From: Acidimicrobiia bacterium
Lineage (GTDB): Bacteria > Actinomycetota > Acidimicrobiia > Spongiisociales > UBA5794
Assembly: GCA_030065575.1 (NCBI GenBank)
Contig: JASJDZ010000043.1
Coordinates: 2,564 to 66,563, forward strand
DNA length: 64,000 nt
Direction: 5' to 3'
In this document: one piece after another, positions 1 to 64,000 of the stretch
How positions within the stretch are numbered: position 1 is the stretch's first letter
How the letters are laid out: the number at the start of each line of letters is the position of its first letter
Position numbers and translations under genes: made by a program
Notes under the pieces: generated by a model
Told to the model about the DNA's origin: nothing
The model's database searches: none
The model's input: only the letters and a program-made list of their open reading frames with translations

Positions 1-165
1 GAAGTCGGGCTGATGGCTGCGCCGTGCAGGTTTCGTAGGCAGAGTCGATGGGTTCGTAGCCCATCGACTCTGGTCTGCGCCGCGGGGGAGGACGGTCACC
101 GCTTGGAACGCAAACCCACTTGTGTAGAGACTCTCGCCAGATCTCATCCTGGATTGCCCTCCCAC

Positions 166-804
166 ATGCCGCTGCATCGGGCACAATTGTCTGAGAGTCC
201 TCGTACCAATCGGACATGTACGGGTGTTCGGATTTGGGCGGTGTGCGCGTTGAATCAGGCAGTTCGATTCCGGTCCCTCTATGCGGACCATCAGCCGGAC
301 GTGCTGGCCTACTTCCTACGCCGTCTCTCGCGGGAAGACGCAGTGGATGCCACAGCGGATGTATTCCTGACGGCGTGGCGCCGGATCGACGACGTGCCGG
401 ACAACCCCCAAGTCAGGCTCTGGCTATTCGGAGTGGCGCGCAACGTGCTCCGCAACCAGCAGCGGAGCCACCGTCGCCGCGGCAGGCTGTGGGGGAAACT
501 CGCATCCGTGAGGGCCGATGCGGAGCCTCCGCCGGAGACGGTGGTGCTCCGTCGCGAGCAGGATCGTGAGGCGGTCGAGGCCCTCGATCAGCTGCGGCCG
601 CAGGACCGCGACGTGCTGACCCTCCGTCTCTGGGAAGAGGCAAGCTTCGACGACATGGCAGCCGTGATGCAGTGTTCTCGCCATGCTGCGGAGCAGCGCT
701 ATGGCAGGGCATTGCGCCGACTGCGGAGCGTTACTCGCCGATCCGGACATGAACTCATGAGCGGGGAAAGCCCCGACCTGCCGACGAAGGAGCCAATGCA
801 ATGA
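166..804 (+). CDS. ECF (extracytoplasmic-function) RNA polymerase sigma factor. The start is uncertain; an alternative GTG lies at 241.
   Basis: The ORF shows sigma-70 region 2 (LYADHQPDVLAYFLRR...FLTAWRRID) and a region 4 HTH (RDVLTLRLWEEASFDDMAAVM). Its stop overlaps the downstream start as ATGA. Confidence 0.7.
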   Translation: MPLHRAQLSESPRTNRTCTGVRIWAVCALNQAVRFRSLYADHQPDVLAYFLRRLSREDAVDATADVFLTAWRRIDDVPDNPQVRLWLFGVARNVLRNQQRSHRRRGRLWGKLASVRADAEPPPETVVLRREQDREAVEALDQLRPQDRDVLTLRLWEEASFDDMAAVMQCSRHAAEQRYGRALRRLRSVTRRSGHELMSGESPDLPTKEPMQ

Positions 805-1874
805 AGGCGGACGACGCGAACCGACTAGAGGCATTCGTGCGCAACGCCAATCCGGTGCCGCACGCCGACGCTTTGATCGATTCCGAAGAGTCCGCCGCGG
901 TCACGTTCCGTCTCCTGGAAGCAACGGAGAAGGACGTGCCGGGATTGCTACCGGTTCCGCCGAAGGTAGAACGCCATGAGAGAGGCATGAGCATGGAAAC
1001 CGTACATAGCGTTCCGGTTGCAGAAAGGAAGCGTCCCAGACCGATGCGAGCCGCTGCGTTTGCCTTCGCTGCAGCTGTATTCGTTGCTGCAGTCATAGGA
1101 GTCGGCGCACTGCTCACCCGTGATGGCTCGGGCGAAGTTGCGACACCGATCACGGTGGCGCCCCCCGAGATCACCTTTGACGATCCCGAACGGGCCCTAT
1201 TCACATACGAGACGGAAATCCGACAGCTCATCGAGGACACCTACGTGCGGGCGGCGCCGCTGCTCGACGTGGAAGGCCTGGCATTCGTGGTCTCACTCGA
1301 GATCTCGCGGCTTCCCGTTTCCGACTACGGAGTCGGATGGATGCCGGCAGACGAGAACACACTGGTCATCGGAATCGATCCTTACCTCCCGCAACTCAGC
1401 GAAGTCCTGCCCGAACGAGTGACGGTGATGGTTGCCGATGCCCTCTTCTACAACGCTCGCTATCGCGGAGGGGCGTCAGAGGAGACACTCTTTGAGAGCA
1501 TGGTTGCGACGGGCCTTGCTAGCAATTTCATCGAGGACGTGTACGGGTTCAGCTCCCCGTGGGCGAATGCATTTCCGGCAGAGCAGACCGAGGCGTTCAT
1601 GGAGCAGGCCCGGCCCCTGTTCGAAACCCGATGGGAGGACCTGAGCAACCCGGACCTTTCCTGGGATGAGCGTTTTGCGGTGCAGACCGTGTTCGATACT
1701 TGGATCCACTACGACCCTTCCGGGTCCGAGTGGCGCGCCCAGCAAGGAGTGGATGTTCCGCAGTGGGCGGGCCAAACCCTGGGCCACCGGATGATTGAGG
1801 CGTATCTGGCGGAGAACCCGGATCAGACTGCGGCCGACTTGGTGGCGACACCGGCGTCCGTATTTCTTCCGTGA
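801..1874 (+). CDS. Putative membrane-anchored anti-sigma factor.
   Basis: It is translationally coupled (ATGA) to the ECF sigma gene. It has a cytoplasmic N-terminus, one hydrophobic TM segment (AAAFAFAAAVFVAAVIGVGALL) and a large extracytoplasmic domain. Confidence 0.55.
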   Translation: MKADDANRLEAFVRNANPVPHADALIDSEESAAVTFRLLEATEKDVPGLLPVPPKVERHERGMSMETVHSVPVAERKRPRPMRAAAFAFAAAVFVAAVIGVGALLTRDGSGEVATPITVAPPEITFDDPERALFTYETEIRQLIEDTYVRAAPLLDVEGLAFVVSLEISRLPVSDYGVGWMPADENTLVIGIDPYLPQLSEVLPERVTVMVADALFYNARYRGGASEETLFESMVATGLASNFIEDVYGFSSPWANAFPAEQTEAFMEQARPLFETRWEDLSNPDLSWDERFAVQTVFDTWIHYDPSGSEWRAQQGVDVPQWAGQTLGHRMIEAYLAENPDQTAADLVATPASVFLP

Positions 1875-1926
1875 GTGCGTTGGCTTGGATGATGCGGAGC
1901 GATGGGGGGTAGGTTAGGAGGCAATC

Positions 1927-2181
1927 GTGAATTGGTGGCTGGTCCTCTGGATAGTGGTTCACGTCGCTATGCAGATCTTTGGCCTGGTGCATATCCGACG
2001 CAACCGGGCATCAATGGAACGACGCCTGATTTGGAAATGGGTGCTCCTTATCATCTTCCTGCCCATCGCCGGCCCGCTCGGCTACATCTTCTTCCTCCTG
2101 GACAAGGCTGTGCAGCGCGGCACGCCGGGCCGCCGCGACGAAGCGGCATCCTTCCTGCGGAGCCCCAGCTTCAAGGATTGA
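1927..2181 (+). CDS. Small two-TM membrane protein, PLDc_N (phospholipase-D nuclease N-terminal)-like.
   Basis: It has a GTG start 7 nt after an AGGAGG RBS. Two hydrophobic helices surround a short basic loop (LWIVVHVAMQIFGLVHIRRNR...WKWVLLIIFLPIAGPLGYIFF). Confidence 0.5.
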   Translation: MNWWLVLWIVVHVAMQIFGLVHIRRNRASMERRLIWKWVLLIIFLPIAGPLGYIFFLLDKAVQRGTPGRRDEAASFLRSPSFKD

Positions 2182-2230
2182 GCGACGCGCCGTTGTTGCC
2201 CCTTGGCCTGCCTGTGCTAAAAAAGCGCCT

Positions 2231-3034
2231 ATGGCTATTGACATGAACGGTTTGGTGTGCGTCGTCACAGGAGCGACCGGGATGGCGGCGTCGGGAGCTC
2301 GTGCGCTTGCCGCAAGCGGCGCCAGCGTCTTCATCATCGCCCGCAAGCCAGATACGTGTGTGCGGCTAGCGGACGCAATTGAAGCGAGCGGCGGCACCGT
2401 CTCGTGGGCGCAGGCAGATCTGACCGATGAAGCGCAAACAGAGGCGGCGTTCGCGAAGTGTGTTGAGGAGTTCGGACGGATCGACGGCCTCTTTGCGGTT
2501 GCAGGAGGGAGCGCCCGCAGATTCGGCGACGGGCCGGTGGAAGCAACCTCGCTGGACGGGTTCCGTGCCGCCCTTGATATCAACGCCATACCCGCCTTCC
2601 TCGCTGCCCGGGAGTCGCTACGTGTGATGCTGGAGCAGGAGCCTCGGACCGGTGGTTCGCGAGGGGCCATCCTGCTGATGTCGAGCGTTCTCGCCGAGAG
2701 CCCGGCCCGCCTCTTCGCCACCCACGGCTATGCGGCATCGAAGGGGGCCATCAATGCCCTCACGCGAACGATGGCCGCACGCTATGCCCCCGACGGGGTG
2801 CGCGTAAACACGGTGGCGCCGGGCCTGGTTGCCACTCCGATGTCAGAGCGGGCGCAGAACGACCCGGAGAGCGTTGCTTACGCACAGCGCAAGCAACCTC
2901 TTGCCAGAGGTCTCATTCCGGCCGAAGCGGCCGGTGATCTGGCGGTCTTCTTCCTCTCCGACGCGTCGCTCTACATAACGGGTGAGGTGATCAGCCTCGA
3001 TGGAGGCTGGTCCGTTACGGAGGCGCCGACTTAG
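2231..3034 (+). CDS. SDR-family oxidoreductase.
   Basis: It has a TGATGMAASG Rossmann motif and a YAASK catalytic Tyr-x3-Lys, and is about 267 aa. Confidence 0.85.
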   Translation: MAIDMNGLVCVVTGATGMAASGARALAASGASVFIIARKPDTCVRLADAIEASGGTVSWAQADLTDEAQTEAAFAKCVEEFGRIDGLFAVAGGSARRFGDGPVEATSLDGFRAALDINAIPAFLAARESLRVMLEQEPRTGGSRGAILLMSSVLAESPARLFATHGYAASKGAINALTRTMAARYAPDGVRVNTVAPGLVATPMSERAQNDPESVAYAQRKQPLARGLIPAEAAGDLAVFFLSDASLYITGEVISLDGGWSVTEAPT

Positions 3035-3942
3035 CCGGGAACACGGTCGGCCGCAGCCAACGCAGCACCAACCGCACCAGCCTCCGACCCAAGCAGTGCC
3101 GGACGGATGTCGATCAGATCGTGGTCGACCAAGGTCACGTGCTCGTAGACCGAACGCTTGATTGGATCGAAGATGGCGTCGCCCGCCGCAGCTATCCCAC
3201 CTCCGATGACCACCCGGTGCGGACCGAGGAAGGTGATGGCGTTGGCGATAGCGATCCCGAGGTACTTGCCTGCGGATTCCACTGCTGCTGCGCACCGTTC
3301 GTCTCCTTCGGCAACACCATCAAAGACCTCCTTGACGGTCCTCCGACCGGCGTTGGCGGCAAGCCGATCCGACCTCGCCATCGCCTCGGCGCAGCCGAAG
3401 TTGCCACATCCGCATTGCGGGCCGTCAGGGCAGACAGTCTGATGAGCAATCTCTCCCGCCCGACCGGTGGCTCCCCAGAACAGGTCCCCATTCATCATGA
3501 TGCCGCCACCGATACCTGTCCCCAGGGTCATGCAGACGACTATGTCGGCACCACGACCGGCCCCAATGCGACCCTCTGCAAGGGTGAATGCTCTGGCGTC
3601 GTTGATGAGGGTTGCAGGCATGGCGAGACCATTGTCGAGGATGCTCTGCAACGGCACTCCGCGCCACTGGCCAGGCAGGTTGGTGAATATCTCGACAACG
3701 CCGTCCGAGTCGAATAGACCTGGGGTCCCCATCCCTAGGGCGATGAAGGGGCCGTCCTGTTCGTGTCGCTCATTGAACACATCGATCATCCGGGTGAGCA
3801 CAGCTTCGTGTCCCGCATCACCTCGAGTGGGGACACTGCCGACCGATTCGATCACCGGTTCCGCTCCATCTGGAATCGTTAGCACCACCATCTTGGTGTT
3901 GGTCGCTCCGAGGTCCACCCCTAGGTACCTGCGGGTGCTCAT
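3031..3942 (-). CDS. ROK-family sugar kinase (glucokinase / N-acetylglucosamine kinase-like).
   Basis: It has an N-terminal LGVDLGATNTK ATP motif and the ROK zinc motif CGCGNFGCAE. The start ATG overlaps the gntR stop as ATGA. Confidence 0.85.
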   Translation of the reverse strand: MSTRRYLGVDLGATNTKMVVLTIPDGAEPVIESVGSVPTRGDAGHEAVLTRMIDVFNERHEQDGPFIALGMGTPGLFDSDGVVEIFTNLPGQWRGVPLQSILDNGLAMPATLINDARAFTLAEGRIGAGRGADIVVCMTLGTGIGGGIMMNGDLFWGATGRAGEIAHQTVCPDGPQCGCGNFGCAEAMARSDRLAANAGRRTVKEVFDGVAEGDERCAAAVESAGKYLGIAIANAITFLGPHRVVIGGGIAAAGDAIFDPIKRSVYEHVTLVDHDLIDIRPALLGSEAGAVGAALAAADRVPG

Positions 3943-4658
3943 CGTCCTCCCTCGTCCCGGTACATGGTCACGTCGAAGACGTAGCGGTCGGCGGCATAGC
4001 GTGTTTCAGTGTGCTCGAGCGGTCGTCCGTCCTGGTCATAGATGACGCGGCGCTCGCACAGCACCGGGCTGAGCTCATCTAGTTCGAGCAGGGTCTTCTC
4101 CTGAGGGGTGGCGGCCCTTGCTTGCACCTGGGCGGTGGCACGACTCGGCAGCAAGCCGATCGCCTCAAAGGCGACGTGCAGCGATCCGTCACCAAGCCCC
4201 GTCAGCACTCCGGCACAATGCGGAGCCAGCACCGCGCGTTCCATTGCCATCGGCGTGCCGTCCGCAAGGCGTAGTCGAACTAGCAGCCCGACCTTCGCTT
4301 CCTCCGCCATCTCGAGCGCATCGAGATCATCCTGGCTCGGCTCGATCAGTCCTGACTCGATGGTGATGGAAGTCGCCGTCAGACCGCGCCGCCGCATGCT
4401 CTCCGAAAACGACAGGGGCGAACCGAGCAGGCGGGGGATGGGGCGAGGACTGACGAAGGTTCCCTTGCCCTTGCGGCGATGAAGCAGGTGTTCGCGCTCG
4501 AGGGTCTGTACGGCGTGACGGGCGGTCATCCTGCTGACACCGAACAGCTCGCTGAGCTCAGTCTCCGAGGGCAGGATGTCTCCGGGCTGGAGTTCGGCAA
4601 TCCGGGCACGCAGGTGATCGGCGATCTCCTCGTAGCGGGGGCGGCGGGGAACGGTCAT
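3939..4658 (-). CDS. GntR/HutC-family transcriptional regulator (DasR/NagR-like, with a UTRA effector domain).
   Basis: It has an N-terminal wHTH (LPSETELSELFGVSRMTARHAVQTLEREHLL) and a C-terminal UTRA-like domain. It is the first gene of a two-gene minus-strand operon. Confidence 0.85.
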   Translation of the reverse strand: MTVPRRPRYEEIADHLRARIAELQPGDILPSETELSELFGVSRMTARHAVQTLEREHLLHRRKGKGTFVSPRPIPRLLGSPLSFSESMRRRGLTATSITIESGLIEPSQDDLDALEMAEEAKVGLLVRLRLADGTPMAMERAVLAPHCAGVLTGLGDGSLHVAFEAIGLLPSRATAQVQARAATPQEKTLLELDELSPVLCERRVIYDQDGRPLEHTETRYAADRYVFDVTMYRDEGGR

Positions 4659-4709
4659 CCTGGCGGTTGCGGCGGGTGACGGTTCGGCACGATGGCACCA
4701 TGCTAGCGT

Positions 4710-4725
4710 AGTTGTCTAGACAAGT
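4710..4725. promoter_or_regulatory. Candidate HutC-type operator (dre-like): AGTTGTCTAGACAAGT.
   Basis: It is a near-perfect 16-bp palindrome with a GTCTAGAC core. It sits in the divergent intergenic region between the gntR-ROK operon and the SIS gene. It resembles the DasR/NagR dre consensus ACTGGTCTAGACCACT. Confidence 0.5.
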
Positions 4726-4753
4726 GGTTTGACCCGAACTGCGAGGTGATCTG

Positions 4754-5554
4754 GTGACAGAGCATGGCTTCTCGGATGGCGTAGCCGGGCGATGGATGAC
4801 CGCAGCTCAGCAGACACTTGATCGCATCGAGCAGACCCAGATGGACGCGATCGGGGCCACCAGCAAGATGTGTGCCGATGCCATCGCAGCTGGGGGCATG
4901 GCGCATCTCTTTGGTACCGGCCACTCCCGGATCCCACTCGAAGAGATGTTCCCACGCTACGGCTCCTATCCCGGGTTTCACCCGATGGCCGAACTGTCGA
5001 TGACTTTCCACACCCAGGTAGCCGGCACGAACGGTCAGCGGCAGGCGATGTTCATTGAACGAGTTGAGGGTCTTGCTGAAGTCATCCTGCGCAACTTCGT
5101 GTTCAAGTCCTTGGACCCCATGATCGTATTTTCCTCGTCCGGGACAACAGCCGTACCCATCGAGATCGCCATTGGCGCTAGGGAGCGCGGTATGAAGGTG
5201 GTCGCAGTCACTGCGGTCGATCACTCCCAAGCGGGGGATCCATTGCCACGGACCGGGACCAGGTTGATGGATCACGCCGACGTCGTCATCGACATTTGCA
5301 TCCCGGTTGGTGATGCTGCCGTGTCCCTGACCGACCTTGACACGCCTGTCGGTCCGTTGTCAACGGTGGCGAACGCAGCGGTGGTCAACGAGATCAAAGT
5401 GCAGACCGCCGAGTTGCTGCGCCGCGCGGGCAAGCTCCCCTCTGTGATCACAAGCTCCTCAGTCGTTGGTGCTGATCGCTCGTCTGCGCTGTTCGAAGAC
5501 GCGTATAGGGACTACGCCCGACGCCTGGCCGCCGCCCTGGGAGGAACGGAGTGA
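4754..5554 (+). CDS. SIS (sugar isomerase) domain protein, UPF0309-like.
   Basis: It has a GTG start and a SIS-type phosphosugar-binding fold (FGTGHSRIP...VFSSSGTT). It is divergent from the gntR operon. Confidence 0.65.
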   Translation: MTEHGFSDGVAGRWMTAAQQTLDRIEQTQMDAIGATSKMCADAIAAGGMAHLFGTGHSRIPLEEMFPRYGSYPGFHPMAELSMTFHTQVAGTNGQRQAMFIERVEGLAEVILRNFVFKSLDPMIVFSSSGTTAVPIEIAIGARERGMKVVAVTAVDHSQAGDPLPRTGTRLMDHADVVIDICIPVGDAAVSLTDLDTPVGPLSTVANAAVVNEIKVQTAELLRRAGKLPSVITSSSVVGADRSSALFEDAYRDYARRLAAALGGTE

Positions 5555-5628
5555 CTCCAACTCGTCGTCCTATGTGTACGTGTAGGAGACGAGGTAGCGC
5601 GTTTCAATCGCCACGGGGCTTTGTTCTT

Positions 5629-5646
5629 GACACATACAAAAGTGTC
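5629..5646. promoter_or_regulatory. Inverted repeat GACACATACAAAAGTGTC upstream of the ROK regulator gene.
   Basis: It has 5-bp perfect arms (GACAC/GTGTC) around an 8-bp A-rich spacer, about 40 nt upstream of the ATG at 5686. It overlaps a TTGACA -35-like hexamer. Confidence 0.35.
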
Positions 5647-5685
5647 TGCTCAAATGGCGGAAGCATCGGGAGGAGAACGAGGCGA

Positions 5686-6852
5686 ATGGCGGTGAGTAGC
5701 CACACACCTGGGGGGCTACTCAAACTGATCCGTGACGGAGCGGCCGCAACTCGCGCTGATCTTGCCGGACTCACCGGGTTGGCCCGATCCACTGTTTCGC
5801 AAAGAGTCGATGCTCTGCTCACAGACCGCTTGCTAATCGAGGCGGGCGAGGCCCCGTCGAGCGGCGGGCGACCGCCGACGCTGCTGAAGTTCAATCAGGA
5901 TGCCGGAGTGGTGCTTGCCGCTGACCTTGGGGCTTCTCACTCTCGTCTTGCCGTCAGCAATCTCAGGGCCGAACCTCTCGCCACCTGTCGCGGACAGTTG
6001 CCTATCTCTGCCGGCCCGGAAGCGGTTCTGAGTTGGGCCGTCGATGAGTTCGCCAAACTCCTTGCGGACGCAGGCAAGGCTGCGAGCGATGTCAAAGCCA
6101 TTGGAGTTGGCTTGCCGGGCCCTGTCGAGCACTCAACCGGTAGAGCCATCTCGCCCCCGATAATGCCGGGATGGGACGGCTACGACGTAAAGGCAAGGCT
6201 GGCCGAGAGCTTCGACGTGCCGGTACTCGTCGACAACGACGTGAACATCATGGCCCTGGGGGAGTGGTGGGCCTCCAGCAACTCTGCGGATGACTTCCTG
6301 TACATCAAGGTTGGCACCGGTATCGGATCAGGATTGATCCTGGGTGGCCACCTCCATCGCGGGGCTGACGGTGCAGCCGGAGACATCGGCCACATCCAGG
6401 CCGGCGATCCCAGCGTCGTGTGCCGTTGCGGCAATCCGGGATGCCTCGAAGCTTCGAGCGGTGGCGGCGCCCTGGCGCAGGCACTGGCTAGCCAGGGATA
6501 CGACACAGCTGTGACAAGCGACGTGGTCCAACTGGTGAGGGCGGGCAATCCCGATGCGATACGCGCTGTTCAGGAAGCGGGCAGGGAGATCGGCAGTGTT
6601 TTGGCCACCATCGTGAATGTGCTCAACCCGCTCGACATCGTGATCGGGGGCGATCTGGCCGACACCGGAGCAGAGTTCCTAGCCCGCATTCGCGAAGTGG
6701 TCTATCGACGATCCACAGCGCTTTCGACGCGGCAGCTCTCTATCCGAGCGAGCGAACTCGGCGACAATGCCGGCATAACCGGTGCCGCGGCAATGGCTAT
6801 CGAGCATGCGTTCTCACCCAGCGCAGTGAACGAGCGGGCGGGTGTCGGATGA
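5686..6852 (+). CDS. ROK-family transcriptional repressor (NagC/XylR-like).
   Basis: It has an N-terminal wHTH (LAGLTGLARSTVSQRVDALL), a ROK sugar-kinase-like fold and a zinc motif CRCGNPGCLE. A GGGAGGAG RBS lies before the ATG at 5686, and the upstream in-frame extension is not coding-like. Confidence 0.8.
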   Translation: MAVSSHTPGGLLKLIRDGAAATRADLAGLTGLARSTVSQRVDALLTDRLLIEAGEAPSSGGRPPTLLKFNQDAGVVLAADLGASHSRLAVSNLRAEPLATCRGQLPISAGPEAVLSWAVDEFAKLLADAGKAASDVKAIGVGLPGPVEHSTGRAISPPIMPGWDGYDVKARLAESFDVPVLVDNDVNIMALGEWWASSNSADDFLYIKVGTGIGSGLILGGHLHRGADGAAGDIGHIQAGDPSVVCRCGNPGCLEASSGGGALAQALASQGYDTAVTSDVVQLVRAGNPDAIRAVQEAGREIGSVLATIVNVLNPLDIVIGGDLADTGAEFLARIREVVYRRSTALSTRQLSIRASELGDNAGITGAAAMAIEHAFSPSAVNERAGVG

Positions 6853-6956
6853 GGATTCAACAGAAGTGGGTAGCGGCCTATCGGCATTCCTGCCATGCGC
6901 CGCACACCCTCAACAAGGGAAAGAACCGTTATCGGAAATAGAAGGAGGAGGAGAGC

Positions 6957-7997
6957 TTGTCGAAGAAGACAAAGTTTCCAGCTTGGCGGCTGCTGACAGT
7001 GCTCGCAGTGTTCGCGTTGATCGCTGCTGCGTGTGGCGGAGATGACGAGGGTGGCGATGACACGTTCACCCTGGGCGTATCCAACACACTCGTCGGCAAC
7101 GCGTGGCGCGAGCAGATGATTTGCGCCATCAAGGCAGAGGCGCTGGCCCGGGGCAACGTCGATGAGGTGGTTCTGCAGAATCGCAATACCGACGTAGCGG
7201 GCCAGATCGCCGACATCCAGACTCTGATCTCTCAGGGTGTGGATGCCATCATCATCAACCCGGCCGACCGTTCGGCCCTGGACGACGTAATTGCTGAGGC
7301 CGACGCGCAGGGAATCCCGGTCATATCCGTGGACGCCCCCGTGACCGCCCCCGAGGCGTACTTCGTGTCGAACAACCAGGTCGAGTACGGCGAGGTTGGT
7401 GCCCGGTGGCTCTTTGAGACGCTGGGTGGTGAAGGCAAGGTCGCGTACATGCGCGGTCTAGATGGTCACCCGGCAGATACCGATCGTGACACCGGCTGGG
7501 TCGCGGCGCTTGCCGAGTATCCCGGCATCGAGGTTGTCTACGAGAACTGGACCGGATGGGATCCCAGCGTTGGCGCCCAGCAGGCCCTGGAGATTCTCAC
7601 CACCATGGAGGTGGATGGAATCTGGACCTCCGGCATCGACTACACCGTGGTTGAGCAGTTCGCCGTTGCCGGTGTTGATTACGTACCGATCGTTGGTGCG
7701 GACAACAACGCCTTCATCGAGCAGCTGATGAACACCAGCGGGCTAGTTGGCGCCGGCGTGTCGAACCCGCCGTCTATTGGGGGAGTCGGTGCGGCTATTG
7801 CCCTTGACATCCTCGAAGGCAAGGACGTGAGCCAGGAGACGCTCCTGACTCCCGTCGTGCTCGACAGTATGGATGAGCTCGAAGGTGTGTACATCCCCGA
7901 CCTGACAGCAGGTTGGTCTTCGTACATGGTCATCGAGCCGTACGTCACATACTCCGACGCCCAGGCAGTCATCGACTGCAAGGGCCCTGGGGAGTAA
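6957..7997 (+). CDS. Sugar ABC transporter substrate-binding lipoprotein (PBP type I, ribose/xylose class).
   Basis: It has a TTG start after GGAGGAGGAG, a lipoprotein signal (LIAAACGG), and the periplasmic-binding fold typical of RbsB/XylF. Confidence 0.8.
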
Positions 7998-8060
7998 TGC
8001 AATGCGTGCCGGACTCCTCTCCAGAGGGGTCCGGCACCTCCACCTATTGAGGACCTGAAT

Positions 8061-9569
8061 GTGAGCGAGGAGTTCCTGCTCGCGGCGCGCGGCGTCGCCA
8101 AGCAATACGGACCGGTTGTGGCATTGCGCTCTGCGAACCTGTCCGTCGTACCGGGGGAGATCCATGCTCTGCTGGGCGCCAACGGTGCCGGCAAGAGCAC
8201 GCTCGTCAAGATCCTGTCATCTGTCATCCGAGCCGATGCCGGCGCGATCGATGTCCACGGCGTCGAAGCCGCTCTCCAGAAGCCCACAGATTCCCTCGCG
8301 GCTGGGATCGCCACCGTTTTTCAAGATCCAGCCCTGATCCGCGACCTCACGCTGGAACAGAACCTCCGCATCTCCCGTCTGACCAAGAGCGACGTCCTGC
8401 CCTGGCTGGAGAGAATGAACCTCGGCCACATCGACTTCGACTTGCAGGTTGCCGACGTCCCTCTCGCGGTGCTCCGCCTCCTCGACCTCGCCCGAGCACT
8501 TGCCCACGATCCGCAGCTACTCATGCTCGACGAGATCACCGCCGCATTGACTACCGACCAAGCCGACTACGTCTTTGAATTGATGCAGGAGTGGAAGGAT
8601 CGCGGCCGGTCCGTCCTCTTTATCTCCCACCGCCTGGGGGAGGTGCTTGCCTCCTGCGACCGGGCCACGATTCTGCGCAACGGCGCCGATGTTGCCCACC
8701 TCGATCTAGCCGGCGTCGACGAAGGCCAGCTCGTAACGGCAATGCTGGGCGAGGAGCTGGTCGAAGAGCTAGAAGAGGCCGGCACAACTCAGGAAACCGG
8801 GCCAGCCGTTGCCGCCGGTGCTCGGGACCGGAAAGAGCGACCCGTTGTTCTCGAGTTGAAGGATGTCCACTTGCGGGACAAGGTGAACGGTATCTCCTTC
8901 GAGCTCCGTCAGGGCGAGATCCTCGGCCTGACCGCACTGGAGGGTCAGGGTCAGAAGGAGTTGTTCCAGGCCCTGAGCGGCGATCACCGACCCAGTGCCG
9001 GGGAACTGCTGGTGAAGGGAGAGCCCCTGAGGGCGCGATCCCCATACGATGCCATCCGACGGGGAGTGGTCCTCGTACCGGCAGACCGCCAGCAGGCATT
9101 GCTACCGCAACGATCGGTCCGGGAGAACCTGGCCACACCTCTCTACAACAGTGCCGGGGGCTGGCTGGCTCTGGCCGGCGACGAGAAAGAGCGCGTCGAC
9201 GGCGCCGTTGCCCGGCTGGACATCGATGTCCGCGCCGGAAGCCAGGCACAGCGACTCTCGGGCGGGAATCAGCAGAAGGTGACGATCGGCCGCTGGCTTG
9301 CCGCCGGATTCGACACCCTGCTTTGTTTCGACCCCACCAGGGGCATTGACATCCAGACCAAGGCCCAGATTTACGATCTGCTCCGGGAGGTGGCCGCCGA
9401 CGGGGCCTCGGTCATCCTCTACACGAGTGAGTTGCGGGAGATCCAACTCGTGTGCGATCGGGTACTTGTGATGTACGCCGGCCGCATTGTCAACGAACAG
9501 GATGCTGCAACCGCAACCGAGGAATCCATGCTGAGCGCTGCCCACGGTCTGAAAGAGGTCCCGGCATGA
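8061..9569 (+). CDS. Sugar ABC transporter ATP-binding protein with duplicated ATPase domains.
   Basis: It has two Walker A motifs (GANGAGKST, and a degenerate one in the second half) and an LSGGNQQKV signature. At about 500 aa it resembles RbsA/XylG/MglA. Confidence 0.9.
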   Translation: MSEEFLLAARGVAKQYGPVVALRSANLSVVPGEIHALLGANGAGKSTLVKILSSVIRADAGAIDVHGVEAALQKPTDSLAAGIATVFQDPALIRDLTLEQNLRISRLTKSDVLPWLERMNLGHIDFDLQVADVPLAVLRLLDLARALAHDPQLLMLDEITAALTTDQADYVFELMQEWKDRGRSVLFISHRLGEVLASCDRATILRNGADVAHLDLAGVDEGQLVTAMLGEELVEELEEAGTTQETGPAVAAGARDRKERPVVLELKDVHLRDKVNGISFELRQGEILGLTALEGQGQKELFQALSGDHRPSAGELLVKGEPLRARSPYDAIRRGVVLVPADRQQALLPQRSVRENLATPLYNSAGGWLALAGDEKERVDGAVARLDIDVRAGSQAQRLSGGNQQKVTIGRWLAAGFDTLLCFDPTRGIDIQTKAQIYDLLREVAADGASVILYTSELREIQLVCDRVLVMYAGRIVNEQDAATATEESMLSAAHGLKEVPA

Positions 9570-10579
9570 CCTCCACTTCCCCGGATGCGCTGGTTGCCGG
9601 TACGCAGGCGCCCTGGCGTCGCTGGCTACGCCGTCATGGTTGGACATTGGGTGTCTGGCTCCTCCTGTTCCTGCTGATCGCCTATTACGCCACTCTCATT
9701 CCACGGTTCGGCGCCTTCCAGGTTGCGTCGATCGTCAACAACGCAACACCGCTCGTCTTCCTCGCCGTTGCCCAGGCCGTGATCGTTATCGCCGGGGGCA
9801 TCGATCTCGGCGTGGGCGGCATGCTTGTCCTGTCCAGCGTCACCGCAGCGCGGTTAATGGAGGGCCAACCCTTCGGCGTCACCATTGTTCTCGCTGTACT
9901 GATCCTTCTTGCCGCCGCGGTCATCAACTCCGGCGTTGGCTGGATCATCACCCGATCCAATGTGCCCGACATCGTTATCACTCTCGGATCTCTGTATGTG
10001 TTCCAGGGCTTGGCGCTCGCGGTCCTTCCCAACCCGGGGGGAGGGACGAGCGAGGGATTCCGCTGGCTGTTCACCGGATCTGACACCGGAATCGGCACCA
10101 ACCCGTGGCCGGCCGCTGTCATGATGACGGTAGCCGTGGCCGCGGTCGCCTGGTGGATGGGCAAGACCAGGAGTGGTCTGTCTCTGTACGCTGCTGGGAG
10201 CGATAGGACTGCCGCTTTCCTCTCAGGGATCAACGCCGATCGCGTCAAGATCATGGCCTATGCGGTCGGTGGCGCCTTCGCTGCCCTGGCCGGGTTGGCC
10301 AACACAGCAATCGCGGGTCGCGGCAACGCAACGACGGTGGGCGGCAATCTCACGCTCAACTCGGTCGCAGCGATCGTGCTCGGTGGTGTCGCCCTCACCG
10401 GCGGAATTGGGTCTGCCATTGCAGTAGTGCCCGCCGGGATCATCCTGTTCTTCCTCAATCCGATCCTCACCGCAATGGGAGTCGACCCGAGTAGTGCCCA
10501 GGTGATCCAGGGCGTTCTGATCGTGTTTGTGATGGCGGCGACGGGGATAATCGAATGGCGAAGGAGGAGGCAGGCATGA
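9566..10579 (+). CDS. Sugar ABC transporter permease.
   Basis: It is a polytopic membrane protein of the RbsC/AraH type. Its ATG overlaps the ATPase stop as ATGA. Confidence 0.8.
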   Translation: MTSTSPDALVAGTQAPWRRWLRRHGWTLGVWLLLFLLIAYYATLIPRFGAFQVASIVNNATPLVFLAVAQAVIVIAGGIDLGVGGMLVLSSVTAARLMEGQPFGVTIVLAVLILLAAAVINSGVGWIITRSNVPDIVITLGSLYVFQGLALAVLPNPGGGTSEGFRWLFTGSDTGIGTNPWPAAVMMTVAVAAVAWWMGKTRSGLSLYAAGSDRTAAFLSGINADRVKIMAYAVGGAFAALAGLANTAIAGRGNATTVGGNLTLNSVAAIVLGGVALTGGIGSAIAVVPAGIILFFLNPILTAMGVDPSSAQVIQGVLIVFVMAATGIIEWRRRRQA

Positions 10580-11577
10580 GCACGGATCTCATCCCTCTCT
10601 CCGAGGAAGAAGCCGCCGTCTCTGGTCGACAGAAGGCCGCCCGGTACCTGGTCAACCATCCCCACCTCGTACTCATCGGCGTCCTTGTCTTGCTGATCAT
10701 CCTGACCGGGCTCATCGAACCGAATTACCTGAGCATCAACGGCCTCCGCAATTCGGCGCTGTTTGCCGTTCCGATCGGCATACTCGCTGCGGGTCAGACG
10801 ATCCTGATGTTGACGGGCGGTATCGACCTGTCGGCGGCGATGATCGCCACCGGGGCCGCCTACATTGCCGCAAACCAATCGCCACAGGGTGCGGTGATCG
10901 CCATCCTGGGTGGTCTGCTCGTTGGTTTCCTGGCCGGTGCCGCCAACGGCATCGGGGTCGGGATCTTCCAGGTCAACCCTCTGATCATGACCCTCGCCAT
11001 GTCGGGCATCCTGCTGGGCCTATTCACTTCGTGGGCGCAGACAATCTTCTCGGGGTCAACCCGCATGGGTGACTTCATCAGGACGTTGGGAGGCGGATCG
11101 TTCTTCGGTCGGGCCATACCTTGGGCAGTGGTCGTCTGGGCGGTGCTTTCGGTGTTTGTTGTCTACATGCTGCGCCGGAGCGGTTTCGGACGGAACCTCT
11201 ATGCCCTCGGTGACAACCCTGCCGTCGCCCGCCTGTCCGGCACCCGGGCTTGGCAGGTCCTGATCATTGTGTACACGATGGCCGGCGTCTTCGCTGCCAT
11301 AGCCGGTCTCTTGCTCGGCGGTCGGGTCGGAGCCGTCGATCTCCAACTGGCCGGGGTGTTCCTACTTCCGTCGGTGGCGGCGGCGGTCATCGGCGGAACA
11401 TCCATCTTCGGCGGAATCGGCACCTACACCGGCACCATCCTCGGCGCCCTGATTCTCGGCGTGCTCCAATCGCTTCTCACGTTCCTCGGGGCAGGCCAGG
11501 CCGTGCAACAAATGCTGTACGGCAGCATCGTCATCGGTTTGTCCTGGCTCTACACCAGGATTTCCGCAGCACAGTAA
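10576..11577 (+). CDS. Sugar ABC transporter permease (second subunit).
   Basis: It is a polytopic membrane protein. Its ATG sits after AGGAGGAGG and overlaps the upstream stop as ATGA. Confidence 0.8.
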   Translation: MSTDLIPLSEEEAAVSGRQKAARYLVNHPHLVLIGVLVLLIILTGLIEPNYLSINGLRNSALFAVPIGILAAGQTILMLTGGIDLSAAMIATGAAYIAANQSPQGAVIAILGGLLVGFLAGAANGIGVGIFQVNPLIMTLAMSGILLGLFTSWAQTIFSGSTRMGDFIRTLGGGSFFGRAIPWAVVVWAVLSVFVVYMLRRSGFGRNLYALGDNPAVARLSGTRAWQVLIIVYTMAGVFAAIAGLLLGGRVGAVDLQLAGVFLLPSVAAAVIGGTSIFGGIGTYTGTILGALILGVLQSLLTFLGAGQAVQQMLYGSIVIGLSWLYTRISAAQ

Positions 11578-11581
11578 GGAG

Positions 11582-12745
11582 ATGGTCGACATGCATCTGA
11601 GCGAGATCAAAGCAGGTGTGGTCGGCGTCGGTTTCATTGGGGTTGCCCACGTTGAAGCGCTGCGTCGACTCGGAGTCGATGTGGTCGGTGTCGTGGGCTC
11701 AAGCCCGGAAAGAGCCAGGGCGAAGGCGGAGGCGGCGAATCTGCCGCGCGTCTACGACGGCATAGAGGCAATGGCCGCCGATCCCGAGATCGATGTCATC
11801 CACATCGCCAGTCCCAACTACGCACATGCCGGGCAAGCGCGGATAGTCCTCGACGCCGGCAAGCATGTTGTTTGTGAGAAGCCGCTGGCGCTGACGTCAG
11901 AGGAGACGGCGGATCTCGTGGCCAGGGCAGCAACCGCCGGGCTCGTCAACGCCGTTTGCTTCAACATCCGCTTCTATCCGAATTGCCATCAGGCCAGATC
12001 CCTCGTGGCATCCGGCGACATCGGCACTCCCCGGTTGATCAGCGGCAGCTACCTGCAGGACTGGTTGCTGCTCGAGACCGACTGGAACTGGCGCCTCGAG
12101 TCGGAGAAGGCTGGGGCGCTGCGTGCTGTTGCCGACATTGGCTCACACTGGCTCGACCTGGCCCGGTTCATCACCGGGGCGCATGTGACGGAAGTGATGG
12201 CTGATCTTCACACCTTCGTCAAGACTCGCAAGCATCCGGCCGGGCCCGTCGAGACCTTCGCCGTCACCGGTGACGATGAGGAACTGATCGAGGAGGCGAT
12301 GGAGTCCGACGACAGCGCCGGGGTCTTGCTGCGCTTTGACAACGGAGCGCGAGGTGTCGTCACGATCTCGCAAGTATCGGCTGGACGTAAGAACTCAGTC
12401 TCGATCGAAGTCGACGGCAGCGAATCCGCACTGTCCTGGTTCTCGGAGAACCCTGATCATCTCTGGATCGGCCACCGGGGCCGACCGAACGAGATCCTGC
12501 AGCGAGACCCTTCCCTGGCGAGCCCGGACGCCGCTCGTACCATCGGCTACCCGGGGGGACACGTCGAGGGCTATCCCGATACGTTCCGGGCGCTCTTCGC
12601 CGAAGTCTACGCCGATGTTGCCGCCGGGGGACCGGCCGTCGATCCTCGCTATCCGACATTCGCCGACGGCCACGATGCGCTCCTGGTGACTGAGGCAGTC
12701 GCCCGGAGCTCACAAGAACAACGTTGGATCCATATCGAAAGATGA
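11582..12745 (+). CDS. Gfo/Idh/MocA-family NAD(P)-dependent oxidoreductase. The start may instead be at 11591.
   Basis: It has an N-terminal Rossmann motif (GVVGVGFIGVAHVEAL) and a consensus EKP motif (VVCEKPLA). Confidence 0.85.
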   Translation: MVDMHLSEIKAGVVGVGFIGVAHVEALRRLGVDVVGVVGSSPERARAKAEAANLPRVYDGIEAMAADPEIDVIHIASPNYAHAGQARIVLDAGKHVVCEKPLALTSEETADLVARAATAGLVNAVCFNIRFYPNCHQARSLVASGDIGTPRLISGSYLQDWLLLETDWNWRLESEKAGALRAVADIGSHWLDLARFITGAHVTEVMADLHTFVKTRKHPAGPVETFAVTGDDEELIEEAMESDDSAGVLLRFDNGARGVVTISQVSAGRKNSVSIEVDGSESALSWFSENPDHLWIGHRGRPNEILQRDPSLASPDAARTIGYPGGHVEGYPDTFRALFAEVYADVAAGGPAVDPRYPTFADGHDALLVTEAVARSSQEQRWIHIER

Positions 12746-12755
12746 GGAGGAAAGC

Positions 12756-13670
12756 ATGAAGCTCGGTTTGCTCACCGCACCCTTCCCGGAGACGCCTCTC
12801 GACGAGGTCGCCGACTGGACCGCTGGCAATGGGTTCACCGCAATCGAGATCGCCTGCTGGCCGGCCACCAGCGGTGATACCCGTCGCTACGCCGGTACCA
12901 GCCATATCGATGTCGACGAGATCTCCGATACCGAGGCGTCAGACATAATGGGCGGGATGAAAGACCGGGGCCTGGAAGTGTCGGGTCTCGGCTACTACCC
13001 CAACCCGCTCCACCCCGATCAGGCGCACGCACGGATGGTTATTGACCATCTGAAGAAGGTGATCGTGGCCGCAGGCAAGATGGGTGTGCCCGTAGTCAAT
13101 ACCTTCGTTGGTGCCGACCGTGCACTGACTCAGGATGAGAACTGGGAAAAGGCGACCCGGGTGTGGCCGGAAATCGTGAATTGCGCCGCTGACAACGGTG
13201 TCAAGATCGCCATTGAGAACTGCCCGATGATCTTCTCCAAGGACGAGTGGCCGTCTGGTCACAACGTCGCCTACAACCCAAAGACATGGCGAAGGATGTT
13301 CGAGGAGTTCGGCGAGACGGTCGGCCTCAACTTCGACCCATCGCACCTGATCTGGCTGATGATCGACATTGAGCAAGCCATCCTGGAGTTCGGGGAACGG
13401 TTCTACTTCTTCCAGGCGAAAGACGTCATGATCGACTACGAAGGTCTCTACGAGAACGGAAGCCTGTCCTCAGGCATGGGCTGGCAGGTTCCGCGTCTTC
13501 CCGGGCTCGGCGACGTTGATTGGGCGATCGTGTTCCGTTCGCTCTACCGGGTCGGCTACGACGGGCCGATCATCATTGAACATGAGGATCGTGACTTCGA
13601 GCAGACAGACGACCTGGTCAAGCGCGGGTTCCTGCTCGCCCGCGACGTACTGGCGCCATACGTCCACTAG
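12756..13670 (+). CDS. Sugar phosphate isomerase/epimerase (xylose-isomerase-like TIM barrel).
   Basis: It has a TIM-barrel fold with metal-ligand His/Glu/Asp positions, similar to IolE/LgdB/DgpB-type enzymes. Confidence 0.85.
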   Translation: MKLGLLTAPFPETPLDEVADWTAGNGFTAIEIACWPATSGDTRRYAGTSHIDVDEISDTEASDIMGGMKDRGLEVSGLGYYPNPLHPDQAHARMVIDHLKKVIVAAGKMGVPVVNTFVGADRALTQDENWEKATRVWPEIVNCAADNGVKIAIENCPMIFSKDEWPSGHNVAYNPKTWRRMFEEFGETVGLNFDPSHLIWLMIDIEQAILEFGERFYFFQAKDVMIDYEGLYENGSLSSGMGWQVPRLPGLGDVDWAIVFRSLYRVGYDGPIIIEHEDRDFEQTDDLVKRGFLLARDVLAPYVH

Positions 13671-13687
13671 AGCCTAGAACTACAGCT

Positions 13688-15022
13688 TTGAGGAACTACC
13701 AGGAGCACGGCCGATATGACGTGGTGGTCGTCGGATCCGGTTCTGCCGGGTCGACGGCCGCCATTGCATCAGCGCGCGCAGGCGCAAGGACGTTACTGAT
13801 CGAGAAACTTCCGTTCCTCGGTGGCAATTCGACTGCGGTACTGGACACGTTCTACGGCTTCTACACACCGGGGGAGAGGGCCCGCAAGGTCGTGGCCGGG
13901 ATCGGTGACGATGTTGTCGCCGGACTCAAGGCGCTCGGGGAGGTGGTGGTGCGCCCCAACACCTATGGCGCCGGTACGGGGGTGACCTACCTGGCAGAGC
14001 ACTTGAAGGTTGTTTGGGAAGGCCTCGTCCTGACCGCAGGTGTGGATGTTCTCCTCCACGCCTTCGTTCAGGACGCAGGCGGAACCGACGGGCGCGTCAA
14101 CGAGCTCGTTGTTGCCACCAAGGCGGGCCTGATGCGTGTCGAGGCGACCACGGTCGTAGACGCTTCAGGCGATGCCGATGTCTGTCACCACGCAGGGCTC
14201 GGATACGAGCTCGCAGGATCGATCGCACCGGCACAGACGCTGACAACCACCTTCCGCATGGCCAACGTCAACATGGATAGGCGGAGGACGATCACCAAGG
14301 ACGACCTCCACGCCGTAATGGCTGAGGCCGCTGAGTCAGGCGACTACGACCTGCCGCGCCGGGAAGGCAGCGACCACATCACCCCGGTCGACGGGATGAT
14401 TGCCACCGTGATGACGCGAATCAATCACGTCGTGAAGGAAGATGACGGTACCGTGCGCAACGCTACCGACCCGAACCTCCTCACTGCTGCGGAGATCGAA
14501 GGCAGACGGCAAGCCCTCGAGTACGCAAGATTCCTGATCGATCGGGTACCCGGCTACGAGAACGCGGCAATCGTTGCCCTGTCCAGCCAGATCGGTCTCC
14601 GCGAGACGCGCCGCGTCTACGGCGACTACCGGCTGTCCCGAGCAGACGTTCTCGCCGCTCGGCAATTTGACGATCAGATCGGTCTGTGCGGAGCACCCAT
14701 CGAGGATCACCACGGTGGCGCCGGGACAGGCACGACCTGGGAGTACCTCCCCGAAGGCGAAGCAGTGGGCATCCCACTGCGAACCCTGATCGCGCGAGAT
14801 GGGCAGAACGTAATGATTGCGGGTCGTTGCTTCTCAGCCGAGCACGACGCACAGGCTTCTGTGCGCTCGATGGCTCAATGCATGGCAATGGGACAGGCGG
14901 CGGGAGTCGTCGCCGCGCTTGCCGCCGGGAGCGGCGGTGAGGTGAGATCGGTTCCAACTGCTGACGCTCAGACCGCACTTCGCAATGCCGGTGCGGTGCT
15001 GAGCATCGGGGAGGCCGGCTAG
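13688..15022 (+). CDS. FAD-dependent oxidoreductase.
   Basis: It has a TTG start and an N-terminal dinucleotide-binding motif (DVVVVGSGSAGSTAAIASA...LLIEK). At about 444 aa it resembles the FAD_oxidored / HI0933-like class. Confidence 0.75.
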   Translation: MRNYQEHGRYDVVVVGSGSAGSTAAIASARAGARTLLIEKLPFLGGNSTAVLDTFYGFYTPGERARKVVAGIGDDVVAGLKALGEVVVRPNTYGAGTGVTYLAEHLKVVWEGLVLTAGVDVLLHAFVQDAGGTDGRVNELVVATKAGLMRVEATTVVDASGDADVCHHAGLGYELAGSIAPAQTLTTTFRMANVNMDRRRTITKDDLHAVMAEAAESGDYDLPRREGSDHITPVDGMIATVMTRINHVVKEDDGTVRNATDPNLLTAAEIEGRRQALEYARFLIDRVPGYENAAIVALSSQIGLRETRRVYGDYRLSRADVLAARQFDDQIGLCGAPIEDHHGGAGTGTTWEYLPEGEAVGIPLRTLIARDGQNVMIAGRCFSAEHDAQASVRSMAQCMAMGQAAGVVAALAAGSGGEVRSVPTADAQTALRNAGAVLSIGEAG

Positions 15023-15988
15023 ATGGCGTTCGTGCGTACGGTTACCGGGGACGTGCCACCACACGAACTCGGTGTTACCTATGCACATGAGCACGTCGTG
15101 CTCGATGCGCCGATTGCGCAAGACCGCTTTCCTCACGCGTTTCTCGATGACGACGACGCAGCCTTATCAGAACTACGCGCTTGCGCCGAGGTAGGTGTGA
15201 AGGCGATGGCCGATGCGCTTCCGTGTGCGATCGGCCGGCACCCGGAACGCCTTGCAGAAATCAGCCGCGCCGTCGGCGTTCACATCATCGCCAGCACCGG
15301 CGCTCACACCAGCAAGTGGTATCCAGGGCTCTCCTGGGCCAACGAGCTACCGGCACCACAACTGACCGAGCTGTTTGTCGCCGATATCGAAATTGGGATC
15401 GACCGGTTCGACTACTGCGGGCCGGTAATCGAGCGGACACCCCATCGCGCAGGCCTCATCAAAGTTGGCACCCTTCAGGACGACCCCAACGAGCGTGACC
15501 GGCGAACCTTCGCCGCAGCGGCCGCGACCCACCGCCGCACCGGCGCACCGATCATTACTCACTGCGAGGAGGGAAGGGGTGGCCGGGAGCAGATTGAGCT
15601 CTTCGCTGAGTACGGCATCAGCCCAGATTGTGTAGTGCTTTCCCATACGGACAAGGTCCAAGACGTTGGCTACCACCTGGACCTGGTGGGGGCGGGGGCC
15701 TTCCTCGAGTTTGATCAAGCACTCCGCCATCCGATAGGTCCGACCAATCCGACCGTGCGTATCGTCACCGAGTTGGTGTCGTCTGGCTTCGGGTCCCAGG
15801 TGATGCTTGGCACCGACGGTGCTCGTCGCTCTCTGTTGACGGCATACGGGGGAGCGCCGGGATTGGCGGCGCTGGCAACCGGCGTGACGGAAGCACTCAA
15901 GAACGAGGGGGTCTCGGATGAGTCTCTCAATACCATCTTCGTCGATAACCCCGCTCGATTCTTCAGTTTCCGCGAGGTGGCAGAATGA
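15023..15988 (+). CDS. Phosphotriesterase-family (PTE/PHP) metal-dependent hydrolase, possibly a lactonase.
   Basis: It has the HxH metal motif (THEHVV) at the N-terminus of an amidohydrolase TIM barrel, and is about 321 aa. Confidence 0.8.
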   Translation: MAFVRTVTGDVPPHELGVTYAHEHVVLDAPIAQDRFPHAFLDDDDAALSELRACAEVGVKAMADALPCAIGRHPERLAEISRAVGVHIIASTGAHTSKWYPGLSWANELPAPQLTELFVADIEIGIDRFDYCGPVIERTPHRAGLIKVGTLQDDPNERDRRTFAAAAATHRRTGAPIITHCEEGRGGREQIELFAEYGISPDCVVLSHTDKVQDVGYHLDLVGAGAFLEFDQALRHPIGPTNPTVRIVTELVSSGFGSQVMLGTDGARRSLLTAYGGAPGLAALATGVTEALKNEGVSDESLNTIFVDNPARFFSFREVAE

Positions 15989-17037
15989 CGGATGTCGGCC
16001 GGCCATACCCGGACAGGGCTATCGCCGTCGGGAAACTCGCTCCCGGCATCGGCAATCTTGGGCTTCGCACTCAGGCTGTCAGGCGACCGGCGGAGGACGA
16101 AGCGGTGCTCGAGATCATTGCGACCGGCATCTGCGGTACCGATCTTCACATCGCAGACGACGAGTTCCCCTCCGAGCCGCCGGTGACGATGGGTCACGAG
16201 ATCACCGGAGAGGTTGCTGGGATCGGATCCGGCGTCGACTCCTCATGGTTGGGTGCGAGGGTTGTCTGCGAGACCTACTTCGCGACCTGCGGGGCGTGCA
16301 TCTACTGCCGCAACGGGAAGCCGAACCTATGTGCTGGGCGACGATCAATCGGCTCCCGTGTCGACGGCGGCTTTAGCCGCTGGCTGACCATCCCGGTTCG
16401 TAACCTATGGCGAGTGCCCGACCATGTCGGCAGGCACGGCGCAGCGCTAGCGGAACCACTCGCCTGTGTAGCGCGATGCATCTTCGATCCTCCGGTCATC
16501 AATCCCGGAGATAGCGTCCTTGTCGTCGGTCCCGGCGCTATGGGCCAGCTGACCGCCCAGTGCGCTCGGGCTGCGGGAGGAGTAGTCACGCTCGTGGGTC
16601 TGCAGCGTGACTCGGCGCGCCTCGAAGTGGCAGCGTCGATGGGTTTCAATGTGGTCGAGGCCGATGGCGACGTGACCGATCTCGGCGAGTTCGATGTCGT
16701 TGCCGAAGCATCCGGTAGCGAGGGTGGCGCTCGCACCGCACTCGACTCTGTCCGCAAGGGTGGGGCGTACATCCAGGTAGGCATCTTCGGCAAGCCAATC
16801 CAGGCGATGCTGGATGCATTCGTGTACGGGGAGCTGATTGTGCGGTCGGCGAACGCCAGCACCCCGAGTTCCTGGCGGAGAGCGATGCTGCTCCTCGATT
16901 CCGGCCTGATCGACCTTGATCGGCTGGTGAGCGACGTGTACGCACTCGAGGATTGGGAACAGGCATTCGCCGCCACCAGGGCTGGACAAGGGCTCAAAAT
17001 CGTTATCGATCCTCGTCTCCCGGCTCGCAACACCTGA
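15985..17037 (+). CDS. Zinc-dependent medium-chain alcohol/polyol dehydrogenase.
   Basis: It has a catalytic Zn motif (GHEITGEV), a structural Zn motif (CGACIYCRNGKPNLC) and a GPGAMG NAD motif. Its start overlaps the upstream stop. Confidence 0.85.
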   Translation: MTDVGRPYPDRAIAVGKLAPGIGNLGLRTQAVRRPAEDEAVLEIIATGICGTDLHIADDEFPSEPPVTMGHEITGEVAGIGSGVDSSWLGARVVCETYFATCGACIYCRNGKPNLCAGRRSIGSRVDGGFSRWLTIPVRNLWRVPDHVGRHGAALAEPLACVARCIFDPPVINPGDSVLVVGPGAMGQLTAQCARAAGGVVTLVGLQRDSARLEVAASMGFNVVEADGDVTDLGEFDVVAEASGSEGGARTALDSVRKGGAYIQVGIFGKPIQAMLDAFVYGELIVRSANASTPSSWRRAMLLLDSGLIDLDRLVSDVYALEDWEQAFAATRAGQGLKIVIDPRLPARNT

Positions 17038-17065
17038 CTCGACAATTGGCCGAAAGGAAGTTCGC

Positions 17066-17878
17066 ATGACTATCGGAGCAACACCCGAAGCAAGTTGGAG
17101 GACTGCCCTCATCGGCCCCAGCGCAGTCGTGACCGGCGTATCGAACGGCATCGGTAGATCGATCGCTGTTGCCCTGGCCGAGGCAGGGGCAAACGTGGCT
17201 GGGTGTTACGGGTCGGATCACCAAGGTGCGCAGCGGGTTCGCAACCAGATTGCCGCCACGGGCAGGGACTCTTACATCATCCAGGCTGACACGGGAGATC
17301 CCGCCACGGCTGAGACTCTGGCCACCGAAGCCGTTGATCGGTGGGGATCCCTCGACATCTGGGTCAACAATGCCGCTCGGCTCATGGTCAAGCCCGTTGT
17401 GGAAACCACCGACGAGGATTGGCACGGCCTGCTGGCGGCCAATCTTCACGGCTTCTTCTACGGCTCGCGGGCTGCAGCAACGATCATGTACGGCCAGAAG
17501 CGTGGCCGCATCATCAACATCACATCTGCGGCAGACGTTCTGGTAGTAGAGAATCTCGGTACCTACATCGCAGCCAAGGGCGGGATCATCGGGCTTACGA
17601 AGACCCTGGCTCTAGAAGCCGCGCGGCATCAGGTCACCGTGAACGCCGTATCCCCGGGGGCCATCGATACCCCTCTGAATCTGAAGGCGTACACACCAGA
17701 GGTGCGTCGTACCTACGAAGCACGGATCCCGCTCGGACGGATCGGCGCGGAGGATGAGATCGCCGACGTGGTCGCCTTCGTTGCGTCGAACGCCTCCCGC
17801 TACCTCACCGGCCAAGAGATCGTTGTTGACGGCGGACTGGTGATCAACGGCACTGTCGGTCACGCCCTGGACGAATGA
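17066..17878 (+). CDS. SDR-family oxidoreductase.
   Basis: It has a TGVSNGIGRS cofactor motif, an NNAA motif and a YIAAK catalytic dyad. Confidence 0.85.
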   Translation: MTIGATPEASWRTALIGPSAVVTGVSNGIGRSIAVALAEAGANVAGCYGSDHQGAQRVRNQIAATGRDSYIIQADTGDPATAETLATEAVDRWGSLDIWVNNAARLMVKPVVETTDEDWHGLLAANLHGFFYGSRAAATIMYGQKRGRIINITSAADVLVVENLGTYIAAKGGIIGLTKTLALEAARHQVTVNAVSPGAIDTPLNLKAYTPEVRRTYEARIPLGRIGAEDEIADVVAFVASNASRYLTGQEIVVDGGLVINGTVGHALDE

Positions 17879-18726
17879 TGGGCCGGGTCAATGCAATCGA
17901 GGTGCTGGTCGAAGGGCTCGACCACCCCGAGGGTGTCGCCTACGACCACCACTCGGGGATCCTGTACGCAGGGGGCGAAGCGGGCCAGATCTACGCAATT
18001 GATCCCGAGGAACGTACCGTCCGAGAGATCGCAAGAACTCCCGGATTCGTGCTCGGCCTGGCTGTCGATGGTCGCGGCCGTTTGGTCATCTGCGACTCGG
18101 TTGACGCAGCCATCTGGGTGCTCGAGGACGGCAGGCTACGGCGGCTCCTCGACCGCGCCGGAGATCGCAAGCTAATGCTGCCCAACTACCCGGCATTCGG
18201 CCCGGACGGAACCCTCTACTTCTCCGATTCGGGCAAATGGAAGGAGAACAACGGTGCGATGATCCGGGTGGCTCCCGACGGGGAGGCGACTGTGCTCGAC
18301 GCAACCCTCAATCGGTTCACCAACGGTTGTGCAGTGACCCCAGACGGTTCTGAACTCTGGGTGGTCCAGTCCTTGGGCCCGGTGGCCAAGATCAGCCTGA
18401 CCGGCGAGGGAACCGCGGAGGTTGCTGTCGAGCTCCCGGGCACGATCCCCGACGGAGTCGCATTCACCAAAGACGGGGGAGCGGTTCTCACTTGCTACCG
18501 CCCGGATCGTATCTACTACCTGGACCGGGATGGCAGGTTAGAGATCCTGGCTGAGGATCCGGAGGGAACCCTGATGGCTGCCCCGACCAACGTCTGCTTC
18601 CTGGGTGGCGATCGCACGACCTTGGTCTCGGCCAACCTGGGACGATGGCACTTGACGCTGCTGGAGACCGATCTGACCGGCGTCGTTCCCCATGCCCCGG
18701 AGACTTGGGCGGCTGACGTGTTATGA
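17875..18726 (+). CDS. SMP-30/gluconolactonase/LRE-family lactonase.
   Basis: It has six-bladed propeller signatures (EGVAYD, GRLVICD, PNYPAFGPDGTLYFSD, PDGVAF). Its start overlaps the upstream stop as ATGA. Confidence 0.8.
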   Translation: MMGRVNAIEVLVEGLDHPEGVAYDHHSGILYAGGEAGQIYAIDPEERTVREIARTPGFVLGLAVDGRGRLVICDSVDAAIWVLEDGRLRRLLDRAGDRKLMLPNYPAFGPDGTLYFSDSGKWKENNGAMIRVAPDGEATVLDATLNRFTNGCAVTPDGSELWVVQSLGPVAKISLTGEGTAEVAVELPGTIPDGVAFTKDGGAVLTCYRPDRIYYLDRDGRLEILAEDPEGTLMAAPTNVCFLGGDRTTLVSANLGRWHLTLLETDLTGVVPHAPETWAADVL

Positions 18727-19712
18727 GCATTCAGGAAGAGAACGCAAGCGGGCGGCTACCCAACCTCGATTCGGCACTCTGGATTCGAGAGTCCGTCATT
18801 GCGTCGGGTGCTGCGGAGGGGACACGTGCGATCGACGTCCGACCGTGGGGAGGCATTGGCTGCCGCGTCTATCCCGATCGCGGGCTCGACATCGGGCAAG
18901 CCTGGTTCGGCGACACTCCCTTGGCCTGGACGTCGCAGGTGGGGGAGTCAGGGCCGTTACAGAATCTGGAGGGCATGTCCTGGGGCGAGGCCTTTGGTGG
19001 GGGACTGCTGGTGACTTGCGGGATGCGCAACGTTGGCATGCCGTCCGAAGGTCACGGGCTACACGGGACGTACTCGCATCTGCCGGCATCAGATGTACGG
19101 ACTGGAGCAGTCGTCGGTGACCAGGATGCTGCGGTGGTGATCACCGGCGTCGTGCACGATGAGGAGCCGCCGGCACCTCTCCAACTGCAGCGAACCATAC
19201 GAATCGCAGCCGGTCGAGGCCGTATCGATGTCGAGGATCTCATCACCAACACGGGCGACGAACCGGCCGAGGCTCCTCTGCTGTATCACTGCAACTTTGG
19301 CTATCCGCTGTGGTCGCCTCCGGCCCATTTGCGCATTCCCGCGGTGGCGGCAACCCACGCCCGCGATACTGAATCGGAGGTAGCGCTGGACACGTGGCAC
19401 ATCCCTCCTTCGCTCGAAGTCGCCCCCGAGCGCGTTCTCGAGCACGTAATTTCTGCGGGCACCACTCAGGGCCAAGCAATGATCACGAACTCCGAGTTGG
19501 GCATCGCGGTCGAGGTCGGCTGGGACCGGGCTGAGTTACCTCGCCTCAATCAATGGCTGGACCCCAACCCCGGAATGGCTGTGCTCGGTATCGAACCCGC
19601 CAACTGCTCAACGCGAGGGCGCAGCTTCGATCGTGCCTCCGGGGCCTTGCCCTGGCTCCAGCCCGGTGAAGCAAGAATCACCCATCTGTGGATCGAGGCT
19701 CGGGGGGTATGA
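18723..19712 (+). CDS. Aldose-1-epimerase-like (DUF4432 / galactose-mutarotase-fold) protein.
   Basis: It has a mutarotase-like beta-sandwich with an HCNFGYP motif, and is translationally coupled to the lactonase gene. Confidence 0.6.
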   Translation: MSIQEENASGRLPNLDSALWIRESVIASGAAEGTRAIDVRPWGGIGCRVYPDRGLDIGQAWFGDTPLAWTSQVGESGPLQNLEGMSWGEAFGGGLLVTCGMRNVGMPSEGHGLHGTYSHLPASDVRTGAVVGDQDAAVVITGVVHDEEPPAPLQLQRTIRIAAGRGRIDVEDLITNTGDEPAEAPLLYHCNFGYPLWSPPAHLRIPAVAATHARDTESEVALDTWHIPPSLEVAPERVLEHVISAGTTQGQAMITNSELGIAVEVGWDRAELPRLNQWLDPNPGMAVLGIEPANCSTRGRSFDRASGALPWLQPGEARITHLWIEARGV

Positions 19713-19738
19713 GACTCCACGCCATGATCTTCGACGAG

Positions 19739-20440
19739 CTAGCTGAGTAGAGCCGCAGCGGGCTCATCCGCATACACGATTGTGTTCCCGTGCTGGCGCA
19801 GATACGACGCAGGCACCTCCGGGCCAATCGGCCCGGACACCGCCCGTTCCAGGATCTCGGCTTTGTGCCGACCTGAGACCAGCAGCCAGATCTCTTCCGC
19901 GGCAAGCAGCGTCCCCATCCCAAGCGTTATCCCCCAGGTTGGTCGAGCTGTTGCCCCGTAACGGGCTGCGTTCTGCTGGGTCGACGGGTCCAACTCAACA
20001 ACACGTGTTCGCGAGTCAGACCTCGAGCCCGGCTCGTTCATGCCGATATGCCCATTGCCGCCCAGCCCGACAACGGCCAGGTCGAGCCCGCCATCGGCGA
20101 TCACATCTTCAAAGCGTTCGCACTCCTCTTGCAGTGAGGCTGCGGTCACATCGAAGGTGTACAAGGCATCGGGTGGGGTAGGAAGTCGCTGCAAGAGCGC
20201 CCTATCGAGCATCTCGTCGCAGCGTCCGAGATCACCGACCGGGAGAAGGAACTCATCGAGCAGGAACACCTCTGTGCCTTCCAGAGACCCGCCAGAAGCC
20301 GTGAACTCGGCATAGACGGGCTCGGGTGTGCTCCCAGTAGCGAGACACACGCGCAACCCATTTCGCAGGGAGACGAAGCGAACGAGTCGGGCCCCGACAG
20401 CCGGGGCCCACTCGTCAGCCGCAAAGATCTCGAGTTTCAC
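19739..20440 (-). CDS. nagB: Glucosamine-6-phosphate deaminase.
   Basis: It has the NagB/Pgl signature [16 protein letters not shown] and an N-terminal LATGSTP motif. The GTG start overlaps the upstream gene's stop as GTGA. Confidence 0.8.
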
Positions 20441-21633
20441 CCGTCGGTGACGATATCGAAGATCGACCCTGTGTCCTTGTCGCTGAGGATCAGCTTCTTC
20501 CGTCCGTCCGGCAGGACCTCTTCCTTGACCACGGCGTGACCATCGTGGAACGAGTTGGTCTTGGCAATCCGCTCGGTTGCGCCCCCGCGCCACTCGACGT
20601 TGACGGGTTCCCACTGCCTGGTCTCGGCGGAGCGGTAGGCGGCGTCCATGATCGCGTTGACCACGTAACCGTCGTAGAAGGTCTCCATAGGCTCCGTGCC
20701 GTTCTCGATGGCATCGAACATATCGGTGAACATGTCGACATAGCCGAGCTCGGAGACTTCGTCGCCAACCGGGAATAGCCAGCCCTCAGTGGATTCGAGC
20801 TTCTCCGCGACGTATCCCTCTCCGCCACCGGATGAGTACATCTCATACCCGGTCCGCAGGAAGTGATTGAGCCAGATCGTGCCCTCGGTCCCGGCGACCT
20901 CGTCACGCAGGTCCATACCACCACGGAACGACCAGCTCACCTCGAATTGGCCAATCGCACCCGATTCGAAACGGATGAGCACTACGGCGTTGTCCTCCGC
21001 CTTGATGGGATGAACGAGCGTGTCGGCCCACGCCATGACATCGAGCGGCCGATTGCCCTTGCCGACGAAGTTGCGAATGATCTCAATGCAATGGCAGCCC
21101 AGGTCGACAATGGCGCCACCCCCGGCCTTGTCCTTGTCCCAGAACCATGCGCTGTGAGGCCCGGGATGAGTCTCTCGGGAGCGCACCCAGGTGACATCGC
21201 CGATGGCGCCTCCGTTGACCGCTGCTATCGCCTTGAGCGTCTTGGGTGTGTAGCACAGATCCTCTAGGTAACCGGCGAAGATCCCGGCTTGCTCGACCCG
21301 GTCGAGGATTCGCTTGGCTTCTTCGCCGGAGCGGGCCAACGGCTTCGTGCATAGGACGGGCTTGCCCGCAGCGGCGATGAGATCGATCGCTTCCTCGTGA
21401 AGGAAGTTGGGGAGAGCGACAACGACCACATCGACCGCAGGGTCGTTGATCGCGTCCTCGATACTCGTTGTGTGGCGAGGGATGCCCCATCGCTCGGCAA
21501 ATGCCTGACCACGCTCCTCGGTTCTCGAGTAGACAACCCCGACTCGATCCCGGCCGCGCTGGCCGTGGAGAGTCATCGTGTAGAAGTCTCCGATCAGCCC
21601 GGTCCCGAGCATGGCAATCGTGCGTCCTTCCAT
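20437..21633 (-). CDS. Gfo/Idh/MocA-family oxidoreductase.
   Basis: It has a Rossmann motif ([13 protein letters not shown]) and a CTKPLA (EKP-like) motif. It is the first gene of a two-gene operon with nagB. Confidence 0.85.
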
Positions 21634-21683
21634 GACTGTTCCTCCTGGTACTGGATGGACGGCGCCTCACGACGTGATGGCGA

Positions 21684-21695
21684 TTGTATATACAA
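21684..21695. promoter_or_regulatory. Perfect palindrome TTGTATATACAA upstream of the Gfo-nagB operon.
   Basis: It is a 12-bp perfect palindrome with the same TTGT...ACAA arms as the 4710 site, about 50 nt upstream of the start at 21633. Confidence 0.4.
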
Positions 21696-21702
21696 GTTAG
21701 CG

Positions 21703-21735
21703 GAAAGCCCGGCTGCTGCGTAATGCTGCAGCCGG
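21703..21735 (-). terminator. Possible intrinsic terminator downstream of the M50 protease gene.
   Basis: It is a GC-rich hairpin (CCCGGCTGC...GCAGCCGGG, 9-bp stem) followed on the minus strand by CUUUCC. The U-tract is weak. Confidence 0.3.
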
Positions 21736-21758
21736 GTCGATCAGCGTGACGTCGAGAG

Positions 21759-22883
21759 CTAGGCCGCCAGTTGCGGCTCATCCGTCAAGCGACGCAGAGC
21801 AAGCGCGCGGTCGATTTCGAGTGCGGTAACCAGACCGACGGCCTGTCCGCCATCCATGACGACGATCGGCTTGCCATGATGGCGGAGGATTGCTGCTGCC
21901 GGATTGTCGATTTCCAGCATGACCGGCTTCGGCAGCGGGAGATCCCGCAGGCGAGCCGGGACGGCATTGCGCTGTCCGGCGCCGGCGGCGACTCGGACCA
22001 ACTCGCGACGAGAGGTCACTGCGGTCACGTTGCCGCCGAAGTCGACCGCGACGATGCGGTCGTCAGTGCGTCCCTGCTCGATCACGATGTCACGAACTTC
22101 CGCCCAGTCACCCATCGTGGCGGGCAGGGGAGACATGATCTCGGCCAGGCTCAGGTTATTGAGGGCACCCTGGACTCGGCCCATCCTGGCCTCCTGGCCG
22201 GCTGCCGCATAGAGGAACCAACCGATTCCAGCAGTCCAGAGCCCGCCGGGGTTTCCGGCCAGAAACTCAACAAGGCCGAACACGGCAACCATGATTCCAA
22301 GCCCGCGACCGGCGCGAGCTGCTCCAACCGTGGCACGGGAGCGGTCGCCGTGACGCTTCCATAGCCAGGCGTGCAGCAGACGACCTCCGTCGAGAGGTGC
22401 GCCGGGCAGCAGGTTGAAGACAGCGAGAATGGCATTGAGCCCTGCCAGCCAGACCAGCACCGCAGTGAGCAGCGTTGGTGCTGAGATCACGGCGGTGATC
22501 CCAGCCGTGGCTGCGGCCAGCAGCGCAAGGGCAAGGCTGGACGCCGGGCCAACGCCGGCGATCAGAGCTTCGGCACGCGGAGTAGGAGCCTCATCCTCGA
22601 GGTGGGCGACGCCGCCGAGCAACCAGAGTGTTAGCGAGGAGACCTGAATGTCGTACCGCTGGGCAACAACGGCATGGGCCGCCTCGTGGACGAAGATGGA
22701 GAGCAGCAGGGACGCTCCGGCAAGGAAACCGGCGACCAGGTAGGCCCCGTCGCTCCATCCGGGTGCGAGCTGCGGCAAGACGCCATTCGCCACGAGTAGG
22801 CCGAGGACGGCGGCAAGCGCTACGGCACCCCAGTGCAGCTTGACCGGGATTCCGCGGAATGATCCAATCGTACGTGCGTTCAT
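21759..22883 (-). CDS. Site-2 protease family (peptidase M50) with a C-terminal CBS pair.
   Basis: It has the HEAAH zinc motif inside a TM helix, multiple TM segments and a C-terminal CBS-like region. Confidence 0.8.
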   Translation of the reverse strand: MNARTIGSFRGIPVKLHWGAVALAAVLGLLVANGVLPQLAPGWSDGAYLVAGFLAGASLLLSIFVHEAAHAVVAQRYDIQVSSLTLWLLGGVAHLEDEAPTPRAEALIAGVGPASSLALALLAAATAGITAVISAPTLLTAVLVWLAGLNAILAVFNLLPGAPLDGGRLLHAWLWKRHGDRSRATVGAARAGRGLGIMVAVFGLVEFLAGNPGGLWTAGIGWFLYAAAGQEARMGRVQGALNNLSLAEIMSPLPATMGDWAEVRDIVIEQGRTDDRIVAVDFGGNVTAVTSRRELVRVAAGAGQRNAVPARLRDLPLPKPVMLEIDNPAAAILRHHGKPIVVMDGGQAVGLVTALEIDRALALRRLTDEPQLAA

Positions 22884-23075
22884 GGTTCACCTCCAGAAGG
22901 CGATCCGACTCATTAGAGAGGTTCGTTGCCGGAAGTCAGGACGGATGCTTCCAACCGGTTATGCGCATACGCGCATGTTTCCTGTCTAGTCCCGTTCCGC
23001 AAGTCCATCCGTCCCTTGTCGATCGAGCCTTGGGGATAGATGATGGAGGCAGGTCCCAACACCAGGGAGTGCCGA

Positions 23076-23642
23076 ATGATCGAACTGCGGATTCACGGCC
23101 GCGGAGGACAAGGCGCCGTCGTTGCTTCCAAGACACTGGCGCAGGCAGCGTTTCTGGCAGGGAGATACGTTCAGAGTTACCCGGACTACGGGGTAGAACG
23201 TCGCGGCGCGCCCGTTGTGGCGTTCGCCCGCATCGCCGAGCCCGGTGATGATGTGTTCGTTCGCCAGGACATCAAGGAACCACACCATCTGCTGGTGCTC
23301 GACCCGACCTTGTTGGATTCGGGCAATCCCATCGCCGGACTGCGCGACGGAGGCTGGGTGGTGGTCAACAGCCCTGATCCACCCCAGTCTCTGGGGATCG
23401 TCACACGGTTCCGCGTTGCCACAGTGGATGCGACCCGCATCGCGATGAACCACGGCCTCGGCACTGCCGCTCAGCCCGTTGTCAATACCGCCATTCTCGG
23501 CGCTTTCGTGCGGGTTACGGAGATAGTCGAGATGGACGACTTGCTGCGAGCGATCACCTACGAGGTCCCCACAATGGAGGAGGAGAACTGCCAGGCGGCT
23601 CGTGACGCCTTCGATTCGGTGCGTACGGAGGTGGCGGTATGA
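23076..23642 (+). CDS. porG: 2-oxoacid:ferredoxin oxidoreductase gamma subunit.
   Basis: It has the PorG fold (IELRIHGRGGQGAVVASKTLAQAA). The ATG at 23076 follows a GGGAG RBS, and the stop overlaps the next ATG as ATGA. Confidence 0.85.
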   Translation: MIELRIHGRGGQGAVVASKTLAQAAFLAGRYVQSYPDYGVERRGAPVVAFARIAEPGDDVFVRQDIKEPHHLLVLDPTLLDSGNPIAGLRDGGWVVVNSPDPPQSLGIVTRFRVATVDATRIAMNHGLGTAAQPVVNTAILGAFVRVTEIVEMDDLLRAITYEVPTMEEENCQAARDAFDSVRTEVAV

Positions 23643-25297
23643 ATGGCCTCGGGCATGTTGATGACTACCCGGAGATTCCGGTTTCGCTGGCTCCGACCAG
23701 CGCCCTGCTCAAGACGGGCGCGTGGCGAAGCGTCCGCCCCGTGGTCGCCAAGCGCACCGCACCATGCACTGCGGGGTGCCCGGCCGCTATCGATATCCCG
23801 GCCTACTTCGACGAAATCCGACGGGGGGAACTGGAATCCGCTCTCGATCGGTTCCTGCGCCGCAATCCGTTTCCTCGCATAACGGGACGGGTGTGCCCCC
23901 ATTTCTGCGAACAGGGATGCAGCCTGGCGGTAGCCGCCGACGAGGAACCCGTGTCAATCAGATCGATCGAGCGCTGGTTGGGGGACGAAACTGCCGATCG
24001 GCCCCATGTTGTCGAAGCGGAACCAACCAGCAAGCGAATCGCGATCGTTGGTGGCGGGCCGGCGGGAATGGCCGCATCCTTCTACCTGAGGCGATCCGGT
24101 CATGAGGTGACGTTGTTTGAGCGCCGTGACCACGCAGGTGGCGTCATGCGATACGGGATCCCGGAGTACCGGCTGCCACAGGAGATCGTTGATCACGAGG
24201 TCGATCGCCTAGCTGAGATGGGTGTTGAGATCCGCACCGGCGTCTCATTGGGCGACGACTTCAGCCTCGAGGACCTCGAAGCCGACTACGCCGCCGTCTT
24301 CGTTGCCACGGGGGCAGGTAAGCAGAGGCGCAGCGATATCAAAGGGGAGAGCCTCCTCGAGCCCGGACTGCCCTTCCTGGAAGCCGCAAAGCGCGGCGAA
24401 GGCACCGCACTCGGGGATCGCTGCGCAGTTATTGGTGCCGGCAACACGGCTATGGACGTTGCGCGCACTCTTCGCCGTCTTGGCGCCCACGTCACGGTCA
24501 TCTACCGGAGAACCAAGGACGAGATGACGGCGATCGAAGAAGAGTACGAGCGAGCACTGGCCGACCGGGTCAAGTTCGAATGGCTGATGTCGCCGCGCGA
24601 GGTGAAGAAGGCTCGCAACGAATTGCGCCTCATCCTCGATCACATGAGGCTCGGTGAGCCGGATGAGTCCGGCCGGCCCCACCCCGAGCCGACGGGGGTG
24701 AGTTCCGAACTTCGGTTCGACAGCATCTTTGCGGCTGTCGGGGAGATCGCAGAGATCGGGACATTCCCCGAGCGGATGCGCGATGACCAGGGTTGGGTGG
24801 ATGTCGGTGCCGACGGGTCGACCCGAGATCCGAAAGTGTTTGCCGGAGGTGATCTCGCCACCGGGCCGGCGACCGTGGTGCAAGCTATCGCGGCGGGTCG
24901 CGCTGCAGCGCAGGCAATAGATGATCAACTTGGTTTCTCCCACCTGTGGCCGGAAGAGGAACCGGTAGACACAGTGAAGCCGGCCGAGGTCAACCCCACC
25001 TACATGCCTCACCACGACCGGGCCGACGATCATGAAGTTGAGGTAGTCACGCAGTTCGCCGAGGAAACGGCGACTCTGAGCGATGCAGAAGCAGCTGAGG
25101 AGACGGATCGCTGTCTGTCCTGCGGGTACTGCAACAACTGCGGTACTTGCTTCGTCTTCTGCCCCGACGCCGCAATCATCTGGGAGGACGGACCGCGAAT
25201 CGACCATGAGTTCTGCAAAGGATGTGGCATCTGCGTTGTCGAGTGCCCGGGACACGCAATGGTGCTGGTGAACGAGAGGGAGGTGAGCAATGTCTGA
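23639..25297 (+). CDS. Fusion protein of a GltD-like NAD(P)H:flavin oxidoreductase and a PorD-like 2x[4Fe-4S] ferredoxin.
   Basis: The N-terminus has a GltD-type Cys-rich domain (CTAGCP...GRVCPHFCEQGC) and an FAD/NAD(P) Rossmann motif (IAIVGGGPAGMAAS, VIGAGNTAMD). The C-terminus has two CxxCxxCxxxCP motifs (CLSCGYCNNCGTCFVFCP, CKGCGICVVECP). It occupies the position porD normally holds, between porG and porA. Confidence 0.8.
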   Translation: MNGLGHVDDYPEIPVSLAPTSALLKTGAWRSVRPVVAKRTAPCTAGCPAAIDIPAYFDEIRRGELESALDRFLRRNPFPRITGRVCPHFCEQGCSLAVAADEEPVSIRSIERWLGDETADRPHVVEAEPTSKRIAIVGGGPAGMAASFYLRRSGHEVTLFERRDHAGGVMRYGIPEYRLPQEIVDHEVDRLAEMGVEIRTGVSLGDDFSLEDLEADYAAVFVATGAGKQRRSDIKGESLLEPGLPFLEAAKRGEGTALGDRCAVIGAGNTAMDVARTLRRLGAHVTVIYRRTKDEMTAIEEEYERALADRVKFEWLMSPREVKKARNELRLILDHMRLGEPDESGRPHPEPTGVSSELRFDSIFAAVGEIAEIGTFPERMRDDQGWVDVGADGSTRDPKVFAGGDLATGPATVVQAIAAGRAAAQAIDDQLGFSHLWPEEEPVDTVKPAEVNPTYMPHHDRADDHEVEVVTQFAEETATLSDAEAAEETDRCLSCGYCNNCGTCFVFCPDAAIIWEDGPRIDHEFCKGCGICVVECPGHAMVLVNEREVSNV

Positions 25298-26513
25298 GCG
25301 CCTTCTTCTCACCGGCAATCACGCAGCTGCCTACGGTGCGATGCTGGCGAGGGCCGAGGTCATCTCGGCCTATCCGATCACGCCCCAAACCATGATCGTC
25401 GAGCTTCTGTCCGAGATGACGGCCTCGGGACGGCTCCCGGCCAAGTTCATCACCGTCGAGTCCGAGCACTCGGCCATGGCGGCATGCGTCGGGGCCTCCG
25501 CCGCCGGCGCCCGCACCTACACGGCGACGAGCGGGCAAGGCCTCGCGCTCATGCACGAAATGCTGCATTGGGCGGTTGGAGCCCGCCTGCCGATTGTCCT
25601 GACGAACGTGAGCCGGGCAATGGCACCCGGTTGGTCGATCTGGAGCGACCAGAGCGACATCCTGTCGCAACGAGACGTCGGCTGGATGATGCTTTTCGCA
25701 GAAAGCGTGCAAGAGGCACAGGACTTCATCCTCTGGACCTATCGAGTCGCCGAGCAGGTCTTCCTACCCGGCATGGTGGGCATGGATGCGTTCATCCTCT
25801 CTCATACGGCCGAACCCCTGATCGTGCACGATCAGGAGGCGGTCGATGCGTACCTGCCGAAGTTCGATCCCCTATACGACCTCGATCCAGCCGAGCCCCG
25901 TGCTTATGGGGGACTGGTCAACCGGGATCACTACTTCGAGATGCGCTACAAGATCTACGAGAACATGGATAGGGCGGGCCAACTCCTCGTCGAGGCGGGG
26001 GAAGAATTCGGCGAGGTCTTGGGACACCGCTACACGCCGCTCGAGGGTTTCATGCTCGATGACGCCGACTATGTGATCGTCTCGGCGGGCGCGATGACGT
26101 CCAACATCCGGCAGGCTGTTCGCGATCTGCGGGAGGAAGGGATGAAGGTAGGCCTGCTGCGGGTCATCGCATTCCGGCCCTTCCCGGTCGACGAAGTGCG
26201 CCGGATACTGACCGGGCGAACCAAAGTTGCGGTGCTCGATCGCAACATGAGCGCCGGGCACTCGGGCATCTTTGCGCAGGAGATCCGCTCCGCAATGCTG
26301 GGCCAACCCGACGCGCCACCCATCTACGGCTACGTGGTCGGCATCGGTGGCCGGGACGTACGGGTCGAAACTGGCCATCAGGTTCTCCACGACCTGTTGA
26401 CGCGAGAGGAACCTGAGCTGGCGCTCTTTGTCGGGCTGAAAGGCCTGCCCATCGGCCCGGTACGCAAGGACTTCGAGATCAAGCCGCTGGCGCCGCTGGA
26501 GGTGATGCAATGA
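25290..26513 (+). CDS. porA: 2-oxoacid:ferredoxin oxidoreductase alpha subunit.
   Basis: It has the PorA N-terminal pyrimidine-binding fold (GNHAAAYGAMLARAEVISAYPITPQT...ESEHSA). Its start overlaps the upstream stop. Confidence 0.9.
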   Translation: MSERLLLTGNHAAAYGAMLARAEVISAYPITPQTMIVELLSEMTASGRLPAKFITVESEHSAMAACVGASAAGARTYTATSGQGLALMHEMLHWAVGARLPIVLTNVSRAMAPGWSIWSDQSDILSQRDVGWMMLFAESVQEAQDFILWTYRVAEQVFLPGMVGMDAFILSHTAEPLIVHDQEAVDAYLPKFDPLYDLDPAEPRAYGGLVNRDHYFEMRYKIYENMDRAGQLLVEAGEEFGEVLGHRYTPLEGFMLDDADYVIVSAGAMTSNIRQAVRDLREEGMKVGLLRVIAFRPFPVDEVRRILTGRTKVAVLDRNMSAGHSGIFAQEIRSAMLGQPDAPPIYGYVVGIGGRDVRVETGHQVLHDLLTREEPELALFVGLKGLPIGPVRKDFEIKPLAPLEVMQ

Positions 26514-27418
26514 GGTGGGTAGTTCCCGAAGCGGAGCACATGTCCGAAGGCACGCTGGGCTGTCAAGGCTGCGGTGGGGCACTGTCGATGCGTCTGGTAC
26601 TCAAAGAGGTCGGCCGTGACGCAGTCGGAGTGATCCCCGCCTGCTGTTGGTCGATCATCGATGGCCCGTGGCCGACGCATGCACTCGACATTCCCGTGTT
26701 GCATACCGCGTTCGAAACCGCCGCAGTGGTGGCAACCGGAGTGAAGGCGGCCAAGACCATCCAGGGCAAGGATACGACGGTTATCGCCTGGGCCGGTGAC
26801 GGTGGTACTTTCGACATTGGCCTGCAGGCGCTCTCGGGGGCGGCGGAGCGAAACGAGGACATCCTGTTCGTTTGCTACGACAACGAGGCGTACATGAACA
26901 CCGGGATCCAACGTTCCTCGTCCACGCCCACTGGCACATGGACAACGACCACCCCGGACCAGCGACCCGAGGCGCGGCCGAAGAAGGACATCATGGGCAT
27001 CATCGCCGCCCATCGGATTCCCTACGCAGCCACGGCAACCGCGGCCTATCCGGAGGATCTGGAACGCAAGGTGAAGACGGCAGTCGAGACCAAGGGAGGA
27101 ATGCGGTTCCTGCACCTGCTCTCGGTTTGCCCTCCGGGATGGAAGATGGAGGCGCACCAGGCGATCGAGGTGATGCGGCGGGCGGTACGCAGCAAGGTGT
27201 TCCCCCTCTACGAGGTCCGCAACGGCCGGGAGTACACGATCACGCATTGGCCTGATGAGTTGCCGGTAGAGGAGTACTTCTCGATGCAGGGCCGGTTCAA
27301 GACGCTGCTCAGCGATCCGGAGATGCTCGAGGTAGTGCGGGGCAACGTTGAAGAGAGGTGGCAGATCCTGCTCGGACGCCATCAACGTTCCCACCCGGAG
27401 ATGGCGCCCACGAACTAG
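26510..27418 (+). CDS. porB: 2-oxoacid:ferredoxin oxidoreductase beta subunit (TPP-binding).
   Basis: It has a Cys cluster (CQGCGG, CCW) and a TPP GDGG motif (WAGDGGTFDIG). It is coupled to porA by ATGA. Confidence 0.9.
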   Translation: MRWVVPEAEHMSEGTLGCQGCGGALSMRLVLKEVGRDAVGVIPACCWSIIDGPWPTHALDIPVLHTAFETAAVVATGVKAAKTIQGKDTTVIAWAGDGGTFDIGLQALSGAAERNEDILFVCYDNEAYMNTGIQRSSSTPTGTWTTTTPDQRPEARPKKDIMGIIAAHRIPYAATATAAYPEDLERKVKTAVETKGGMRFLHLLSVCPPGWKMEAHQAIEVMRRAVRSKVFPLYEVRNGREYTITHWPDELPVEEYFSMQGRFKTLLSDPEMLEVVRGNVEERWQILLGRHQRSHPEMAPTN

Positions 27419-27496
27419 CCATACCAGCCCCTGACCGTCGTTTGGCGGAGTAGTGTCGGATAGGGAAGTACGACGCATCCGACTGGACGGGGCACC

Positions 27497-29356
27497 ATGA
27501 GGGGTCCGGCATTGAGGATCGCCTCGGTCATCACTGTTCTCAGCGCCGCGCTGTTCACCGGGGCGGCTCAGGTCGCTGCGGCCGAGACAGGAACGGTCTA
27601 CCCGCTCGTCTTCCCCGTAGGTGGTGCGAACAGTTGGACCGACACCTACGGAGCGCCTCGCTCCGAAGGGCGCACTCACCAGGGCATTGACATCTTCGCC
27701 GCAAAGGGCACGCCGGTCCTTGCCGCAGCGGACGGGCGAGTATCCCGGATCGCGGAGGGAAACAGAGCCGGGCGCTTCATCGTCATAAGCCACGACGATG
27801 GATGGAGCACTTACTACCTCCACCTGGACAACGACACGCCCGGTACCGATGACGGCCTCGGTGGCGCTCCGGCGCCGGGCATTCAGGTTGGGACGAGGGT
27901 CGCGGCTGGAGATGTGATCGACTTCGTGGGGGACAGCGGCAACGCCGAAGGGACGTCGCCACACCTGCATTTCGAGCTACATCGCCCCGACGGCCGTCCG
28001 GTCAATCCGACTCCTCATCTCAATGCCGCCGAATCGGGCAGTGCTCCCGAATCGCTTTCGGGCCCGGACCGTGTGCTGTATCGGGCCGCTGGGGTCGAAC
28101 TCGTCGGGAGCCTCGATCCGGGCGGAGGCTTTGCCGCCGGACTGGCCGTCCACAACGACATTGCGTACGTGGGTACCTGGGGAAGGCATGATGCCTGTCC
28201 GAACTCCGGGGTGCGGGTCATCGATGTGTCGGATCCGACTGAGCCTGTGGCAATAGGGGTGATCGCCGGCAGCGACGAATACCCCGGGACAAGTACGGAC
28301 GGGGTCTGGGCCGGCCGGGTCGAGACGGATAGTTTCGTCGGGGCCCTCGCGGTGGTCAGCGTCCGCCTGTGTGACACGAGTGAGCGCAATAGGAAGACCG
28401 ACGCGTTTCGGGGTTTGGCCATTTACGACGTCAACGAACCAGCAGCGCCACGCCTGCTCAGCGAGTACCACTCCGGGGCCCAAACTCAGGGGGCCAACGA
28501 CGTCAGCTTGGCGGTTCGCCCCGACGGCAGGGCCGTGCTCAGCGCCACCGTCATGCAGTCCTACTTGCACACCGGAGGGCGAGCCGGCGACTGGCGGCTC
28601 GTAGATGTGTCTGACCCCGAACACCCCCGCCAAGTCGCAGAGTGGGACTATCGCAGCTACCTGCCGGCCGGCGATCGAGCTCGCAGCAATCGTGAACTGC
28701 ATGTGCATACCTCGCTTCTGTCCGCCTCCGGAGAGCGGGTCTGGCTTGGGGTCTGGGATGCTGGGCTCATTCAGCTCGACCTGCGCAATCCCGAGGCGCC
28801 GAAGTTCATCTCGTCGGTTCCCGTGGGCGAAGGGCATGGAGGAAATGCGCACGGCGTCGCCTTCGACCCTGCCTCGGGTCTCCTGATCCGCAATGATGAG
28901 AACCTCGAGTGGCTGACTGAAGACGGTGAGATTCAGCCGTGGGGGGGTCAAACGTTCTACGACGCATCCGACCCTGCAGACGTCGAGTTGATTGGCTCAT
29001 TCACCACAGCCAACACCGATCTGACTGCGGGTGTGCCTGCTGCGCCGGGGTACTTCACCGCGCACGAGGCTGTGCTCGTGAACAACATCGAGTACGTCTC
29101 CTGGTACTCCGATGGCATTCGCATCGTGGATCTGTCAGACGCCGGTGCCCCCACCGAGATAGGGCATTTTGTGCCTCCGCCGACTCCTGACCCTCAGGCC
29201 CACTTCCTCGGCCAGGGTCGCGGCTCCAGCTTTGCCATGGTGTGGGGCGTCGTCGTCACCAATGGCTACATCTATCTGACCGACATGCACAGTGGGCTTT
29301 GGATCGTCCGTCACGCCGGCCCGGAATCCGCGCCTCCTCTCACCGGGCGTCGGTGA
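27497..29356 (+). CDS. Secreted M23 (LytM-type) metallopeptidase fused to an LVIVD-repeat beta-propeller.
   Basis: It has a signal peptide (ITVLSAALFTGAAQVAAA) and M23 motifs (HQGIDIFA...HLHFE). It then has at least five repeats of the type V(R/L)(V/I)(I/V)D(V/L)SDP(T/E)xP. Confidence 0.75.
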   Translation: MRGPALRIASVITVLSAALFTGAAQVAAAETGTVYPLVFPVGGANSWTDTYGAPRSEGRTHQGIDIFAAKGTPVLAAADGRVSRIAEGNRAGRFIVISHDDGWSTYYLHLDNDTPGTDDGLGGAPAPGIQVGTRVAAGDVIDFVGDSGNAEGTSPHLHFELHRPDGRPVNPTPHLNAAESGSAPESLSGPDRVLYRAAGVELVGSLDPGGGFAAGLAVHNDIAYVGTWGRHDACPNSGVRVIDVSDPTEPVAIGVIAGSDEYPGTSTDGVWAGRVETDSFVGALAVVSVRLCDTSERNRKTDAFRGLAIYDVNEPAAPRLLSEYHSGAQTQGANDVSLAVRPDGRAVLSATVMQSYLHTGGRAGDWRLVDVSDPEHPRQVAEWDYRSYLPAGDRARSNRELHVHTSLLSASGERVWLGVWDAGLIQLDLRNPEAPKFISSVPVGEGHGGNAHGVAFDPASGLLIRNDENLEWLTEDGEIQPWGGQTFYDASDPADVELIGSFTTANTDLTAGVPAAPGYFTAHEAVLVNNIEYVSWYSDGIRIVDLSDAGAPTEIGHFVPPPTPDPQAHFLGQGRGSSFAMVWGVVVTNGYIYLTDMHSGLWIVRHAGPESAPPLTGRR

Positions 29357-29421
29357 CACGAACAGCCGACCTCTTCCGCGTCATGCCCCACTAACGTCAC
29401 TCCCAACCCGACCCGGACGCT

Positions 29422-29841
29422 ATGAACCGTTTCTCCTCAACACAGAAGGCTGTCATCAGCGGCGATATCGCTGTGCTGATCATGCTGACTTTGGCCGGTT
29501 TTGCCACACACCTGACACTCGATGCCTTCGGGAGAATGATCGTCACCATGGTCGCTTCGCTACTGGCATGGGCCGCGGTTTCTCCGTTTCTGGGGGTCTA
29601 TCGCGAGGAGGTACTGGCCGATCCGAGATCGCTGTGGCGCGTTGGTTGGGCCGCTGTGCTGGCTGCGCCCCTTGCCACCTTCCTCCGTGCGGTTGCGTTG
29701 GATCGTGATATCCCATGGGTGTTTGTCCTCGTCACCATGGGAACCACCGCAGTGGGCTTGCTCGCGTGGCGAATCGCCTACGGATGGTGGATGGCACGTC
29801 AAGCGCCGGCTGCGACGAGCTCCACTATCAGCCCCCGGTGA
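29422..29841 (+). CDS. DUF3054-like small membrane protein.
   Basis: It has four predicted TM helices, is about 139 aa, and the composition is coding-like. It overlaps the convergent EEP gene by 43 bp. Confidence 0.5.
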   Translation: MNRFSSTQKAVISGDIAVLIMLTLAGFATHLTLDAFGRMIVTMVASLLAWAAVSPFLGVYREEVLADPRSLWRVGWAAVLAAPLATFLRAVALDRDIPWVFVLVTMGTTAVGLLAWRIAYGWWMARQAPAATSSTISPR

Positions 29842-30464
29842 TCCGACCCGGCGATCTTGACTGCCCTTGTTTCCACGGCGCGGGCACCCTGGATGAAGGC
29901 GTGGTCGATGCGCAGCATCGCCGGTGACCACGGGAAGTAGCCCCACGTGGCCTGCGCCGTCCCTGCTTCTCGGGCCCCATCCGTCGCCAGGTCACTCACC
30001 CGGCGATAGACCGGCCACACTGGAGAGGAGTTGAAGTCGCCGACGACGATCCTCGTCTCTGCGGGCGTCCCAAGAAGATGTTCGAGGGCGTTGAGTTCGG
30101 CGGTGCGCAGCTTCCGTGAACTTCTCCAGGGCCGCGAGATCGGGTTGGCCAGGTGGGTAGAGAGAGCCTCCACCCTGCCCATTCCCCATCGCGAGCCATC
30201 GAATGTAGCCCGCACCGGGTTGCGGTACGGGAACTCGAGCCGATCGAAGCTGGCCTCGACATCTGTCGCAAGACCCATGCCCGTAGTGTCGTCCCGGGGG
30301 TCGAGCAGGCGAGACACACCCCACTCTGCGAGCACTTCTGCCGCGTTCTCGCTCAACTCCTGAACAGCAACCACGTGGGGCTGCACGGCGCGAAGCACCT
30401 CGGCGAACGCCGCGGGGCGGGCGCGTCCGTTGTACAGGTTGGCGGTCAGTATGCGTAGTGACAC
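29799..30464 (-). CDS. Endonuclease/exonuclease/phosphatase (EEP) family protein.
   Basis: It has EEP motifs (VVAVQE, VVGDFN, SDHRGL). Confidence 0.75.
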   Translation of the reverse strand: MSLRILTANLYNGRARPAAFAEVLRAVQPHVVAVQELSENAAEVLAEWGVSRLLDPRDDTTGMGLATDVEASFDRLEFPYRNPVRATFDGSRWGMGRVEALSTHLANPISRPWRSSRKLRTAELNALEHLLGTPAETRIVVGDFNSSPVWPVYRRVSDLATDGAREAGTAQATWGYFPWSPAMLRIDHAFIQGARAVETRAVKIAGSDHRGLIVELVAAGA

Positions 30465-30647
30465 AAGCGGGAGCCTATCGAAGCTCCGCCGCCGGACGGG
30501 ACGCGACCCACAGAAATGCCAGGATTGGGTCGGAAACTTCGGTTGAGTGTTGGGTCCAACCGACCGATACAGGAGGTAACGGCAGGTACTGACGATGAGG
30601 TGCGGCGACCGTTATTGTTGCCCTACCGACAAGATGAGGAGACAACG

Positions 30648-31055
30648 GTGCGATTGACAACGGCGATGCTGGCCGATGCGGCACAGGTCCAAGGCGGCAA
30701 GCTGTTTGTGCTTGGCGGCGGCTTCGACACCATCAGTGCCCGGAAGCTCCCTGTCATCCATCGCAGCCTCACGGTGGCTCTGGTGGCCGAGATCGAGCCC
30801 GAGGAGCGTCATCGCGATCTCGAGATTGCGCTGCGGCTCATCGATGAGGACGGTGTCGACATGGGAGTCGAGGCCAAAGGCAAGCTGAGGGTCGGCGCTC
30901 CACCAAATCTGCCGCCGGGTTCCTCGAGCATTGTCCCTATCGTCAGCCCCTTCCACGGTATCGAGTTCCCCGATGCCAAGGGCTATGCCTTCGTCGTGAC
31001 GTTCGAAGACAACGAGCTAGAGCGTATTCGCTTCCGGGTGGTGAAGGTGGGCTGA
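30648..31055 (+). CDS. Hypothetical protein.
   Basis: It has a GTG start 6 nt after a GAGGAG RBS and coding-like GC3. I see no recognisable motif. It lies directly upstream of pgsA. Confidence 0.4.
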   Translation: MRLTTAMLADAAQVQGGKLFVLGGGFDTISARKLPVIHRSLTVALVAEIEPEERHRDLEIALRLIDEDGVDMGVEAKGKLRVGAPPNLPPGSSSIVPIVSPFHGIEFPDAKGYAFVVTFEDNELERIRFRVVKVG

Positions 31056-31067
31056 TACCGTAGGCCC

Positions 31068-31616
31068 GTGTTCACAATCCCCAACCTGATATCGCTGGTT
31101 CGTCTAGCGCTGATCCCCGTCTTTCTCTGGTTGCTCGTCGGGCGAGATGAGCCAGTGTGGGCAGGCATCCTCCTCGGTGTGATCGGATCGACCGATTGGG
31201 TCGACGGCTATCTGGCCCGCAAACTGGATCAAGTGTCTGAGATCGGGAAGATCCTCGATCCTCTCGCCGATCGTCTGGCGGTCGCGACTGCGGTGATCGC
31301 AGGCCTGGTGAGCGGGTACCTGCCGGGATGGTTTGCCTGGGCTCTCATCGTTAGGGAGGCGCTCGTCGGCGTCGGTGCGATGATCGTTGCGTTGCTGGGC
31401 CACACGAGCCTTGCCGTGCGACAACTCGGCAAGGTTGCCACCTTCCTGCTCTACAACGCCGTAGCCTGGTTCTTCGTCGGCGTGGAGTGGGATCCAGCGC
31501 TCTATATCGCGTGGTTCACCGGGGTGCCGGGTTTGATCCTCTACTACGTGGTGGCAACTCAGTACGCAACCGACGCGATTGCTGCAATCAGAGCCCGCAA
31601 CGAAGGTCCAACCTAG
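31068..31616 (+). CDS. pgsA: CDP-alcohol phosphatidyltransferase (phosphatidylglycerophosphate synthase-like).
   Basis: It has a D-x2-DG-x2-AR...G-x3-D-x3-D signature (DWVDGYLARKL...GKILDPLADRL) and multiple TM segments. Confidence 0.8.
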   Translation: MFTIPNLISLVRLALIPVFLWLLVGRDEPVWAGILLGVIGSTDWVDGYLARKLDQVSEIGKILDPLADRLAVATAVIAGLVSGYLPGWFAWALIVREALVGVGAMIVALLGHTSLAVRQLGKVATFLLYNAVAWFFVGVEWDPALYIAWFTGVPGLILYYVVATQYATDAIAAIRARNEGPT

Positions 31617-31636
31617 ACCTCGGCTCCTGCCGCATT

Positions 31637-32044
31637 ATGCTCGAGTTGAGCGACGTCACAGGAGACACCGTGCAGATACCAGAAGGGCTCCGCTACACCG
31701 ATAATCACGAGTGGATTGCCGTCGAAGACGGCATGGCACGGGTTGGTATCACCGACTATGCCCAGGACGCGCTTGGCGACGTCGTCTTCGTCGATCTCCC
31801 TGAGGAAGGAACCGAGGTCAGCATCGGTGAGCCATTCGCTGAGATCGAGTCAACGAAGTCCGTCGCCGACGTCTACGCACCCATCTCGGGAACGGTCGCG
31901 GCGGTGAACGGATTGCTGGTGGATTCTCCTGAGATCATCAACAGCGACCCCTATGGAGATTCCTGGTTCGTGGTCATCGACGGCGACATCGGCCCGATTG
32001 ACGAGTTGATGGATGCAGCCGCCTACGCCGACTTCTGCGAGTAG
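31637..32044 (+). CDS. gcvH: Glycine cleavage system H protein.
   Basis: It has a lipoyl-lysine motif (ESTKSV) and HEW...GITDYAQ signatures, and is about 135 aa. Confidence 0.85.
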   Translation: MLELSDVTGDTVQIPEGLRYTDNHEWIAVEDGMARVGITDYAQDALGDVVFVDLPEEGTEVSIGEPFAEIESTKSVADVYAPISGTVAAVNGLLVDSPEIINSDPYGDSWFVVIDGDIGPIDELMDAAAYADFCE

Positions 32045-32090
32045 GTCAACTCTCAACTTGTAGTCGAGGCTTACGGACTACCATGCAACT

Positions 32091-32504
32091 ATGGCCAATG
32101 AGCATGGCGCTCCGGACGAGTTGAGCGACGCCGAAAAGACCGTCTTCTACGACCCCGACGCCGGTGCCGCGGATGTCGGCGAGGTTGTCGGCAGAATCGA
32201 GGGAGCATTTCGTTATGCCCTCGTAGTCGAGCGCGGCCCGCGCGCCGGCTTGACCTATGTTCTGGGTGAGGGAGAGACCGTTGCCGGCCGCTCCGGCGAT
32301 GCGGAGATCTTCCTGGGCGATGTCACAGTTTCTCGTCGCCATGCTCGGTTTTTCGTGGATGACAACGGGCTCACCGTCGAGGATCTTCGCTCGACCAACG
32401 GCACCTATGTCAATGCAGAGCGCCAGGACAGAGCTTCCCTACAGGCAGGGGACGAGGTAATCATCGGGAAGTTCCATTTGGTGGTGGCCGGCGGCCATGG
32501 CTGA
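32091..32504 (+). CDS. garA: FHA-domain protein (GarA/OdhI-like).
   Basis: It has an N-terminal threonine-containing peptide (ETVFYD-like) and a C-terminal FHA domain (GRSGDAEIFLGDVTVSRRHARF...STNGTYVN). Confidence 0.85.
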   Translation: MANEHGAPDELSDAEKTVFYDPDAGAADVGEVVGRIEGAFRYALVVERGPRAGLTYVLGEGETVAGRSGDAEIFLGDVTVSRRHARFFVDDNGLTVEDLRSTNGTYVNAERQDRASLQAGDEVIIGKFHLVVAGGHG

Positions 32505-33216
32505 GGGAGCGGCAGCACCGATGTCCCGCCGCAAGACCCAGTCGATCGGCGAAGTTATCAACGGTCTTCGCAACGACTTCCCCGACCTCACTGTCTCGAA
32601 GGTGAGGTTTCTCGAGGCACAAGGCCTGATCAACCCCGGCCGCAGCCCCTCGGGGTATCGGATGTTCACCGATGATGACATCGACCGGCTGCGTTATGTC
32701 CTCAGCGAACAGCGAGACCATTTCCTTCCCCTCAAGGTCATCAAATCCAAGCTGACCTCGTGGGACCGTGGCGAGCAGATGGATACTCCGCGCGACAGCG
32801 GACCGGCTCCTGAGGTCTACTTCGGTGGCCCCGGGGTATCGATGGGCATGGAAGAACTGGGGCGTAGCACCGGGCTCACCCGGGATCAGATCGACGAGTT
32901 GATCGCTCAGAAGGTGCTCAACCCGATGGACCTTCCCGATGGGCGAAAGGTGTTCCGCGATGATGATCTGGCTATTGCCCGCTCCGCCTATCGGCTCTAT
33001 GCCCGTGGCTTCGAGGGACGGCACATACGATCGTTGCGACTCGCAGCTGATCGCGAAGTGGATCTGCTCGCCCAGTTGGTGAACCCGCTGCTGCGTCACC
33101 GCAATCCTAAGAACCGGCGCCGCGCCGCCGAGGTGCTCGCCGATGGCGCCAGCGCCGGAGCCCGACTCCAGGAGAGTCTCGTCAGATCACGGCTGCGTAA
33201 GCTGCTCGAGGGATGA
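32497..33216 (+). CDS. MerR-family transcriptional regulator (FtsR/Rv1828-like).
   Basis: It has a MerR HTH (SIGEVINGLRNDFPDLTVSKVRFLEAQGLINPGRSPSGYRMF). It overlaps the garA stop and matches the Rv1827-Rv1828 synteny. Confidence 0.75.
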   Translation: MAEGAAAPMSRRKTQSIGEVINGLRNDFPDLTVSKVRFLEAQGLINPGRSPSGYRMFTDDDIDRLRYVLSEQRDHFLPLKVIKSKLTSWDRGEQMDTPRDSGPAPEVYFGGPGVSMGMEELGRSTGLTRDQIDELIAQKVLNPMDLPDGRKVFRDDDLAIARSAYRLYARGFEGRHIRSLRLAADREVDLLAQLVNPLLRHRNPKNRRRAAEVLADGASAGARLQESLVRSRLRKLLEG

Positions 33217-34244
33217 TGCGGCGCCTCCATTCACCTGTTGCCTTTCTCGCCGCGCTTACCCTGTTGGCGTCTCCAATCCGTTTTTCTGCCGAACCGGAGC
33301 CGCCAACGCTGGAATCGGAGGCCTGGATAGCCGTTGACGCTGCGAGCGGGTCGACCCTTCTCGAGTTCAACGCCGATGAGGAACGGGCAATGGCTTCGGT
33401 CACCAAGCTGATGACTGCGCTGGTCGTCCGTGCCCATGCTGATCTAGACGACCGCGTCCGCATCAGCGAAGCCGCGGCAGCAGTAGGGGAGGCCGAGGTC
33501 GGTCTCGTTGCGGGTGAGGTATGGAGCGTCCGGGATCTATTGGCTGCGGTTCTGGTGCGTTCCGGCAACGATGCGGCCCACGCTCTGGCTGAGTACGTCG
33601 GTGGCAGCATCGCCGGGTTTGCCGACCAGATGAATCAGATGGCCGCCGACATGGGGCTGGAACACTCCAACTTCGCCAACCCCCACGGTTTGGACGACGA
33701 GGGCCACTACACATCAGCGCGCGACCTCACGGTCATGGCTGAAGCTGTGCTGGCCGACAATGTGCTCGCCCAACTCACGAGAACGGGAATCGTCAGGTTC
33801 AAACCGTCACCCGAGGGTGTGAGCCGGATAACAACGAATACCAACCGATTGCTCAATCGCTATCCCGGCGTGATCGGACTGAAGACCGGTTACACCGGCA
33901 AGGCTGGGCGGGTACTGGTCTCCGCAGCAGAGATCGAGGGCCAGACGATCATTGCTGTGGTGATGGGTAGCGAGAATCACTTCGCCGACACCGCGGCGAT
34001 CCTCGACTACGTCACCCAGTCCTATTCGATTCGCGATCGGTTGCTTGTTCCTCTCGCCGAGCAGGAAGGCGGAGGCGGCCCGGTCGGGTTGCTCGACGTG
34101 GACGAGCAGCGGTTCGTGAAGTCACGCCAGCCGTTGCCAAACGGCCGTGACGCGGTCACCCCCTGGGGACAGACGCCGGGATCGCAACAGGTAGAGGACA
34201 TGGTCCGCAGGATGATTCCCGTTGTGCTCGGTGGATCCGCTTGA
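33213..34244 (+). CDS. D-alanyl-D-alanine carboxypeptidase (peptidase S11).
   Basis: It has a signal peptide, SVTKLMTA (SxxK), SGN and KTG motifs, and a C-terminal extension. Confidence 0.8.
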   Translation: MMRRLHSPVAFLAALTLLASPIRFSAEPEPPTLESEAWIAVDAASGSTLLEFNADEERAMASVTKLMTALVVRAHADLDDRVRISEAAAAVGEAEVGLVAGEVWSVRDLLAAVLVRSGNDAAHALAEYVGGSIAGFADQMNQMAADMGLEHSNFANPHGLDDEGHYTSARDLTVMAEAVLADNVLAQLTRTGIVRFKPSPEGVSRITTNTNRLLNRYPGVIGLKTGYTGKAGRVLVSAAEIEGQTIIAVVMGSENHFADTAAILDYVTQSYSIRDRLLVPLAEQEGGGGPVGLLDVDEQRFVKSRQPLPNGRDAVTPWGQTPGSQQVEDMVRRMIPVVLGGSA

Positions 34245-34828
34245 ACGGCGACTACCTGCAGGTTGTTGATGCCGACGCCCTCGACCGCCGCATTTGCGAG
34301 TTGGGCGCCAGCATCTCCGAGGACTATGCAGGGCGCAACCCCGTCTTGGTCGGCGTCCTCAAGGGATGCGTGCCCTTCCTTCCCGACCTCATCCGCTGTA
34401 TCGAGGAGCCACACGAGGTTGATTTCCTCCTACTGACCCGTTTTGGAAGCAAGGGGAGGGTGGCCGTTTCGATGGACACGGCGATCTCTCTGGAAGGTCG
34501 ACATGTTCTGCTGGTGGAGGACATCGTCGACACAGGCCTCACCTTGAGCGCGCTGCGCCGGAACCTGGAGGTACGCCGACCCGCCAGCCTCAACACGGTG
34601 GCACTGCTCGACAAGGTCCCCCGTCGCATCGTCGACGTACCACTCGAGTACAGAGGTTTCGAGATCGGCGACGAGTTCTTGCTCGGCTACGGTCTCGATT
34701 GGGATGGCCGCTACCGCAATCTTCCGGGCCTCTGGGCCGTGATGGACATGGAACGGCTCCACGACCTCCACGAGACCTTGCCAGATGTGGTGTTCCCCGG
34801 CTCGGACGGGGTCGACGCTCCTCAGTGA
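34241..34828 (+). CDS. hpt: Hypoxanthine-guanine phosphoribosyltransferase (copy 1).
   Basis: It has a PRPP-binding motif (VLLVEDIVDTGLTLS) and a TTG start overlapping the upstream stop. Confidence 0.85.
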   Translation: MNGDYLQVVDADALDRRICELGASISEDYAGRNPVLVGVLKGCVPFLPDLIRCIEEPHEVDFLLLTRFGSKGRVAVSMDTAISLEGRHVLLVEDIVDTGLTLSALRRNLEVRRPASLNTVALLDKVPRRIVDVPLEYRGFEIGDEFLLGYGLDWDGRYRNLPGLWAVMDMERLHDLHETLPDVVFPGSDGVDAPQ

Positions 34829-34840
34829 TAGGCTGGCGAT

Positions 34841-35341
34841 ATGGACCCGGTACCCATGGACCTGATCGGCATCAGAATCGAACTGCCGTCAAACGTCCCC
34901 ATCCTGCTGCTCCGGGAACGTGACGGCTCCCGCTACCTGCCTATCTGGATTGGCCCCAACGAAGCTACTGCAATCGCCCTGGCCCTCCAGGAAGTCGAGC
35001 CGCAACGCCCAATGACGCACGACCTGCTCAAACTGGTTGTCGATGCCTTCGACGCCGAAGTGGTGCGCGTCGATGTCACCGAGTTGGTCTCCGGAACCTT
35101 CTTCGCCAACCTGGTGATGAATCACCAGGGGAACGAAGTAGTGATCTCGGCTCGACCGTCCGACGCCGTTGCGCTGGCCGCGCGTACCAAGTCGCCCGTC
35201 TTCGCCGATCGCGCCCTGCTCGACGAAGCCGGCGTGGAGATCGAAGACGAAGGTCAGGAAGATGAGATCGAGCGATTCCGCGAGTTCCTGGAGGATATCT
35301 CGCCGGACGATTTCACTCACGGACAGGGAAGCGATTCCTAG
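34841..35341 (+). CDS. Bifunctional nuclease family protein (DUF151, Rv1829-like).
   Basis: It has the conserved DUF151 N-terminal core (GIRIELPSNVPILLLRE...YLPIWIGPNEATAIALAL) and an acidic C-terminal tail. Confidence 0.7.
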   Translation: MDPVPMDLIGIRIELPSNVPILLLRERDGSRYLPIWIGPNEATAIALALQEVEPQRPMTHDLLKLVVDAFDAEVVRVDVTELVSGTFFANLVMNHQGNEVVISARPSDAVALAARTKSPVFADRALLDEAGVEIEDEGQEDEIERFREFLEDISPDDFTHGQGSDS

Positions 35342-35370
35342 CTCATCCTTCAGGTTATCCACAGGGGTTG

Positions 35371-35400
35371 TTGACAAGTCGCGTAGTCCTTCAGTAACTT
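35371..35400 (+). promoter_or_regulatory. Candidate sigma-70-like promoter for the second MerR gene.
   Basis: It has a TTGACA at 35371-35376, then 18 nt, then TAACTT, about 65 nt upstream of the GTG at 35465. Confidence 0.25.
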
Positions 35401-35464
35401 CACGTGCGTAGTTCGGCGGGCGGAATTACGTCGATGTAAGCTACAAGCCACAAGGAGGCTTTCC

Positions 35465-35938
35465 GTGAAGGAGCAGGACATCGGATACCGCGCCCCGCAG
35501 GTTTGCAGTCTGGTTGGTATCACGTACCGCCAGCTGGACTACTGGGCCCGTACCGGCCTCATCAAGCCCTCTATTCAGACGGCCCAGGGATCAGGCACAC
35601 AGCGCCGCTATTCGTTTACGGACATTGTGCAGCTCAAGGTCGTCAAGCGGCTTCTCGACGCCGGGATGAGCCTCAAGAAGATCCGTAGCGCCATGTCCAT
35701 CCTGCGTGAGCAGCTGGCCAGCAACAGCCCGCTGACCGATGTCACCCTTCTCTCGGATGGGGCGACGATCTTTGCGGCACACAGCGCAGACGAGGTAGTC
35801 GATGTCTTCCAAAAGGGCCAAGGAGTGTTCGGCATCGCCGTCGGCCCGGTGCAGCAGGAACTCGAGGGGGAGCTCCTCAAGCTCGTCCCCGAAGAAGCTG
35901 CAAGCGTTGCCAGCATCACGGAGGCGCAGGCCCACTGA
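35465..35938 (+). CDS. MerR-family transcriptional regulator (Rv1830-like).
   Basis: It has a GTG start after an AAGGAGG RBS and a MerR HTH (VCSLVGITYRQLDYWARTGLIKPS). Confidence 0.75.
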   Translation: MKEQDIGYRAPQVCSLVGITYRQLDYWARTGLIKPSIQTAQGSGTQRRYSFTDIVQLKVVKRLLDAGMSLKKIRSAMSILREQLASNSPLTDVTLLSDGATIFAAHSADEVVDVFQKGQGVFGIAVGPVQQELEGELLKLVPEEAASVASITEAQAH

Positions 35939-36033
35939 GTACGGAATACCTCGACGAGCAACAGCCTGCGGACGCTATCGACTTTGCCCACGAGAGCGAA
36001 CGGCAGTTCGCGCGACTGCTGGACTTCTATCAA

Positions 36034-36384
36034 GTGGAGTGGGAGTACGAGCCGCGCGAGTTTCCGATCGAGTTTGACGATTCCGGCGAGCCAACCAAGT
36101 TCTTCCGACCTGACTTCCACCTTCCGGACGACGATCTCTACATAGAGATCACAACCATGAGCCAGAAGCTCGTGACCAAGAAGAACCGCAAGGTACGTCG
36201 CTTGCGCGAGCTGTATCCGGACATCGACTGCAAGATCTTCTATCAGCGCGACTATCTCAGCCTGCTGGTCAAATACGGTCTCGAAGAGTTGCCGGACCAA
36301 GAGCTTCCTGCCACTCCGACCCGTCTTCCCGGACCTCCGCGGGTCGAAGACCTGGGTGACGACGAGCAGATCGCAGCGAGCTGA
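36034..36384 (+). CDS. Hypothetical acidic protein. The start is uncertain.
   Basis: The frame is coding-like with high GC3. The coding-like frame continues about 32 codons upstream to the MerR stop without any ATG, GTG or TTG. Confidence 0.35.
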   Translation: MEWEYEPREFPIEFDDSGEPTKFFRPDFHLPDDDLYIEITTMSQKLVTKKNRKVRRLRELYPDIDCKIFYQRDYLSLLVKYGLEELPDQELPATPTRLPGPPRVEDLGDDEQIAAS

Positions 36385-36428
36385 CGGGTCCGGTTAGTCT
36401 GACCCCGTCGAGAAGGAGGCAGGCGAGC

Positions 36429-37472
36429 ATGTCGTCAAGTCCGATCAGCGCCTCCCATGCAGCGCTAGGCGCCCGGTTCACGGATTTTGGCGGCTGGGAG
36501 ATGCCCCTGCAGTACGAGGGCGTCATCGCCGAGCACATGGCGGTGCGTTCCTCGGTAGGCGTCTTTGATGTCAGCCACCTGGGTCGGTTCAGGTTGTCTG
36601 GTCCCGGGGCAACACGTGCGTTGAACGAAGAGCTGTGCAACCGCATCGAGAAAGCGGCCCCCGGCCGGGCCCAGTACACGATGGCACTCAACGACGCTGG
36701 GGGAGTTGTTGACGACATCATCGTGTGGAGATTCGAAGAGGCTGACTACTGGGTGATGCCCAACGGGGTCAACTTCGATCAGCTCCTTGCCAGGTTCACC
36801 AAGAGACCAGATGTCGAAGCCACCGCAATTCGCCAGGACACGGTGCTGCTGGCGGTGCAGGGACCGGACAGCCCGCAAGTCGTCGAGCAGGTCGTAGGAG
36901 TGGCCCCGGGGCGCTTCCGGGTGAAGACCGGCGAGTTCAATGGCAGCCCGATGTGGATCGGAGGCACCGGCTACACGGGAGAACGCGGTGCCGAAATTGC
37001 CGTTCCGGCGTCACAGGGCGAGCAGTTGTTCCGCGGCTTCCTCGATGCAGGTGCCGTTGCCTGCGGACTTGCCGCGCGCGACACCTTGCGGCTGGAAATG
37101 GGCTACCCGCTATGGGGACAGGATCTGGACGAATCAACAACCCCCCTCGAAGCCGATCTCGGGTGGGTAGTGGATTGGAGCCACGAGTTTGTTGGCAAGG
37201 CAGCCCTGGAGCGGCAAGTGGCCACCGGGCTCGAGAAAGGCCTGGTGGCATTTCGGATGGGTGATCGAAGACCGCCGCGCAACGGGTATCGCCTGCGCAG
37301 TGGAGAATCGAATGGCACCGTTACCTCCGGCAACTTCAGCCCGGTTCTCGAAGTTGGCATAGGAATGGGGTATCTCTCTCCGCCCATTGATCGGAGCGCA
37401 GCGCTGGAGGTGGAGGTCCGGGGCAAGTGGCAGATCGTCGAGCAGGTCGACTTGCCCTTCCTGCAGAAGTAG
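36429..37472 (+). CDS. gcvT: Glycine cleavage system T protein (aminomethyltransferase).
   Basis: It has the GcvT N-terminal signature (ALGARFTDFGGWEMPLQYEGVIAEHMAVRSSVGVFDVSHLGR) and is full length at about 347 aa. Confidence 0.9.
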   Translation: MSSSPISASHAALGARFTDFGGWEMPLQYEGVIAEHMAVRSSVGVFDVSHLGRFRLSGPGATRALNEELCNRIEKAAPGRAQYTMALNDAGGVVDDIIVWRFEEADYWVMPNGVNFDQLLARFTKRPDVEATAIRQDTVLLAVQGPDSPQVVEQVVGVAPGRFRVKTGEFNGSPMWIGGTGYTGERGAEIAVPASQGEQLFRGFLDAGAVACGLAARDTLRLEMGYPLWGQDLDESTTPLEADLGWVVDWSHEFVGKAALERQVATGLEKGLVAFRMGDRRPPRNGYRLRSGESNGTVTSGNFSPVLEVGIGMGYLSPPIDRSAALEVEVRGKWQIVEQVDLPFLQK

Positions 37473-37554
37473 TCAACCGGGACCGCAGGCAACTCAATAC
37501 GAGGTACCGTATAGCTATCGGGCAAGGATGTGCCGACAGAGCAGAGAGGTTGAA

Positions 37555-38292
37555 ATGGAGGCGCTAGGAATCGATGTTGGAGGCAGCGGGGTCAAGGCCG
37601 CACCCGTCGATCTCTCCACCGGGAAGCGCGTAGTCAAGCGCAAGCGAGTCCCTACGCCGGAATCCTCCACCCCCGCGGCCGTTTACGAAGTCTTTGACCA
37701 GCTGATTTCGCACTTCGACTGGAAGGGTCCGATCGGGTGTGCGCTTCCAGGTGTCGTCCGCAACGGAGTGATGCTGACTGCGGCGAACGTCGATGACGGA
37801 TGGATCGGGCGTGACGTCAGGACCGACCTGGAAGAGCGGTACGGGCAGGAAGTGACCGTTCTCAACGACGCTGATGCCGCCGGTATCGCCGAGAACCTCT
37901 TCGGAGCCGCCCGGGAACTCAGTGGCACTGTGCTTCTACTGACCCTGGGAACAGGTATAGGCAGTGCGCTCTTCACCAATGGGGTACTGGTACCCAACAC
38001 GGAACTTGGTCACCTGGAGTTCCACGGACGCGATGCCGAGGACTACGCCGCGGCCCGGCTCGTCAGTCAAGAGCGCCTGATCGAGCGAGACTGGGCGGTC
38101 CGGCTCAACGAGTACCTCAACTACGTCGAGAGCGTGCTGACGCCGGATCACTTCATCCTGGGTGGTGGCATCTCAAAGAACTTCGACCGGTACGCCGACC
38201 TACTCAACACCAACGCAACCGTACGCGCGGCACGGTTTCGCAACCGGGCTGGGATCATCGGAGCTGCTCTCGCAACTGGTGAGGCCGTGTGA
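37555..38292 (+). CDS. ppgK: Polyphosphate/ATP glucokinase (ROK family).
   Basis: It has a LGIDVGGSGVKAA motif and a ROK fold that lacks the Cys zinc motif, as in PpgK. The ATG at 37555 overlaps the gcvT 3' end. Confidence 0.8.
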   Translation: MEALGIDVGGSGVKAAPVDLSTGKRVVKRKRVPTPESSTPAAVYEVFDQLISHFDWKGPIGCALPGVVRNGVMLTAANVDDGWIGRDVRTDLEERYGQEVTVLNDADAAGIAENLFGAARELSGTVLLLTLGTGIGSALFTNGVLVPNTELGHLEFHGRDAEDYAAARLVSQERLIERDWAVRLNEYLNYVESVLTPDHFILGGGISKNFDRYADLLNTNATVRAARFRNRAGIIGAALATGEAV

Positions 38293-39098
38293 GCAGCACC
38301 ACGTCACAGCTAATGACAAACGACGGCCTCGGTCTCCTGGTCCGCCATTGGGCCTGCGACTCGCCGCGAGCGCACGTGCTCATAGTCCATGGCATCGGCG
38401 AGCACTCCGGTCGATGGAGTCACGTCGGGAGCTACCTCTCCGATCACGGGTTGCAGGTCACCGGATTTGATCTGCGCGGCCACGGTGCTTCCGGGGGAGA
38501 TCGTGTTGATCTCGATAGCTTCGACGAGTACTTGGACGACCTCGAATTGATGCTCGAGAGCCTCGGCGCCGATCTGCCGACCGTCATCTACGGCCATTCA
38601 ATGGGCGGCCTGATCGCGATGTCATACGGTGTCGGCGATCGCCCGCAACCCGACTACTACGTACTCTCCGCACCTGCGCTGCGCGCCAATGTGCCCGCCG
38701 TGTTGAGGGCAAGTGCGAAGGTTCTTGGCAAGCTGCGGCCCGGAATGAGAATGGGCAACTCGATAACGGGCGACCAACTATCGAAAGACCCCACCGTCGG
38801 CGAGAAGTACTTCTCTGACCCGCTCGTCGAGCAGAAGCCAACGCTGCGGTTCGGCAACGCCTTCCTCAATCAAATGAACGCCATCAGCGATAGGTACGAG
38901 GCCCTGGCGCGTCCCACGCTTGTCATCCACGGAACGGACGATCCATTGGTTCCCCCGGAGGCGTCCGCACCCCTTGGGGGTCTCGACAATGTGAGCCGCA
39001 AGCTGTTCCCCGGCCTCCGTCACGAGATCCATCATGAGGTTGAGTGGGAAGATGTGCTGGCCCACATCGTGGGCTGGCTTGACGCTCAGTTGGCGTAG
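38289..39098 (+). CDS. Alpha/beta hydrolase (lysophospholipase / monoacylglycerol lipase-like).
   Basis: It has a GHSMGG nucleophile elbow and an HGxGEHSGR motif. Its GTG overlaps the ppgK stop as GTGA. Confidence 0.75.
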   Translation: MSSTTSQLMTNDGLGLLVRHWACDSPRAHVLIVHGIGEHSGRWSHVGSYLSDHGLQVTGFDLRGHGASGGDRVDLDSFDEYLDDLELMLESLGADLPTVIYGHSMGGLIAMSYGVGDRPQPDYYVLSAPALRANVPAVLRASAKVLGKLRPGMRMGNSITGDQLSKDPTVGEKYFSDPLVEQKPTLRFGNAFLNQMNAISDRYEALARPTLVIHGTDDPLVPPEASAPLGGLDNVSRKLFPGLRHEIHHEVEWEDVLAHIVGWLDAQLA

Positions 39099-40114
39099 GC
39101 CGCATCGACAACGTCGTTCAGGCGCCGTCGTGTTCTGTCATCGGTGAAGGCGGCAGCAACGGCGTTGCGGGTGACTCGGTGCAGGTCCGCTTCTGTGAAC
39201 TGGTGATGCTTGACGGCCAGCTCGAACTCGTCGGTGAGGGTGACCGCACTCATCAGTCGATTATCTGTGTTCAGAGTCACGTTGAACCCTGCACGGTGCA
39301 GCCGGCCGAGTGGGTGAGCATCAGCGGCGATCCCCAGAGTGTGGAGATTTGATGTCGGGCAGACCTCCAGGGGAATCTGCTCCCGGTGCAACCGGGTCGC
39401 AATCGGACCGAGCGTCTCGCCATCGATATCGCCCGTGATCCGAATCCCGTGACCGATCCGGTTCGCCCCACATTCATCGAGCGCAGCCGCAATGCTGCTG
39501 GGCCCGTCCGCCTCACCGGCGTGAATCGTCAAGTTGAGCCCATGGTCTCGGGCGTGAGCACAGGCGCGACGATGTTCTCCGGCCGGATAGCCGGCTTCAG
39601 GTCCGGCCAGATCAAACCCAACCACACCCGCATCTGCAAATGCGACAGCGGCCTTCGCATCCAACTCGGAGTCCGGCATGTTCCGCATTGCGTCGACAAT
39701 CAGGTTGATGATCACGCCGGTCTCGCTCCGCGCCCTAGCAAATCCGAGCAGGGCAGCCTCGATCGCGTCCTCGCGGCGAAGCCCGCGGTGAGTGTTGAGC
39801 ACAGGCGCAAACCGAATCTCGGCATAGACGACCCCGTCGGCATACAGATCCAGCCCTGCTTCGTAGGCAACGCGCTCGATGGCCCGCCGGGTTTGCATCA
39901 CCGCAATCGTGTGTTCGAACCCTTCGAGATAACGCTCGAGGGAACCCGAGCCGCCTCGATAGAACCACCCGCGCAGTTCGTTCGGATCGCCCGTCGGCAA
40001 TCCCACGTATCCGATGTCGTTGGCGAGCTCGATGACCGTATCGACGCGCAAGCCGCCATCTAGATGATTATGCAGCTCAACCTTCGGCAGCTCGATCAGG
40101 CGCGTTCTATCCAT
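39086..40114 (-). CDS. add: Adenosine deaminase.
   Basis: It has the ELHNHLDG metal motif, HAGE, and a TLNTDN C-terminal motif, and is about 342 aa. Confidence 0.9.
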   Translation of the reverse strand: MDRTRLIELPKVELHNHLDGGLRVDTVIELANDIGYVGLPTGDPNELRGWFYRGGSGSLERYLEGFEHTIAVMQTRRAIERVAYEAGLDLYADGVVYAEIRFAPVLNTHRGLRREDAIEAALLGFARARSETGVIINLIVDAMRNMPDSELDAKAAVAFADAGVVGFDLAGPEAGYPAGEHRRACAHARDHGLNLTIHAGEADGPSSIAAALDECGANRIGHGIRITGDIDGETLGPIATRLHREQIPLEVCPTSNLHTLGIAADAHPLGRLHRAGFNVTLNTDNRLMSAVTLTDEFELAVKHHQFTEADLHRVTRNAVAAAFTDDRTRRRLNDVVDAAYAN

Positions 40115-40139
40115 TCACTCGACGATAGCGCCCCAATAG

Positions 40140-40766
40140 TCAGCGCAGCCGCGGGTTCAGCGTGTACGTACCTCCCCAAGAGGCCGAGTCGAGGACGTGT
40201 CCCTCCATCGCTTGCCTCAAGTCGGTTCCGCCGAAACCGGCCGGGAGATCGAGATCGGCCGTGTCGAGGGCGAAGACGGTAAACACGTAGCGGTGGATGA
40301 GACTGTCGTTCCACGGTGGACACGGGCCGTCGTAGCCGTAGTAGTCGCCCTCCATATCGGGATCGCCCGCAAACCAGCCGGTGTAGTCGTTGCGCCCCTG
40401 CCGACACCCGTGGGGGCCTGTCGCCGCCTGCTGACCGTGGGGGACAACACCATCGGCAAACTCGCCCTCTTCGATCTGGGTCAGATCGCCGGGGAGTCCG
40501 GCAACCACCCAGTGGAAGAAGTCCGCCCGGGGCAGGTCGGAAGGTACCTCACGCCCTTCCTGATTGACATCGTCGGGTTTGGTCGGGGCGTCGGGGTCAT
40601 GGCAGATGAGTGCCACCGACACTGTGCCCTCTGGGCTTCCGTGCCACGCAAGGTGCGGATTACGGTTTGGGGCCAGTGTCACGTGCGAGTCGGGATCGGG
40701 AACACAGAACGCGAAGTCCCCGGGGATTGCTGCTCCGTCGGCGAAGCTCGAGCTGGTCAGGTCCAT
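40140..40766 (-). CDS. YbhB/YbcL-family PEBP (Raf-kinase-inhibitor-like) protein.
   Basis: It has the PEBP core (HWVVAGLP...YDGPCPP...HRYVFTVFAL). The ATG at 40766 follows an AGGAGGTGG RBS. Confidence 0.75.
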   Translation of the reverse strand: MDLTSSSFADGAAIPGDFAFCVPDPDSHVTLAPNRNPHLAWHGSPEGTVSVALICHDPDAPTKPDDVNQEGREVPSDLPRADFFHWVVAGLPGDLTQIEEGEFADGVVPHGQQAATGPHGCRQGRNDYTGWFAGDPDMEGDYYGYDGPCPPWNDSLIHRYVFTVFALDTADLDLPAGFGGTDLRQAMEGHVLDSASWGGTYTLNPRLR

Positions 40767-40833
40767 CGTTGCCACCTCCTGAGACGAGCCTAATCCGCAA
40801 AGCCGCCGCGGGTAATGCAGTAGGGTCGGATCT

Positions 40834-41379
40834 ATGGCGGCATCATTCACCGGGAAGCTGCTTGTGGCCAACCCGCAGCTCGTAGACCCCAACTTCTACC
40901 GCACGGTCGTGCTCCTGTTCGAGCACGGAGAGGATGGTGCCTTTGGCACCGTACTCAACCGGCCGACGGACGAGGGGGCAGCCGAGCATCTACCCGCCTG
41001 GGCCCACCTTCTGGCCGAGCCGGCCACGGTGTTCATAGGCGGGCCGGTTCGGAACGAAATCGCAGTAGGCGTGGCCGAGTGGCCGACAGCGGAGGCGGCC
41101 GGAGAGTCGAACCTCTTCTCCGGCATTGGGTTCGTCGATCTGACCGATCCGCCCGATTCCGAGCAGGCACCGGAGCGGATCAGGGTCTTCAGCGGATACG
41201 CAGGATGGGATGCCGGGCAACTCGAGGTTGAGCTGGCAGTCGATTCCTGGTTCATTGTTGACCCAATCGTCGGCGATGTGTTTGGTGATCCCGAGGGACT
41301 CTGGTCCCGGGTACTGGAACGCCAGGGCGGCCACCTCTCCCTCTATGCACGGTACCCCGAAGATCCCTCTCTGAACTGA
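40834..41379 (+). CDS. YqgE/AlgH-family protein (UPF0301).
   Basis: It has the DUF179 signature (LLVANPQLVDPNFYRTVVLLFEH...GTVLNRP). Confidence 0.75.
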   Translation: MAASFTGKLLVANPQLVDPNFYRTVVLLFEHGEDGAFGTVLNRPTDEGAAEHLPAWAHLLAEPATVFIGGPVRNEIAVGVAEWPTAEAAGESNLFSGIGFVDLTDPPDSEQAPERIRVFSGYAGWDAGQLEVELAVDSWFIVDPIVGDVFGDPEGLWSRVLERQGGHLSLYARYPEDPSLN

Positions 41380-41380
41380 G

Positions 41381-42082
41381 ATGGCCGCCACAGTCCCTCA
41401 GCTGCGAACTGCCCTGCGCGGCAAGTCACCCTCGCTTTCGTATGAGCGAGCTCTGTGGAGTGCCGGGAAAAGCGTGGTAGTGGGCATGGATGAAGTCGGC
41501 CGCGGTGCCTGGGCAGGCCCGGTGAGCGTCGGGGCCGCAGTGGTGCCTCAGGGCCGCCGCGTCTATAAGATCCGCGACTCAAAGATGCTGACGGAGACGG
41601 AGAGAGAAGGCCTGTTCGATCGACTGGCCGATTGGTGTGTGGCGTGGGCCGTTGGGCACGCAACACATACGGAATGCGACGAGCTGGGCATGTCACCTGC
41701 GTTGACGCTCGCAGCCGGGCGGGCGCTCGAGCGTCTCGGAATCGCCTACGACCACGTTTTGCTCGACGGGAACTGGGACTTTGCGCTCGGTGGCAGCGCC
41801 GACCTGCTGGTCAAAGGGGACGCACGGTCGCTATCGATAGCCACTGCATCGATTCTGGCCAAGGTGACTCGGGATCGGCTCATGGCGGAGGCCGCCGCTG
41901 ACTTCCCCTATTACGGATTCGATCAGAACAAGGGATATCCCGGCCCTGATCACCGGGCCGCTCTCCATGCGTACGGGCCATCTACGATCCACCGCCGCTC
42001 CTGGGTCTTCATGGATGGCCTGGCCTGGTCGGGAGTCAAGCGTCTGGAGCGCCCGGATCCTCAGCAGCAACTATTCGACTGA
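41381..42082 (+). CDS. rnhB: Ribonuclease HII.
   Basis: It has GMDEVGRGAWAGPV (the catalytic DE) and a DSK motif. Confidence 0.9.
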   Translation: MAATVPQLRTALRGKSPSLSYERALWSAGKSVVVGMDEVGRGAWAGPVSVGAAVVPQGRRVYKIRDSKMLTETEREGLFDRLADWCVAWAVGHATHTECDELGMSPALTLAAGRALERLGIAYDHVLLDGNWDFALGGSADLLVKGDARSLSIATASILAKVTRDRLMAEAAADFPYYGFDQNKGYPGPDHRAALHAYGPSTIHRRSWVFMDGLAWSGVKRLERPDPQQQLFD

Positions 42083-43055
42083 AGTCGTGGGCGAACACAG
42101 CGAACCCGCCACCGGTGTGCCAGAAGACGATGTTCTCGCCCGGGCCGTACCGTCCCTCGCCGATTTCGCGGTGCAGGCCGGCCAGCGCCTTGCCGGTGTA
42201 TGTGGGATCGAAGATGAGCCCGGTCAACCGGGTTGCCTCCGCCTGAACCTCTAGCTCTTCGTCGGTGACCACCCCGTAGCCGCCGCCAACATGAGCATCG
42301 TTGTACTCAATGTGCGGACGCGGAGGATCGATTCCGAGCTGAGCGGCGGCCTCGGCCAGGATCGCCTCGACCTTGGCTCGAATCGTGGCACCGGGATCAC
42401 CTATGGAGCAAGCGACGATCCTCAGTTTCAACCCAAGTCGATCGACACCCCAGCCGATACCAGCGGTCGTGCCACCCGAGGAGGCGGCATGCCACAACAC
42501 CGGGCTGGACCCGTCGATCGCAGCCGCCTGGTCGGCGATCTCACGAAGGGCGAGGACAAACCCCCACATTCCGAGCCCGTCCGACGCTCCTTCTGGGATC
42601 ACCCAACACAGGCGTCCTTGATCGTTTTGGCTCGCGGCCTCGGTGACGAGAAGCTCATCACGCCGGTCCCAATCGGCCGGCGTGATGTAACGGATCTCGG
42701 CGCCGGCGAGCTGATCGAGGAGCAGGTTGCCGGAAAGATCCGCCTCTTCGCCCTCGCGGCGCCGCAGCAGAAGTACACAGTGCAGACCGAGACGGGCACA
42801 GGCCAGCGCGGTGGCCCGGGAGTGATTCGACTGCAGAGACCCACAGGTGACAACAGTGTCTGCACCTTTGTCGATAGCGGCGGCGAGGTGGAACTCCAGC
42901 TTGCGCACTTTGTTTCCGGAAAGACCGAAGCCGGTCAGGTCGTCACGCTTGAACCAGATCCGAGGACCGCCCCAGGCGACCGAAAGCCGCTCGGCGTACT
43001 CCAGGGGTGTCGGCGTGATCGCCAGCGGGATCCGTCTCGGCAGTTCCAACGACAT
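42036..43055 (-). CDS. PLP-dependent 1-aminocyclopropane-1-carboxylate deaminase / D-cysteine desulfhydrase family protein.
   Basis: It has the PLP-lysine region (SGNKVRKLEF), a tryptophan-synthase-beta-like fold and a GGGYG motif. Confidence 0.8.
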   Translation of the reverse strand: MSLELPRRIPLAITPTPLEYAERLSVAWGGPRIWFKRDDLTGFGLSGNKVRKLEFHLAAAIDKGADTVVTCGSLQSNHSRATALACARLGLHCVLLLRRREGEEADLSGNLLLDQLAGAEIRYITPADWDRRDELLVTEAASQNDQGRLCWVIPEGASDGLGMWGFVLALREIADQAAAIDGSSPVLWHAASSGGTTAGIGWGVDRLGLKLRIVACSIGDPGATIRAKVEAILAEAAAQLGIDPPRPHIEYNDAHVGGGYGVVTDEELEVQAEATRLTGLIFDPTYTGKALAGLHREIGEGRYGPGENIVFWHTGGGFAVFAHDFSRIVAAEDPGAPDA

Positions 43056-43134
43056 GGTCCGACACTACTCGTCCGCCGGGACGCGTCGCCGTGCGTGGAC
43101 GCCTCGGTTCGTCTACCGGCGCTACCGTTGCGGC

Positions 43135-43740
43135 ATGGCTCAGGAGCAACAGCAGTTCGTACTTGCCAGCGGCTCGCCGCGACGCAGGCTGCTGCTCACT
43201 GCGGCCGGTTACCGCTTCGACGTGATATCACCGGACATCGACGAGAGCCGCACGAAGGGGGAGAGGGCCGAGGAGTACGTGGTCCGGATGGCCCAGGAGA
43301 AGGCGGATGCGGTTGCGGAGCGCGTACCCACCGGCACCATCCTCCTCGGCTTCGACACCGCGGTGGTTCTCGCCGACCGCATCCTCGGAAAGCCGGCGGA
43401 CGAGGCGGAGGCCACGGCAATGCTGCTCTCACTGGCAGGAAGAACGCACACGGTCTATACCGGATACTCCCTGGTACGGGCCGGCGAAGGATTCGCCGCG
43501 AGCGGAGTCGACGCCTCCCGGGTGACGATGCGGCCGGTCAACCCGGCCGAAGCAGCCGAGTACGCCGCAACCGGAGAACCCCTGGACAAGGCAGGAGCGT
43601 ATGCCCTGCAAGGCAGGGGTCGGGAGTTCGTCTCCAAGGTCGAAGGAGCGAAGTCGACCGTGATCGGTCTCCCGCTCGAACACGTTGTCGATGCGTTGAC
43701 CCGTTCCGGTGTCCTTCCTGTCCACGATGGCGCCATTTGA
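43135..43740 (+). CDS. maf: Maf-like nucleoside triphosphate pyrophosphatase.
   Basis: It has an N-terminal LASGSPRRRLL motif and a Maf fold. The ATG is at 43135, and the long upstream in-frame extension is Arg-rich and non-coding-like. Confidence 0.85.
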   Translation: MAQEQQQFVLASGSPRRRLLLTAAGYRFDVISPDIDESRTKGERAEEYVVRMAQEKADAVAERVPTGTILLGFDTAVVLADRILGKPADEAEATAMLLSLAGRTHTVYTGYSLVRAGEGFAASGVDASRVTMRPVNPAEAAEYAATGEPLDKAGAYALQGRGREFVSKVEGAKSTVIGLPLEHVVDALTRSGVLPVHDGAI

Positions 43741-43820
43741 TGATTGCGCAATGATCCCGGAAATCGAGCCCCTCCCTAGGTAGAGTTCAAGCAGCATGCC
43801 GCCAGGGAGGAGACTGGTCT

Positions 43821-45491
43821 TTGCCGTTTGTCGCCGTCGTCGAGTCAGGGGTACCGCCCGGGTCGATAGACACGTTCACTGTCGTTAGTGGGCTCTTCGG
43901 GGGACTTGCCCTCTTCCTGATGGGAATGGACCGCCTCACGAAGTCGCTACGGCTCCTCGCCGGTGATCGGATGCGCGGAATTCTCACCCGCCTGACGACC
44001 AATCGCTTTGCGGCTGCCGGAACCGGGGCCGGGCTTACTGCGGTCATTCAGTCCTCGTCCGTCACAACCGTTCTCGTTGTCGGTTTCATAACGGCCGGGC
44101 TGATGACTGTGCAGCAATCCGTCGGCGTCATCCTCGGGGCGAACATCGGTACGACCGTCACCGCCCAGATCATCGCTTTCAAGGTGACGCGATACGCACT
44201 CGCTCTCATTGCAGTTGGCTTCGTGGTGCGCTTCGTGTCGAAGAACGATTCCCGTCGCGCCCAGGGCGGCCTGGTACTGGGACTCGGAATGGTCTTCTTC
44301 GGAATGTCGGTCATGGGCGACGCAATGAGCCCCCTCGGCGATTTGGCCGGCTTCCAGGACTGGATGGCGGGGATGTCCAACCCCATAGCCGGCGTAGCGG
44401 CCGGAGCGATATTCACCGCCGTCGTCCAATCATCATCCGCAACTACAGGTGTGGTGCTTGCCCTTGCCTTCGAGGGCCTGATCAGCCTGGAAGCAGGGAT
44501 CGCGCTCGTGCTCGGTGCAAATATCGGGACCAGTGTCACTGCGCAACTCGCTGCACTTGGCAAACCCCGCGCGGCGCAGCGGGCGGCCTGGGTACACACC
44601 CTATTCAACGGAATCGGCGTCCTGATCTGGTTGCCCTTCATCCCGTTGCTGGCAACGTTCGTTGAGGGAATAGGTGGCGACCTCGCCCGTCAGATTGCCA
44701 ATGCTCACACGGTGTTCAATGTGGTCAACGCCCTGCTGTTCATCGGGTTCACCAACCAGCTGGCAGCACTAGTGGAAAGAATCGTTCCAGACTTGGAGGT
44801 GGAGCCGCTGGTTCAGCCGCGCTATCTCGATGAGGGCCTGCTTGTTACCCCGGACCTGGCTCTGGCCCGATCGCGCCTCGAACTGCTCCGGTTGGCGGAA
44901 CGCGTGCGCCGCATGCTTGCGGATTCGCTTCCTGCCGTTCTCTCCGGAACCCCCGGTGAGCTTGCAGAGGTGGAGGCAATGGATGACGAAGTCGATGCAC
45001 TGTACGGTTCGATCGTCCAGTACCTAGGTCGCCTCAGCACGGCAGAGCTCGGATCCCGAGCCTCGTCCGAGCTATTTCAGCTGATGGAGGCGACCAACAA
45101 CCTCGAGGCTATCGGCGACATAATCGAGACCAACCTGGTCCAGATCGGCCTCACCCGGATCGAAAATGACATCGTCGTAAGCGCCGATACAACCGAGTTC
45201 ATGAACCACTTGCACGGAGAGGTCCTGCGCGCATTTGATCTAGCCATCCTCGCCGTAACCCAGAAGAACGAGGCGGCGGCTCGCGAGGTTCTATCCATGA
45301 AACGATCAATCAACACCTTGGCACGAAAGGCCGAGGCCCATGAGGCCGAACGCCTTGTGGCCGACGAGCCAAACCGCATTGCCTCTTACGGCTTCGAGAC
45401 CGACCTGATTGCCCATTTGAAGCGAGTCTTCTACTTCACTCGTCGCACCGCGCGGGTCGCAGTTCCGGTTGAGGAGCGCTCCCGGGGTTGA
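43821..45491 (+). CDS. Na+/phosphate cotransporter family protein (NptA-like) with C-terminal PhoU-like domains.
   Basis: It has duplicated QSSS motifs (AVIQSSSVTTV, VVQSSSATTG) in the membrane domain and a C-terminal PhoU-like helical region. Confidence 0.8.
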   Translation: MPFVAVVESGVPPGSIDTFTVVSGLFGGLALFLMGMDRLTKSLRLLAGDRMRGILTRLTTNRFAAAGTGAGLTAVIQSSSVTTVLVVGFITAGLMTVQQSVGVILGANIGTTVTAQIIAFKVTRYALALIAVGFVVRFVSKNDSRRAQGGLVLGLGMVFFGMSVMGDAMSPLGDLAGFQDWMAGMSNPIAGVAAGAIFTAVVQSSSATTGVVLALAFEGLISLEAGIALVLGANIGTSVTAQLAALGKPRAAQRAAWVHTLFNGIGVLIWLPFIPLLATFVEGIGGDLARQIANAHTVFNVVNALLFIGFTNQLAALVERIVPDLEVEPLVQPRYLDEGLLVTPDLALARSRLELLRLAERVRRMLADSLPAVLSGTPGELAEVEAMDDEVDALYGSIVQYLGRLSTAELGSRASSELFQLMEATNNLEAIGDIIETNLVQIGLTRIENDIVVSADTTEFMNHLHGEVLRAFDLAILAVTQKNEAAAREVLSMKRSINTLARKAEAHEAERLVADEPNRIASYGFETDLIAHLKRVFYFTRRTARVAVPVEERSRG

Positions 45492-45501
45492 GGGCAGTGC
45501 C

Positions 45502-46134
45502 CTAGACGGCCACCTCAGCCGCCCAACCCAGGTGCCCGGCCAGAGCAAGGGTGGCCTCCACCACCGCAGGGTCGAACTGGGTGCCAGAGCAGCGCACCAG
45601 CTCGTTGAGCGCGTAGGCCACCGGCAGCGCTGGTTGATAGGGGCGATTGCTGGTGATGGCGTCAAATGCATCGGCAACCTGGAGAATGCGGGCCTCGATG
45701 GGGACCTTGCTGCTCGGCAACGCATTCGGATAGCCGGTTCCATCGAACCGTTCGTGATGGGTGAGGACGATGCGTGCGACCAGGTCGGGCACTGAGTCGC
45801 GGACGAGTTGGTAACCCATCATCGGATGGTGTCGCAGCTCCTCCCATTCGGCCTTGTCGAGCGGGCCCGGCTTATCGAGGATCTCGCGCGAGATGAAGAT
45901 CTTCCCCGCATCGTGGAACAGGCCGGCTTGCAGCAGGAGAGCGAGTTGCTCGGTGGAGAGCCCCATGATGCCGGCAATGTCTGCCGACAGGCGACCCGTC
46001 CGCTCACCGTGCGCGACGAGCTCAGGATCGGTGGCCCGCAACAGCCTCTCGATATGATGCACCCGGTTCCTTCCCCAGCGGTCAAACCAGTCTCGGCCGG
46101 ACGGCGCAAAGCCTGAATGGGCCGGGCGGATCAA
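45502..46134 (-). CDS. HD-GYP / HD-domain phosphohydrolase.
   Basis: It has an HD motif (LFHDAGK) and an HHERFDGTGYP (GYP-like) motif. Confidence 0.8.
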   Translation of the reverse strand: MIRPAHSGFAPSGRDWFDRWGRNRVHHIERLLRATDPELVAHGERTGRLSADIAGIMGLSTEQLALLLQAGLFHDAGKIFISREILDKPGPLDKAEWEELRHHPMMGYQLVRDSVPDLVARIVLTHHERFDGTGYPNALPSSKVPIEARILQVADAFDAITSNRPYQPALPVAYALNELVRCSGTQFDPAVVEATLALAGHLGWAAEVAV

Positions 46135-46179
46135 TTACAGCCCTGTAAGTCTGCAGGGCGGTTGCCGTAGCGCTCTCGA

Positions 46180-47478
46180 CTAAGGGCTAGCTTCTAGTGA
46201 GCGCCGAATGAACCAGATCGCAAAGCTAACTGCGACGGCACCGCCAAGAATCCCGACGGCCGCAAACATGTTTTCGAGGAGAGCCGGCCGTATCAGCAGC
46301 AGTAGCCCGAGACCCAGCATCATCATGCCCGACATCAGCTTCAGAAACTGCCCCTCCCGCTCGGACAGTTTGCGCGAGCCGAGCGTCCAAACGAAGACGC
46401 CAACGATCACCAGAAGCGGGATGACATACACCAGGTTGTATAGAACCAGGTAGGAGTAGTAGCTCGCCGTCGAGAGATCGTTCAGGGTCAGCACCCGGGT
46501 GAAGACCAGCGGGAAACCGGCTGTGCAAAGCAACTCATAGCTGTTGGCAACAGCCGCCAGTGCCACAGTGCCCGCCAGCACTGTCGGCATCGAATCGCCG
46601 GTGGTCAGCTTCCTCATCCGGGCGAAGAGCCCTGGCCTGGCCGCGTCGGGTATCGAAAGCGAGCCTGCGGTTCCCGGTGCGAAGTAGTCCTTCATGTTGA
46701 GGAGCGCAATCACGAGCGCGATGGTGCCGGCCACGGCGGTCACCCATCTGAGCTGGCCGGTCACGAGGAACACGTTCAGCCAGGCTGCCATGAAAGCGAA
46801 GTACATGACCCCCGACATCACCACGAACACACCACCCACCAGGGCCATTCGCCACCGGCTCCGTGCATGCACCAGCAGGCTGAGCAAGAAGAGCAGGACG
46901 AAGAATGCACACGGGTTGAACGCATCGAGACCCGCCACCGCGATGGTGAAGATCGGCAGTGATACCCGGTCGGCATCGATATCACCTAGAACCGGGACGC
47001 TCAGGTCGTCGTCACTGTCACCCGACCCGGTTCCGGGGTCCGCGTTGCTAGAGAGCGCCTCAAAGCAGCGCACCAGTTCTGCCTCGAGCTCGGCGCCCTT
47101 CTCCTCGGCGCTGTCGAAACCGCCATCCATCTGCTCGCAGAAGAGATAGGTCGGTACCCCGACTATGTCCTCGCCGACCTCGTCGGCGAGTGCCAGCACC
47201 CTATTGACCTGTTCCTCGGTGGCGGACTCGGCGCTGACCCGGATCACCTGCAGCCAGTCATACTCCTGTTCGAGGTACTCGATGAAGGGTTTCGCCTTGG
47301 CGCAGTAGGCACACGTCTCGGAGTAGACGTAGTAGAAGGCAACCTGTTTGCTGCCCGACCCGTCCTGGGGATACCAATCGGACTGTTCCCCAGATTGAGC
47401 TGTGGACGCGCCGACCGGTGGCGCAAGGACTGCAATCGCCAGCGCCGTGAGCAGCACGAGAATCAGGACACGTTTCAT
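46180..47478 (-). CDS. Fusion of a thioredoxin-like domain and a CcdA/DsbD-like membrane domain.
   Basis: It has a signal peptide, a periplasmic Trx-like segment with CAYC, an acidic linker, and then a 6-8 TM domain. The TM domain has Cys residues in TM helices (NPCAFF, LLCTAGFP), as in CcdA. Confidence 0.6.
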   Translation of the reverse strand: MKRVLILVLLTALAIAVLAPPVGASTAQSGEQSDWYPQDGSGSKQVAFYYVYSETCAYCAKAKPFIEYLEQEYDWLQVIRVSAESATEEQVNRVLALADEVGEDIVGVPTYLFCEQMDGGFDSAEEKGAELEAELVRCFEALSSNADPGTGSGDSDDDLSVPVLGDIDADRVSLPIFTIAVAGLDAFNPCAFFVLLFLLSLLVHARSRWRMALVGGVFVVMSGVMYFAFMAAWLNVFLVTGQLRWVTAVAGTIALVIALLNMKDYFAPGTAGSLSIPDAARPGLFARMRKLTTGDSMPTVLAGTVALAAVANSYELLCTAGFPLVFTRVLTLNDLSTASYYSYLVLYNLVYVIPLLVIVGVFVWTLGSRKLSEREGQFLKLMSGMMMLGLGLLLLIRPALLENMFAAVGILGGAVAVSFAIWFIRRSLEASP

Positions 47479-47577
47479 TGGAACGAACAGGTTGACAATC
47501 GATGCGCCGCTCAGCCAGGGGCAAAGGTCCCCGGTTCTGGATGCGGATTGATCAGTGAATTCGGCCTGGTGGCCCGC

Positions 47578-48516
47578 TCACAGCGATGCGACGAACTCGG
47601 AGAGTTGATCCATCGTGGCGAGGCCATCCAGGACCCCAACCTGCGTCACACAGAACGCACCGGCTCTATTTCCCAGCTGGATCGAGTCTCCCAGACTCTG
47701 CCCGCGCGCCATCCCTACGACCAGCCCGGCATTGAAGGCGTCACCAGCCCCGGTCGAGTCAACTGCATCGACCAGAAGGGACGGGTAGCTAGTGCTCCCG
47801 GCGCTCGTGATGTGTACGGCTCCCTTGCTGCCGATGGTCGCCACGACCTCGCCCACCCCCAGTTGCAGGAGACGTTCCCCAGCCGTCACCACATCGCTCG
47901 TGGTGTCGGTTGGCATTCCGGTGAGGATCGACAGCTCTGTCTCATTGGGAGTGGCGATATCGACGGCTTCGAGGAGAGCGGCAGGTAGCGGCGCCGCAGG
48001 CGCCGGATTGAGGACCACGGTTGCCCCGGCCGCCTTGGCGTCCTCGGCAGCCCTGGTCACCGTTGCGATCGGAATCTCGAGCTGCGCCAGCAGAATGTCG
48101 CCGGGGGAGTATGCAATGTCCGCAACGTCCTCTGGCTGTAGATCGGCACTGGCACCGGGCGCAACCGAAATCATGTTCCGACCCGTGTCATCGACAAAGA
48201 TCAGCGCGACCTGGTTGTCGCGATCGGACTGGCGGACGAGGGGGCCGAGCAAGCCCTCGGCGTCGAGAAACGCCTGCGCTTGCCGCCCGAGATCACGGCT
48301 GCCCGTCTTGGTTGCGAACTGAACGTCCGCCCCGAGTCGCGCAACTCCAACGGCCTGATTGAAGCCCTTGCCACCCGGACCGATATGCAGCGGCTGGGTA
48401 GCCAACACGGTTTCGCCCATCTTGGGGAGCCGCGCCGAGAGGGACACAAAATCGATTCCTACGCTTCCAACTACGAAGATTCCCATGCCGCAGATGATAT
48501 ACCTGCATTCCGCCAT
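47578..48516 (-). CDS. rbsK: Ribokinase (PfkB family).
   Basis: It has GGKGFNQA and DTTGAGDAFNAG motifs. The ATG at 48516 follows a GAGGAGGGG RBS. Confidence 0.85.
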   Translation of the reverse strand: MAECRYIICGMGIFVVGSVGIDFVSLSARLPKMGETVLATQPLHIGPGGKGFNQAVGVARLGADVQFATKTGSRDLGRQAQAFLDAEGLLGPLVRQSDRDNQVALIFVDDTGRNMISVAPGASADLQPEDVADIAYSPGDILLAQLEIPIATVTRAAEDAKAAGATVVLNPAPAAPLPAALLEAVDIATPNETELSILTGMPTDTTSDVVTAGERLLQLGVGEVVATIGSKGAVHITSAGSTSYPSLLVDAVDSTGAGDAFNAGLVVGMARGQSLGDSIQLGNRAGAFCVTQVGVLDGLATMDQLSEFVASL

Positions 48517-48586
48517 CCGAGTGGCCCCTCCTCACTGCATCAACTAGGTTCCCAGCAGGATTCGCCGGGGATCTGGAAGGGGCCTC

Positions 48587-49438
48587 GTGGTACTCAGCCT
48601 TGCCATCGCCTCGGCTATATCGCTCGGGGTGGCGGACTATCTAGCGGGGGCGACCCTACGTTCCGACGGACGGATGAATGCCGCCCTGCCGTACACCGCA
48701 ATCGGAGCGATCTTCGGCGCAATCGTTGTGAGCGTGGCCCTGCCTTTCGCCCCCCCGGAGGAGTTCTCATCGACTGATCTCTACTGGTCCCTGGCCGCAG
48801 GGACGGCAACCGGGCTTGCGCTTCCACTTCTGATGGTCGGGATGGCGCGCGGCCCCATGGCGGTGGTTGCTCCCGTCTTAGGTCTGGTCTCGATGGCGGT
48901 TCCCGCCATCGTGGGGCCGATCCTCGGGGATCGCCTCACGTCGGTCGAGGTCATCGGATTGCTCGTCGCATTCCCGGCTGCCGGTCTCGTATCCCTATCC
49001 GACCACGAGTCTGAGGAGTCGGCCCCAATCCCGAGAGCGATAGCCCTGGCGGCAGGCGCCGGGGCTCTGTTTGGCACCGCCGCGATCTGCTTCGGTCAGA
49101 CCAGCACCGCCAGCGGCATCGCTCCCGGCGTAGTCGCCCAAATCACAACCGCCGCACTGCTCAGCACGGGCACAATTCTGACCCGTCGCCTGATCAGACC
49201 CAGATCGCACGCAATGACTCTCTCTGCAGCTGTGGGGATCCTGACCGCGATAGCGGTGTTCCTCAGTGTCCTTGCCTACCAGCGGGGCCCCGTCGCCATA
49301 GTCGCCGCCGTTATCGGTCTGGCACCGGGACCGACGGTACTGCTGGCCCGCATGGTTGCCCGCGAGAGCATACGCTCGATACAGCTCGTCGGCTTTGCCC
49401 TGGGGATAGTCGCCGTCATCCTCTTCGCTCTCGGCTAA
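48587..49438 (+). CDS. DMT-superfamily (EamA-like) membrane transporter.
   Basis: It has about 10 TM helices in a duplicated 5+5 architecture and a GTG start. Confidence 0.55.
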   Translation: MVLSLAIASAISLGVADYLAGATLRSDGRMNAALPYTAIGAIFGAIVVSVALPFAPPEEFSSTDLYWSLAAGTATGLALPLLMVGMARGPMAVVAPVLGLVSMAVPAIVGPILGDRLTSVEVIGLLVAFPAAGLVSLSDHESEESAPIPRAIALAAGAGALFGTAAICFGQTSTASGIAPGVVAQITTAALLSTGTILTRRLIRPRSHAMTLSAAVGILTAIAVFLSVLAYQRGPVAIVAAVIGLAPGPTVLLARMVARESIRSIQLVGFALGIVAVILFALG

Positions 49439-49441
49439 TCG

Positions 49442-50719
49442 TCAGGTGACGGTGCTGCGCTGGCGGCGATACTTGGACAGCCGATCCTCCCGCATCAGGC
49501 CCGCAATTCGATGTACGGCGTTATGGACATCGGCGAAGCTCACGTAGAGCGGAGCCAGACCCAGGCGGATGTTGTCGGGCTCGCGGAAATCGGGCACAAC
49601 GCGACCTTCATCAATCATGGCTTGAACAACTCGCCAGGCGTCCGGGTGGCGCAATGAGACGTGGGAACCACGCCGGGCCGCCTCCCGGGGAGATGCAATC
49701 GTGAACCCAAGCGGCGAGAGAACCTCGTCCGCGAGCTCGATCAGATAGTCGGTGAGGGCAACAGACTTCGCTCTGATCCGGCCGATGCCCGCCTCAGCAA
49801 CGATCTGAGCGGCCGGAGTGATCGCAGCGAGAGACAGGATCGGCATCGTTCCCGTCTGGAATCGAGCTATGTCTGCTGCCGGCCGGTACTCGAGGTCGAA
49901 ATCGAATGGTCGGCGGTGACCCCACCACCCGGCCAGGGGGTTCTCCAGGGGAAGCTCCGGATTGACGTACATGAAGGCGGGGGCGCCGGGACCGCCGTTG
50001 AGGTACTTGTACGTGCACCCAACGGCCAGATCGACACCCGAGAGGTCGGTGGGAACCACGCCTGCCGAGTGGCTGAGATCCCATAGGACCATCGCGCCTA
50101 CTTCGTGCGCCGCTTCGGTGATCCTTCGCATGTCGTAGAGATACCCACTCTTGAAGACGACGTGGGACAGCGTCACTAATGCCACATCGGCATCCAACGC
50201 TGCTTCGACGGCCTCCACCGGGCCATTGATACCGTCGTGGGATTGAATCACCTCCACGTCGCCACCACCGGCCGCCTCGGTTGCTGCTTCGAGGACGTAG
50301 AGATCGGTGGGGAAGTTCAGGTCGTCGGTGATGACCCGGGTCCGTCCCGGCCGCAACCGGAGGGCTCCCCACGCAAGCTTGAACAGACAGACGGTGGTCG
50401 AGTCCGCCACGACCACCGATCCCGGCTCAGCGCCAATCAGCGGCGCAAGCAGGTCACCCGTGTCGCGGCCCAGCGTCCACCACCCCTCGCCCCAGGACCC
50501 AATCAAGCGGCTACCCCATTCTTGCGCTATCACCTCCTCCAGATGGTCGCTCGTAGCCGCCGGTAGGCGACCCAGTGAATTCCCATCGAGGTAGATCAGC
50601 TCCGGATCATCAGAGATGAAGCGGGAACGAAACTCTGCCAACGCGTCCGCAGCATCGTGCGCCTGGGCTTCTGCAAACCCAGCGGAATCGGGGAATGGGC
50701 CCATCCCAAGTTCGGCCAT
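49442..50719 (-). CDS. kynU: Kynureninase.
   Basis: It has a PLP fold type I with the KynU signatures (LDGNSLG, WDLSHSAG, CTYKYLNGGPGAPAF). Its start overlaps the upstream stop as TGATG. Confidence 0.85.
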   Translation of the reverse strand: MAELGMGPFPDSAGFAEAQAHDAADALAEFRSRFISDDPELIYLDGNSLGRLPAATSDHLEEVIAQEWGSRLIGSWGEGWWTLGRDTGDLLAPLIGAEPGSVVVADSTTVCLFKLAWGALRLRPGRTRVITDDLNFPTDLYVLEAATEAAGGGDVEVIQSHDGINGPVEAVEAALDADVALVTLSHVVFKSGYLYDMRRITEAAHEVGAMVLWDLSHSAGVVPTDLSGVDLAVGCTYKYLNGGPGAPAFMYVNPELPLENPLAGWWGHRRPFDFDLEYRPAADIARFQTGTMPILSLAAITPAAQIVAEAGIGRIRAKSVALTDYLIELADEVLSPLGFTIASPREAARRGSHVSLRHPDAWRVVQAMIDEGRVVPDFREPDNIRLGLAPLYVSFADVHNAVHRIAGLMREDRLSKYRRQRSTVT

Positions 50720-51969
50720 CAGATCAACCAGAACTCGGTCTGGCGACCGTCTATGAACTCGAGCTCACCATCGCTGAACAGAGCCTCCTCCTCGAGCATG
50801 AATCTGACCTCCTGGCCATCCCACTCGGGAACCTCGTGCACCACCGATAACTCGATGGAGTAGGCGGTGTCGGCATGAATCGGGTAGTCACCGGTGCCGG
50901 GGATGCCATCCTGCTGATCCCACAGCCCAATAGTGGGGCCGGCGCCGTGCCCGTGGAGCCCGATCGGGTGGCTGTAGATGCACGGCTGGAGGCCCTCAGC
51001 GAGAGCCTGCCGGCGGGCCTCGCTCAGCACATCGTTGCCGGTAGCACCGGGGCGGAAGCGCTCGATCAGGATGTCTTGCAACCGGTTGGCACCAGCGAGA
51101 CCAGCGCGCAGGCCGAGCGGGGCCTCATCCTCGCCATTACGAAGCACATATGCGTGCTGCTGCTGATCGGTGTGAAGCCCGAGGTACTCGATACCGAAGT
51201 CGATGTGAATCAGATCGCCCGGTTCGATGATGGTGTCGCCGGGATGTTCACTGAAGTCACCGTTGCGGTGACGCCGGGGCCGCTGGACTGAGACGCTCGG
51301 CTGGAACCAGGTTCGGTAGCCAGAGGCCAACACGCTCTGCCGCAGCCACCATTCCACATCGGCTGTCGACGTCGTCCCGGGGGTCACCACATCACTCGAT
51401 AGCGCAGTGCGCAGCAGGTCGTGGGCACGGGCGCAGATGTCGGAGTAGTTGTGCTTCTCCGAAGCCGACCTGGTTTCGAGCCAGCCGACCGCCGGCTCGT
51501 GAGTCGCAACGACCCGACTGCGGAGATCCGGCGAAAGAGCCGTTATCAACCGGTCGTGCTCAGACGCGCTCAGACCATCGGCAACGGCATATAGGGGTGA
51601 GCGGTTGAGCGCAATACGTTGCGGCGCCTTGTCCTCCAGATACGCGCTGAGGCGAGCCCACTGGTCGGGCTCGTCCCCCGGATCCCATGCCGCCGGGAAG
51701 GCGTTTCCCACGGCGTAGCGCGCAATAGCCACACGTTCCCTCCCGAAGTCCGTGAACACCAGGATGGTTCGTCGCCGCGCCGTTATCCATGTGGCGGGCA
51801 GCATTGTCCTCACGATTGGGTCCTCGTTGTACTCGCGAGCCACCAGCACCCAACAGTCAATGCCGATCCGTTCCAGGATCGAGGGCAATACCGTCTCGAG
51901 ACGCTCCTCGAGCCAGGCATCTCGGATTCCCGCTTCTTCTCGCAGGCTCACTGCTGAGTCTCTTCCCAT
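50719..51969 (-). CDS. M24-family metallopeptidase (Xaa-Pro aminopeptidase-like).
   Basis: It has a C-terminal pita-bread fold with metal ligands (HIDFG, HGHG, ELSV). I chose the ATG at 51969 because the longer start at 52116 would overlap the divergent secreted-protein gene. Confidence 0.75.
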   Translation of the reverse strand: MGRDSAVSLREEAGIRDAWLEERLETVLPSILERIGIDCWVLVAREYNEDPIVRTMLPATWITARRRTILVFTDFGRERVAIARYAVGNAFPAAWDPGDEPDQWARLSAYLEDKAPQRIALNRSPLYAVADGLSASEHDRLITALSPDLRSRVVATHEPAVGWLETRSASEKHNYSDICARAHDLLRTALSSDVVTPGTTSTADVEWWLRQSVLASGYRTWFQPSVSVQRPRRHRNGDFSEHPGDTIIEPGDLIHIDFGIEYLGLHTDQQQHAYVLRNGEDEAPLGLRAGLAGANRLQDILIERFRPGATGNDVLSEARRQALAEGLQPCIYSHPIGLHGHGAGPTIGLWDQQDGIPGTGDYPIHADTAYSIELSVVHEVPEWDGQEVRFMLEEEALFSDGELEFIDGRQTEFWLI

Positions 51970-52114
51970 CCTCTGCTCTCCAGGCTCTTCGAGTTCAACG
52001 CAACGAGTATATGTAGCAGCCGGCTCCGGCTCGATCGCTCGGCTCGACGCAAAAGACATGCCCGATAGTGACCGACCCACCATTAGCCTCGTCAGCACTG
52101 TGTCAAGACGATTC

Positions 52115-53551
52115 ATGACTCTGCTGATCGGGTCGCTGATGCTCTCGATGGGGACGGCGGCTGTCGGCGCCGACCTCCCCCCGGGTGGGACATTCCTGGA
52201 CGACGATCACAGCGTCCACGAGAGCGCAATCGAAGCGATTGCTGCTGAGGGCATCACCCTTGGTTGCAACCCACCCGCCAACGACCGCTACTGCCCCCAG
52301 AATCCCGTCACCCGCGGCCAAATGGCCGCCTTCCTCGATCGAGCACTCAAGCTGCCCCCGACCACCCAAGCACCATTCAACGACGTCAGCGGAGTCTTCA
52401 CCGATTCCATCAACCGCCTCGCCGCCGCCGGCATCACCCTCGGCTGCAACCCACCCGCCAACGACCGCTACTGCCCCCAGAAGCTGATTACCAGAGCCGA
52501 GATGGCCACCTTCCTGACCCGGGCGCTCGGCTTGACTCCGCTAACCCCGCCGGTGCGACCCGGACCGCCAACGGGCAATCCTGACGGCAACGCGGTTGTC
52601 CCGGCAGAGGCGCAGGCCGAAAGCGTCTTCAACCCCGACATAGTCATCGGCAACGGCACGCCAGCCAGTTGCACCTCCGCAGCTGTGGTCGACGCAGTGG
52701 CGCAGGGTGGTGTGATCGTCTTCGACTGCGGGCCCGATCCGATCACGATCGAGATGATGGAGCCCGCCAAGGTCTTCAACAACACCGGCCCTGAGATCGT
52801 CATCGACGGCGGGGGACTCGTGACCCTGAGCGGGCGGAACCAAAACCGGATCCTGTATATGAACACGTGTGATCCTGACCTGATCTGGACAACCCCACAC
52901 TGTCAGAACCAGGACCATCCGCGGCTGACAGTGCAGAACCTGACGTTTGTCAACGGCAACTCGAAGGGAGATGACCCCGACGGGGGTGGAGCCATCTGGG
53001 TGCGCGGGGGCAGATTCAAGATCGTGAACTCACGATTCTTCAACAACGTGTGCGACGACGTCGGCCCTGATGTCGGCGGTGCCGCTGTTCGAGTCTTCAG
53101 CCAGTACCAGGGCCTTCCGGTATATGTCGTCAACAGCACCTTCGGCGGTGCCGAGGGCTACGGCAATGTCTGCTCGAACGGGGGAGGGCTGAGCAGCATC
53201 GGAGTCTCCTACACGGTCATCAACAGCCTGTTCACTCACAATCTGGCGATTGGGAACGGGGCGAATCCATCCCGTGGTGGCACCCCCGGAGGCGGCAGCG
53301 GTGGGGCCATCTACAACGACGGCAATACCTTCACGCTGAAGATCGTCGATACCGTCATCGAGGACAATCACGCCAACGAGGGCGGAGGCGCCATCTTCTT
53401 TGTCAGCAATGATCGATCCGGGAATCTTCGGATCGAGGACTCGACGCTTCGCCGCAACCCGAGTGATGGATTTGAGACTCGCGGCTTCCCCGGGATCTTC
53501 TACCTGGGAAGCGGGCCGATCCAGGTCGTCAACTCGACTATCGAGGAGTAG
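52115..53551 (+). CDS. Secreted protein with two SLH-like repeats and a C-terminal right-handed beta-helix (pectate-lyase/adhesin-like).
   Basis: It has a signal peptide (MTLLIGSLMLSMGTAAVGA). It has two 60-aa repeats of the type AIxxxAAxGITLGCNPPANDRYCPQxxxTRxxMAxFLxRAL. It then has Gly/Asn-rich repeats (GGGAIW, GGAIYNDGN, GGGAIFFVSND). Confidence 0.65.
   Translation: MTLLIGSLMLSMGTAAVGADLPPGGTFLDDDHSVHESAIEAIAAEGITLGCNPPANDRYCPQNPVTRGQMAAFLDRALKLPPTTQAPFNDVSGVFTDSINRLAAAGITLGCNPPANDRYCPQKLITRAEMATFLTRALGLTPLTPPVRPGPPTGNPDGNAVVPAEAQAESVFNPDIVIGNGTPASCTSAAVVDAVAQGGVIVFDCGPDPITIEMMEPAKVFNNTGPEIVIDGGGLVTLSGRNQNRILYMNTCDPDLIWTTPHCQNQDHPRLTVQNLTFVNGNSKGDDPDGGGAIWVRGGRFKIVNSRFFNNVCDDVGPDVGGAAVRVFSQYQGLPVYVVNSTFGGAEGYGNVCSNGGGLSSIGVSYTVINSLFTHNLAIGNGANPSRGGTPGGGSGGAIYNDGNTFTLKIVDTVIEDNHANEGGGAIFFVSNDRSGNLRIEDSTLRRNPSDGFETRGFPGIFYLGSGPIQVVNSTIEE
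52250..52482 (+). repeat. Two copies of a 53-nt near-identical direct repeat, 180 nt apart.
   Basis: The copies at 52250-52302 and 52430-52482 differ at 2 positions. They encode the GITLGCNPPANDRYCPQ cores of the two SLH-like repeats. Confidence 0.6.
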
Positions 53552-54047
53552 CGGGATCCGGTAGCCCGGTGAGCGTTGCCAGAACCTGCTCCAGGCCGTG
53601 GTCGGCACTGACGACGGTTGCCCCCGCCTCCGCGGCCGCGCGCATTCGATCCGCGTGCAACCTGCGCGCCTCTGCGTCGCCAACCGGACGCCGGTGATCG
53701 GCAGGGTGCTGTAGCCCTCGCTCCGGGACGGCGAGATCCAACATGACAAGTGTGTGTCCCTCGGCCACGATCCGCTTCAGAAGCGGCATGTCGTCTGCGA
53801 TGCTGGCTGCCGCTGCGATCACCTGCGGACTGCTCGCCGCAATCGAATCGAGGACAAAGCGTCGTTCGAGCTCATGCAGATGAGGCACGCCGTCTGCGGC
53901 GGCAATCTCACGAGCATTGCTCCCGGTGATGGCGAGCAGGGACTCGTCGCTATCGCTGAACGGCATCCTTCGCGCCCCGGCCAGTGCTCTGCCAACTGCG
54001 GTCTTGCCTGCACCCATGGGCCCCGTTATGACGATGTGCTGAGCCAT
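53538..54047 (-). CDS. P-loop kinase of the shikimate/gluconate kinase family.
   Basis: It has a Walker A motif (ITGPMGAGKTAVGRAL) and is about 169 aa. It is convergent with the beta-helix gene, with a 14-bp overlap. Confidence 0.6.
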   Translation of the reverse strand: MAQHIVITGPMGAGKTAVGRALAGARRMPFSDSDESLLAITGSNAREIAAADGVPHLHELERRFVLDSIAASSPQVIAAAASIADDMPLLKRIVAEGHTLVMLDLAVPERGLQHPADHRRPVGDAEARRLHADRMRAAAEAGATVVSADHGLEQVLATLTGLPDPATPR

Positions 54048-54110
54048 CCATCTCCAAGCGGTCTAGTCACCGGCGATAGAGTAGACAGGGACCGCTACCG
54101 GAGGAACCCC

Positions 54111-54560
54111 ATGCTCCCGGAAGATCGCAGATTCCTCGATACGGCAATCGGGCAGGCCCGGATCGGTCTGTCGACCGGGGGCATTCCGATCGGCGCCGCA
54201 CTAGCAGCCGATGGAGCGTTGCTCGGAGCGGGCCACAACCAGCGTGTCCAGCTGGGATCGCCGATCCGGCACGGCGAAACGGATGCGCTGGAGAACGCAG
54301 GCCGGCAGCCGGCTTCCGTCTACCGTCGCGCCACGATGTACACCACGCTCTCACCGTGCGATATGTGCACCGGCGCCATCCTGCTCTACGGCATACCCCG
54401 CGTGGTCATTGGTGAGAACCGGACCTTCATGGGTGCGGAGAACCTCCTCCGCGAGCGCGGTGTCGAGGTCGTTGTGGTGGAGGATGCGGACTGTATTGCC
54501 ATGATGACCGAGTTCATCGCCTCTCACCCGGAGCTCTGGAACGAGGACATCGGCGAGTAG
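54111..54560 (+). CDS. CDA-fold nucleoside/nucleobase deaminase (guanine/cytosine deaminase-like).
   Basis: It has the zinc motifs HGETDA and PCDMC. The ATG at 54111 follows a GGAGGAA RBS. Confidence 0.75.
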   Translation: MLPEDRRFLDTAIGQARIGLSTGGIPIGAALAADGALLGAGHNQRVQLGSPIRHGETDALENAGRQPASVYRRATMYTTLSPCDMCTGAILLYGIPRVVIGENRTFMGAENLLRERGVEVVVVEDADCIAMMTEFIASHPELWNEDIGE

Positions 54561-54569
54561 GGGAGCGCA

Positions 54570-55136
54570 CTACCTCATCTCGGGAGGCAACTCTCCGATG
54601 TAGGGGAGGGTGCGATGTCGCTCGGCGTAGTCGAGCCCGTAACCCACGACCCACACATCGGGGATGGTGAACCCGAGGAAGTCGATCGGCACCTCCTGCT
54701 CAGTGCGGTCTGGCTTGTGCAGCAGCGTGCAGGTCCGAACCGAGTTCGGCTCGTGGGCGGCGAATAGTCGTTTCAGGTAGGCAAGGGTGTGCCCGGTGTC
54801 GACGATGTCCTCTACGAGCAGAACGTCCTCTCCGTCGATGCCGTGTCGCACGTCCATGAGGAGGCGCACCGGATCGGCGTGCTCGCTTTCCTTGGCTCCG
54901 TAGGACGACACTGCGATGAACTCGACCCGGTGCGGGACTTTCAGCCGCCGTGCCAGATCACTGAGGAAGATGAACGAGCCCTTGAGGACGCCGATCAGCA
55001 CCAGCATCTCGGTATCGGCGTAGGTCGCATCGATTTCGCTGGCGAGCTCGTCGACACGCGATTGAATCTCCGACTCGGACAGAAGAGTTGGGGGCATATC
55101 CATGTCCCGGACGCTAGCCGAATCCGTCAACCCCAT
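54570..55136 (-). CDS. hpt: Hypoxanthine-guanine phosphoribosyltransferase (copy 2).
   Basis: It has a PRPP motif (VLLVEDIVDTGHTLA). It is a paralog of the 34241 copy, with about 40% identity by eye. Confidence 0.85.
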   Translation of the reverse strand: MGLTDSASVRDMDMPPTLLSESEIQSRVDELASEIDATYADTEMLVLIGVLKGSFIFLSDLARRLKVPHRVEFIAVSSYGAKESEHADPVRLLMDVRHGIDGEDVLLVEDIVDTGHTLAYLKRLFAAHEPNSVRTCTLLHKPDRTEQEVPIDFLGFTIPDVWVVGYGLDYAERHRTLPYIGELPPEMR

Positions 55137-55160
55137 GCCGATGGTTGCCGATGCGCTGGC

Positions 55161-55442
55161 ATGAAGGTTCGTATCATCGTCCTCACGCTGCTGTTGCTTG
55201 CTGCCGGATGCAGCCAGGGATCTCGTGCCGGTTCATGTGCTGAGTTTGCCGCGGAGGTCGACGATCTGCTGGCTAGAGAGGTCTCCGCTTCCGAACTCGA
55301 AGCCTTCATCCAGGACAGCGAGGAAAGGGTGGCAGAGCTGATGGCGGCCAAGCCGGAGCGGGCAGAGCCTTGCGTCACGGCCGTCATGGAGGCGATGTTC
55401 ACCATCGGGTTCTCCGAGCTCGAGATCCTGTTCGAGCAGTAG
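55161..55442 (+). CDS. Small lipoprotein.
   Basis: It has a signal peptide with a lipobox (LLLLAAGCSQG) and is 93 aa and acidic. Confidence 0.5.
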   Translation: MKVRIIVLTLLLLAAGCSQGSRAGSCAEFAAEVDDLLAREVSASELEAFIQDSEERVAELMAAKPERAEPCVTAVMEAMFTIGFSELEILFEQ

Positions 55443-55445
55443 CTC

Positions 55446-56273
55446 TCAGCCCTGGGGTTGTCCACGCTCTTCAACGGCCTTGCCGATGTGCTGGACGTAT
55501 TGAGCCATGGCATGGTCGCTGAAGTGGTCGACCTTCCCCTTCTTGAGCCCGTGGAAGAACCCGCGCCATCGGTCCTTCGCTCGTTGGCGCTTGGTCATCC
55601 GCCGCACGTTCCCGTAGGTGTTGATGTAGAGGCGACGCCCGGTGTGTCGGTATCCGAGCCAGGTGGGCGGGACGCGAGGCACGATGTCGTTGTTGTTGAC
55701 CCATCGGGTGAGGTCGACGTCGACGTTGTTGATATAGCGCTTGGTACCCACCCGGGGAGCTCCAAACGTGTAGACACCCGCCGGCATCGCCGGGATGTGG
55801 GCGAGGAAGCAACGGCCGGCGCAGATCGTGGCCATGGCGCCGCCTAGCGAGTGCCCGGTGAACCACAGGGTGCGGGGATCATCGGCGATGATCTCCTCGA
55901 GCAGCGGCCAAAGGTCGTCCACTTCCTGCTTGAAGCCGCGATGGACGCGACCGACGGTTTCTGCCAGCACCATCAATGCGTTGACGTCAGCCTTGACGTC
56001 GTTCCAGTCATTCGGTTCTGTGCCTCGGCATGCAACAACGATGTCTGTCTCGTTCCCGAAGACGTACGCCTGTGCTCCATTCCGATCTGCGAAATGCTCC
56101 AGATCGAGGCCTATTTGCGGGACGTAGTGGCGAACGGCGTCAGGCTGCAGGTAGGAGATGCGCGAGATCTCGGCGAACAGCAGCGAGGCTTCCATGCGCC
56201 CGAGTGGGCCAATCGGGCCGCTGTGGGCCATCGGGATATCTATCTCGGGGACCTGGGGTTCAGACTCGCTCAC
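55446..56273 (-). CDS. Class-3 (fungal-type) lipase family alpha/beta hydrolase.
   Basis: It has a GHSLGGA nucleophile elbow and Lipase_3 family topology. Confidence 0.75.
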   Translation of the reverse strand: MSESEPQVPEIDIPMAHSGPIGPLGRMEASLLFAEISRISYLQPDAVRHYVPQIGLDLEHFADRNGAQAYVFGNETDIVVACRGTEPNDWNDVKADVNALMVLAETVGRVHRGFKQEVDDLWPLLEEIIADDPRTLWFTGHSLGGAMATICAGRCFLAHIPAMPAGVYTFGAPRVGTKRYINNVDVDLTRWVNNNDIVPRVPPTWLGYRHTGRRLYINTYGNVRRMTKRQRAKDRWRGFFHGLKKGKVDHFSDHAMAQYVQHIGKAVEERGQPQG

Positions 56274-56322
56274 GCGACAGATTCTACCCAGTCGAGGGTC
56301 ACTCGCACTCTGCCCATTCCCC

Positions 56323-58791
56323 TCACCCGACGGTCACCGCTACCGCCACCGCGCCCTCGCCGTCGGCGGGCACCGGCGCCACTCCATCAGCAACCGGAAT
56401 GCCATCCACCAGCATGTGGATTTCATTTCCGGGACCCGTCCGCTGGACTGCAATGTCGTAGACGACACCGCGGAAGATGCGACGGGCACTGAATCCATCC
56501 CAGTGGGAGGGGAGCACCGGGCGGACTTCGAGCCCGTTGAAGGTGGGCCGAATGCCGAGGATCGCCTGGGTGATCGCGACGTAGTTCCACGCCGCCGTTC
56601 CGGTGAGCCATGAGTTCTTGGCCTCACCGTGACTCGGAGCGTCGCGGCCGGCAATTGTCTGCGCATACACGTACGGCTCTGCCCGGTGCACATCGCTGAT
56701 CTCTTCGCGCTCGGCGGGGCAGATACGGCGGTAGTACTCGAACGCTCGGTCCCCATTGCCCACCATCGTCTCGGCGACCACGATCCACGGATTGGAGTGA
56801 CAGAAGATGCTGCCGTTCTCCTTGTACCCCGGCGGGTACGTGGTTATCTCGCCCAGTTCAACGCGGTAGCCCGTGTACGGAGGTTGAACCAGCATGATCC
56901 CGTGATCCGTTGCGAGGTGCTCGGCGACTGAGTCGAGCGCTCTCGCCGCCAAACCGTTGGCCAGGCCGGCTCCACCCATGATGCTCCAGCCCTGCGATTC
57001 GATGAATACCCGACCTTCGTCACACTCGGCAGAACCAACCTTGTTTCCGAAGTGGTCGTAGGCGCGCACGAACCACTCACCGTCCCATCCTGCGGGACCT
57101 TCGATGATTGCGAGCATATCGGTTCGGGCTGTGGCGTACCGTGCGGCCAGATCGGGCCGGTCGATCTCCTGCGCTAGTGCCACCATCTCTGCGGCTGCAG
57201 CGCAGAACAACCCGGCGATCATGACGCTCTCCGCAACCTTGCCGTCACGACTCGTCGTGGTCTGGAACGACTCGCCGGGCTCCTCGGAGAAGCAGTTCAG
57301 GTTCAGACAGTCGTTCCAGTCTGCGCGACCGATCAGCGGTAGACCGTGCGGGCCGCGGCGGTCCAGCGTGAACTGCAACGAACGCTGGAGATGGTCGAGG
57401 AGTGGCTGCTCCGTCCCCGGGGTGTTCTGATACACAACCAACTCGTCGAGGATGCTCCGGTCGCCGGTCTCGCGAACGTAGGCAACGACCGCAAGGACGA
57501 GCCACAGGGGATCGTCGTTGAAATTGGTTCCAACAGCGTCATTACCTCGCTTGGTGAGCGGCTGATACTGATGGAAAGCGCCCCCATCCGGAAGCTGGGT
57601 AGCGGCTAGGTCGAGAATCCGCTCTCGAGCGCGCTCAGGGGCCATGTGGACGAATCCGAGGAGGTCCTGGTTCGAGTCGCGGAAGCCCAGGCCCCTCCCA
57701 ACGCCGGATTCGTAGAAAGAGGCAGAGCGAGACAGATTGAAGGTGACCATGTTCTGATACGCGTTCCAGATGTTCACCATGCGGTTGGTGGCCTCATCCG
57801 GCGTCGATACCTGGAAGAGCCCGAGCAGTCTGTCCCACTGCTCGCCCAGGGAGCCGAACGATCGGTCGACATGTTCTTCGTCGAGGAAGCGGTCGATGAC
57901 GCTGGCGACGCGACGCTTGTCGATGCGCTCGGGGTGCTCAGCGTCGAACTTCTCGTCACGTGGATTCTCGGAGTAGCCGAGCAGGAACACAAGGCGCTGC
58001 GACGCGTGCGGCTCGAGTTCCAGATCTACCTGGTGTACGCCGACCGGAGCCCATCCGTTGGCGATGCTTCGGGTGGTCGCTCCGGACTCGACGGCCTGTG
58101 GGGTGTCCCACCCGCGATACGTGCCGAGGAAGGACTCACGCTGTGTGTCGAACCCCGCGGTTGGCGCTGAGCAAGCGAAGTAGGCGAAGTGATCACGACG
58201 TTCCCGGTACTCGGTCTTGTGATAGATGACTCCATCCTCGACCTCGACTTCCCCGGTGTTGAAGTTGCGCTGGAAGTTCGTCATGTCGTCCTGGGCATCC
58301 CAGAGGGCAAACTCGACCGAGGCAAACAGCGATAGGGAAGCCGGGGTGGCGCGCAGATTGGTGACGGTCACATCCCAAACCTCGAGTGTCTCTCCGGAAG
58401 GCACGAAGTAGCGGGTTTCCGTGCGAATCCCATCTCGAGTTGACCCGATGATCGTATAGCCGAGCCCATGCCGGCAGGAGTAGTCGTCAACTGGTGCTCG
58501 CACCGGCATCCAACTTGGAGACCAGAACTCGCCGTTGGCGCCGTCCCGGATGTAGAGGTAGCGGCCGCCAAAGTCGAAGGGGACGTTGTTGTACCGGTAG
58601 CGCGTGAGACGGCGAAGGCGCGCATCCCGGTAGAAGGAATAGCCACCGGCGGTATTCGAGATCAAGCCGAAGTAGCTCTCGGACCCCAGATAGTTGAACC
58701 AGGGGAGGGGAGTCTCCGGGGTTGTCACTACGTACTCACGGGCCGCGTCGTCGAAGTATCCGTAGCGCACAAGGACTCCTTTGATCGGCAT
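56323..58791 (-). CDS. GH94 glycoside phosphorylase (cellobiose / N,N'-diacetylchitobiose phosphorylase family).
   Basis: At 822 aa it has a GH94 N-terminal beta-sandwich and an (alpha/alpha)6 catalytic barrel. The barrel has the conserved ADWND and GRGLGFRDSNQD regions. Confidence 0.85.
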   Translation of the reverse strand: MPIKGVLVRYGYFDDAAREYVVTTPETPLPWFNYLGSESYFGLISNTAGGYSFYRDARLRRLTRYRYNNVPFDFGGRYLYIRDGANGEFWSPSWMPVRAPVDDYSCRHGLGYTIIGSTRDGIRTETRYFVPSGETLEVWDVTVTNLRATPASLSLFASVEFALWDAQDDMTNFQRNFNTGEVEVEDGVIYHKTEYRERRDHFAYFACSAPTAGFDTQRESFLGTYRGWDTPQAVESGATTRSIANGWAPVGVHQVDLELEPHASQRLVFLLGYSENPRDEKFDAEHPERIDKRRVASVIDRFLDEEHVDRSFGSLGEQWDRLLGLFQVSTPDEATNRMVNIWNAYQNMVTFNLSRSASFYESGVGRGLGFRDSNQDLLGFVHMAPERARERILDLAATQLPDGGAFHQYQPLTKRGNDAVGTNFNDDPLWLVLAVVAYVRETGDRSILDELVVYQNTPGTEQPLLDHLQRSLQFTLDRRGPHGLPLIGRADWNDCLNLNCFSEEPGESFQTTTSRDGKVAESVMIAGLFCAAAAEMVALAQEIDRPDLAARYATARTDMLAIIEGPAGWDGEWFVRAYDHFGNKVGSAECDEGRVFIESQGWSIMGGAGLANGLAARALDSVAEHLATDHGIMLVQPPYTGYRVELGEITTYPPGYKENGSIFCHSNPWIVVAETMVGNGDRAFEYYRRICPAEREEISDVHRAEPYVYAQTIAGRDAPSHGEAKNSWLTGTAAWNYVAITQAILGIRPTFNGLEVRPVLPSHWDGFSARRIFRGVVYDIAVQRTGPGNEIHMLVDGIPVADGVAPVPADGEGAVAVAVTVG

Positions 58792-58835
58792 CGCTGCGGG
58801 TATCGAAGCGAACCGCGGCGGAGCCTAGCCGCCGC

Positions 58836-60368
58836 GTGTTCGAGCCCGGCGGGTCAGTCGCCCACACCAAACGCGGTCAACCGGCCCTATCCCCGGCCGC
58901 TGCAGGTCCGCATGCTGTTGGCGTGAAACACGTAACCATCATCGGCGGTGGTGTGATCGGCTGCGCCATCGCCCGGGAATTGACCCGGTACCGTCTCGAT
59001 GTCGTCCTGGTCGAGAGCGAGGTCGAGGTTGGGTTCGGCACATCGAAGTCGAACAGCGGCATCATCCACGGCGGTCATCACACTGAGCCCGGCACCCTGA
59101 AGGGCGAACTGGCCTGGGCCGGGAATCAGCGATGGGTTCGCTTGGCTCAGGAACTCGGTTTCGGCTTCAGAAGAAACGGTGACCTGACCGTCGCCTTCGA
59201 TGAAGCAGATGTCGAGGTGCTCGAGAAGATCGCGCAGCAGGGCCGGGACCGCGACATCCCCGGGGTCGAGATCTGGGGCCCAGACAAGATCCGCCTCGAG
59301 GAGCCCAATCTCAATCAAGACATCATTGCAGCGGTGGACGGCCCGACAGCAGGAGTCGTCAATCCCTACGAGGCATGCTTTGCGCTGGTCGAATGCGCCG
59401 TCGCCAACGGGCTAGGCCTTCGCGTCGGTGCCCCGGTGACGGCCATTGAAGCTGGAGGCGATGGGCTTCTGGTTCACGCCGGCGGGGAGCCAATTGAGAC
59501 GCAGTTCGTCATCAACGCAGCAGGGGTCCATGCCGAGAAGGTGGCTCGAATGGTCGGGCTGCTCGAGCCGACCATTCGGGGACGGAAGGGGGAGGAGTAT
59601 CTCCTCGACAAGCGGCTGGCCAGCATCGTGCAACGGACGATCTTCCCTTGCCCGACGCCGACCTCGAAAGGGATCCTGGTCATACCGACCTTCGACGGGA
59701 CAATCATGGTGGGACCAACGGCCCAAGCAGTGGAGGATCTGGAGGATGTAGCCACCACTGCAGTCGGGGCCGCTACGACCTTCGACCTGGCGCGACGTCT
59801 AGTCCCCGGGATCAGCGAGCGGGATTGCATTGCCGAGTTTGCCGGAGTTCGGGCGGTTGCAGGCAACAACGACTTCGTAGTCGGACCGACAAGCGTCCCG
59901 GGCTTCTTCAACGCTGCCGGGATTCAGTCACCGGGACTGACGGCAGCACCGGCGATTGCGGAAATGCTCGTTCACATGCTGGGCGAGGCGGGACTCGATC
60001 TGCTCCCTCGCCCTGAGTTCAAGCGCACTATGCCCCGCCCCGTCCACGCTGCTTCGATCTCAGTCGGCGAGCTAACCGAAATGGCCGAGCGCGACCGGCG
60101 CTTCGCTCGAGTTGTCTGCCGTTGCGAGTTGGTGACCGAGGCCGAGATACACGATGCGATCGACCGTGGGGCGCGCACCCTCGATGGCCTCAAATTCCGC
60201 ACCCGCGCCGGTATGGGTCGCTGTCAGGGTGGTTTTTGCACCTCACGCTGCATGCAGCTACTCGCGGCTGAGTCCGGCGCCGCAATGAGTGACATCACCA
60301 AGCGGGGCGATGGCTCGTGGCTGGTTCTCGACCGCAACCAGCTGGGTACCGCTGAGGTGCCGACATGA
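58836..60368 (+). CDS. GlpA-like FAD-dependent oxidoreductase with a C-terminal BFD-like [2Fe-2S] domain. The start may instead be the GTG at 58923.
   Basis: It has a [20 protein letters not shown] motif and a DAO-type fold. The C-terminus has [15 protein letters not shown]...[12 protein letters not shown]. Confidence 0.75.
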
Positions 60369-61645
60369 TGCCGCTGAGCAATCTCCGTGATGAGTACGAC
60401 ACTGTTGTCGTCGGAGCCGGCCCCGCCGGTATGGCCGCGGCACTCTCTGCGCTTCGCACCGGAGTAGAGACCGTCCTCATGGTCGATCGTGAGGTCGAAC
60501 CGGGCGGGATCCTCAACCAGTGCATCCACAACGGGTTTGGGCTCCATCACTTCGGCGAAGAGCTGACCGGTCCCGAGTATGCACAGCGTTTCCTCACCGA
60601 CCTGCTCGACCATCACATCGACATCGCAACCGACTGCTATGTGCTGGACGTCACCCCCGATCGCCTCGTGACTCTGATGTCACCTGCGGTCGGCGTCCGC
60701 CAGGTTCTTGCCGGGGCCGTGGTGCTGGCGATGGGAGCCAGAGAGCGAACCCGCGGCGCCATCCGCATCCCCGGACAGCGGCCCTCGGGCGTCATGACGG
60801 CGGGCCTGGCGCAGAAGTTTGTCAACCAGATGGGCCTATTGCCGGGCAAGCGGGCGGTAATCCTCGGATCGGGTGACATCGGCCTGATCATGGCAAGACG
60901 CATGACCCTCGAAGGCGTCGAGGTGCCCGGGGTATTCGAGATCATGCCGCATGCGAACGGCCTGACCCGCAACATCGTGCAGTGCCTCCATGACTTCGAT
61001 ATTCCATTGCACCTCTCCACGACCGTGGTGGAGATCCACGGGCGAGACCGCGTCGAGAAGGTGACCGTCGCTCCGGTCGATGATCAGCTGCGGCCGGATC
61101 TGAGCCGGGCGCACACGGTCAAATGCGACACCCTGTTGGCCTCGATCGGGCTCATTCCTGAGAACGAGCTGTCACAGAAGCTCGGGCTGCGCCTCGATCC
61201 GACCACGGCAGGACCCGTGGTGACATCGACGATGGAGACATCCCGGGACGGCGTGTTTGCCGCCGGCAATGTTGTGCACATTCACGATCTAGTCGACTTC
61301 GTGAGCCAGGAAGCCCTTCTCGCCGGCGAGAACGCCGCTCGCTACGTGACCGGCCGTCGGCCTCCCGCCGACAACATCAAGTTGAGCTCGGGAGCGAACG
61401 TGGCGTCGGTAGTGCCGCACACAATCTCCTCCGACCGGGAGCACACGGTGTATCTGAGGGTCCGCAAACCGATGGAGAAGAGTTGGTTGCGGCTTGGCGA
61501 CGTCTACGAGAAGCGCCTGCGCTACGTAGTACCCGCGGAGATGGTCTCGCTGAAGGTCCGGCCCCGGTTCCTGGAGCACTTCCACGGAGACAGCCTGACC
61601 ATCGATATCGTCCCCCGAGACGAGCCGGGAAGGGAGGAGCCGTGA
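60365..61645 (+). CDS. FAD/NAD(P)-binding pyridine-nucleotide-disulfide-type oxidoreductase.
   Basis: It has two Rossmann motifs ([27 protein letters not shown]). Its start overlaps the upstream stop and its stop overlaps the downstream GTG. Confidence 0.75.
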
Positions 61646-62040
61646 GCAGCGACGACGTGAGCAAGACGACTCAGTACCTGTGCATCGGCTGTCCCCTCGG
61701 GTGCCGGCTCGAGGTCGATGAGGGCCCGGTCGGTGACATCGTGGAGATCAGGGGTTTCTCGTGCCGCAAAGGGAAGACCTTCGCCGAACGGGAGCACACA
61801 GATCCCCGCCGGATGATCACCACTACCGTCGGGGTGACCGGCGGTCTTTGGGCTCGCCTTCCCGTGCACGCCACCGAAGAGATGCCAAAGCAACTCATGT
61901 GGGACGTCATAGAGGCGCTGCGTCGAGTCACGGTCACGGCCCCGATATCCGTGGGAGATGTCATTGTTCCCGGAATCCTCGGAACCGACGTTGACGTCGT
62001 GGCCTCCCGCGACATGCCCGCGGCGGAGCCGGCCGCGTAG
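61642..62040 (+). CDS. DUF1667 small Cys-rich protein.
   Basis: It has a GTG start after GGGAGGAG and a CIGCPLGC...FSCRKG cysteine motif. It is the third gene of the coupled triad. Confidence 0.6.
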
Positions 62041-62099
62041 ATGACCCCCGGGAGGATCTCGAAGGTCTATGGTCATGGCGTCGTCACGTAGGTAGCGAA

Positions 62100-62711
62100 G
62101 TGCCTCCAGCCGCCAAGATCGCCTTCATCGGTTCGCATTCTGTGCGCAAGACGAACGCGGTGCACTCCTTTGCAGGAGCAGTGGGGAGATCCGGCCGCAG
62201 CGTCGAAGTCGGCCGCGAGGTTATCCGGTTCAATCCGTTGGGGCTCAACGAGGGGGCTACTCCAGAGGCTCAGCTGTGGGTGATCATGGCACAAATCCAG
62301 CAGGAGCTGGAGCTGCGTAGCAGTGCCGACGTGTTGGTGACGGATCGCGCCGTCATCGACAACTTCGCCTACTTCCTCCGCACCACCGGGGGAGAGGATC
62401 CGTTCTCCGTCAAGCCGCTGGTGAGCAGATGGTGCGGGACATACGATCTCTTCGTCCGTCTCCTGCCCAACGTTCCTTTGAAGGTCGACGGTGTGCGCAG
62501 CACGAGTGATCGTTTCCGGAATGAGATCGAGACGATTCTCAACACCATCATTCCGCTCCATGTTCCGGCTGATCGCCTGGTGACCCTGGCGGCCTCAGAG
62601 ATCACGGAGGACTTCGACTGGGGGAGCCTGCTCGAGCGCCTCGTCGGACCGCCGCCGGTGGGAGAGCCTGTTCCGCAACCGGTGACCTTGTTCCCCACGC
62701 TGTGGGATTAG
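62100..62711 (+). CDS. P-loop NTPase (AAA_28-like).
   Basis: It has a degenerate Walker A motif (IGSHSVRKTNAV) and a Walker B-like hhhhD motif (VLVTDRA). Confidence 0.5.
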   Translation: MPPAAKIAFIGSHSVRKTNAVHSFAGAVGRSGRSVEVGREVIRFNPLGLNEGATPEAQLWVIMAQIQQELELRSSADVLVTDRAVIDNFAYFLRTTGGEDPFSVKPLVSRWCGTYDLFVRLLPNVPLKVDGVRSTSDRFRNEIETILNTIIPLHVPADRLVTLAASEITEDFDWGSLLERLVGPPPVGEPVPQPVTLFPTLWD

Positions 62712-63052
62712 CTGAAGCGGCGGGTCAAGTCGACGGCGAACCTTTCCATCTCAGACCAGTCCGAAGATAGGTAGAAGCCGGCCGAGAAGTCGGTGTCCTC
62801 GCGGCGAAACGTGATCTTCAGCACCGGCCGACCGAGCGCCCATCGTCCGGCGTGCCACTTACCGAGTGAGGCTCCGGTTCCTTCGGCCCACGTGATCGTC
62901 AACGGTGTCGTCGTCAGCTTCTTGAGGAAGTGCAGGCCCTCCTCGTCGAGCCACAGCTCACCGTTGCCGCGAGCGAAGAACGCTGCAGCTCGGTAGCGCT
63001 TCCACCAACGACCGCCGACTTCGGTCCCGAAGTAGTTCCCTTTCTTCTTCAC
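62708..63052 (-). CDS. Hypothetical protein. The GTG start is inferred.
   Basis: It has coding-like GC3 and a basic N-terminus. A GGAGAGGGTGGGG tract precedes the GTG at 63052. It is convergent with the P-loop gene, with a 4-bp overlap. Confidence 0.35.
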   Translation of the reverse strand: MKKKGNYFGTEVGGRWWKRYRAAAFFARGNGELWLDEEGLHFLKKLTTTPLTITWAEGTGASLGKWHAGRWALGRPVLKITFRREDTDFSAGFYLSSDWSEMERFAVDLTRRFS

Positions 63053-63155
63053 CTGGCCATGATATGCCCCACCCTCTCCGCAGCAATCTCCGACCGGCAA
63101 CAAACCCCGGAGAGGTCACTAGTGTCGGCTGACACTGCCGGGAGCTCCCTGAATC

Positions 63156-63968
63156 GTGTCAAGACGTCTGATGTTGGGTTTGGTCGCAACGGCGCTGGTC
63201 GCCGTGGGTGCGATCCTGTTCGCGATTCCGCGCGGATCGACGGTCGACGTTTCCTTCGATTGGACTCTCGAAGATGGATGCCCCGATGCTGTTCTGATCG
63301 GAGCTGCAGGCTCGGGTCAGCGGGATGACATCCTGGGCGTTGGCCCGCAGGTGGAATCGACAGTGTCGGCATTTGTGGACCAACTCACCGAACGAGCATC
63401 AAGCTCGGTTTCGGTCGGCTTCACTGCACTCGACTACCCGGCGCCCGACTTCATCGAAGGCACTCTGCAAGCGCTTCGGGGCGACACGATGTTCGGGTCC
63501 ATAGAGGAGGGCCGGACCACAATGATCTCTCTCGTTGGGGACATCGATAGTCAGTGCACCGATTCGGGTGTCTATCTGATCGGTTTCTCGCAGGGAGCGT
63601 CGGTCGTCCACACTTCGATAGTCGAAATGCCTCTGGAGTATCGGGATGCGATTGCTGGGGCGGTCGTGCTTGCCAATCCGTACCGCGACGCAGATGACCC
63701 GAACGCACAGCACTTTACCAACCAACCGGATCCGAACAGATCCGGAGATCCTTCGCCGCACACACGGGATGGGTCGCTCACCGCTATTGCGTTGCCGGAT
63801 TGGGTGAATGGATCCTTCTACTCGGCATGTGCGCAACGCGACACTGTCTGCAATTTCGCTCTGCGCGACCTATTCGCCACCGAGGCGGCCCACACTGAAC
63901 CCGCCTACCACGGCCTGGGTCCGCAACTCGGCCGGCTCCTTGCGGATGATTTGCTTGGGCGGCTGTAA
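63156..63968 (+). CDS. Cutinase-family secreted esterase.
   Basis: It has a signal/TM segment, the cutinase signatures CPDAVLIGAAGSGQ and GFSQGA (GYSQG-type nucleophile elbow), and conserved Cys pairs. Confidence 0.7.
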   Translation: MSRRLMLGLVATALVAVGAILFAIPRGSTVDVSFDWTLEDGCPDAVLIGAAGSGQRDDILGVGPQVESTVSAFVDQLTERASSSVSVGFTALDYPAPDFIEGTLQALRGDTMFGSIEEGRTTMISLVGDIDSQCTDSGVYLIGFSQGASVVHTSIVEMPLEYRDAIAGAVVLANPYRDADDPNAQHFTNQPDPNRSGDPSPHTRDGSLTAIALPDWVNGSFYSACAQRDTVCNFALRDLFATEAAHTEPAYHGLGPQLGRLLADDLLGRL

Positions 63969-64000
63969 GAGCAGCAGACTTGATCGCCCCAGAAGGGGCG

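Follow-up and report, generated by a model that had tools for sequence, protein, structure and literature searches.

A putative 2-oxoacid:NADP+ oxidoreductase operon in which a GltD/NfnB-like flavoprotein appears to be inserted into the PorD subunit

A four-gene 2-oxoacid:ferredoxin oxidoreductase (OFOR) operon in the window (the whole 64-kb stretch of DNA that was analysed) probably encodes a self-contained, ferredoxin-independent 2-oxoacid:NADP+ oxidoreductase forming acyl-CoA (estimated probability about 0.65). The flavoprotein appears to be spliced into the small Fe-S subunit, and for this reason NADP+, not free ferredoxin, is probably the direct electron acceptor. The preliminary description of this DNA had taken the protein in the porD slot for an OFOR delta subunit combined with an NAD(P)H flavoprotein. 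This identification is supported by synteny, by the profile score of the spliced PorD, by fusions to PorG in relatives and by intact cofactor motifs.

Operon layout and OFOR core

Four ORFs were confirmed on the + strand in the order first described, porG, hybrid, porA and porB, and every junction overlaps. The overlaps are 4 nt at porG/hybrid (GTATGAATG), 8 nt at hybrid/porA (ATGTCTGA) and 4 nt at porA/porB (CAATGAGG), which suggests translational coupling. The features of the operon are as follows.

22989..23019, + strand: conserved upstream block GTCCC...CAAGTCCATCCGTCCCTTGT, 57-87 nt 5′ of the porG ATG (upstream-region alignment)
23064..23069, + strand: Shine-Dalgarno-like AGGGAG, 6 nt before the porG ATG (read in the sequence; conserved in related loci)
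23076..23642, + strand: porG, OFOR gamma subunit, 188 aa (Pfam POR, 116.5 bits; TIGR02175)
23639..25297, + strand: hybrid delta subunit, 552 aa, PorD with a putative inserted GltD/NfnB-like NADP(H) flavoprotein cassette
25290..26513, + strand: porA, OFOR alpha subunit, 407 aa (Pfam POR_N, PFOR_II)
26510..27418, + strand: porB, OFOR beta subunit, 302 aa (Pfam TPP_enzyme_C)

An alternative porG start at ATG 23040 was unsupported; alignment of the upstream regions of the window and six Acidimicrobiia loci keeps AGGGAGTGCC..ATGATCGA at 23076. The block at 22989..23019 was the sole conserved element in this alignment besides the ribosome-binding site and the start. It matched no Rfam family and no sigma-70 consensus, and is possibly a promoter or operator.

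PorG scored 179.3 bits against TIGR02175 (PorC_KorC, pyruvate/2-ketoisovalerate family), above the cut-off of 81.1. PorA matched POR_N (246 bits) and PFOR_II (103 bits), and PorB matched TPP_enzyme_C (79.7 bits). Both fell below the cut-offs of the equivalog models, PorA with 439.9 bits against PorA_Arch (cut-off 550) and 400.6 against VorA (cut-off 646), and PorB with 358.3 against the VorB-type NF008818 and 325.1 against PorB (cut-off 405 in each case). The TPP motif GDG...N is found at aa 96-130 of PorB (GDG 96-98, N130), together with the candidate cluster ligands C18, C21, C45/46 and C207. Judged by these matches, PorA, PorB and PorG are a normal OFOR core of the pyruvate/2-ketoisovalerate type, and the substrate is probably pyruvate or a branched-chain 2-oxoacid.

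A split PorD and a permuted flavoprotein cassette in the hybrid

The segments of the hybrid, in order, are listed here with their coordinates.

23639..23755, + strand: PorD N-terminal arm, aa 1-39, with invariant P11, P14, S16, T26-G27-x-W29 and P34
23756..23995, + strand: Fer4_20-type cluster domain without the first CxxC, aa 40-119 (Pfam Fer4_20)
24035..24928, + strand: FAD and NAD(P) Rossmann domains, aa 133-430 (Pfam Pyr_redox_2, 121.3 bits)
25064..25126, + strand: putative permuted first helix and CxxC of the GltD-type cluster domain, aa 476-496 (...EETDRCLSCG)
25127..25297, + strand: PorD dicluster core, aa 497-552, then the stop codon (TIGR02179 match; PDB matches)

The Pfam calls were Fer4_20 (aa 40-119), Pyr_redox_2 (133-420) and Fer4_9 (497-541), and the AF2 model had a pLDDT of 87 and a pTM of 0.87. 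The predicted cofactors are four [4Fe-4S] clusters and FAD.

The dicluster core contains the ligand sets C498/C501/C504/C508 and C526/C529/C532/C536 and matched PorD 9bt4_G and the OOR delta subunit 5c4i_B in the PDB. With NF009410, the family model of the hybrid itself, set aside, the best NCBIfam match of the core was TIGR02179 (PorD_KorD, 52.8-58.7 bits), and the first family other than these two was FrhG with 32.4 bits. The PorD families are thus its closest matches, and a better alignment with unrelated dicluster proteins, envisaged at the outset as a possible refutation, was not found. The PorD-type ferredoxin had been placed at the C-terminus, which is correct for the core at aa 497-552 but leaves out a PorD arm at aa 1-39. 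Indeed, aa 1-39 alone matched the VorD/PorD N-terminus (E 2.8e-5, profile positions 19-52). The intact hybrid scored 58.7 bits against TIGR02179 (cut-off 60.05) and covered profile positions 26-77 only. When the insert was removed and aa 1-39 were joined to aa 496-552, the score rose to 79.9 bits, above the cut-off, with coverage of profile positions 8-77/78, and the spliced PorD aligned end to end with the solved PorD 9bt4_G (residues 10-83, E 1.1e-15). Since the cut-off was passed only after removal of the insert, the PorD_KorD feature is present only as a split domain. On these alignments the flavoprotein sits inside PorD, between the N-terminal arm and the first cluster motif. With C495 separated from C498, the first PorD ligand, by just two residues, the cassette appears to be plugged in at the PorD cluster motif. 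The whole hybrid scored 493.8 bits against NF009410 (PRK12771, 'NAD(P)-binding protein'; cut-off 516) over profile positions 31-565/566, a near miss over almost the whole profile, and the same architecture is evidently modelled there.

The flavoprotein had been credited with a complete N-terminal Cys-cluster domain. This proved incorrect: the first CxxC is absent there and is found instead at C492/C495. The Fer4_20 match at the N-terminus covered profile positions 29-109 only and contained C43, C47, C86, C90 and C94, with no cysteine upstream of C43. Ligands were mapped onto T. maritima NfnB, for which C51, C90, C96 and E117 are listed as proximal and C39, C42, C47 and C100 as distal (PMC7596348). 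By this mapping C47, C86, C90 and E111 are the ligands of the proximal Cys3Glu cluster, as in GltD/NfnB-like modules, and C43 and C94 supply two of the four ligands of the distal GltD-type cluster. In canonical GltD-like modules all distal-cluster cysteines are N-terminal (C39 and C42 in NfnB), whereas C492 and C495 of the hybrid follow the flavoprotein. Moving aa 476-496 in front of aa 40 raised the Fer4_20 score from 70.9 to 95.4 bits (+24.5) and lengthened the matched stretch of the profile to positions 11-109. The missing distal ligands are probably C492 and C495, which would lie close to C43/C94, and the cluster domain appears to be a circular permutation common to StnC and Bfu-type NfnA. 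The preliminary picture of a GltD/NfnB-like flavoprotein combined with PorD was thus retained, and the head-to-tail fusion was replaced by an insertion with a circularly permuted domain.

The Rossmann domains contain GGGPAG (138-143), GAGNTA (266-271) and YRR (289-291). YRR is the 2′-phosphate site of NfnB and of the NADP-specific DsrL-2 (PMC7596348), and its presence in the hybrid is a probable NADP(H) signature that would favour NADP+ over NAD+. Among 38 family sequences (32-86% identity), fifteen hybrid cysteines, including C43, C47, C86, C90, C94, C492 and C495, were invariant, as were G138, G140, G143, G266, G268, A271 and Y289-R290; R291 and E111 were kept in at least 90%. The invariance of the NAD(P) Rossmann motif and Y289-R290, with the retention of R291, argues that NADP(H) is a substrate.

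The operon was followed through 61 related loci in at least five phyla, with sources among Acidimicrobiia, WOR-3, Bacillota, Dehalococcoidia and Aquificota MAGs. A count of OFOR operons with the fusion as delta subunit had been proposed, and none of these 61 had a stand-alone porD within 5 kb or a ferredoxin gene in the 5-kb flanks. Similarly, the 64-kb window held no other CxxCxxCxxxC, PorD-like or ferredoxin ORF besides the hybrid; a separate porD or ferredoxin could lie in the genome outside the visible 64 kb. The hybrid was directly preceded by porG in 57/57 loci and followed by porA in 50/59 and porB in 44/50, and nine Aquificota/Thermodesulfobacteriota-type loci had porG and the hybrid without adjacent porAB. 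Thirteen of the best 150 cluster representatives were 712-784 aa long with a match beginning about 200 residues in, and all four of the long relatives tested had an N-terminal PorG domain and are PorG-hybrid fusions. The divergence of the subunits was correlated (rho 0.93-0.95), as it would be for any vertically co-inherited genes. The hybrid-bearing operon is a conserved, widespread OFOR subtype.

Predicted electron path and alternative readings

Electrons would pass from the TPP-bound substrate to the PorB [4Fe-4S] cluster, from there to the two PorD clusters, and on to the distal GltD-type cluster (C43, C94, C492, C495). The proximal Cys3Glu cluster (C47, C86, C90, E111) would then deliver them to FAD and finally to NADP+ at the YRR motif. 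Formation of the complex, occupancy of the clusters and the direction of electron flow are those expected from the sequence. In StnC, the GltD-like region (aa 102-565) has two clusters as well as an FAD that does not bifurcate and hands electrons from NADPH on to a cluster chain (PMC10482914), and NfnB alone is able to act as a monofunctional ferredoxin:NADP+ reductase (PMC12288451). A literature search for a biochemical study of any member of the hybrid family found none.

By textbook potentials, 2-oxoacid couples lie near -500 mV and NADP+ near -320 mV. On these values the NAD(P)H-driven reverse synthesis of 2-oxoacids suggested in the preliminary description is thermodynamically unfavourable. 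The transfer of -500 mV electrons to NADP+ wastes energy that anaerobes usually conserve, an observation counting against the NADP+ route.

Free ferredoxin may still be able to reach the distal PorD cluster. It is conceivable but unlikely that the complex is still a ferredoxin-dependent OFOR in which the flavoprotein forms a reversible side path and works as an internal ferredoxin:NADP+ reductase, which would balance the ferredoxin and NADPH pools or allow NADPH to aid reductive carboxylation (2-oxoacid synthase) at high CO2. The PorD dicluster core, the normal ferredoxin-docking module, is intact, OFOR reactions are reversible in principle, and some of the lineages that carry the family include autotrophs (Aquificota, Thermodesulfobacteriota, WOR-3). 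Acidimicrobiia por genes have, moreover, been interpreted as roTCA carbon-fixation genes (PMC11697166). However, NADPH (about -320 to -380 mV) is a far weaker reductant than pyruvate-synthase ferredoxins, the cassette adjoins the first PorD cluster motif and may occlude the usual exit site, and the window and the flanks of the 61 loci are devoid of a ferredoxin gene.

Electron bifurcation or confurcation at an NfnB-like FAD, with two acceptors or donors reached via an additional subunit, for instance an NfnA/PyrK-like one, is improbable. The flavoprotein does resemble NfnB/NfnI-L, whose FAD bifurcates, and its proximal cluster has a Glu ligand (E111) as in NfnB, where StnC has Lys. However, the operon and its conserved neighbourhood contained no gene for an NfnA-like, [2Fe-2S] or second flavin protein, a single cluster chain leads out of FAD, and the module is non-bifurcating in its closest relatives (StnC and the Bfu-type NfnA of NfnABC), at least in StnC.

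There is an equally slim prospect that the flavoprotein reduces a non-pyridine acceptor (O2, polysulfide or a disulfide), or that NADPH keeps the OFOR clusters reduced as protection against oxygen in aerobic Acidimicrobiia. Sulfur-related activities were the first to be described for relatives of the module, and SudA is reported to be a sulfide dehydrogenase. PMC10482914 cites NsoC as an NADPH-dependent sulfur oxidoreductase, DsrL serves DsrAB, and Acidimicrobiia are mostly aerobes (PMC11697166). Against this, the NAD(P) Rossmann motif and the nearly unvaried YRR point to a pyridine nucleotide, and no sulfur-metabolism genes were found near the operon.

It is very improbable that the hybrid works on its own beside por genes as an NAD(P)H oxidoreductase, whether DsrL-like or of another kind: it has the domain order of DsrL and its NCBI name is merely 'FAD-dependent oxidoreductase', but the constant adjacency to porG with overlapping ORFs, the PorD-specific arm, the covalent PorG fusions, the lack of a second delta subunit in the window and within 5 kb at the 61 loci, and the exclusion of por-linked homologues by the authors who defined DsrL (PMC7596348) all speak against it.

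Relation to known enzymes

The operon resembles PorABDG/VorABDG enzymes (e.g. 9bt4_G; oxalate oxidoreductase 5c4i) in its alpha, beta and gamma subunits, the order gamma-delta-alpha-beta, the PorD N-terminal arm, two CxxCxxCxxxCP motifs, the TPP motif and the beta-subunit cysteines. It differs from them in a delta subunit broken by a cassette of about 455 aa with FAD, an NADP site and two clusters, and in the predicted acceptor, NADP+ rather than free ferredoxin.

Azoarcus evansii PadEFGHI is a phenylglyoxylate:NAD+ oxidoreductase (Hirsch et al. 1998, as cited in PMC5109826). It belongs to the same alpha/beta/gamma/delta OFOR lineage (NCBIfam NF045762-66) and reduces a pyridine nucleotide via an extra FAD protein. 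Pad models were among the matches of all four operon proteins, with scores far below the cut-offs (PadE 124.9, cut-off 300; PadG 265.1, 700; PadI 224.7, 700; PadF 57.8, 150). Unlike the operon described here, Pad is made up of five separate subunits, among them PadF, a free delta subunit of 78 aa; its acceptor is NAD+ and its substrate is aromatic. The Pad flavoprotein forms a subunit of its own, and no model for it was among the hybrid's 25 strongest NCBIfam matches. A. evansii is also said to have a 2-oxoglutarate:NADP+ oxidoreductase, KorABC, reportedly described by Ebenau-Jehle and colleagues in 2003. This bacterial OFOR would likewise be coupled to NADP+ through an FAD subunit, but with a two-subunit KorAB-type core, a separate flavoprotein of another family and no PorD insertion. 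Coupling of OFORs to pyridine nucleotides has bacterial precedents in the phenylglyoxylate enzyme and, reportedly, the 2-oxoglutarate enzyme.

Eukaryotic pyruvate:NADP+ oxidoreductase (Euglena, Cryptosporidium) is a single-chain PFOR with a C-terminal cytochrome-P450-reductase-like FMN/FAD module. The operon had been proposed as its bacterial analogue built from different parts. The functional logic is the same, an OFOR covalently linked to an NADP+ reductase, and the parts are indeed different: the OFOR here is split into subunits and Pfam found no flavodoxin or FNR-type domains in the operon proteins. As a concept, such coupling in bacteria is not new, given the precedents above.

The best sequence and fold matches of the hybrid were the NADPH modules StnC (8oh5_C) and Bfu-type NfnA (9bov_A, 9n5u_A), with a TMq of 0.77, and the hybrid aligned to StnC 102-573. 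In these proteins and in NsoC, a permuted GltD-like cassette with PCxxxCP at its start and RCxxC after the flavoprotein is likewise inserted into a host Fe-S protein. The host is a NuoG/FdhF-like protein of a transhydrogenase in those cases and, apparently, PorD of an OFOR here. The fold is also that of NfnB/NfnI-L, GltD and DPD domain I-II (TM-score normalised to target 0.76-0.79), with which the hybrid shares the FAD and NADP sites and the Cys3Glu proximal cluster.

The permuted GltD-like unit may be a portable 'NADPH plug' that converted PorD into an internal NADP+ reductase, a tentative reading given slightly less than an even chance. Its two ends would meet at one cluster, so that a loop in any Fe-S protein could take it up. 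If this reading is true, the operon represents an uncharacterised and widespread class of 2-oxoacid:NADP+ oxidoreductases that do not depend on ferredoxin. In Acidimicrobiia and elsewhere they would take the place of lipoamide-type dehydrogenase complexes, and metabolic reconstructions would at present be counting them wrongly as ferredoxin-dependent POR. DsrL may then derive from the same hybrid. DsrL is defined by linkage to dsrAB, and homologues beside pyruvate/ketoisovalerate:ferredoxin oxidoreductase genes were excluded (PMC7596348); identity of the hybrid with DsrL was rejected on this criterion, as the gene lies inside a por operon. The domain order of the two is nevertheless identical, with a cluster domain, FAD/NAD(P) domains, a linker and a C-terminal two-cluster ferredoxin (PMC7596348), and DsrL-2 has the same YRR NADP motif as the hybrid.

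Organization of the por operon

Together, four plus-strand ORFs were found to fill positions 23076-27418 of the window. The second encodes, in the porD slot, a 552-residue protein (here called the hybrid) that combines PorD parts with a GltD/NfnB-like flavoprotein. The operon and two elements of its leader are as follows.

23076-23642, plus strand: porG (ORF call; Pfam POR)
23639-25297, plus strand: hybrid, 552 aa (ORF call; Pfam Fer4_20, Pyr_redox_2, Fer4_9)
25290-26513, plus strand: porA (ORF call; Pfam POR_N, PFOR_II)
26510-27418, plus strand: porB (ORF call; Pfam TPP_enzyme_C)
22989-23019, 57-87 nt 5' of porG: conserved upstream block GTCCC...CAAGTCCATCCGTCCCTTGT, found in Acidimicrobiia loci, consensus about AAATGTCCATCCGGCCTCTACC
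22960-22977, divergent intergenic region: imperfect palindrome TATGCGCATACGCGCATG, then a T-rich run

The junctions porG/hybrid (GTATGAATG), hybrid/porA (ATGTCTGA) and porA/porB (CAATGAGG) were read in the window and match the overlaps of 4, 8 and 4 nt claimed in the preliminary description, whose four-gene operon was confirmed with two structural corrections, both to the architecture of the hybrid. The porG start was placed at 23076, where the NCBIfam models begin and where the block AGGGAGTGCC..ATGATCGA is kept in an alignment of related loci; the alternative ATG at 23040 was rejected on both grounds. PorG passed the pyruvate/2-ketoisovalerate gamma-subunit model of NCBIfam (179.3 bits, cut-off 81.1), and none of the PorA, PorB, VorA and VorB equivalog cut-offs was reached by the operon's subunits, whose scores single out no substrate. 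PorB carries the TPP motif GDG(96-98)...N130 and cysteines 18, 21, 45/46 and 207.

The block at 22989-23019 may be a promoter or operator; neither the block nor the porG leader matched an Rfam family or a sigma-70 consensus. A promoter and terminator scan returned no sigma-70-like site and nothing beyond shuffled expectation. The palindrome at 22960-22977 was considered as a terminator-like element and set aside, as it is not kept in related loci. The GC content of the window is 61-65%. Upstream, on the opposite strand (19739-22883), lie genes for an M50 peptidase, a GFO/IDH/MocA oxidoreductase and a glucosamine-6-P isomerase-like protein, and an M23 peptidase with LVIVD repeats lies downstream within 27497-29356; DUF3054, an EEP nuclease and DUF6941 are further neighbours. 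These genes are functionally unrelated and gave no hint of the substrate.

A GltD-type flavoprotein within PorD

In the alignment of the hybrid family, residues P11, P14, S16, T26-G27-x-W29-R30 and P34 are invariant ahead of the first cysteine. This arm (residues 1-39) by itself matched the N-terminus of VorD and PorD models. When residues 1-39 and 496-552 were spliced, the 96-residue product scored 79.9 bits on TIGR02179 PorD_KorD (cut-off 60.05; profile positions 8-77 of 78), against just 58.7 bits for the intact hybrid. The spliced product also matched a solved PorD of 85 residues (9bt4_G) over its positions 10-83, with E 1.1e-15 compared with 3.3e-9 for the C-terminal part alone. Searched alone against the PDB, the C-terminal dicluster gave PorD as the top match, but RnfB, FwdF and OOR delta were statistically equivalent, so that this comparison did not discriminate; the PorD identity rests instead on the N-terminal arm and on NCBIfam, in which PorD families scored about 20 bits above the next unrelated family (NF009410, the hybrid's own model, set aside). 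By these comparisons the hybrid is a flavoprotein inserted into PorD, with PorD parts on both sides. The PorD-type ferredoxin assigned earlier to the C-terminus is indeed there and, with the TIGR02179 and NCBIfam scores, is not closer to unrelated dicluster proteins; the head-to-tail fusion did not hold, since residues 1-39 are also PorD.

The arm is the least confident stretch of the predicted structure, as expected in such a model for a segment that would pack on partner subunits. The architecture has been met by annotation before: NF009410 models all of it (493.8 bits for the query, cut-off 516), many family members are labelled by JGI as 'GltD-like oxidoreductase / 2-oxoacid:ferredoxin oxidoreductase delta subunit', and the NCBI record of an identical protein, from an Acidimicrobiia MAG, is named 'FAD-dependent oxidoreductase'.

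The second correction concerned the N-terminal Cys-cluster domain, which had been described as complete. The N-terminal part matched only positions 29-109 of the Fer4_20 profile and contains five cysteines (C43, C47, C86, C90 and C94). Mapped onto the ligand list of T. maritima NfnB (PMC7596348), C47, C86, C90 and E111 are counterparts of the ligands of the proximal Cys3Glu cluster, C43 and C94 are counterparts of half the distal cluster, and nothing in this part of the hybrid corresponds to NfnB C39 and C42. Two additional invariant cysteines occur in RC492-LS-C495-G, immediately ahead of the first PorD motif (C498-x2-C501-x2-C504-x3-C508-P). With residues 476-496 moved ahead of residue 40, Fer4_20 scored 95.4 bits instead of 70.9, and the match widened to profile positions 11-109. 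Judged by this rearrangement, the GltD-type cluster domain of the hybrid is circularly permuted.

The same permuted cassette layout was seen in the nearest solved relatives, StnC (8oh5_C) and the Bfu-type NfnA (9bov_A and 9n5u_A), at E about 1e-90 and a Foldseek TMq of 0.77. The hybrid aligned to residues 102-573 of StnC, whose GltD-like region is defined as residues 102-565, with two [4Fe-4S] clusters and an FAD that does not bifurcate (PMC10482914). The StnC cluster ligand K170 appears equivalent to E111, judging by analogy from the NfnA alignment (IERW vs LKRF). Sequence comparison suggests that the permuted GltD-like cassette is a reusable, insertable NADPH module, and its insertion and permutation topology would account for the reuse of one cassette in PorD, NuoG-like, HdrA-like and CCG-domain hosts.

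The nucleotide-binding motifs of the hybrid are GGGPAG (138-143), GAGNTA (266-271) and Y289-R290-R291; R291 is present in at least 90% of family sequences and the remaining motif residues are invariant. In NfnB, YRR is the 2'-phosphate site, and it marks the NADP-specific DsrL-2 enzymes (PMC7596348). Because YRR is present and conserved in the hybrid family, NADP+ would be the likelier nucleotide.

Distribution and gene context of the family

A scan in which each species was represented by one genome yielded 80 loci, 61 of them with full-length family members, on MAGs labelled Acidimicrobiia, other Actinomycetota, WOR-3, Dehalococcoidia, Syntrophomonadaceae and other Bacillota, Aquificota and Thermodesulfobacteriota. 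The gene immediately upstream was porG in all 57 loci with sufficient flank, and those immediately downstream were porA (50/59) and porB (44/50). No stand-alone porD was found in the 64-kb window or within 5 kb of the hybrid in any locus, the small matches being pieces of frameshifted hybrids only. The identity of the hybrid to the query follows that of PorG, PorA and PorB (rho 0.93-0.95). This would fit the four genes being inherited as a unit, although any vertically inherited genes would show the same.

When 1.84 billion cluster representatives were searched exhaustively, 4002 matched at E <=1e-30. Among the best 150 of these, about 100 were family-like, defined as matches starting inside the PorD arm, and 13 were proteins of 712-784 residues in which the match started about 200 residues in. 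An N-terminal PorG domain (PF01558) was found in all four of the 13 that were tested (cluster representatives P0241, P0243, P0260 and P0330), giving the chain order gamma-delta(N)-flavoprotein-delta(C) in one polypeptide. These predicted PorG fusions lend strong independent support to the flavoprotein being an OFOR subunit.

Nine loci of the scan (L047, L051, L053, L054, L059, L064, L067, L073 and L074; for example L067:3450-6503) hold a variant of Aquificota/Thermodesulfobacteriota type, in which an HTH-cupin regulator, porG, a 148-aa ORF that matched no Pfam family and the hybrid lie side by side, and porA and porB are not adjacent to them. In L073, porA and porB are encoded on the other strand, about 2 kb further downstream, and in L067 a Lon-like protease comes next. 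On three MAG contigs (L030, L042 and L044) the hybrid gene is broken into several frames, as are porG, porA and porB in L042; these are most likely assembly frameshifts and not pseudogenes.

Predicted reaction and consequences for reading por genes

The best-supported reading of the operon is a predicted ferredoxin-independent 2-oxoacid:NADP+ oxidoreductase. Electrons from TPP would reach FAD and then NADP+ by way of the PorB cluster, both PorD clusters and, in turn, the distal GltD-type and proximal Cys3Glu clusters. Per alpha-beta-gamma-hybrid unit, this reading predicts about 20 Fe in five [4Fe-4S] clusters, 1 FAD and 1 TPP. With two residues between C495 and C498, the distal cluster of the cassette must adjoin a PorD cluster. 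In the PFOR structure from D. africanus, motif 1 reportedly binds the distal, ferredoxin-facing cluster through its first three cysteines; if this assignment holds, the cassette would sit at the usual electron exit. An NfnB-type module by itself can work as a ferredoxin:NADP+ reductase with that one function (PMC12288451), and in StnC the same cassette serves as a port for NADPH that does not bifurcate (PMC10482914). The wiring from TPP to NAD(P) proposed in the preliminary description was strengthened, as a prediction, by the conserved gene order, the PorD arm and core, the intact cofactor motifs and the PorG fusions; its fusion layout and its reverse reaction were not. By textbook potentials, oxidation of 2-oxoacids by NADP+ is strongly favoured thermodynamically, and the NADPH-driven synthase direction is accordingly doubtful and unlikely to be physiological.

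Less probably, ferredoxin use could be retained with the flavoprotein as an internal balancing branch. A second, less likely alternative is that the flavin bifurcates together with a partner not seen here. A third, a different acceptor for the flavoprotein, is to be set beside the conserved YRR motif. An unrelated DsrL-like function, for which the domain order shared with DsrL might speak, is at odds with the synteny as well as with the PorD arm and the fusions to PorG.

The DsrL authors mention por-linked homologues only as an exclusion criterion (PMC7596348), so the hybrid family had been noticed before and not studied. Beyond that criterion, a full-text search covering few subscription journals found no description or assay of the hybrid, and the hybrid OFOR, which is widespread and computationally recognisable, is apparently uncharacterised. 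In DsrL, Ser/Thr replaces NfnB Cys39 and the residue at Cys42 is variable (PMC7596348); if DsrL shares the permutation, RCxxC after its flavoprotein domain may complete its distal cluster.

Other NAD(P)-linked OFORs are A. evansii KorABC and the eukaryotic PNO. A further one is the phenylglyoxylate:NAD+ oxidoreductase PadEFGHI (reference in PMC5109826). Unlike the hybrid, none of the three employs a GltD cassette inserted in PorD. Pad models were among the NCBIfam matches of the operon proteins, all far under cut-off, and no model of the Pad flavoprotein (PadH) was among the 25 strongest matches of the hybrid. If NADP+ is reduced directly, the operon would represent a third, independently evolved link from OFOR to pyridine nucleotide, after the extra subunits of Pad/Kor and the PNO fusion, and a compact four-gene module for oxygen-independent production of acyl-CoA and NADPH.

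The hybrid also bears on the interpretation of por genes in metabolic reconstructions. Under direct NADP+ reduction, such porABG genes should not count as ferredoxin-dependent pyruvate synthases, nor would they be markers of a metabolism with low-potential ferredoxin or of reductive carbon fixation. A KEGG table of Acidimicrobiia lists porA, porB and porG (K00169, K00170 and K00172) in several genomes, and porD (K00171) does not occur in the portion of that supplement covered here (PMC11697166), which for that portion is consistent with a delta subunit hidden in the hybrid. The same paper infers roTCA potential from the presence of POR; its Acidimicrobiia roTCA strain uses a nifJ-type POR (K03737) and not the hybrid operon, so it is no test of the hybrid enzyme and was set aside as evidence.

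The permuted cassette (PCxxxCP ... RCxxC) was also seen in other host proteins at scan loci L061:3576-7013, L072:4173-7604, L071:2249-4756, L069:4662-6827, L075 and L080. By reading of the sequences alone, the hosts in L061 and L072 look HdrA-like, those in L069, L075 and L080 seem to have an unassigned helical N-domain, and that in L071 seems to carry CCG-type Cys motifs.

Follow-up and report, generated by a model that had tools for sequence, protein, structure and literature searches.

Within the window, the 64,000-nt stretch of DNA that we analyzed from an Acidimicrobiia MAG, three open reading frames on the plus strand, here called A, B and C, are joined to one another by two 4-nt overlaps of stop and start codons. 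The features of the locus and of its neighbors, in window coordinates, are:

55446-56273, minus strand: class-3 lipase gene, a neighbor (Pfam)
56323-58791, minus strand: GH94 gene, the divergent neighbor (Pfam)
58792..58922, no strand: divergent intergenic region of 131 bp between the GH94 gene (minus) and gene A
58923..60368, plus strand: gene A, encoding a 481-aa FAD-dependent dehydrogenase (Pfam DAO and Fer2_BFD)
58932..59975, plus strand: DAO-fold FAD/substrate domain of A (Pfam, active-site alignment)
60111..60266, plus strand: BFD-like [2Fe-2S] domain of A (PF04324, 1.1e-12)
60365..60368, plus strand: ATGA overlap of the stop of A with the start of B, reading ccgacATGAtg
60365..61645, plus strand: gene B, encoding a 426-aa two-Rossmann flavoprotein (Pyr_redox_2 PF07992, 7.4e-30)
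61642..61645, plus strand: GTGA overlap of the stop of B with the start of C, reading gagccGTGAgc
61642..62040, plus strand: gene C, with a GTG start, encoding a 132-aa Cys-rich DUF1667 protein (PF07892, 7.2e-27)
61681..61764, plus strand: C-x2-C-x3-C-x19-C motif of C (C14, C17, C21, C41)
61768..62010, plus strand: DUF1667 domain proper of C (Pfam)

The Pfam matches bear out the domain architecture that a first-pass annotation had given to all three proteins, and the two overlaps, from which it had proposed translational coupling, were both verified in the sequence. It had also listed gene A correctly as a real ORF, but with its start at 58836. That GTG opens the longest ORF, and the sole other in-frame start is the GTG at 58923. 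Two homologs that are 90% identical to A (P0002 and P0003) are both 481 aa long; the start is therefore best set at GTG 58923, which yields a protein of that length. A listed ORF beginning at TTG 61483 is an upstream extension of gene C.

The 131-bp divergent region presumably carries the operon promoter; a promoter scan of 58792..58922 found no sigma-70-like site, and the same interval gave no Rfam match. Across the 64-kb window there were no Rfam families and no tRNAs, and terminator-like sites did not exceed the level expected by chance. The GH94 and lipase neighbors had been judged uninformative, and they are: synteny of GH94 and AAA_28 is retained solely in the closest relative, locus L004.

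The DAO domain of A is a strong match to PF01266 (9.8e-65). Among NCBIfam families, A scored best against the type-2 G3P oxidases (NF033460; 248 bits, under the cut-off of 460), followed by LhgO (150 bits), GlpA (134 bits) and ThiO (104 bits), and it reaches the curated cut-off of none of the G3P families. The best PDB match was GlpO of Mycoplasma pneumoniae (MpGlpO; 4x9m, 2e-41), and A is ~31% identical to Mycoplasmopsis GlpO. Numbered from GTG 58923, residues S45, H49, R221, K249 and R310 align with the type-2 GlpO active site and occupy positions that do not vary among the triad A proteins (alignment A1); S45, H49, K249 and R310 stand opposite Ser47, His51, Lys258 and Arg320 of MpGlpO. Roles of Lys258 and Arg320 were reportedly described by Elkhal and colleagues in 2015. 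An active-site role of His51 is documented (PMC10726252). Type-2 GlpO is thus nearest to A among solved structures and among curated families alike, and the two share the active-site Ser, His, Lys and Arg; it is, however, a stand-alone oxidase of ~384 aa that lacks the BFD domain and the B and C partners found with A. The BFD ligand cysteines of A (C399, C401, C434 and C439) are all kept in 86 of 86 homologs.

The phylogenetic placement of A that the first-pass annotation had proposed was carried out as an NJ tree with 100 bootstraps, whose sequences include triads of relatives, type-2 GlpO, GlpA and GlpD but not Thermococcus TK1393, Giardia gG3PD or Caloramator A0A0R3K2G2. A was set apart from GlpA and GlpD in 100/100 replicates, and grouped with the glp-linked triads of anaerobes in 68/100 and, on adding type-2 GlpO, in 71/100; the tree therefore suggests kinship with the glp-linked triads at only moderate support (68-71%). 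The split from GlpA bears directly on whether the triad is a classical anaerobic GlpABC enzyme. The DAO and BFD layout of A is common to GlpA, E. coli GlpABC has three subunits and Fe-S relays and carries out the same reaction as the one we propose below, and the JGI label on homologs is 'glycerol-3-phosphate dehydrogenase'. However, A is not the clear GlpA ortholog that the first-pass annotation had allowed it might be: its identity to E. coli GlpA is 24% (69 bits), and it reaches 134 of the 553 bits set for TIGR03377 and 97 of the 425 set for PRK11101. B and C, compared by BLASTP with GlpB and GlpC, gave chance matches only (E > 1) and are unrelated to them. The E. coli enzyme is, in addition, membrane-associated and quinone-linked (PMC11962113). 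The GlpABC reading is already refuted by family membership, and we give it practically no credence.

The next-nearest DAO-fold family to A is that of LhgD/L2HGDH (8w75, 2.5e-24) and Bp3253 (3dme, 3.3e-25). LhgD shares the catalytic His, Ser and Arg with A, and differs in having neither a BFD domain nor B and C partners. An L-2-hydroxyglutarate dehydrogenase/oxidase was rejected as a candidate for A: A reaches 150 of the 299 bits set for NF008726, and among the L2HGDH substrate residues checked (Tyr289, His302 and Arg393 in dmL2HGDH numbering) the column equivalent to His302 shows Leu in the triads where LhgD has His. At column 249 the triads have Lys, whereas E. coli LhgD has Pro.

B carries an FAD motif (VVVGAGPAG), an NAD(P)H motif (LGSGDIG...VFE) with an invariant E192, and three near-invariant cysteines (C53, C207 and C254); redox-active CxxC and CxxxxC pairs are absent from its sequence, and it ends in an uncharacterized beta-rich region of ~100 aa. 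Its predicted structure is mediocre (pLDDT 66), and a fold search returned only generic two-Rossmann flavoproteins (TrxR-type FNR, TrxR, AhpF and SoxA 2gag_A). The best NCBIfam match of B is to the SoxA-alpha family (1.1e-24).

In amino-acid and opine dehydrogenase complexes, a DAO-fold beta subunit is joined by an alpha subunit of the pyridine-nucleotide type and by small subunits. The SoxA matches of B, together with those of A to the PDH1 beta subunit (1y56_B, 4e-15) and to glycine oxidases (1e-9 to 1e-17), would fit a triad that belongs among them, beside archaeal PDH1 proline dehydrogenase, flavin opine dehydrogenase, heterotetrameric sarcosine oxidase and HCN synthase. The likeness to proline and opine complexes that had been noted in the first pass does exist, but it is only distant. 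A matches G3P oxidase far more strongly (2e-41), the scores against soxB (TIGR01373; 19 vs 529 bits) and soxA (86 vs 1164) fall far below cut-off, and the catalytic His/Lys/Arg set of A fits hydroxy-acid or G3P enzymes. Moreover, the small subunit is a DUF1667 protein and not a gamma or delta subunit, and amino-acid and opine genes are absent nearby. We consider membership of this group very improbable.

In C, the four cysteines C14, C17, C21 and C41 are kept in 81/81 homologs and probably form a [4Fe-4S] site. The match to PF04879 (Molybdop_Fe4S4) is weak and sub-threshold (E 0.0016; 18.8 bits vs a cut-off of 22.7), and structural matches of the N-terminal Cys domain to MopB-type Fe4S4 domains were non-significant. 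The DUF1667 domain in the AlphaFold model of C (mean pLDDT 77.7) matches the NMR structure of C. perfringens CPE0013 (2jov; TM 0.74 on target, E 1.2e-4). A protein 100% identical to C (P0121), from an Acidimicrobiia MAG, is labeled by NCBI as a DUF1667 domain-containing protein.

The A-B-C arrangement is conserved far beyond chance. We assembled 80 genome loci with an A homolog of at least 56% identity. B and then C lie directly downstream of A at all 76 loci with sufficient contig reach, in about eight phyla; at the remaining 4/80 the contigs stop inside or just past A or B. The recurrence claimed for the three genes in the first pass therefore holds at every evaluable locus, and in one order; that they might not be kept together in relatives, which the same annotation had named as the finding that would count against it, is not what we observed. 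With heuristic start calls, the 4-nt overlap was called at 49/83 loci for A/B and at 23/80 for B/C. Members of the window clade, which are 56-90% identical in A and 65-94% in B, come from Acidimicrobiia, Deinococcota, Chloroflexi, filamentous Cyanobacteria, Myxococcota, Planctomycetes and Alphaproteobacteria, mostly aerobes and phototrophs. To look for conserved neighbors, the 770 flanking ORFs of the 80 loci were clustered and the recurrent clusters scanned with Pfam, which revealed no triad-wide partner; the recurrent clusters represented lineage-specific synteny or generic paralogous families (ABC transporters, sensor kinases), and longest-ORF calling in high-GC genomes gave antisense artifacts among these ORFs.

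Searches of the 64-kb window by tblastn with GlpK, GlpF, GlpD, GlpR, GlpP, GDPD and UgpB found no glp or ugp genes, and neither did a Pfam scan of 42-64 kb. What the E. coli GlpK and GlpF queries matched was compared with Pfam FGGY labels and with annotated glpK genes as a check. In the close clade, glp neighbors occur at 4/76 loci, all four in Alphaproteobacteria; the other 72 have none, and none was found at the Acidimicrobiia, Chloroflexi, Cyanobacteria or Deinococcota loci. Relatives with a glycerol or G3P gene association are loci L088, L086, L090/L047, L079, L082 and L070. Acetoanaerobium, with an A 40% identical to that of the window, has the order glpP-glpF-glpK-A-B-C, and in Vescimonas the triad is followed by a G3P-responsive antiterminator. 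The Rhodospirillales locus L090, whose A and B are 58% and 71% identical to the window proteins, comprises a glycerol ABC transporter, DeoR, GlpK, A-B-C, GlpD, GDPD and ugp genes, the Rhodospirillales order being glpR-glpK-ABC-glpD plus ugp genes. At L079, L082 and L070, GlpD, GlpR or GlpK adjoins the triad. In the literature, the triad of P. thermosuccinogenes sits between glpP and glpK, and that of a Bipolaricaulota isolate adjoins glycerol kinase.

Drawing on the observed architecture, cofactor-ligand conservation, operon conservation, nearest characterized relatives and glp linkage in relatives, we think it probable that the triad is one translationally coupled operon for a soluble flavin/iron-sulfur G3P dehydrogenase of the GlpTk-NOX-MOX type, heterotrimeric or of higher order. 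The window triad is most likely an ordinary new member of a complex type already described from Thermococcus, clostridia and Giardia, and not a new class. The earlier statement that no physiological substrate is assigned to this arrangement does not stand: the same triad has been published as the G3P dehydrogenase GlpTk-NOX-MOX (PMC11962113, bioRxiv 10.1101/2024.02.29.582781), the fused Giardia A-B-C protein oxidizes G3P (PMC4450592), and a Caloramator DAO+Fer2_BFD protein shows G3P:DCPIP activity in vitro, with none with NAD or NADP alone (PMC8491902).

The likeness to T. kodakarensis TK1393-TK1391 ('GlpTk', Schmerling et al. 2025) is one of architecture, with the same gene order and Pfam domains; there, B is named 'NOX' and C 'MOX', and DUF1667 is annotated 'molybdopterin oxidoreductase Fe4S4'. 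The Thermococcus-type complex is soluble, and its family takes in T. maritima and C. perfringens (PMC11962113); as cited in that paper from Koga 2019, the T. kodakarensis G3PDH-NOX-MOX complex has been reconstituted. Whereas the hosts in the literature are anaerobes, the window comes from an Acidimicrobiia MAG, and its clade is usually without an adjacent glycerol kinase. The Giardia duodenalis protein gG3PD (GL50803_16125), with homologs of the same kind in Entamoeba and Spironucleus, contains GlpA-like, Pyr_redox_2 and DUF1667 modules in the order seen in the window, but as a single fused 1111-aa polypeptide instead of three translationally coupled genes. Its G3P:PMS/MTT activity lies in the N-terminal module (PMC4450592).

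For the window triad, we infer in which order the redox centers act, which type of cluster C holds, which way the reaction runs and what the terminal acceptor is. sn-Glycerol-3-phosphate would bind in the DAO-fold domain of A, where His49 would take the C2-OH proton and Lys249, Arg310 and Arg221 would hold the phosphate. Hydride would pass to the FAD of A, with DHAP as product, and electrons would leave one by one, first by way of the BFD [2Fe-2S] cluster of A, next over the cluster held by the four cysteines of C, probably a [4Fe-4S] one, and from there to the FAD of B. B may then deliver them to O2, in NADH-oxidase-like chemistry, to a pyridine nucleotide or to another soluble carrier. The G3P/DHAP couple lies near -190 mV and NAD+/NADH near -320 mV, so that simple transfer from G3P to NAD+ would run uphill. 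Likely alternatives are O2 or a higher-potential acceptor, NAD(P)H-driven reduction of DHAP, or coupling to a second donor.

The same ~130 mV (textbook values) would make reduction of DHAP by NADH downhill, and the complex might accordingly work in reverse, with B taking electrons from NAD(P)H and the complex turning DHAP into G3P; it would then serve to make glycerol or glycerolipids, or to balance redox, and not to break down glycerol. The second Rossmann motif of B is intact, with E192 at the end of beta-2 as is typical of NADH binding, most close-clade loci are unlinked to glycerol uptake or kinase genes, and Lalle et al. speculate on bidirectional activity (PMC4450592). On the other hand, such linkage as exists is to catabolic genes (glpK, glpF, glpP, glpD, ugp and GDPD). 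Bacterial G3P synthesis is, moreover, normally the task of the NAD(P)H-dependent GpsA, and the activities reported in vitro are of G3P oxidation (PMC4450592, PMC8491902). We regard the reverse direction as unlikely.

The scarcity of glp neighbors (72/76 loci without) could also reflect a shifted substrate in the clade of mostly aerobic hosts, in which the same B/C module would serve oxidation of another anionic 2-hydroxy compound, such as L-2-hydroxyglutarate, a phosphorylated polyol or a hydroxy acid. This clade is tightly knit, with 100% bootstrap, and departs in a systematic way from the triads of anaerobes at columns 52-53, 225-226, 246-248 and 258-260, several of them near the active site; LhgO is the second-best NCBIfam family for A; and a related A'-B' pair without C adjoins non-GlpK FGGY kinases, which shows that the scaffold lends itself to reuse. 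Nevertheless, A falls under the LhgO cut-off, the Lys and Arg common to type-2 GlpO are retained, the L2HGDH-specific His is absent and the triads keep Lys where LhgD has Pro. Members of the same clade, at 58% identity, also lie inside complete glp/ugp islands. A shifted substrate therefore seems improbable to us.

As a Thermococcus-type G3P dehydrogenase, the triad would have a specific role, backed by the literature, to replace its current labels, 'NAD(P)/FAD-dependent oxidoreductase', 'FAD-dependent oxidoreductase' and 'DUF1667 domain-containing protein'. Phyla of aerobes and phototrophs carry it widely and conserve it very strongly, so that its range extends well past the anaerobes of the original description, and in these phyla it is usually detached from glycerol kinase. 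We suggest tentatively, as a rather doubtful extension, that the window clade could be a soluble G3P/DHAP redox module with undescribed acceptor chemistry, beyond a glycerol-catabolic copy of the anaerobe enzyme. Were this true, it could be an O2-reducing 'G3P oxidase by committee', an NAD(P)H-linked DHAP reductase, or a flavin-based bifurcating or confurcating system that joins the -190 mV G3P/DHAP couple with NAD(P) and a second carrier; the branching wire of this last system would consist of the DUF1667 Fe-S protein together with the three invariant cysteines of B. In several Alphaproteobacteria the triad adjoins the classical quinone-linked GlpD, which, given such acceptor chemistry, would argue for a non-redundant role.

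The plus strand of the window carries three consecutive ORFs in the order A-B-C, encoding a dehydrogenase with DAO and BFD domains, a two-Rossmann flavoprotein and a Cys-rich DUF1667 protein. The longest ORF of A starts at GTG 58836, and its sole alternative in-frame start is GTG 58923; because the latter gives the length and N-terminus of 90%-identical homologues, we placed A at 58923-60368. Successive genes share a 4-nt start/stop overlap (ATGA at the A/B junction, GTGA at B/C). The ORFs, junctions and Pfam matches bore out the first-pass annotation in every structural detail of its anatomy, from domains and gene order to the overlaps and the GH94 and lipase neighbors.

The triad and its neighbors in the window
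55446-56273, minus strand: class-3 lipase (Pfam), adjoining the GH94 gene on the far side from A
56323-58791, minus strand: GH94 phosphorylase (cellobiose/chitobiose phosphorylase-type, 822 aa; Pfam), divergent from A
58923-60368, plus strand: gene A, 481 aa, Pfam DAO (9.8e-65) and Fer2_BFD (1.1e-12)
60365-61645, plus strand: gene B, Pfam Pyr_redox_2 (7.4e-30)
61642-62040, plus strand: gene C, Pfam DUF1667 (7.2e-27)
63156-63968, plus strand: cutinase-family esterase (Pfam)

With each species represented by one genome, a scan found 80 loci whose A is at least 56% identical to that of the window. These came from Acidimicrobiia, Trueperaceae/Deinococcota, Chloroflexi, many filamentous Cyanobacteria (including Arthrospira), Myxococcota, Pirellulaceae, Acidobacteria, Margulisbacteria and Alphaproteobacteria. 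The recurrence of the three genes together, claimed from the sequence alone, was upheld by directly adjoining A-B-C in all loci with a long enough contig (76/76); the 4-nt A/B overlap was found in 49 of 83 loci by heuristic start calls. Identity to the window was highest for B (65-94%), followed by A (56-90%) and C (47-85%). The best A homologues, 90-92% identical, are from Acidimicrobiia MAGs, and a ‘DUF1667 domain-containing protein’ from an NCBI Acidimicrobiia MAG matches C at 100% identity. This close clade, mostly not linked to glycerol kinase, has an unexpectedly broad and tightly conserved spread among aerobes and cyanobacteria.

The 2010 genome paper on Arthrospira platensis NIES-39 reported that, of 38 cyanobacterial genomes, only that of A. 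platensis had DUF1667 (PMC2853384). In our scan, many cyanobacteria of filamentous, mat-forming or saline types carry the triad, among them Geitlerinema, Coleofasciculus, Phormidium, Lyngbya, Spirulina and Trichodesmium. Such a distribution, patchy and tied to habitat, points to horizontal spread.

The A protein was placed in a neighbor-joining tree with 100 bootstraps, where it fell within a cross-phylum clade (100% bootstrap). That clade grouped with the A proteins of the anaerobe triads in 68/100 replicates, and these two with the Mycoplasmopsis type-2 GlpO in 71/100. Triads, GlpO, A-prime proteins and LhgD were split from E. coli GlpA and the GlpD proteins in 100/100. Because of this split, because A is only 24% identical to GlpA, and because B and C have no similarity to GlpB and GlpC, we rejected a GlpABC identity.

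Among curated families, A scored best against type-2 glycerol-3-phosphate (G3P) oxidase (248 bits), followed by L-2-hydroxyglutarate oxidase (150), GlpA (134) and glycine oxidase (104), and it fell under the curated cut-off of every one of these, type-2 G3P oxidase included. The best solved structure was Mycoplasma pneumoniae GlpO (4x9m, 2e-41), then Bp3253 (3dme) and Drosophila L2HGDH. Allowing for the 34-residue tag on the structure chain, MpGlpO Ser47, His51, Lys258 and Arg320 align with S45, H49, K249 and R310 of A (numbered from GTG 58923), all four of which are invariant across homologues. Elkhal et al. reportedly found in 2015 that Lys258 and Arg320 of MpGlpO bind phosphate. E. coli LhgD, unlike the triads, has Pro at the Lys column, and it carries an L2HGDH-specific His where the triads have Leu. 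A catalytic-base role has been proposed for MpGlpO His51 (PMC10726252). In A, the four BFD cysteines are invariant in 86/86 homologues.

The first-pass annotation left the substrate unassigned, a position superseded by published work on the Thermococcus-type G3P dehydrogenase. Schmerling et al. define the same arrangement as the ‘GlpTk’ family (PMC11962113; preprint 10.1101/2024.02.29.582781), in which a G3PDH gene precedes those for a pyridine-nucleotide-disulfide oxidoreductase (‘NOX’) and a DUF1667/‘molybdopterin oxidoreductase’ protein (‘MOX’). Members occur in Thermococcales, Desulfurococcales, T. maritima and C. perfringens, with the modules fused in Giardia, Entamoeba and Spironucleus (PMC11962113). 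As cited in that paper, Koga et al. 2019 reconstituted the complex in vitro. The fused Giardia protein has G3P:PMS/MTT activity, located in its N-terminal half, and Lalle et al. stated that the final acceptor is unknown (PMC4450592). Rembeza and Engqvist showed that a Caloramator DAO+Fer2_BFD protein is a G3P dehydrogenase with DCPIP/PMS, inactive with NAD or NADP (PMC8491902). Further papers place the triad next to glpP and glpK in P. thermosuccinogenes and to a glycerol kinase in a Bipolaricaulota isolate.

Neighbor clustering across the 80 loci identified no conserved neighbors of the triad, and no glycerol genes were found in the 64-kb window. Individual relatives were informative. Acetoanaerobium noterae has glpP-glpF-glpK-A-B-C, with a GlpK 68% identical to that of E. 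coli, and Vescimonas has a G3P-responsive antiterminator directly 3’ of C. A Rhodospirillales MAG of the same tight clade as the window (L090; A 58%, B 71% identical) has all of the following in one island (5006-17252): a glycerol-type ABC transporter with DUF2160, a DeoR regulator, GlpK, A-B-C, a classical GlpD, a GDPD phosphodiesterase and a Ugp-like transporter. GlpD, GlpR or GlpK adjoins the triad at three further alphaproteobacterial loci (L079, L082, L070).

At L090, and also at L079, L082 and L070, the triad and a classical GlpD (DAO+DAO_C) share one island. Such Alphaproteobacteria retain a second, different FAD-dependent G3P dehydrogenase alongside the first; E. coli likewise has GlpD and GlpABC.

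A two-gene module lacking the DUF1667 gene was seen on a Streptomyces plasmid (NZ_CP107962.1; L089:4487-8615) and an Agrobacterium tumefaciens plasmid (NZ_CP139999.1; L093:4854-10798). Its products are ~31% identical to A and ~33% to B, and the A-like proteins retain the Ser/His/Lys/Arg columns. The module adjoins an amino-acid permease and an FGGY kinase only 35-38% identical to GlpK, with a DeoR regulator at one locus and a class II FBP aldolase at the other. It seems to be a sister system acting on a different phosphorylated polyol.

In the model of C, the C-terminal domain matches C. perfringens CPE0013 (NMR structure 2jov; TM 0.74, E 1.2e-4). The four cysteines of the N-terminal motif of C, C-x2-C-x3-C-x19-C (C14, C17, C21, C41), are invariant in 81/81 homologues. 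This stretch has a weak, below-cut-off match to Molybdop_Fe4S4 (E 0.0016), which accounts for the ‘molybdopterin oxidoreductase’ label of the Thermococcus protein and suggests a [4Fe-4S] site.

B combines an FAD Rossmann motif with a second dinucleotide motif, LGSGDIG...VFE, where beta-2 ends in an invariant acidic residue (E192); such a residue usually denotes NADH binding. No CxxC or CxxxxC redox disulfide is present in the B sequence, which has three near-invariant, widely spaced cysteines (C53, C207, C254). The AlphaFold model, of only moderate quality (pLDDT 66), was likened to TrxR-type ferredoxin-NADP reductases, TrxR, AhpF and sarcosine oxidase alpha. In the model of the window's B, the segments most conserved among homologues (loci L004-L088; residues 125-159, 195-211, 261-292) have pLDDT <50, which suggests interface or cofactor regions that take on order only within the complex.

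On the strength of homology, a conserved active site and the gene context in relatives, we consider A-B-C a probable Thermococcus-type G3P dehydrogenase complex in an Acidimicrobiia genome, with G3P as its likely substrate. The FAD of A would oxidize G3P, and electrons would pass through the BFD [2Fe-2S] cluster of A to the four-Cys cluster of C, then to the FAD of B. B could in turn reduce O2, a pyridine nucleotide or some other soluble carrier. The order of centers, which type of cluster C holds, the reaction direction and the acceptor are our inferences. By textbook values, the G3P/DHAP couple is ~130 mV more positive than NAD+/NADH, making plain transfer from G3P to NAD+ unfavorable; three readings are therefore alive, an oxidase-like activity, the reverse reaction (DHAP reductase) and a coupled (confurcating) one. 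The acceptor across the family, the role of DUF1667, the invariant cysteines of B and the breadth of the clade are what make the system of interest.

A class-3 lipase and a cutinase-family esterase bracket the operon within ~3 kb; the latter follows an AAA_28 and a PH-like protein 3’ of C (Pfam). They could free glycerol or fatty acids from esters, a possible link to G3P metabolism, and neither is kept beside the triad in relatives. The divergent GH94-A layout and AAA_28 synteny are common only to the window and its nearest relative, L004 (GH94 77% identical); no NCBIfam model matched the GH94 gene.

GC content is 61-65% throughout the window, and the whole 64 kb holds no tRNA genes or Rfam families above gathering threshold. 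Two long ORFs (42291-43754 and 46180-47478) had no Pfam match. A large secreted-looking protein (52118-53551, plus strand) has tandem S-layer-homology repeats (repeat motif ‘GCNPPANDRYCPQ’) and, after them, a Gly/Asn-rich region without a Pfam match. The gene at 43821-45491 (plus strand) encodes a fusion of a Na+/Pi cotransporter with a PhoU domain, and its neighbors encode an HD-domain protein and a PfkB-family sugar kinase.
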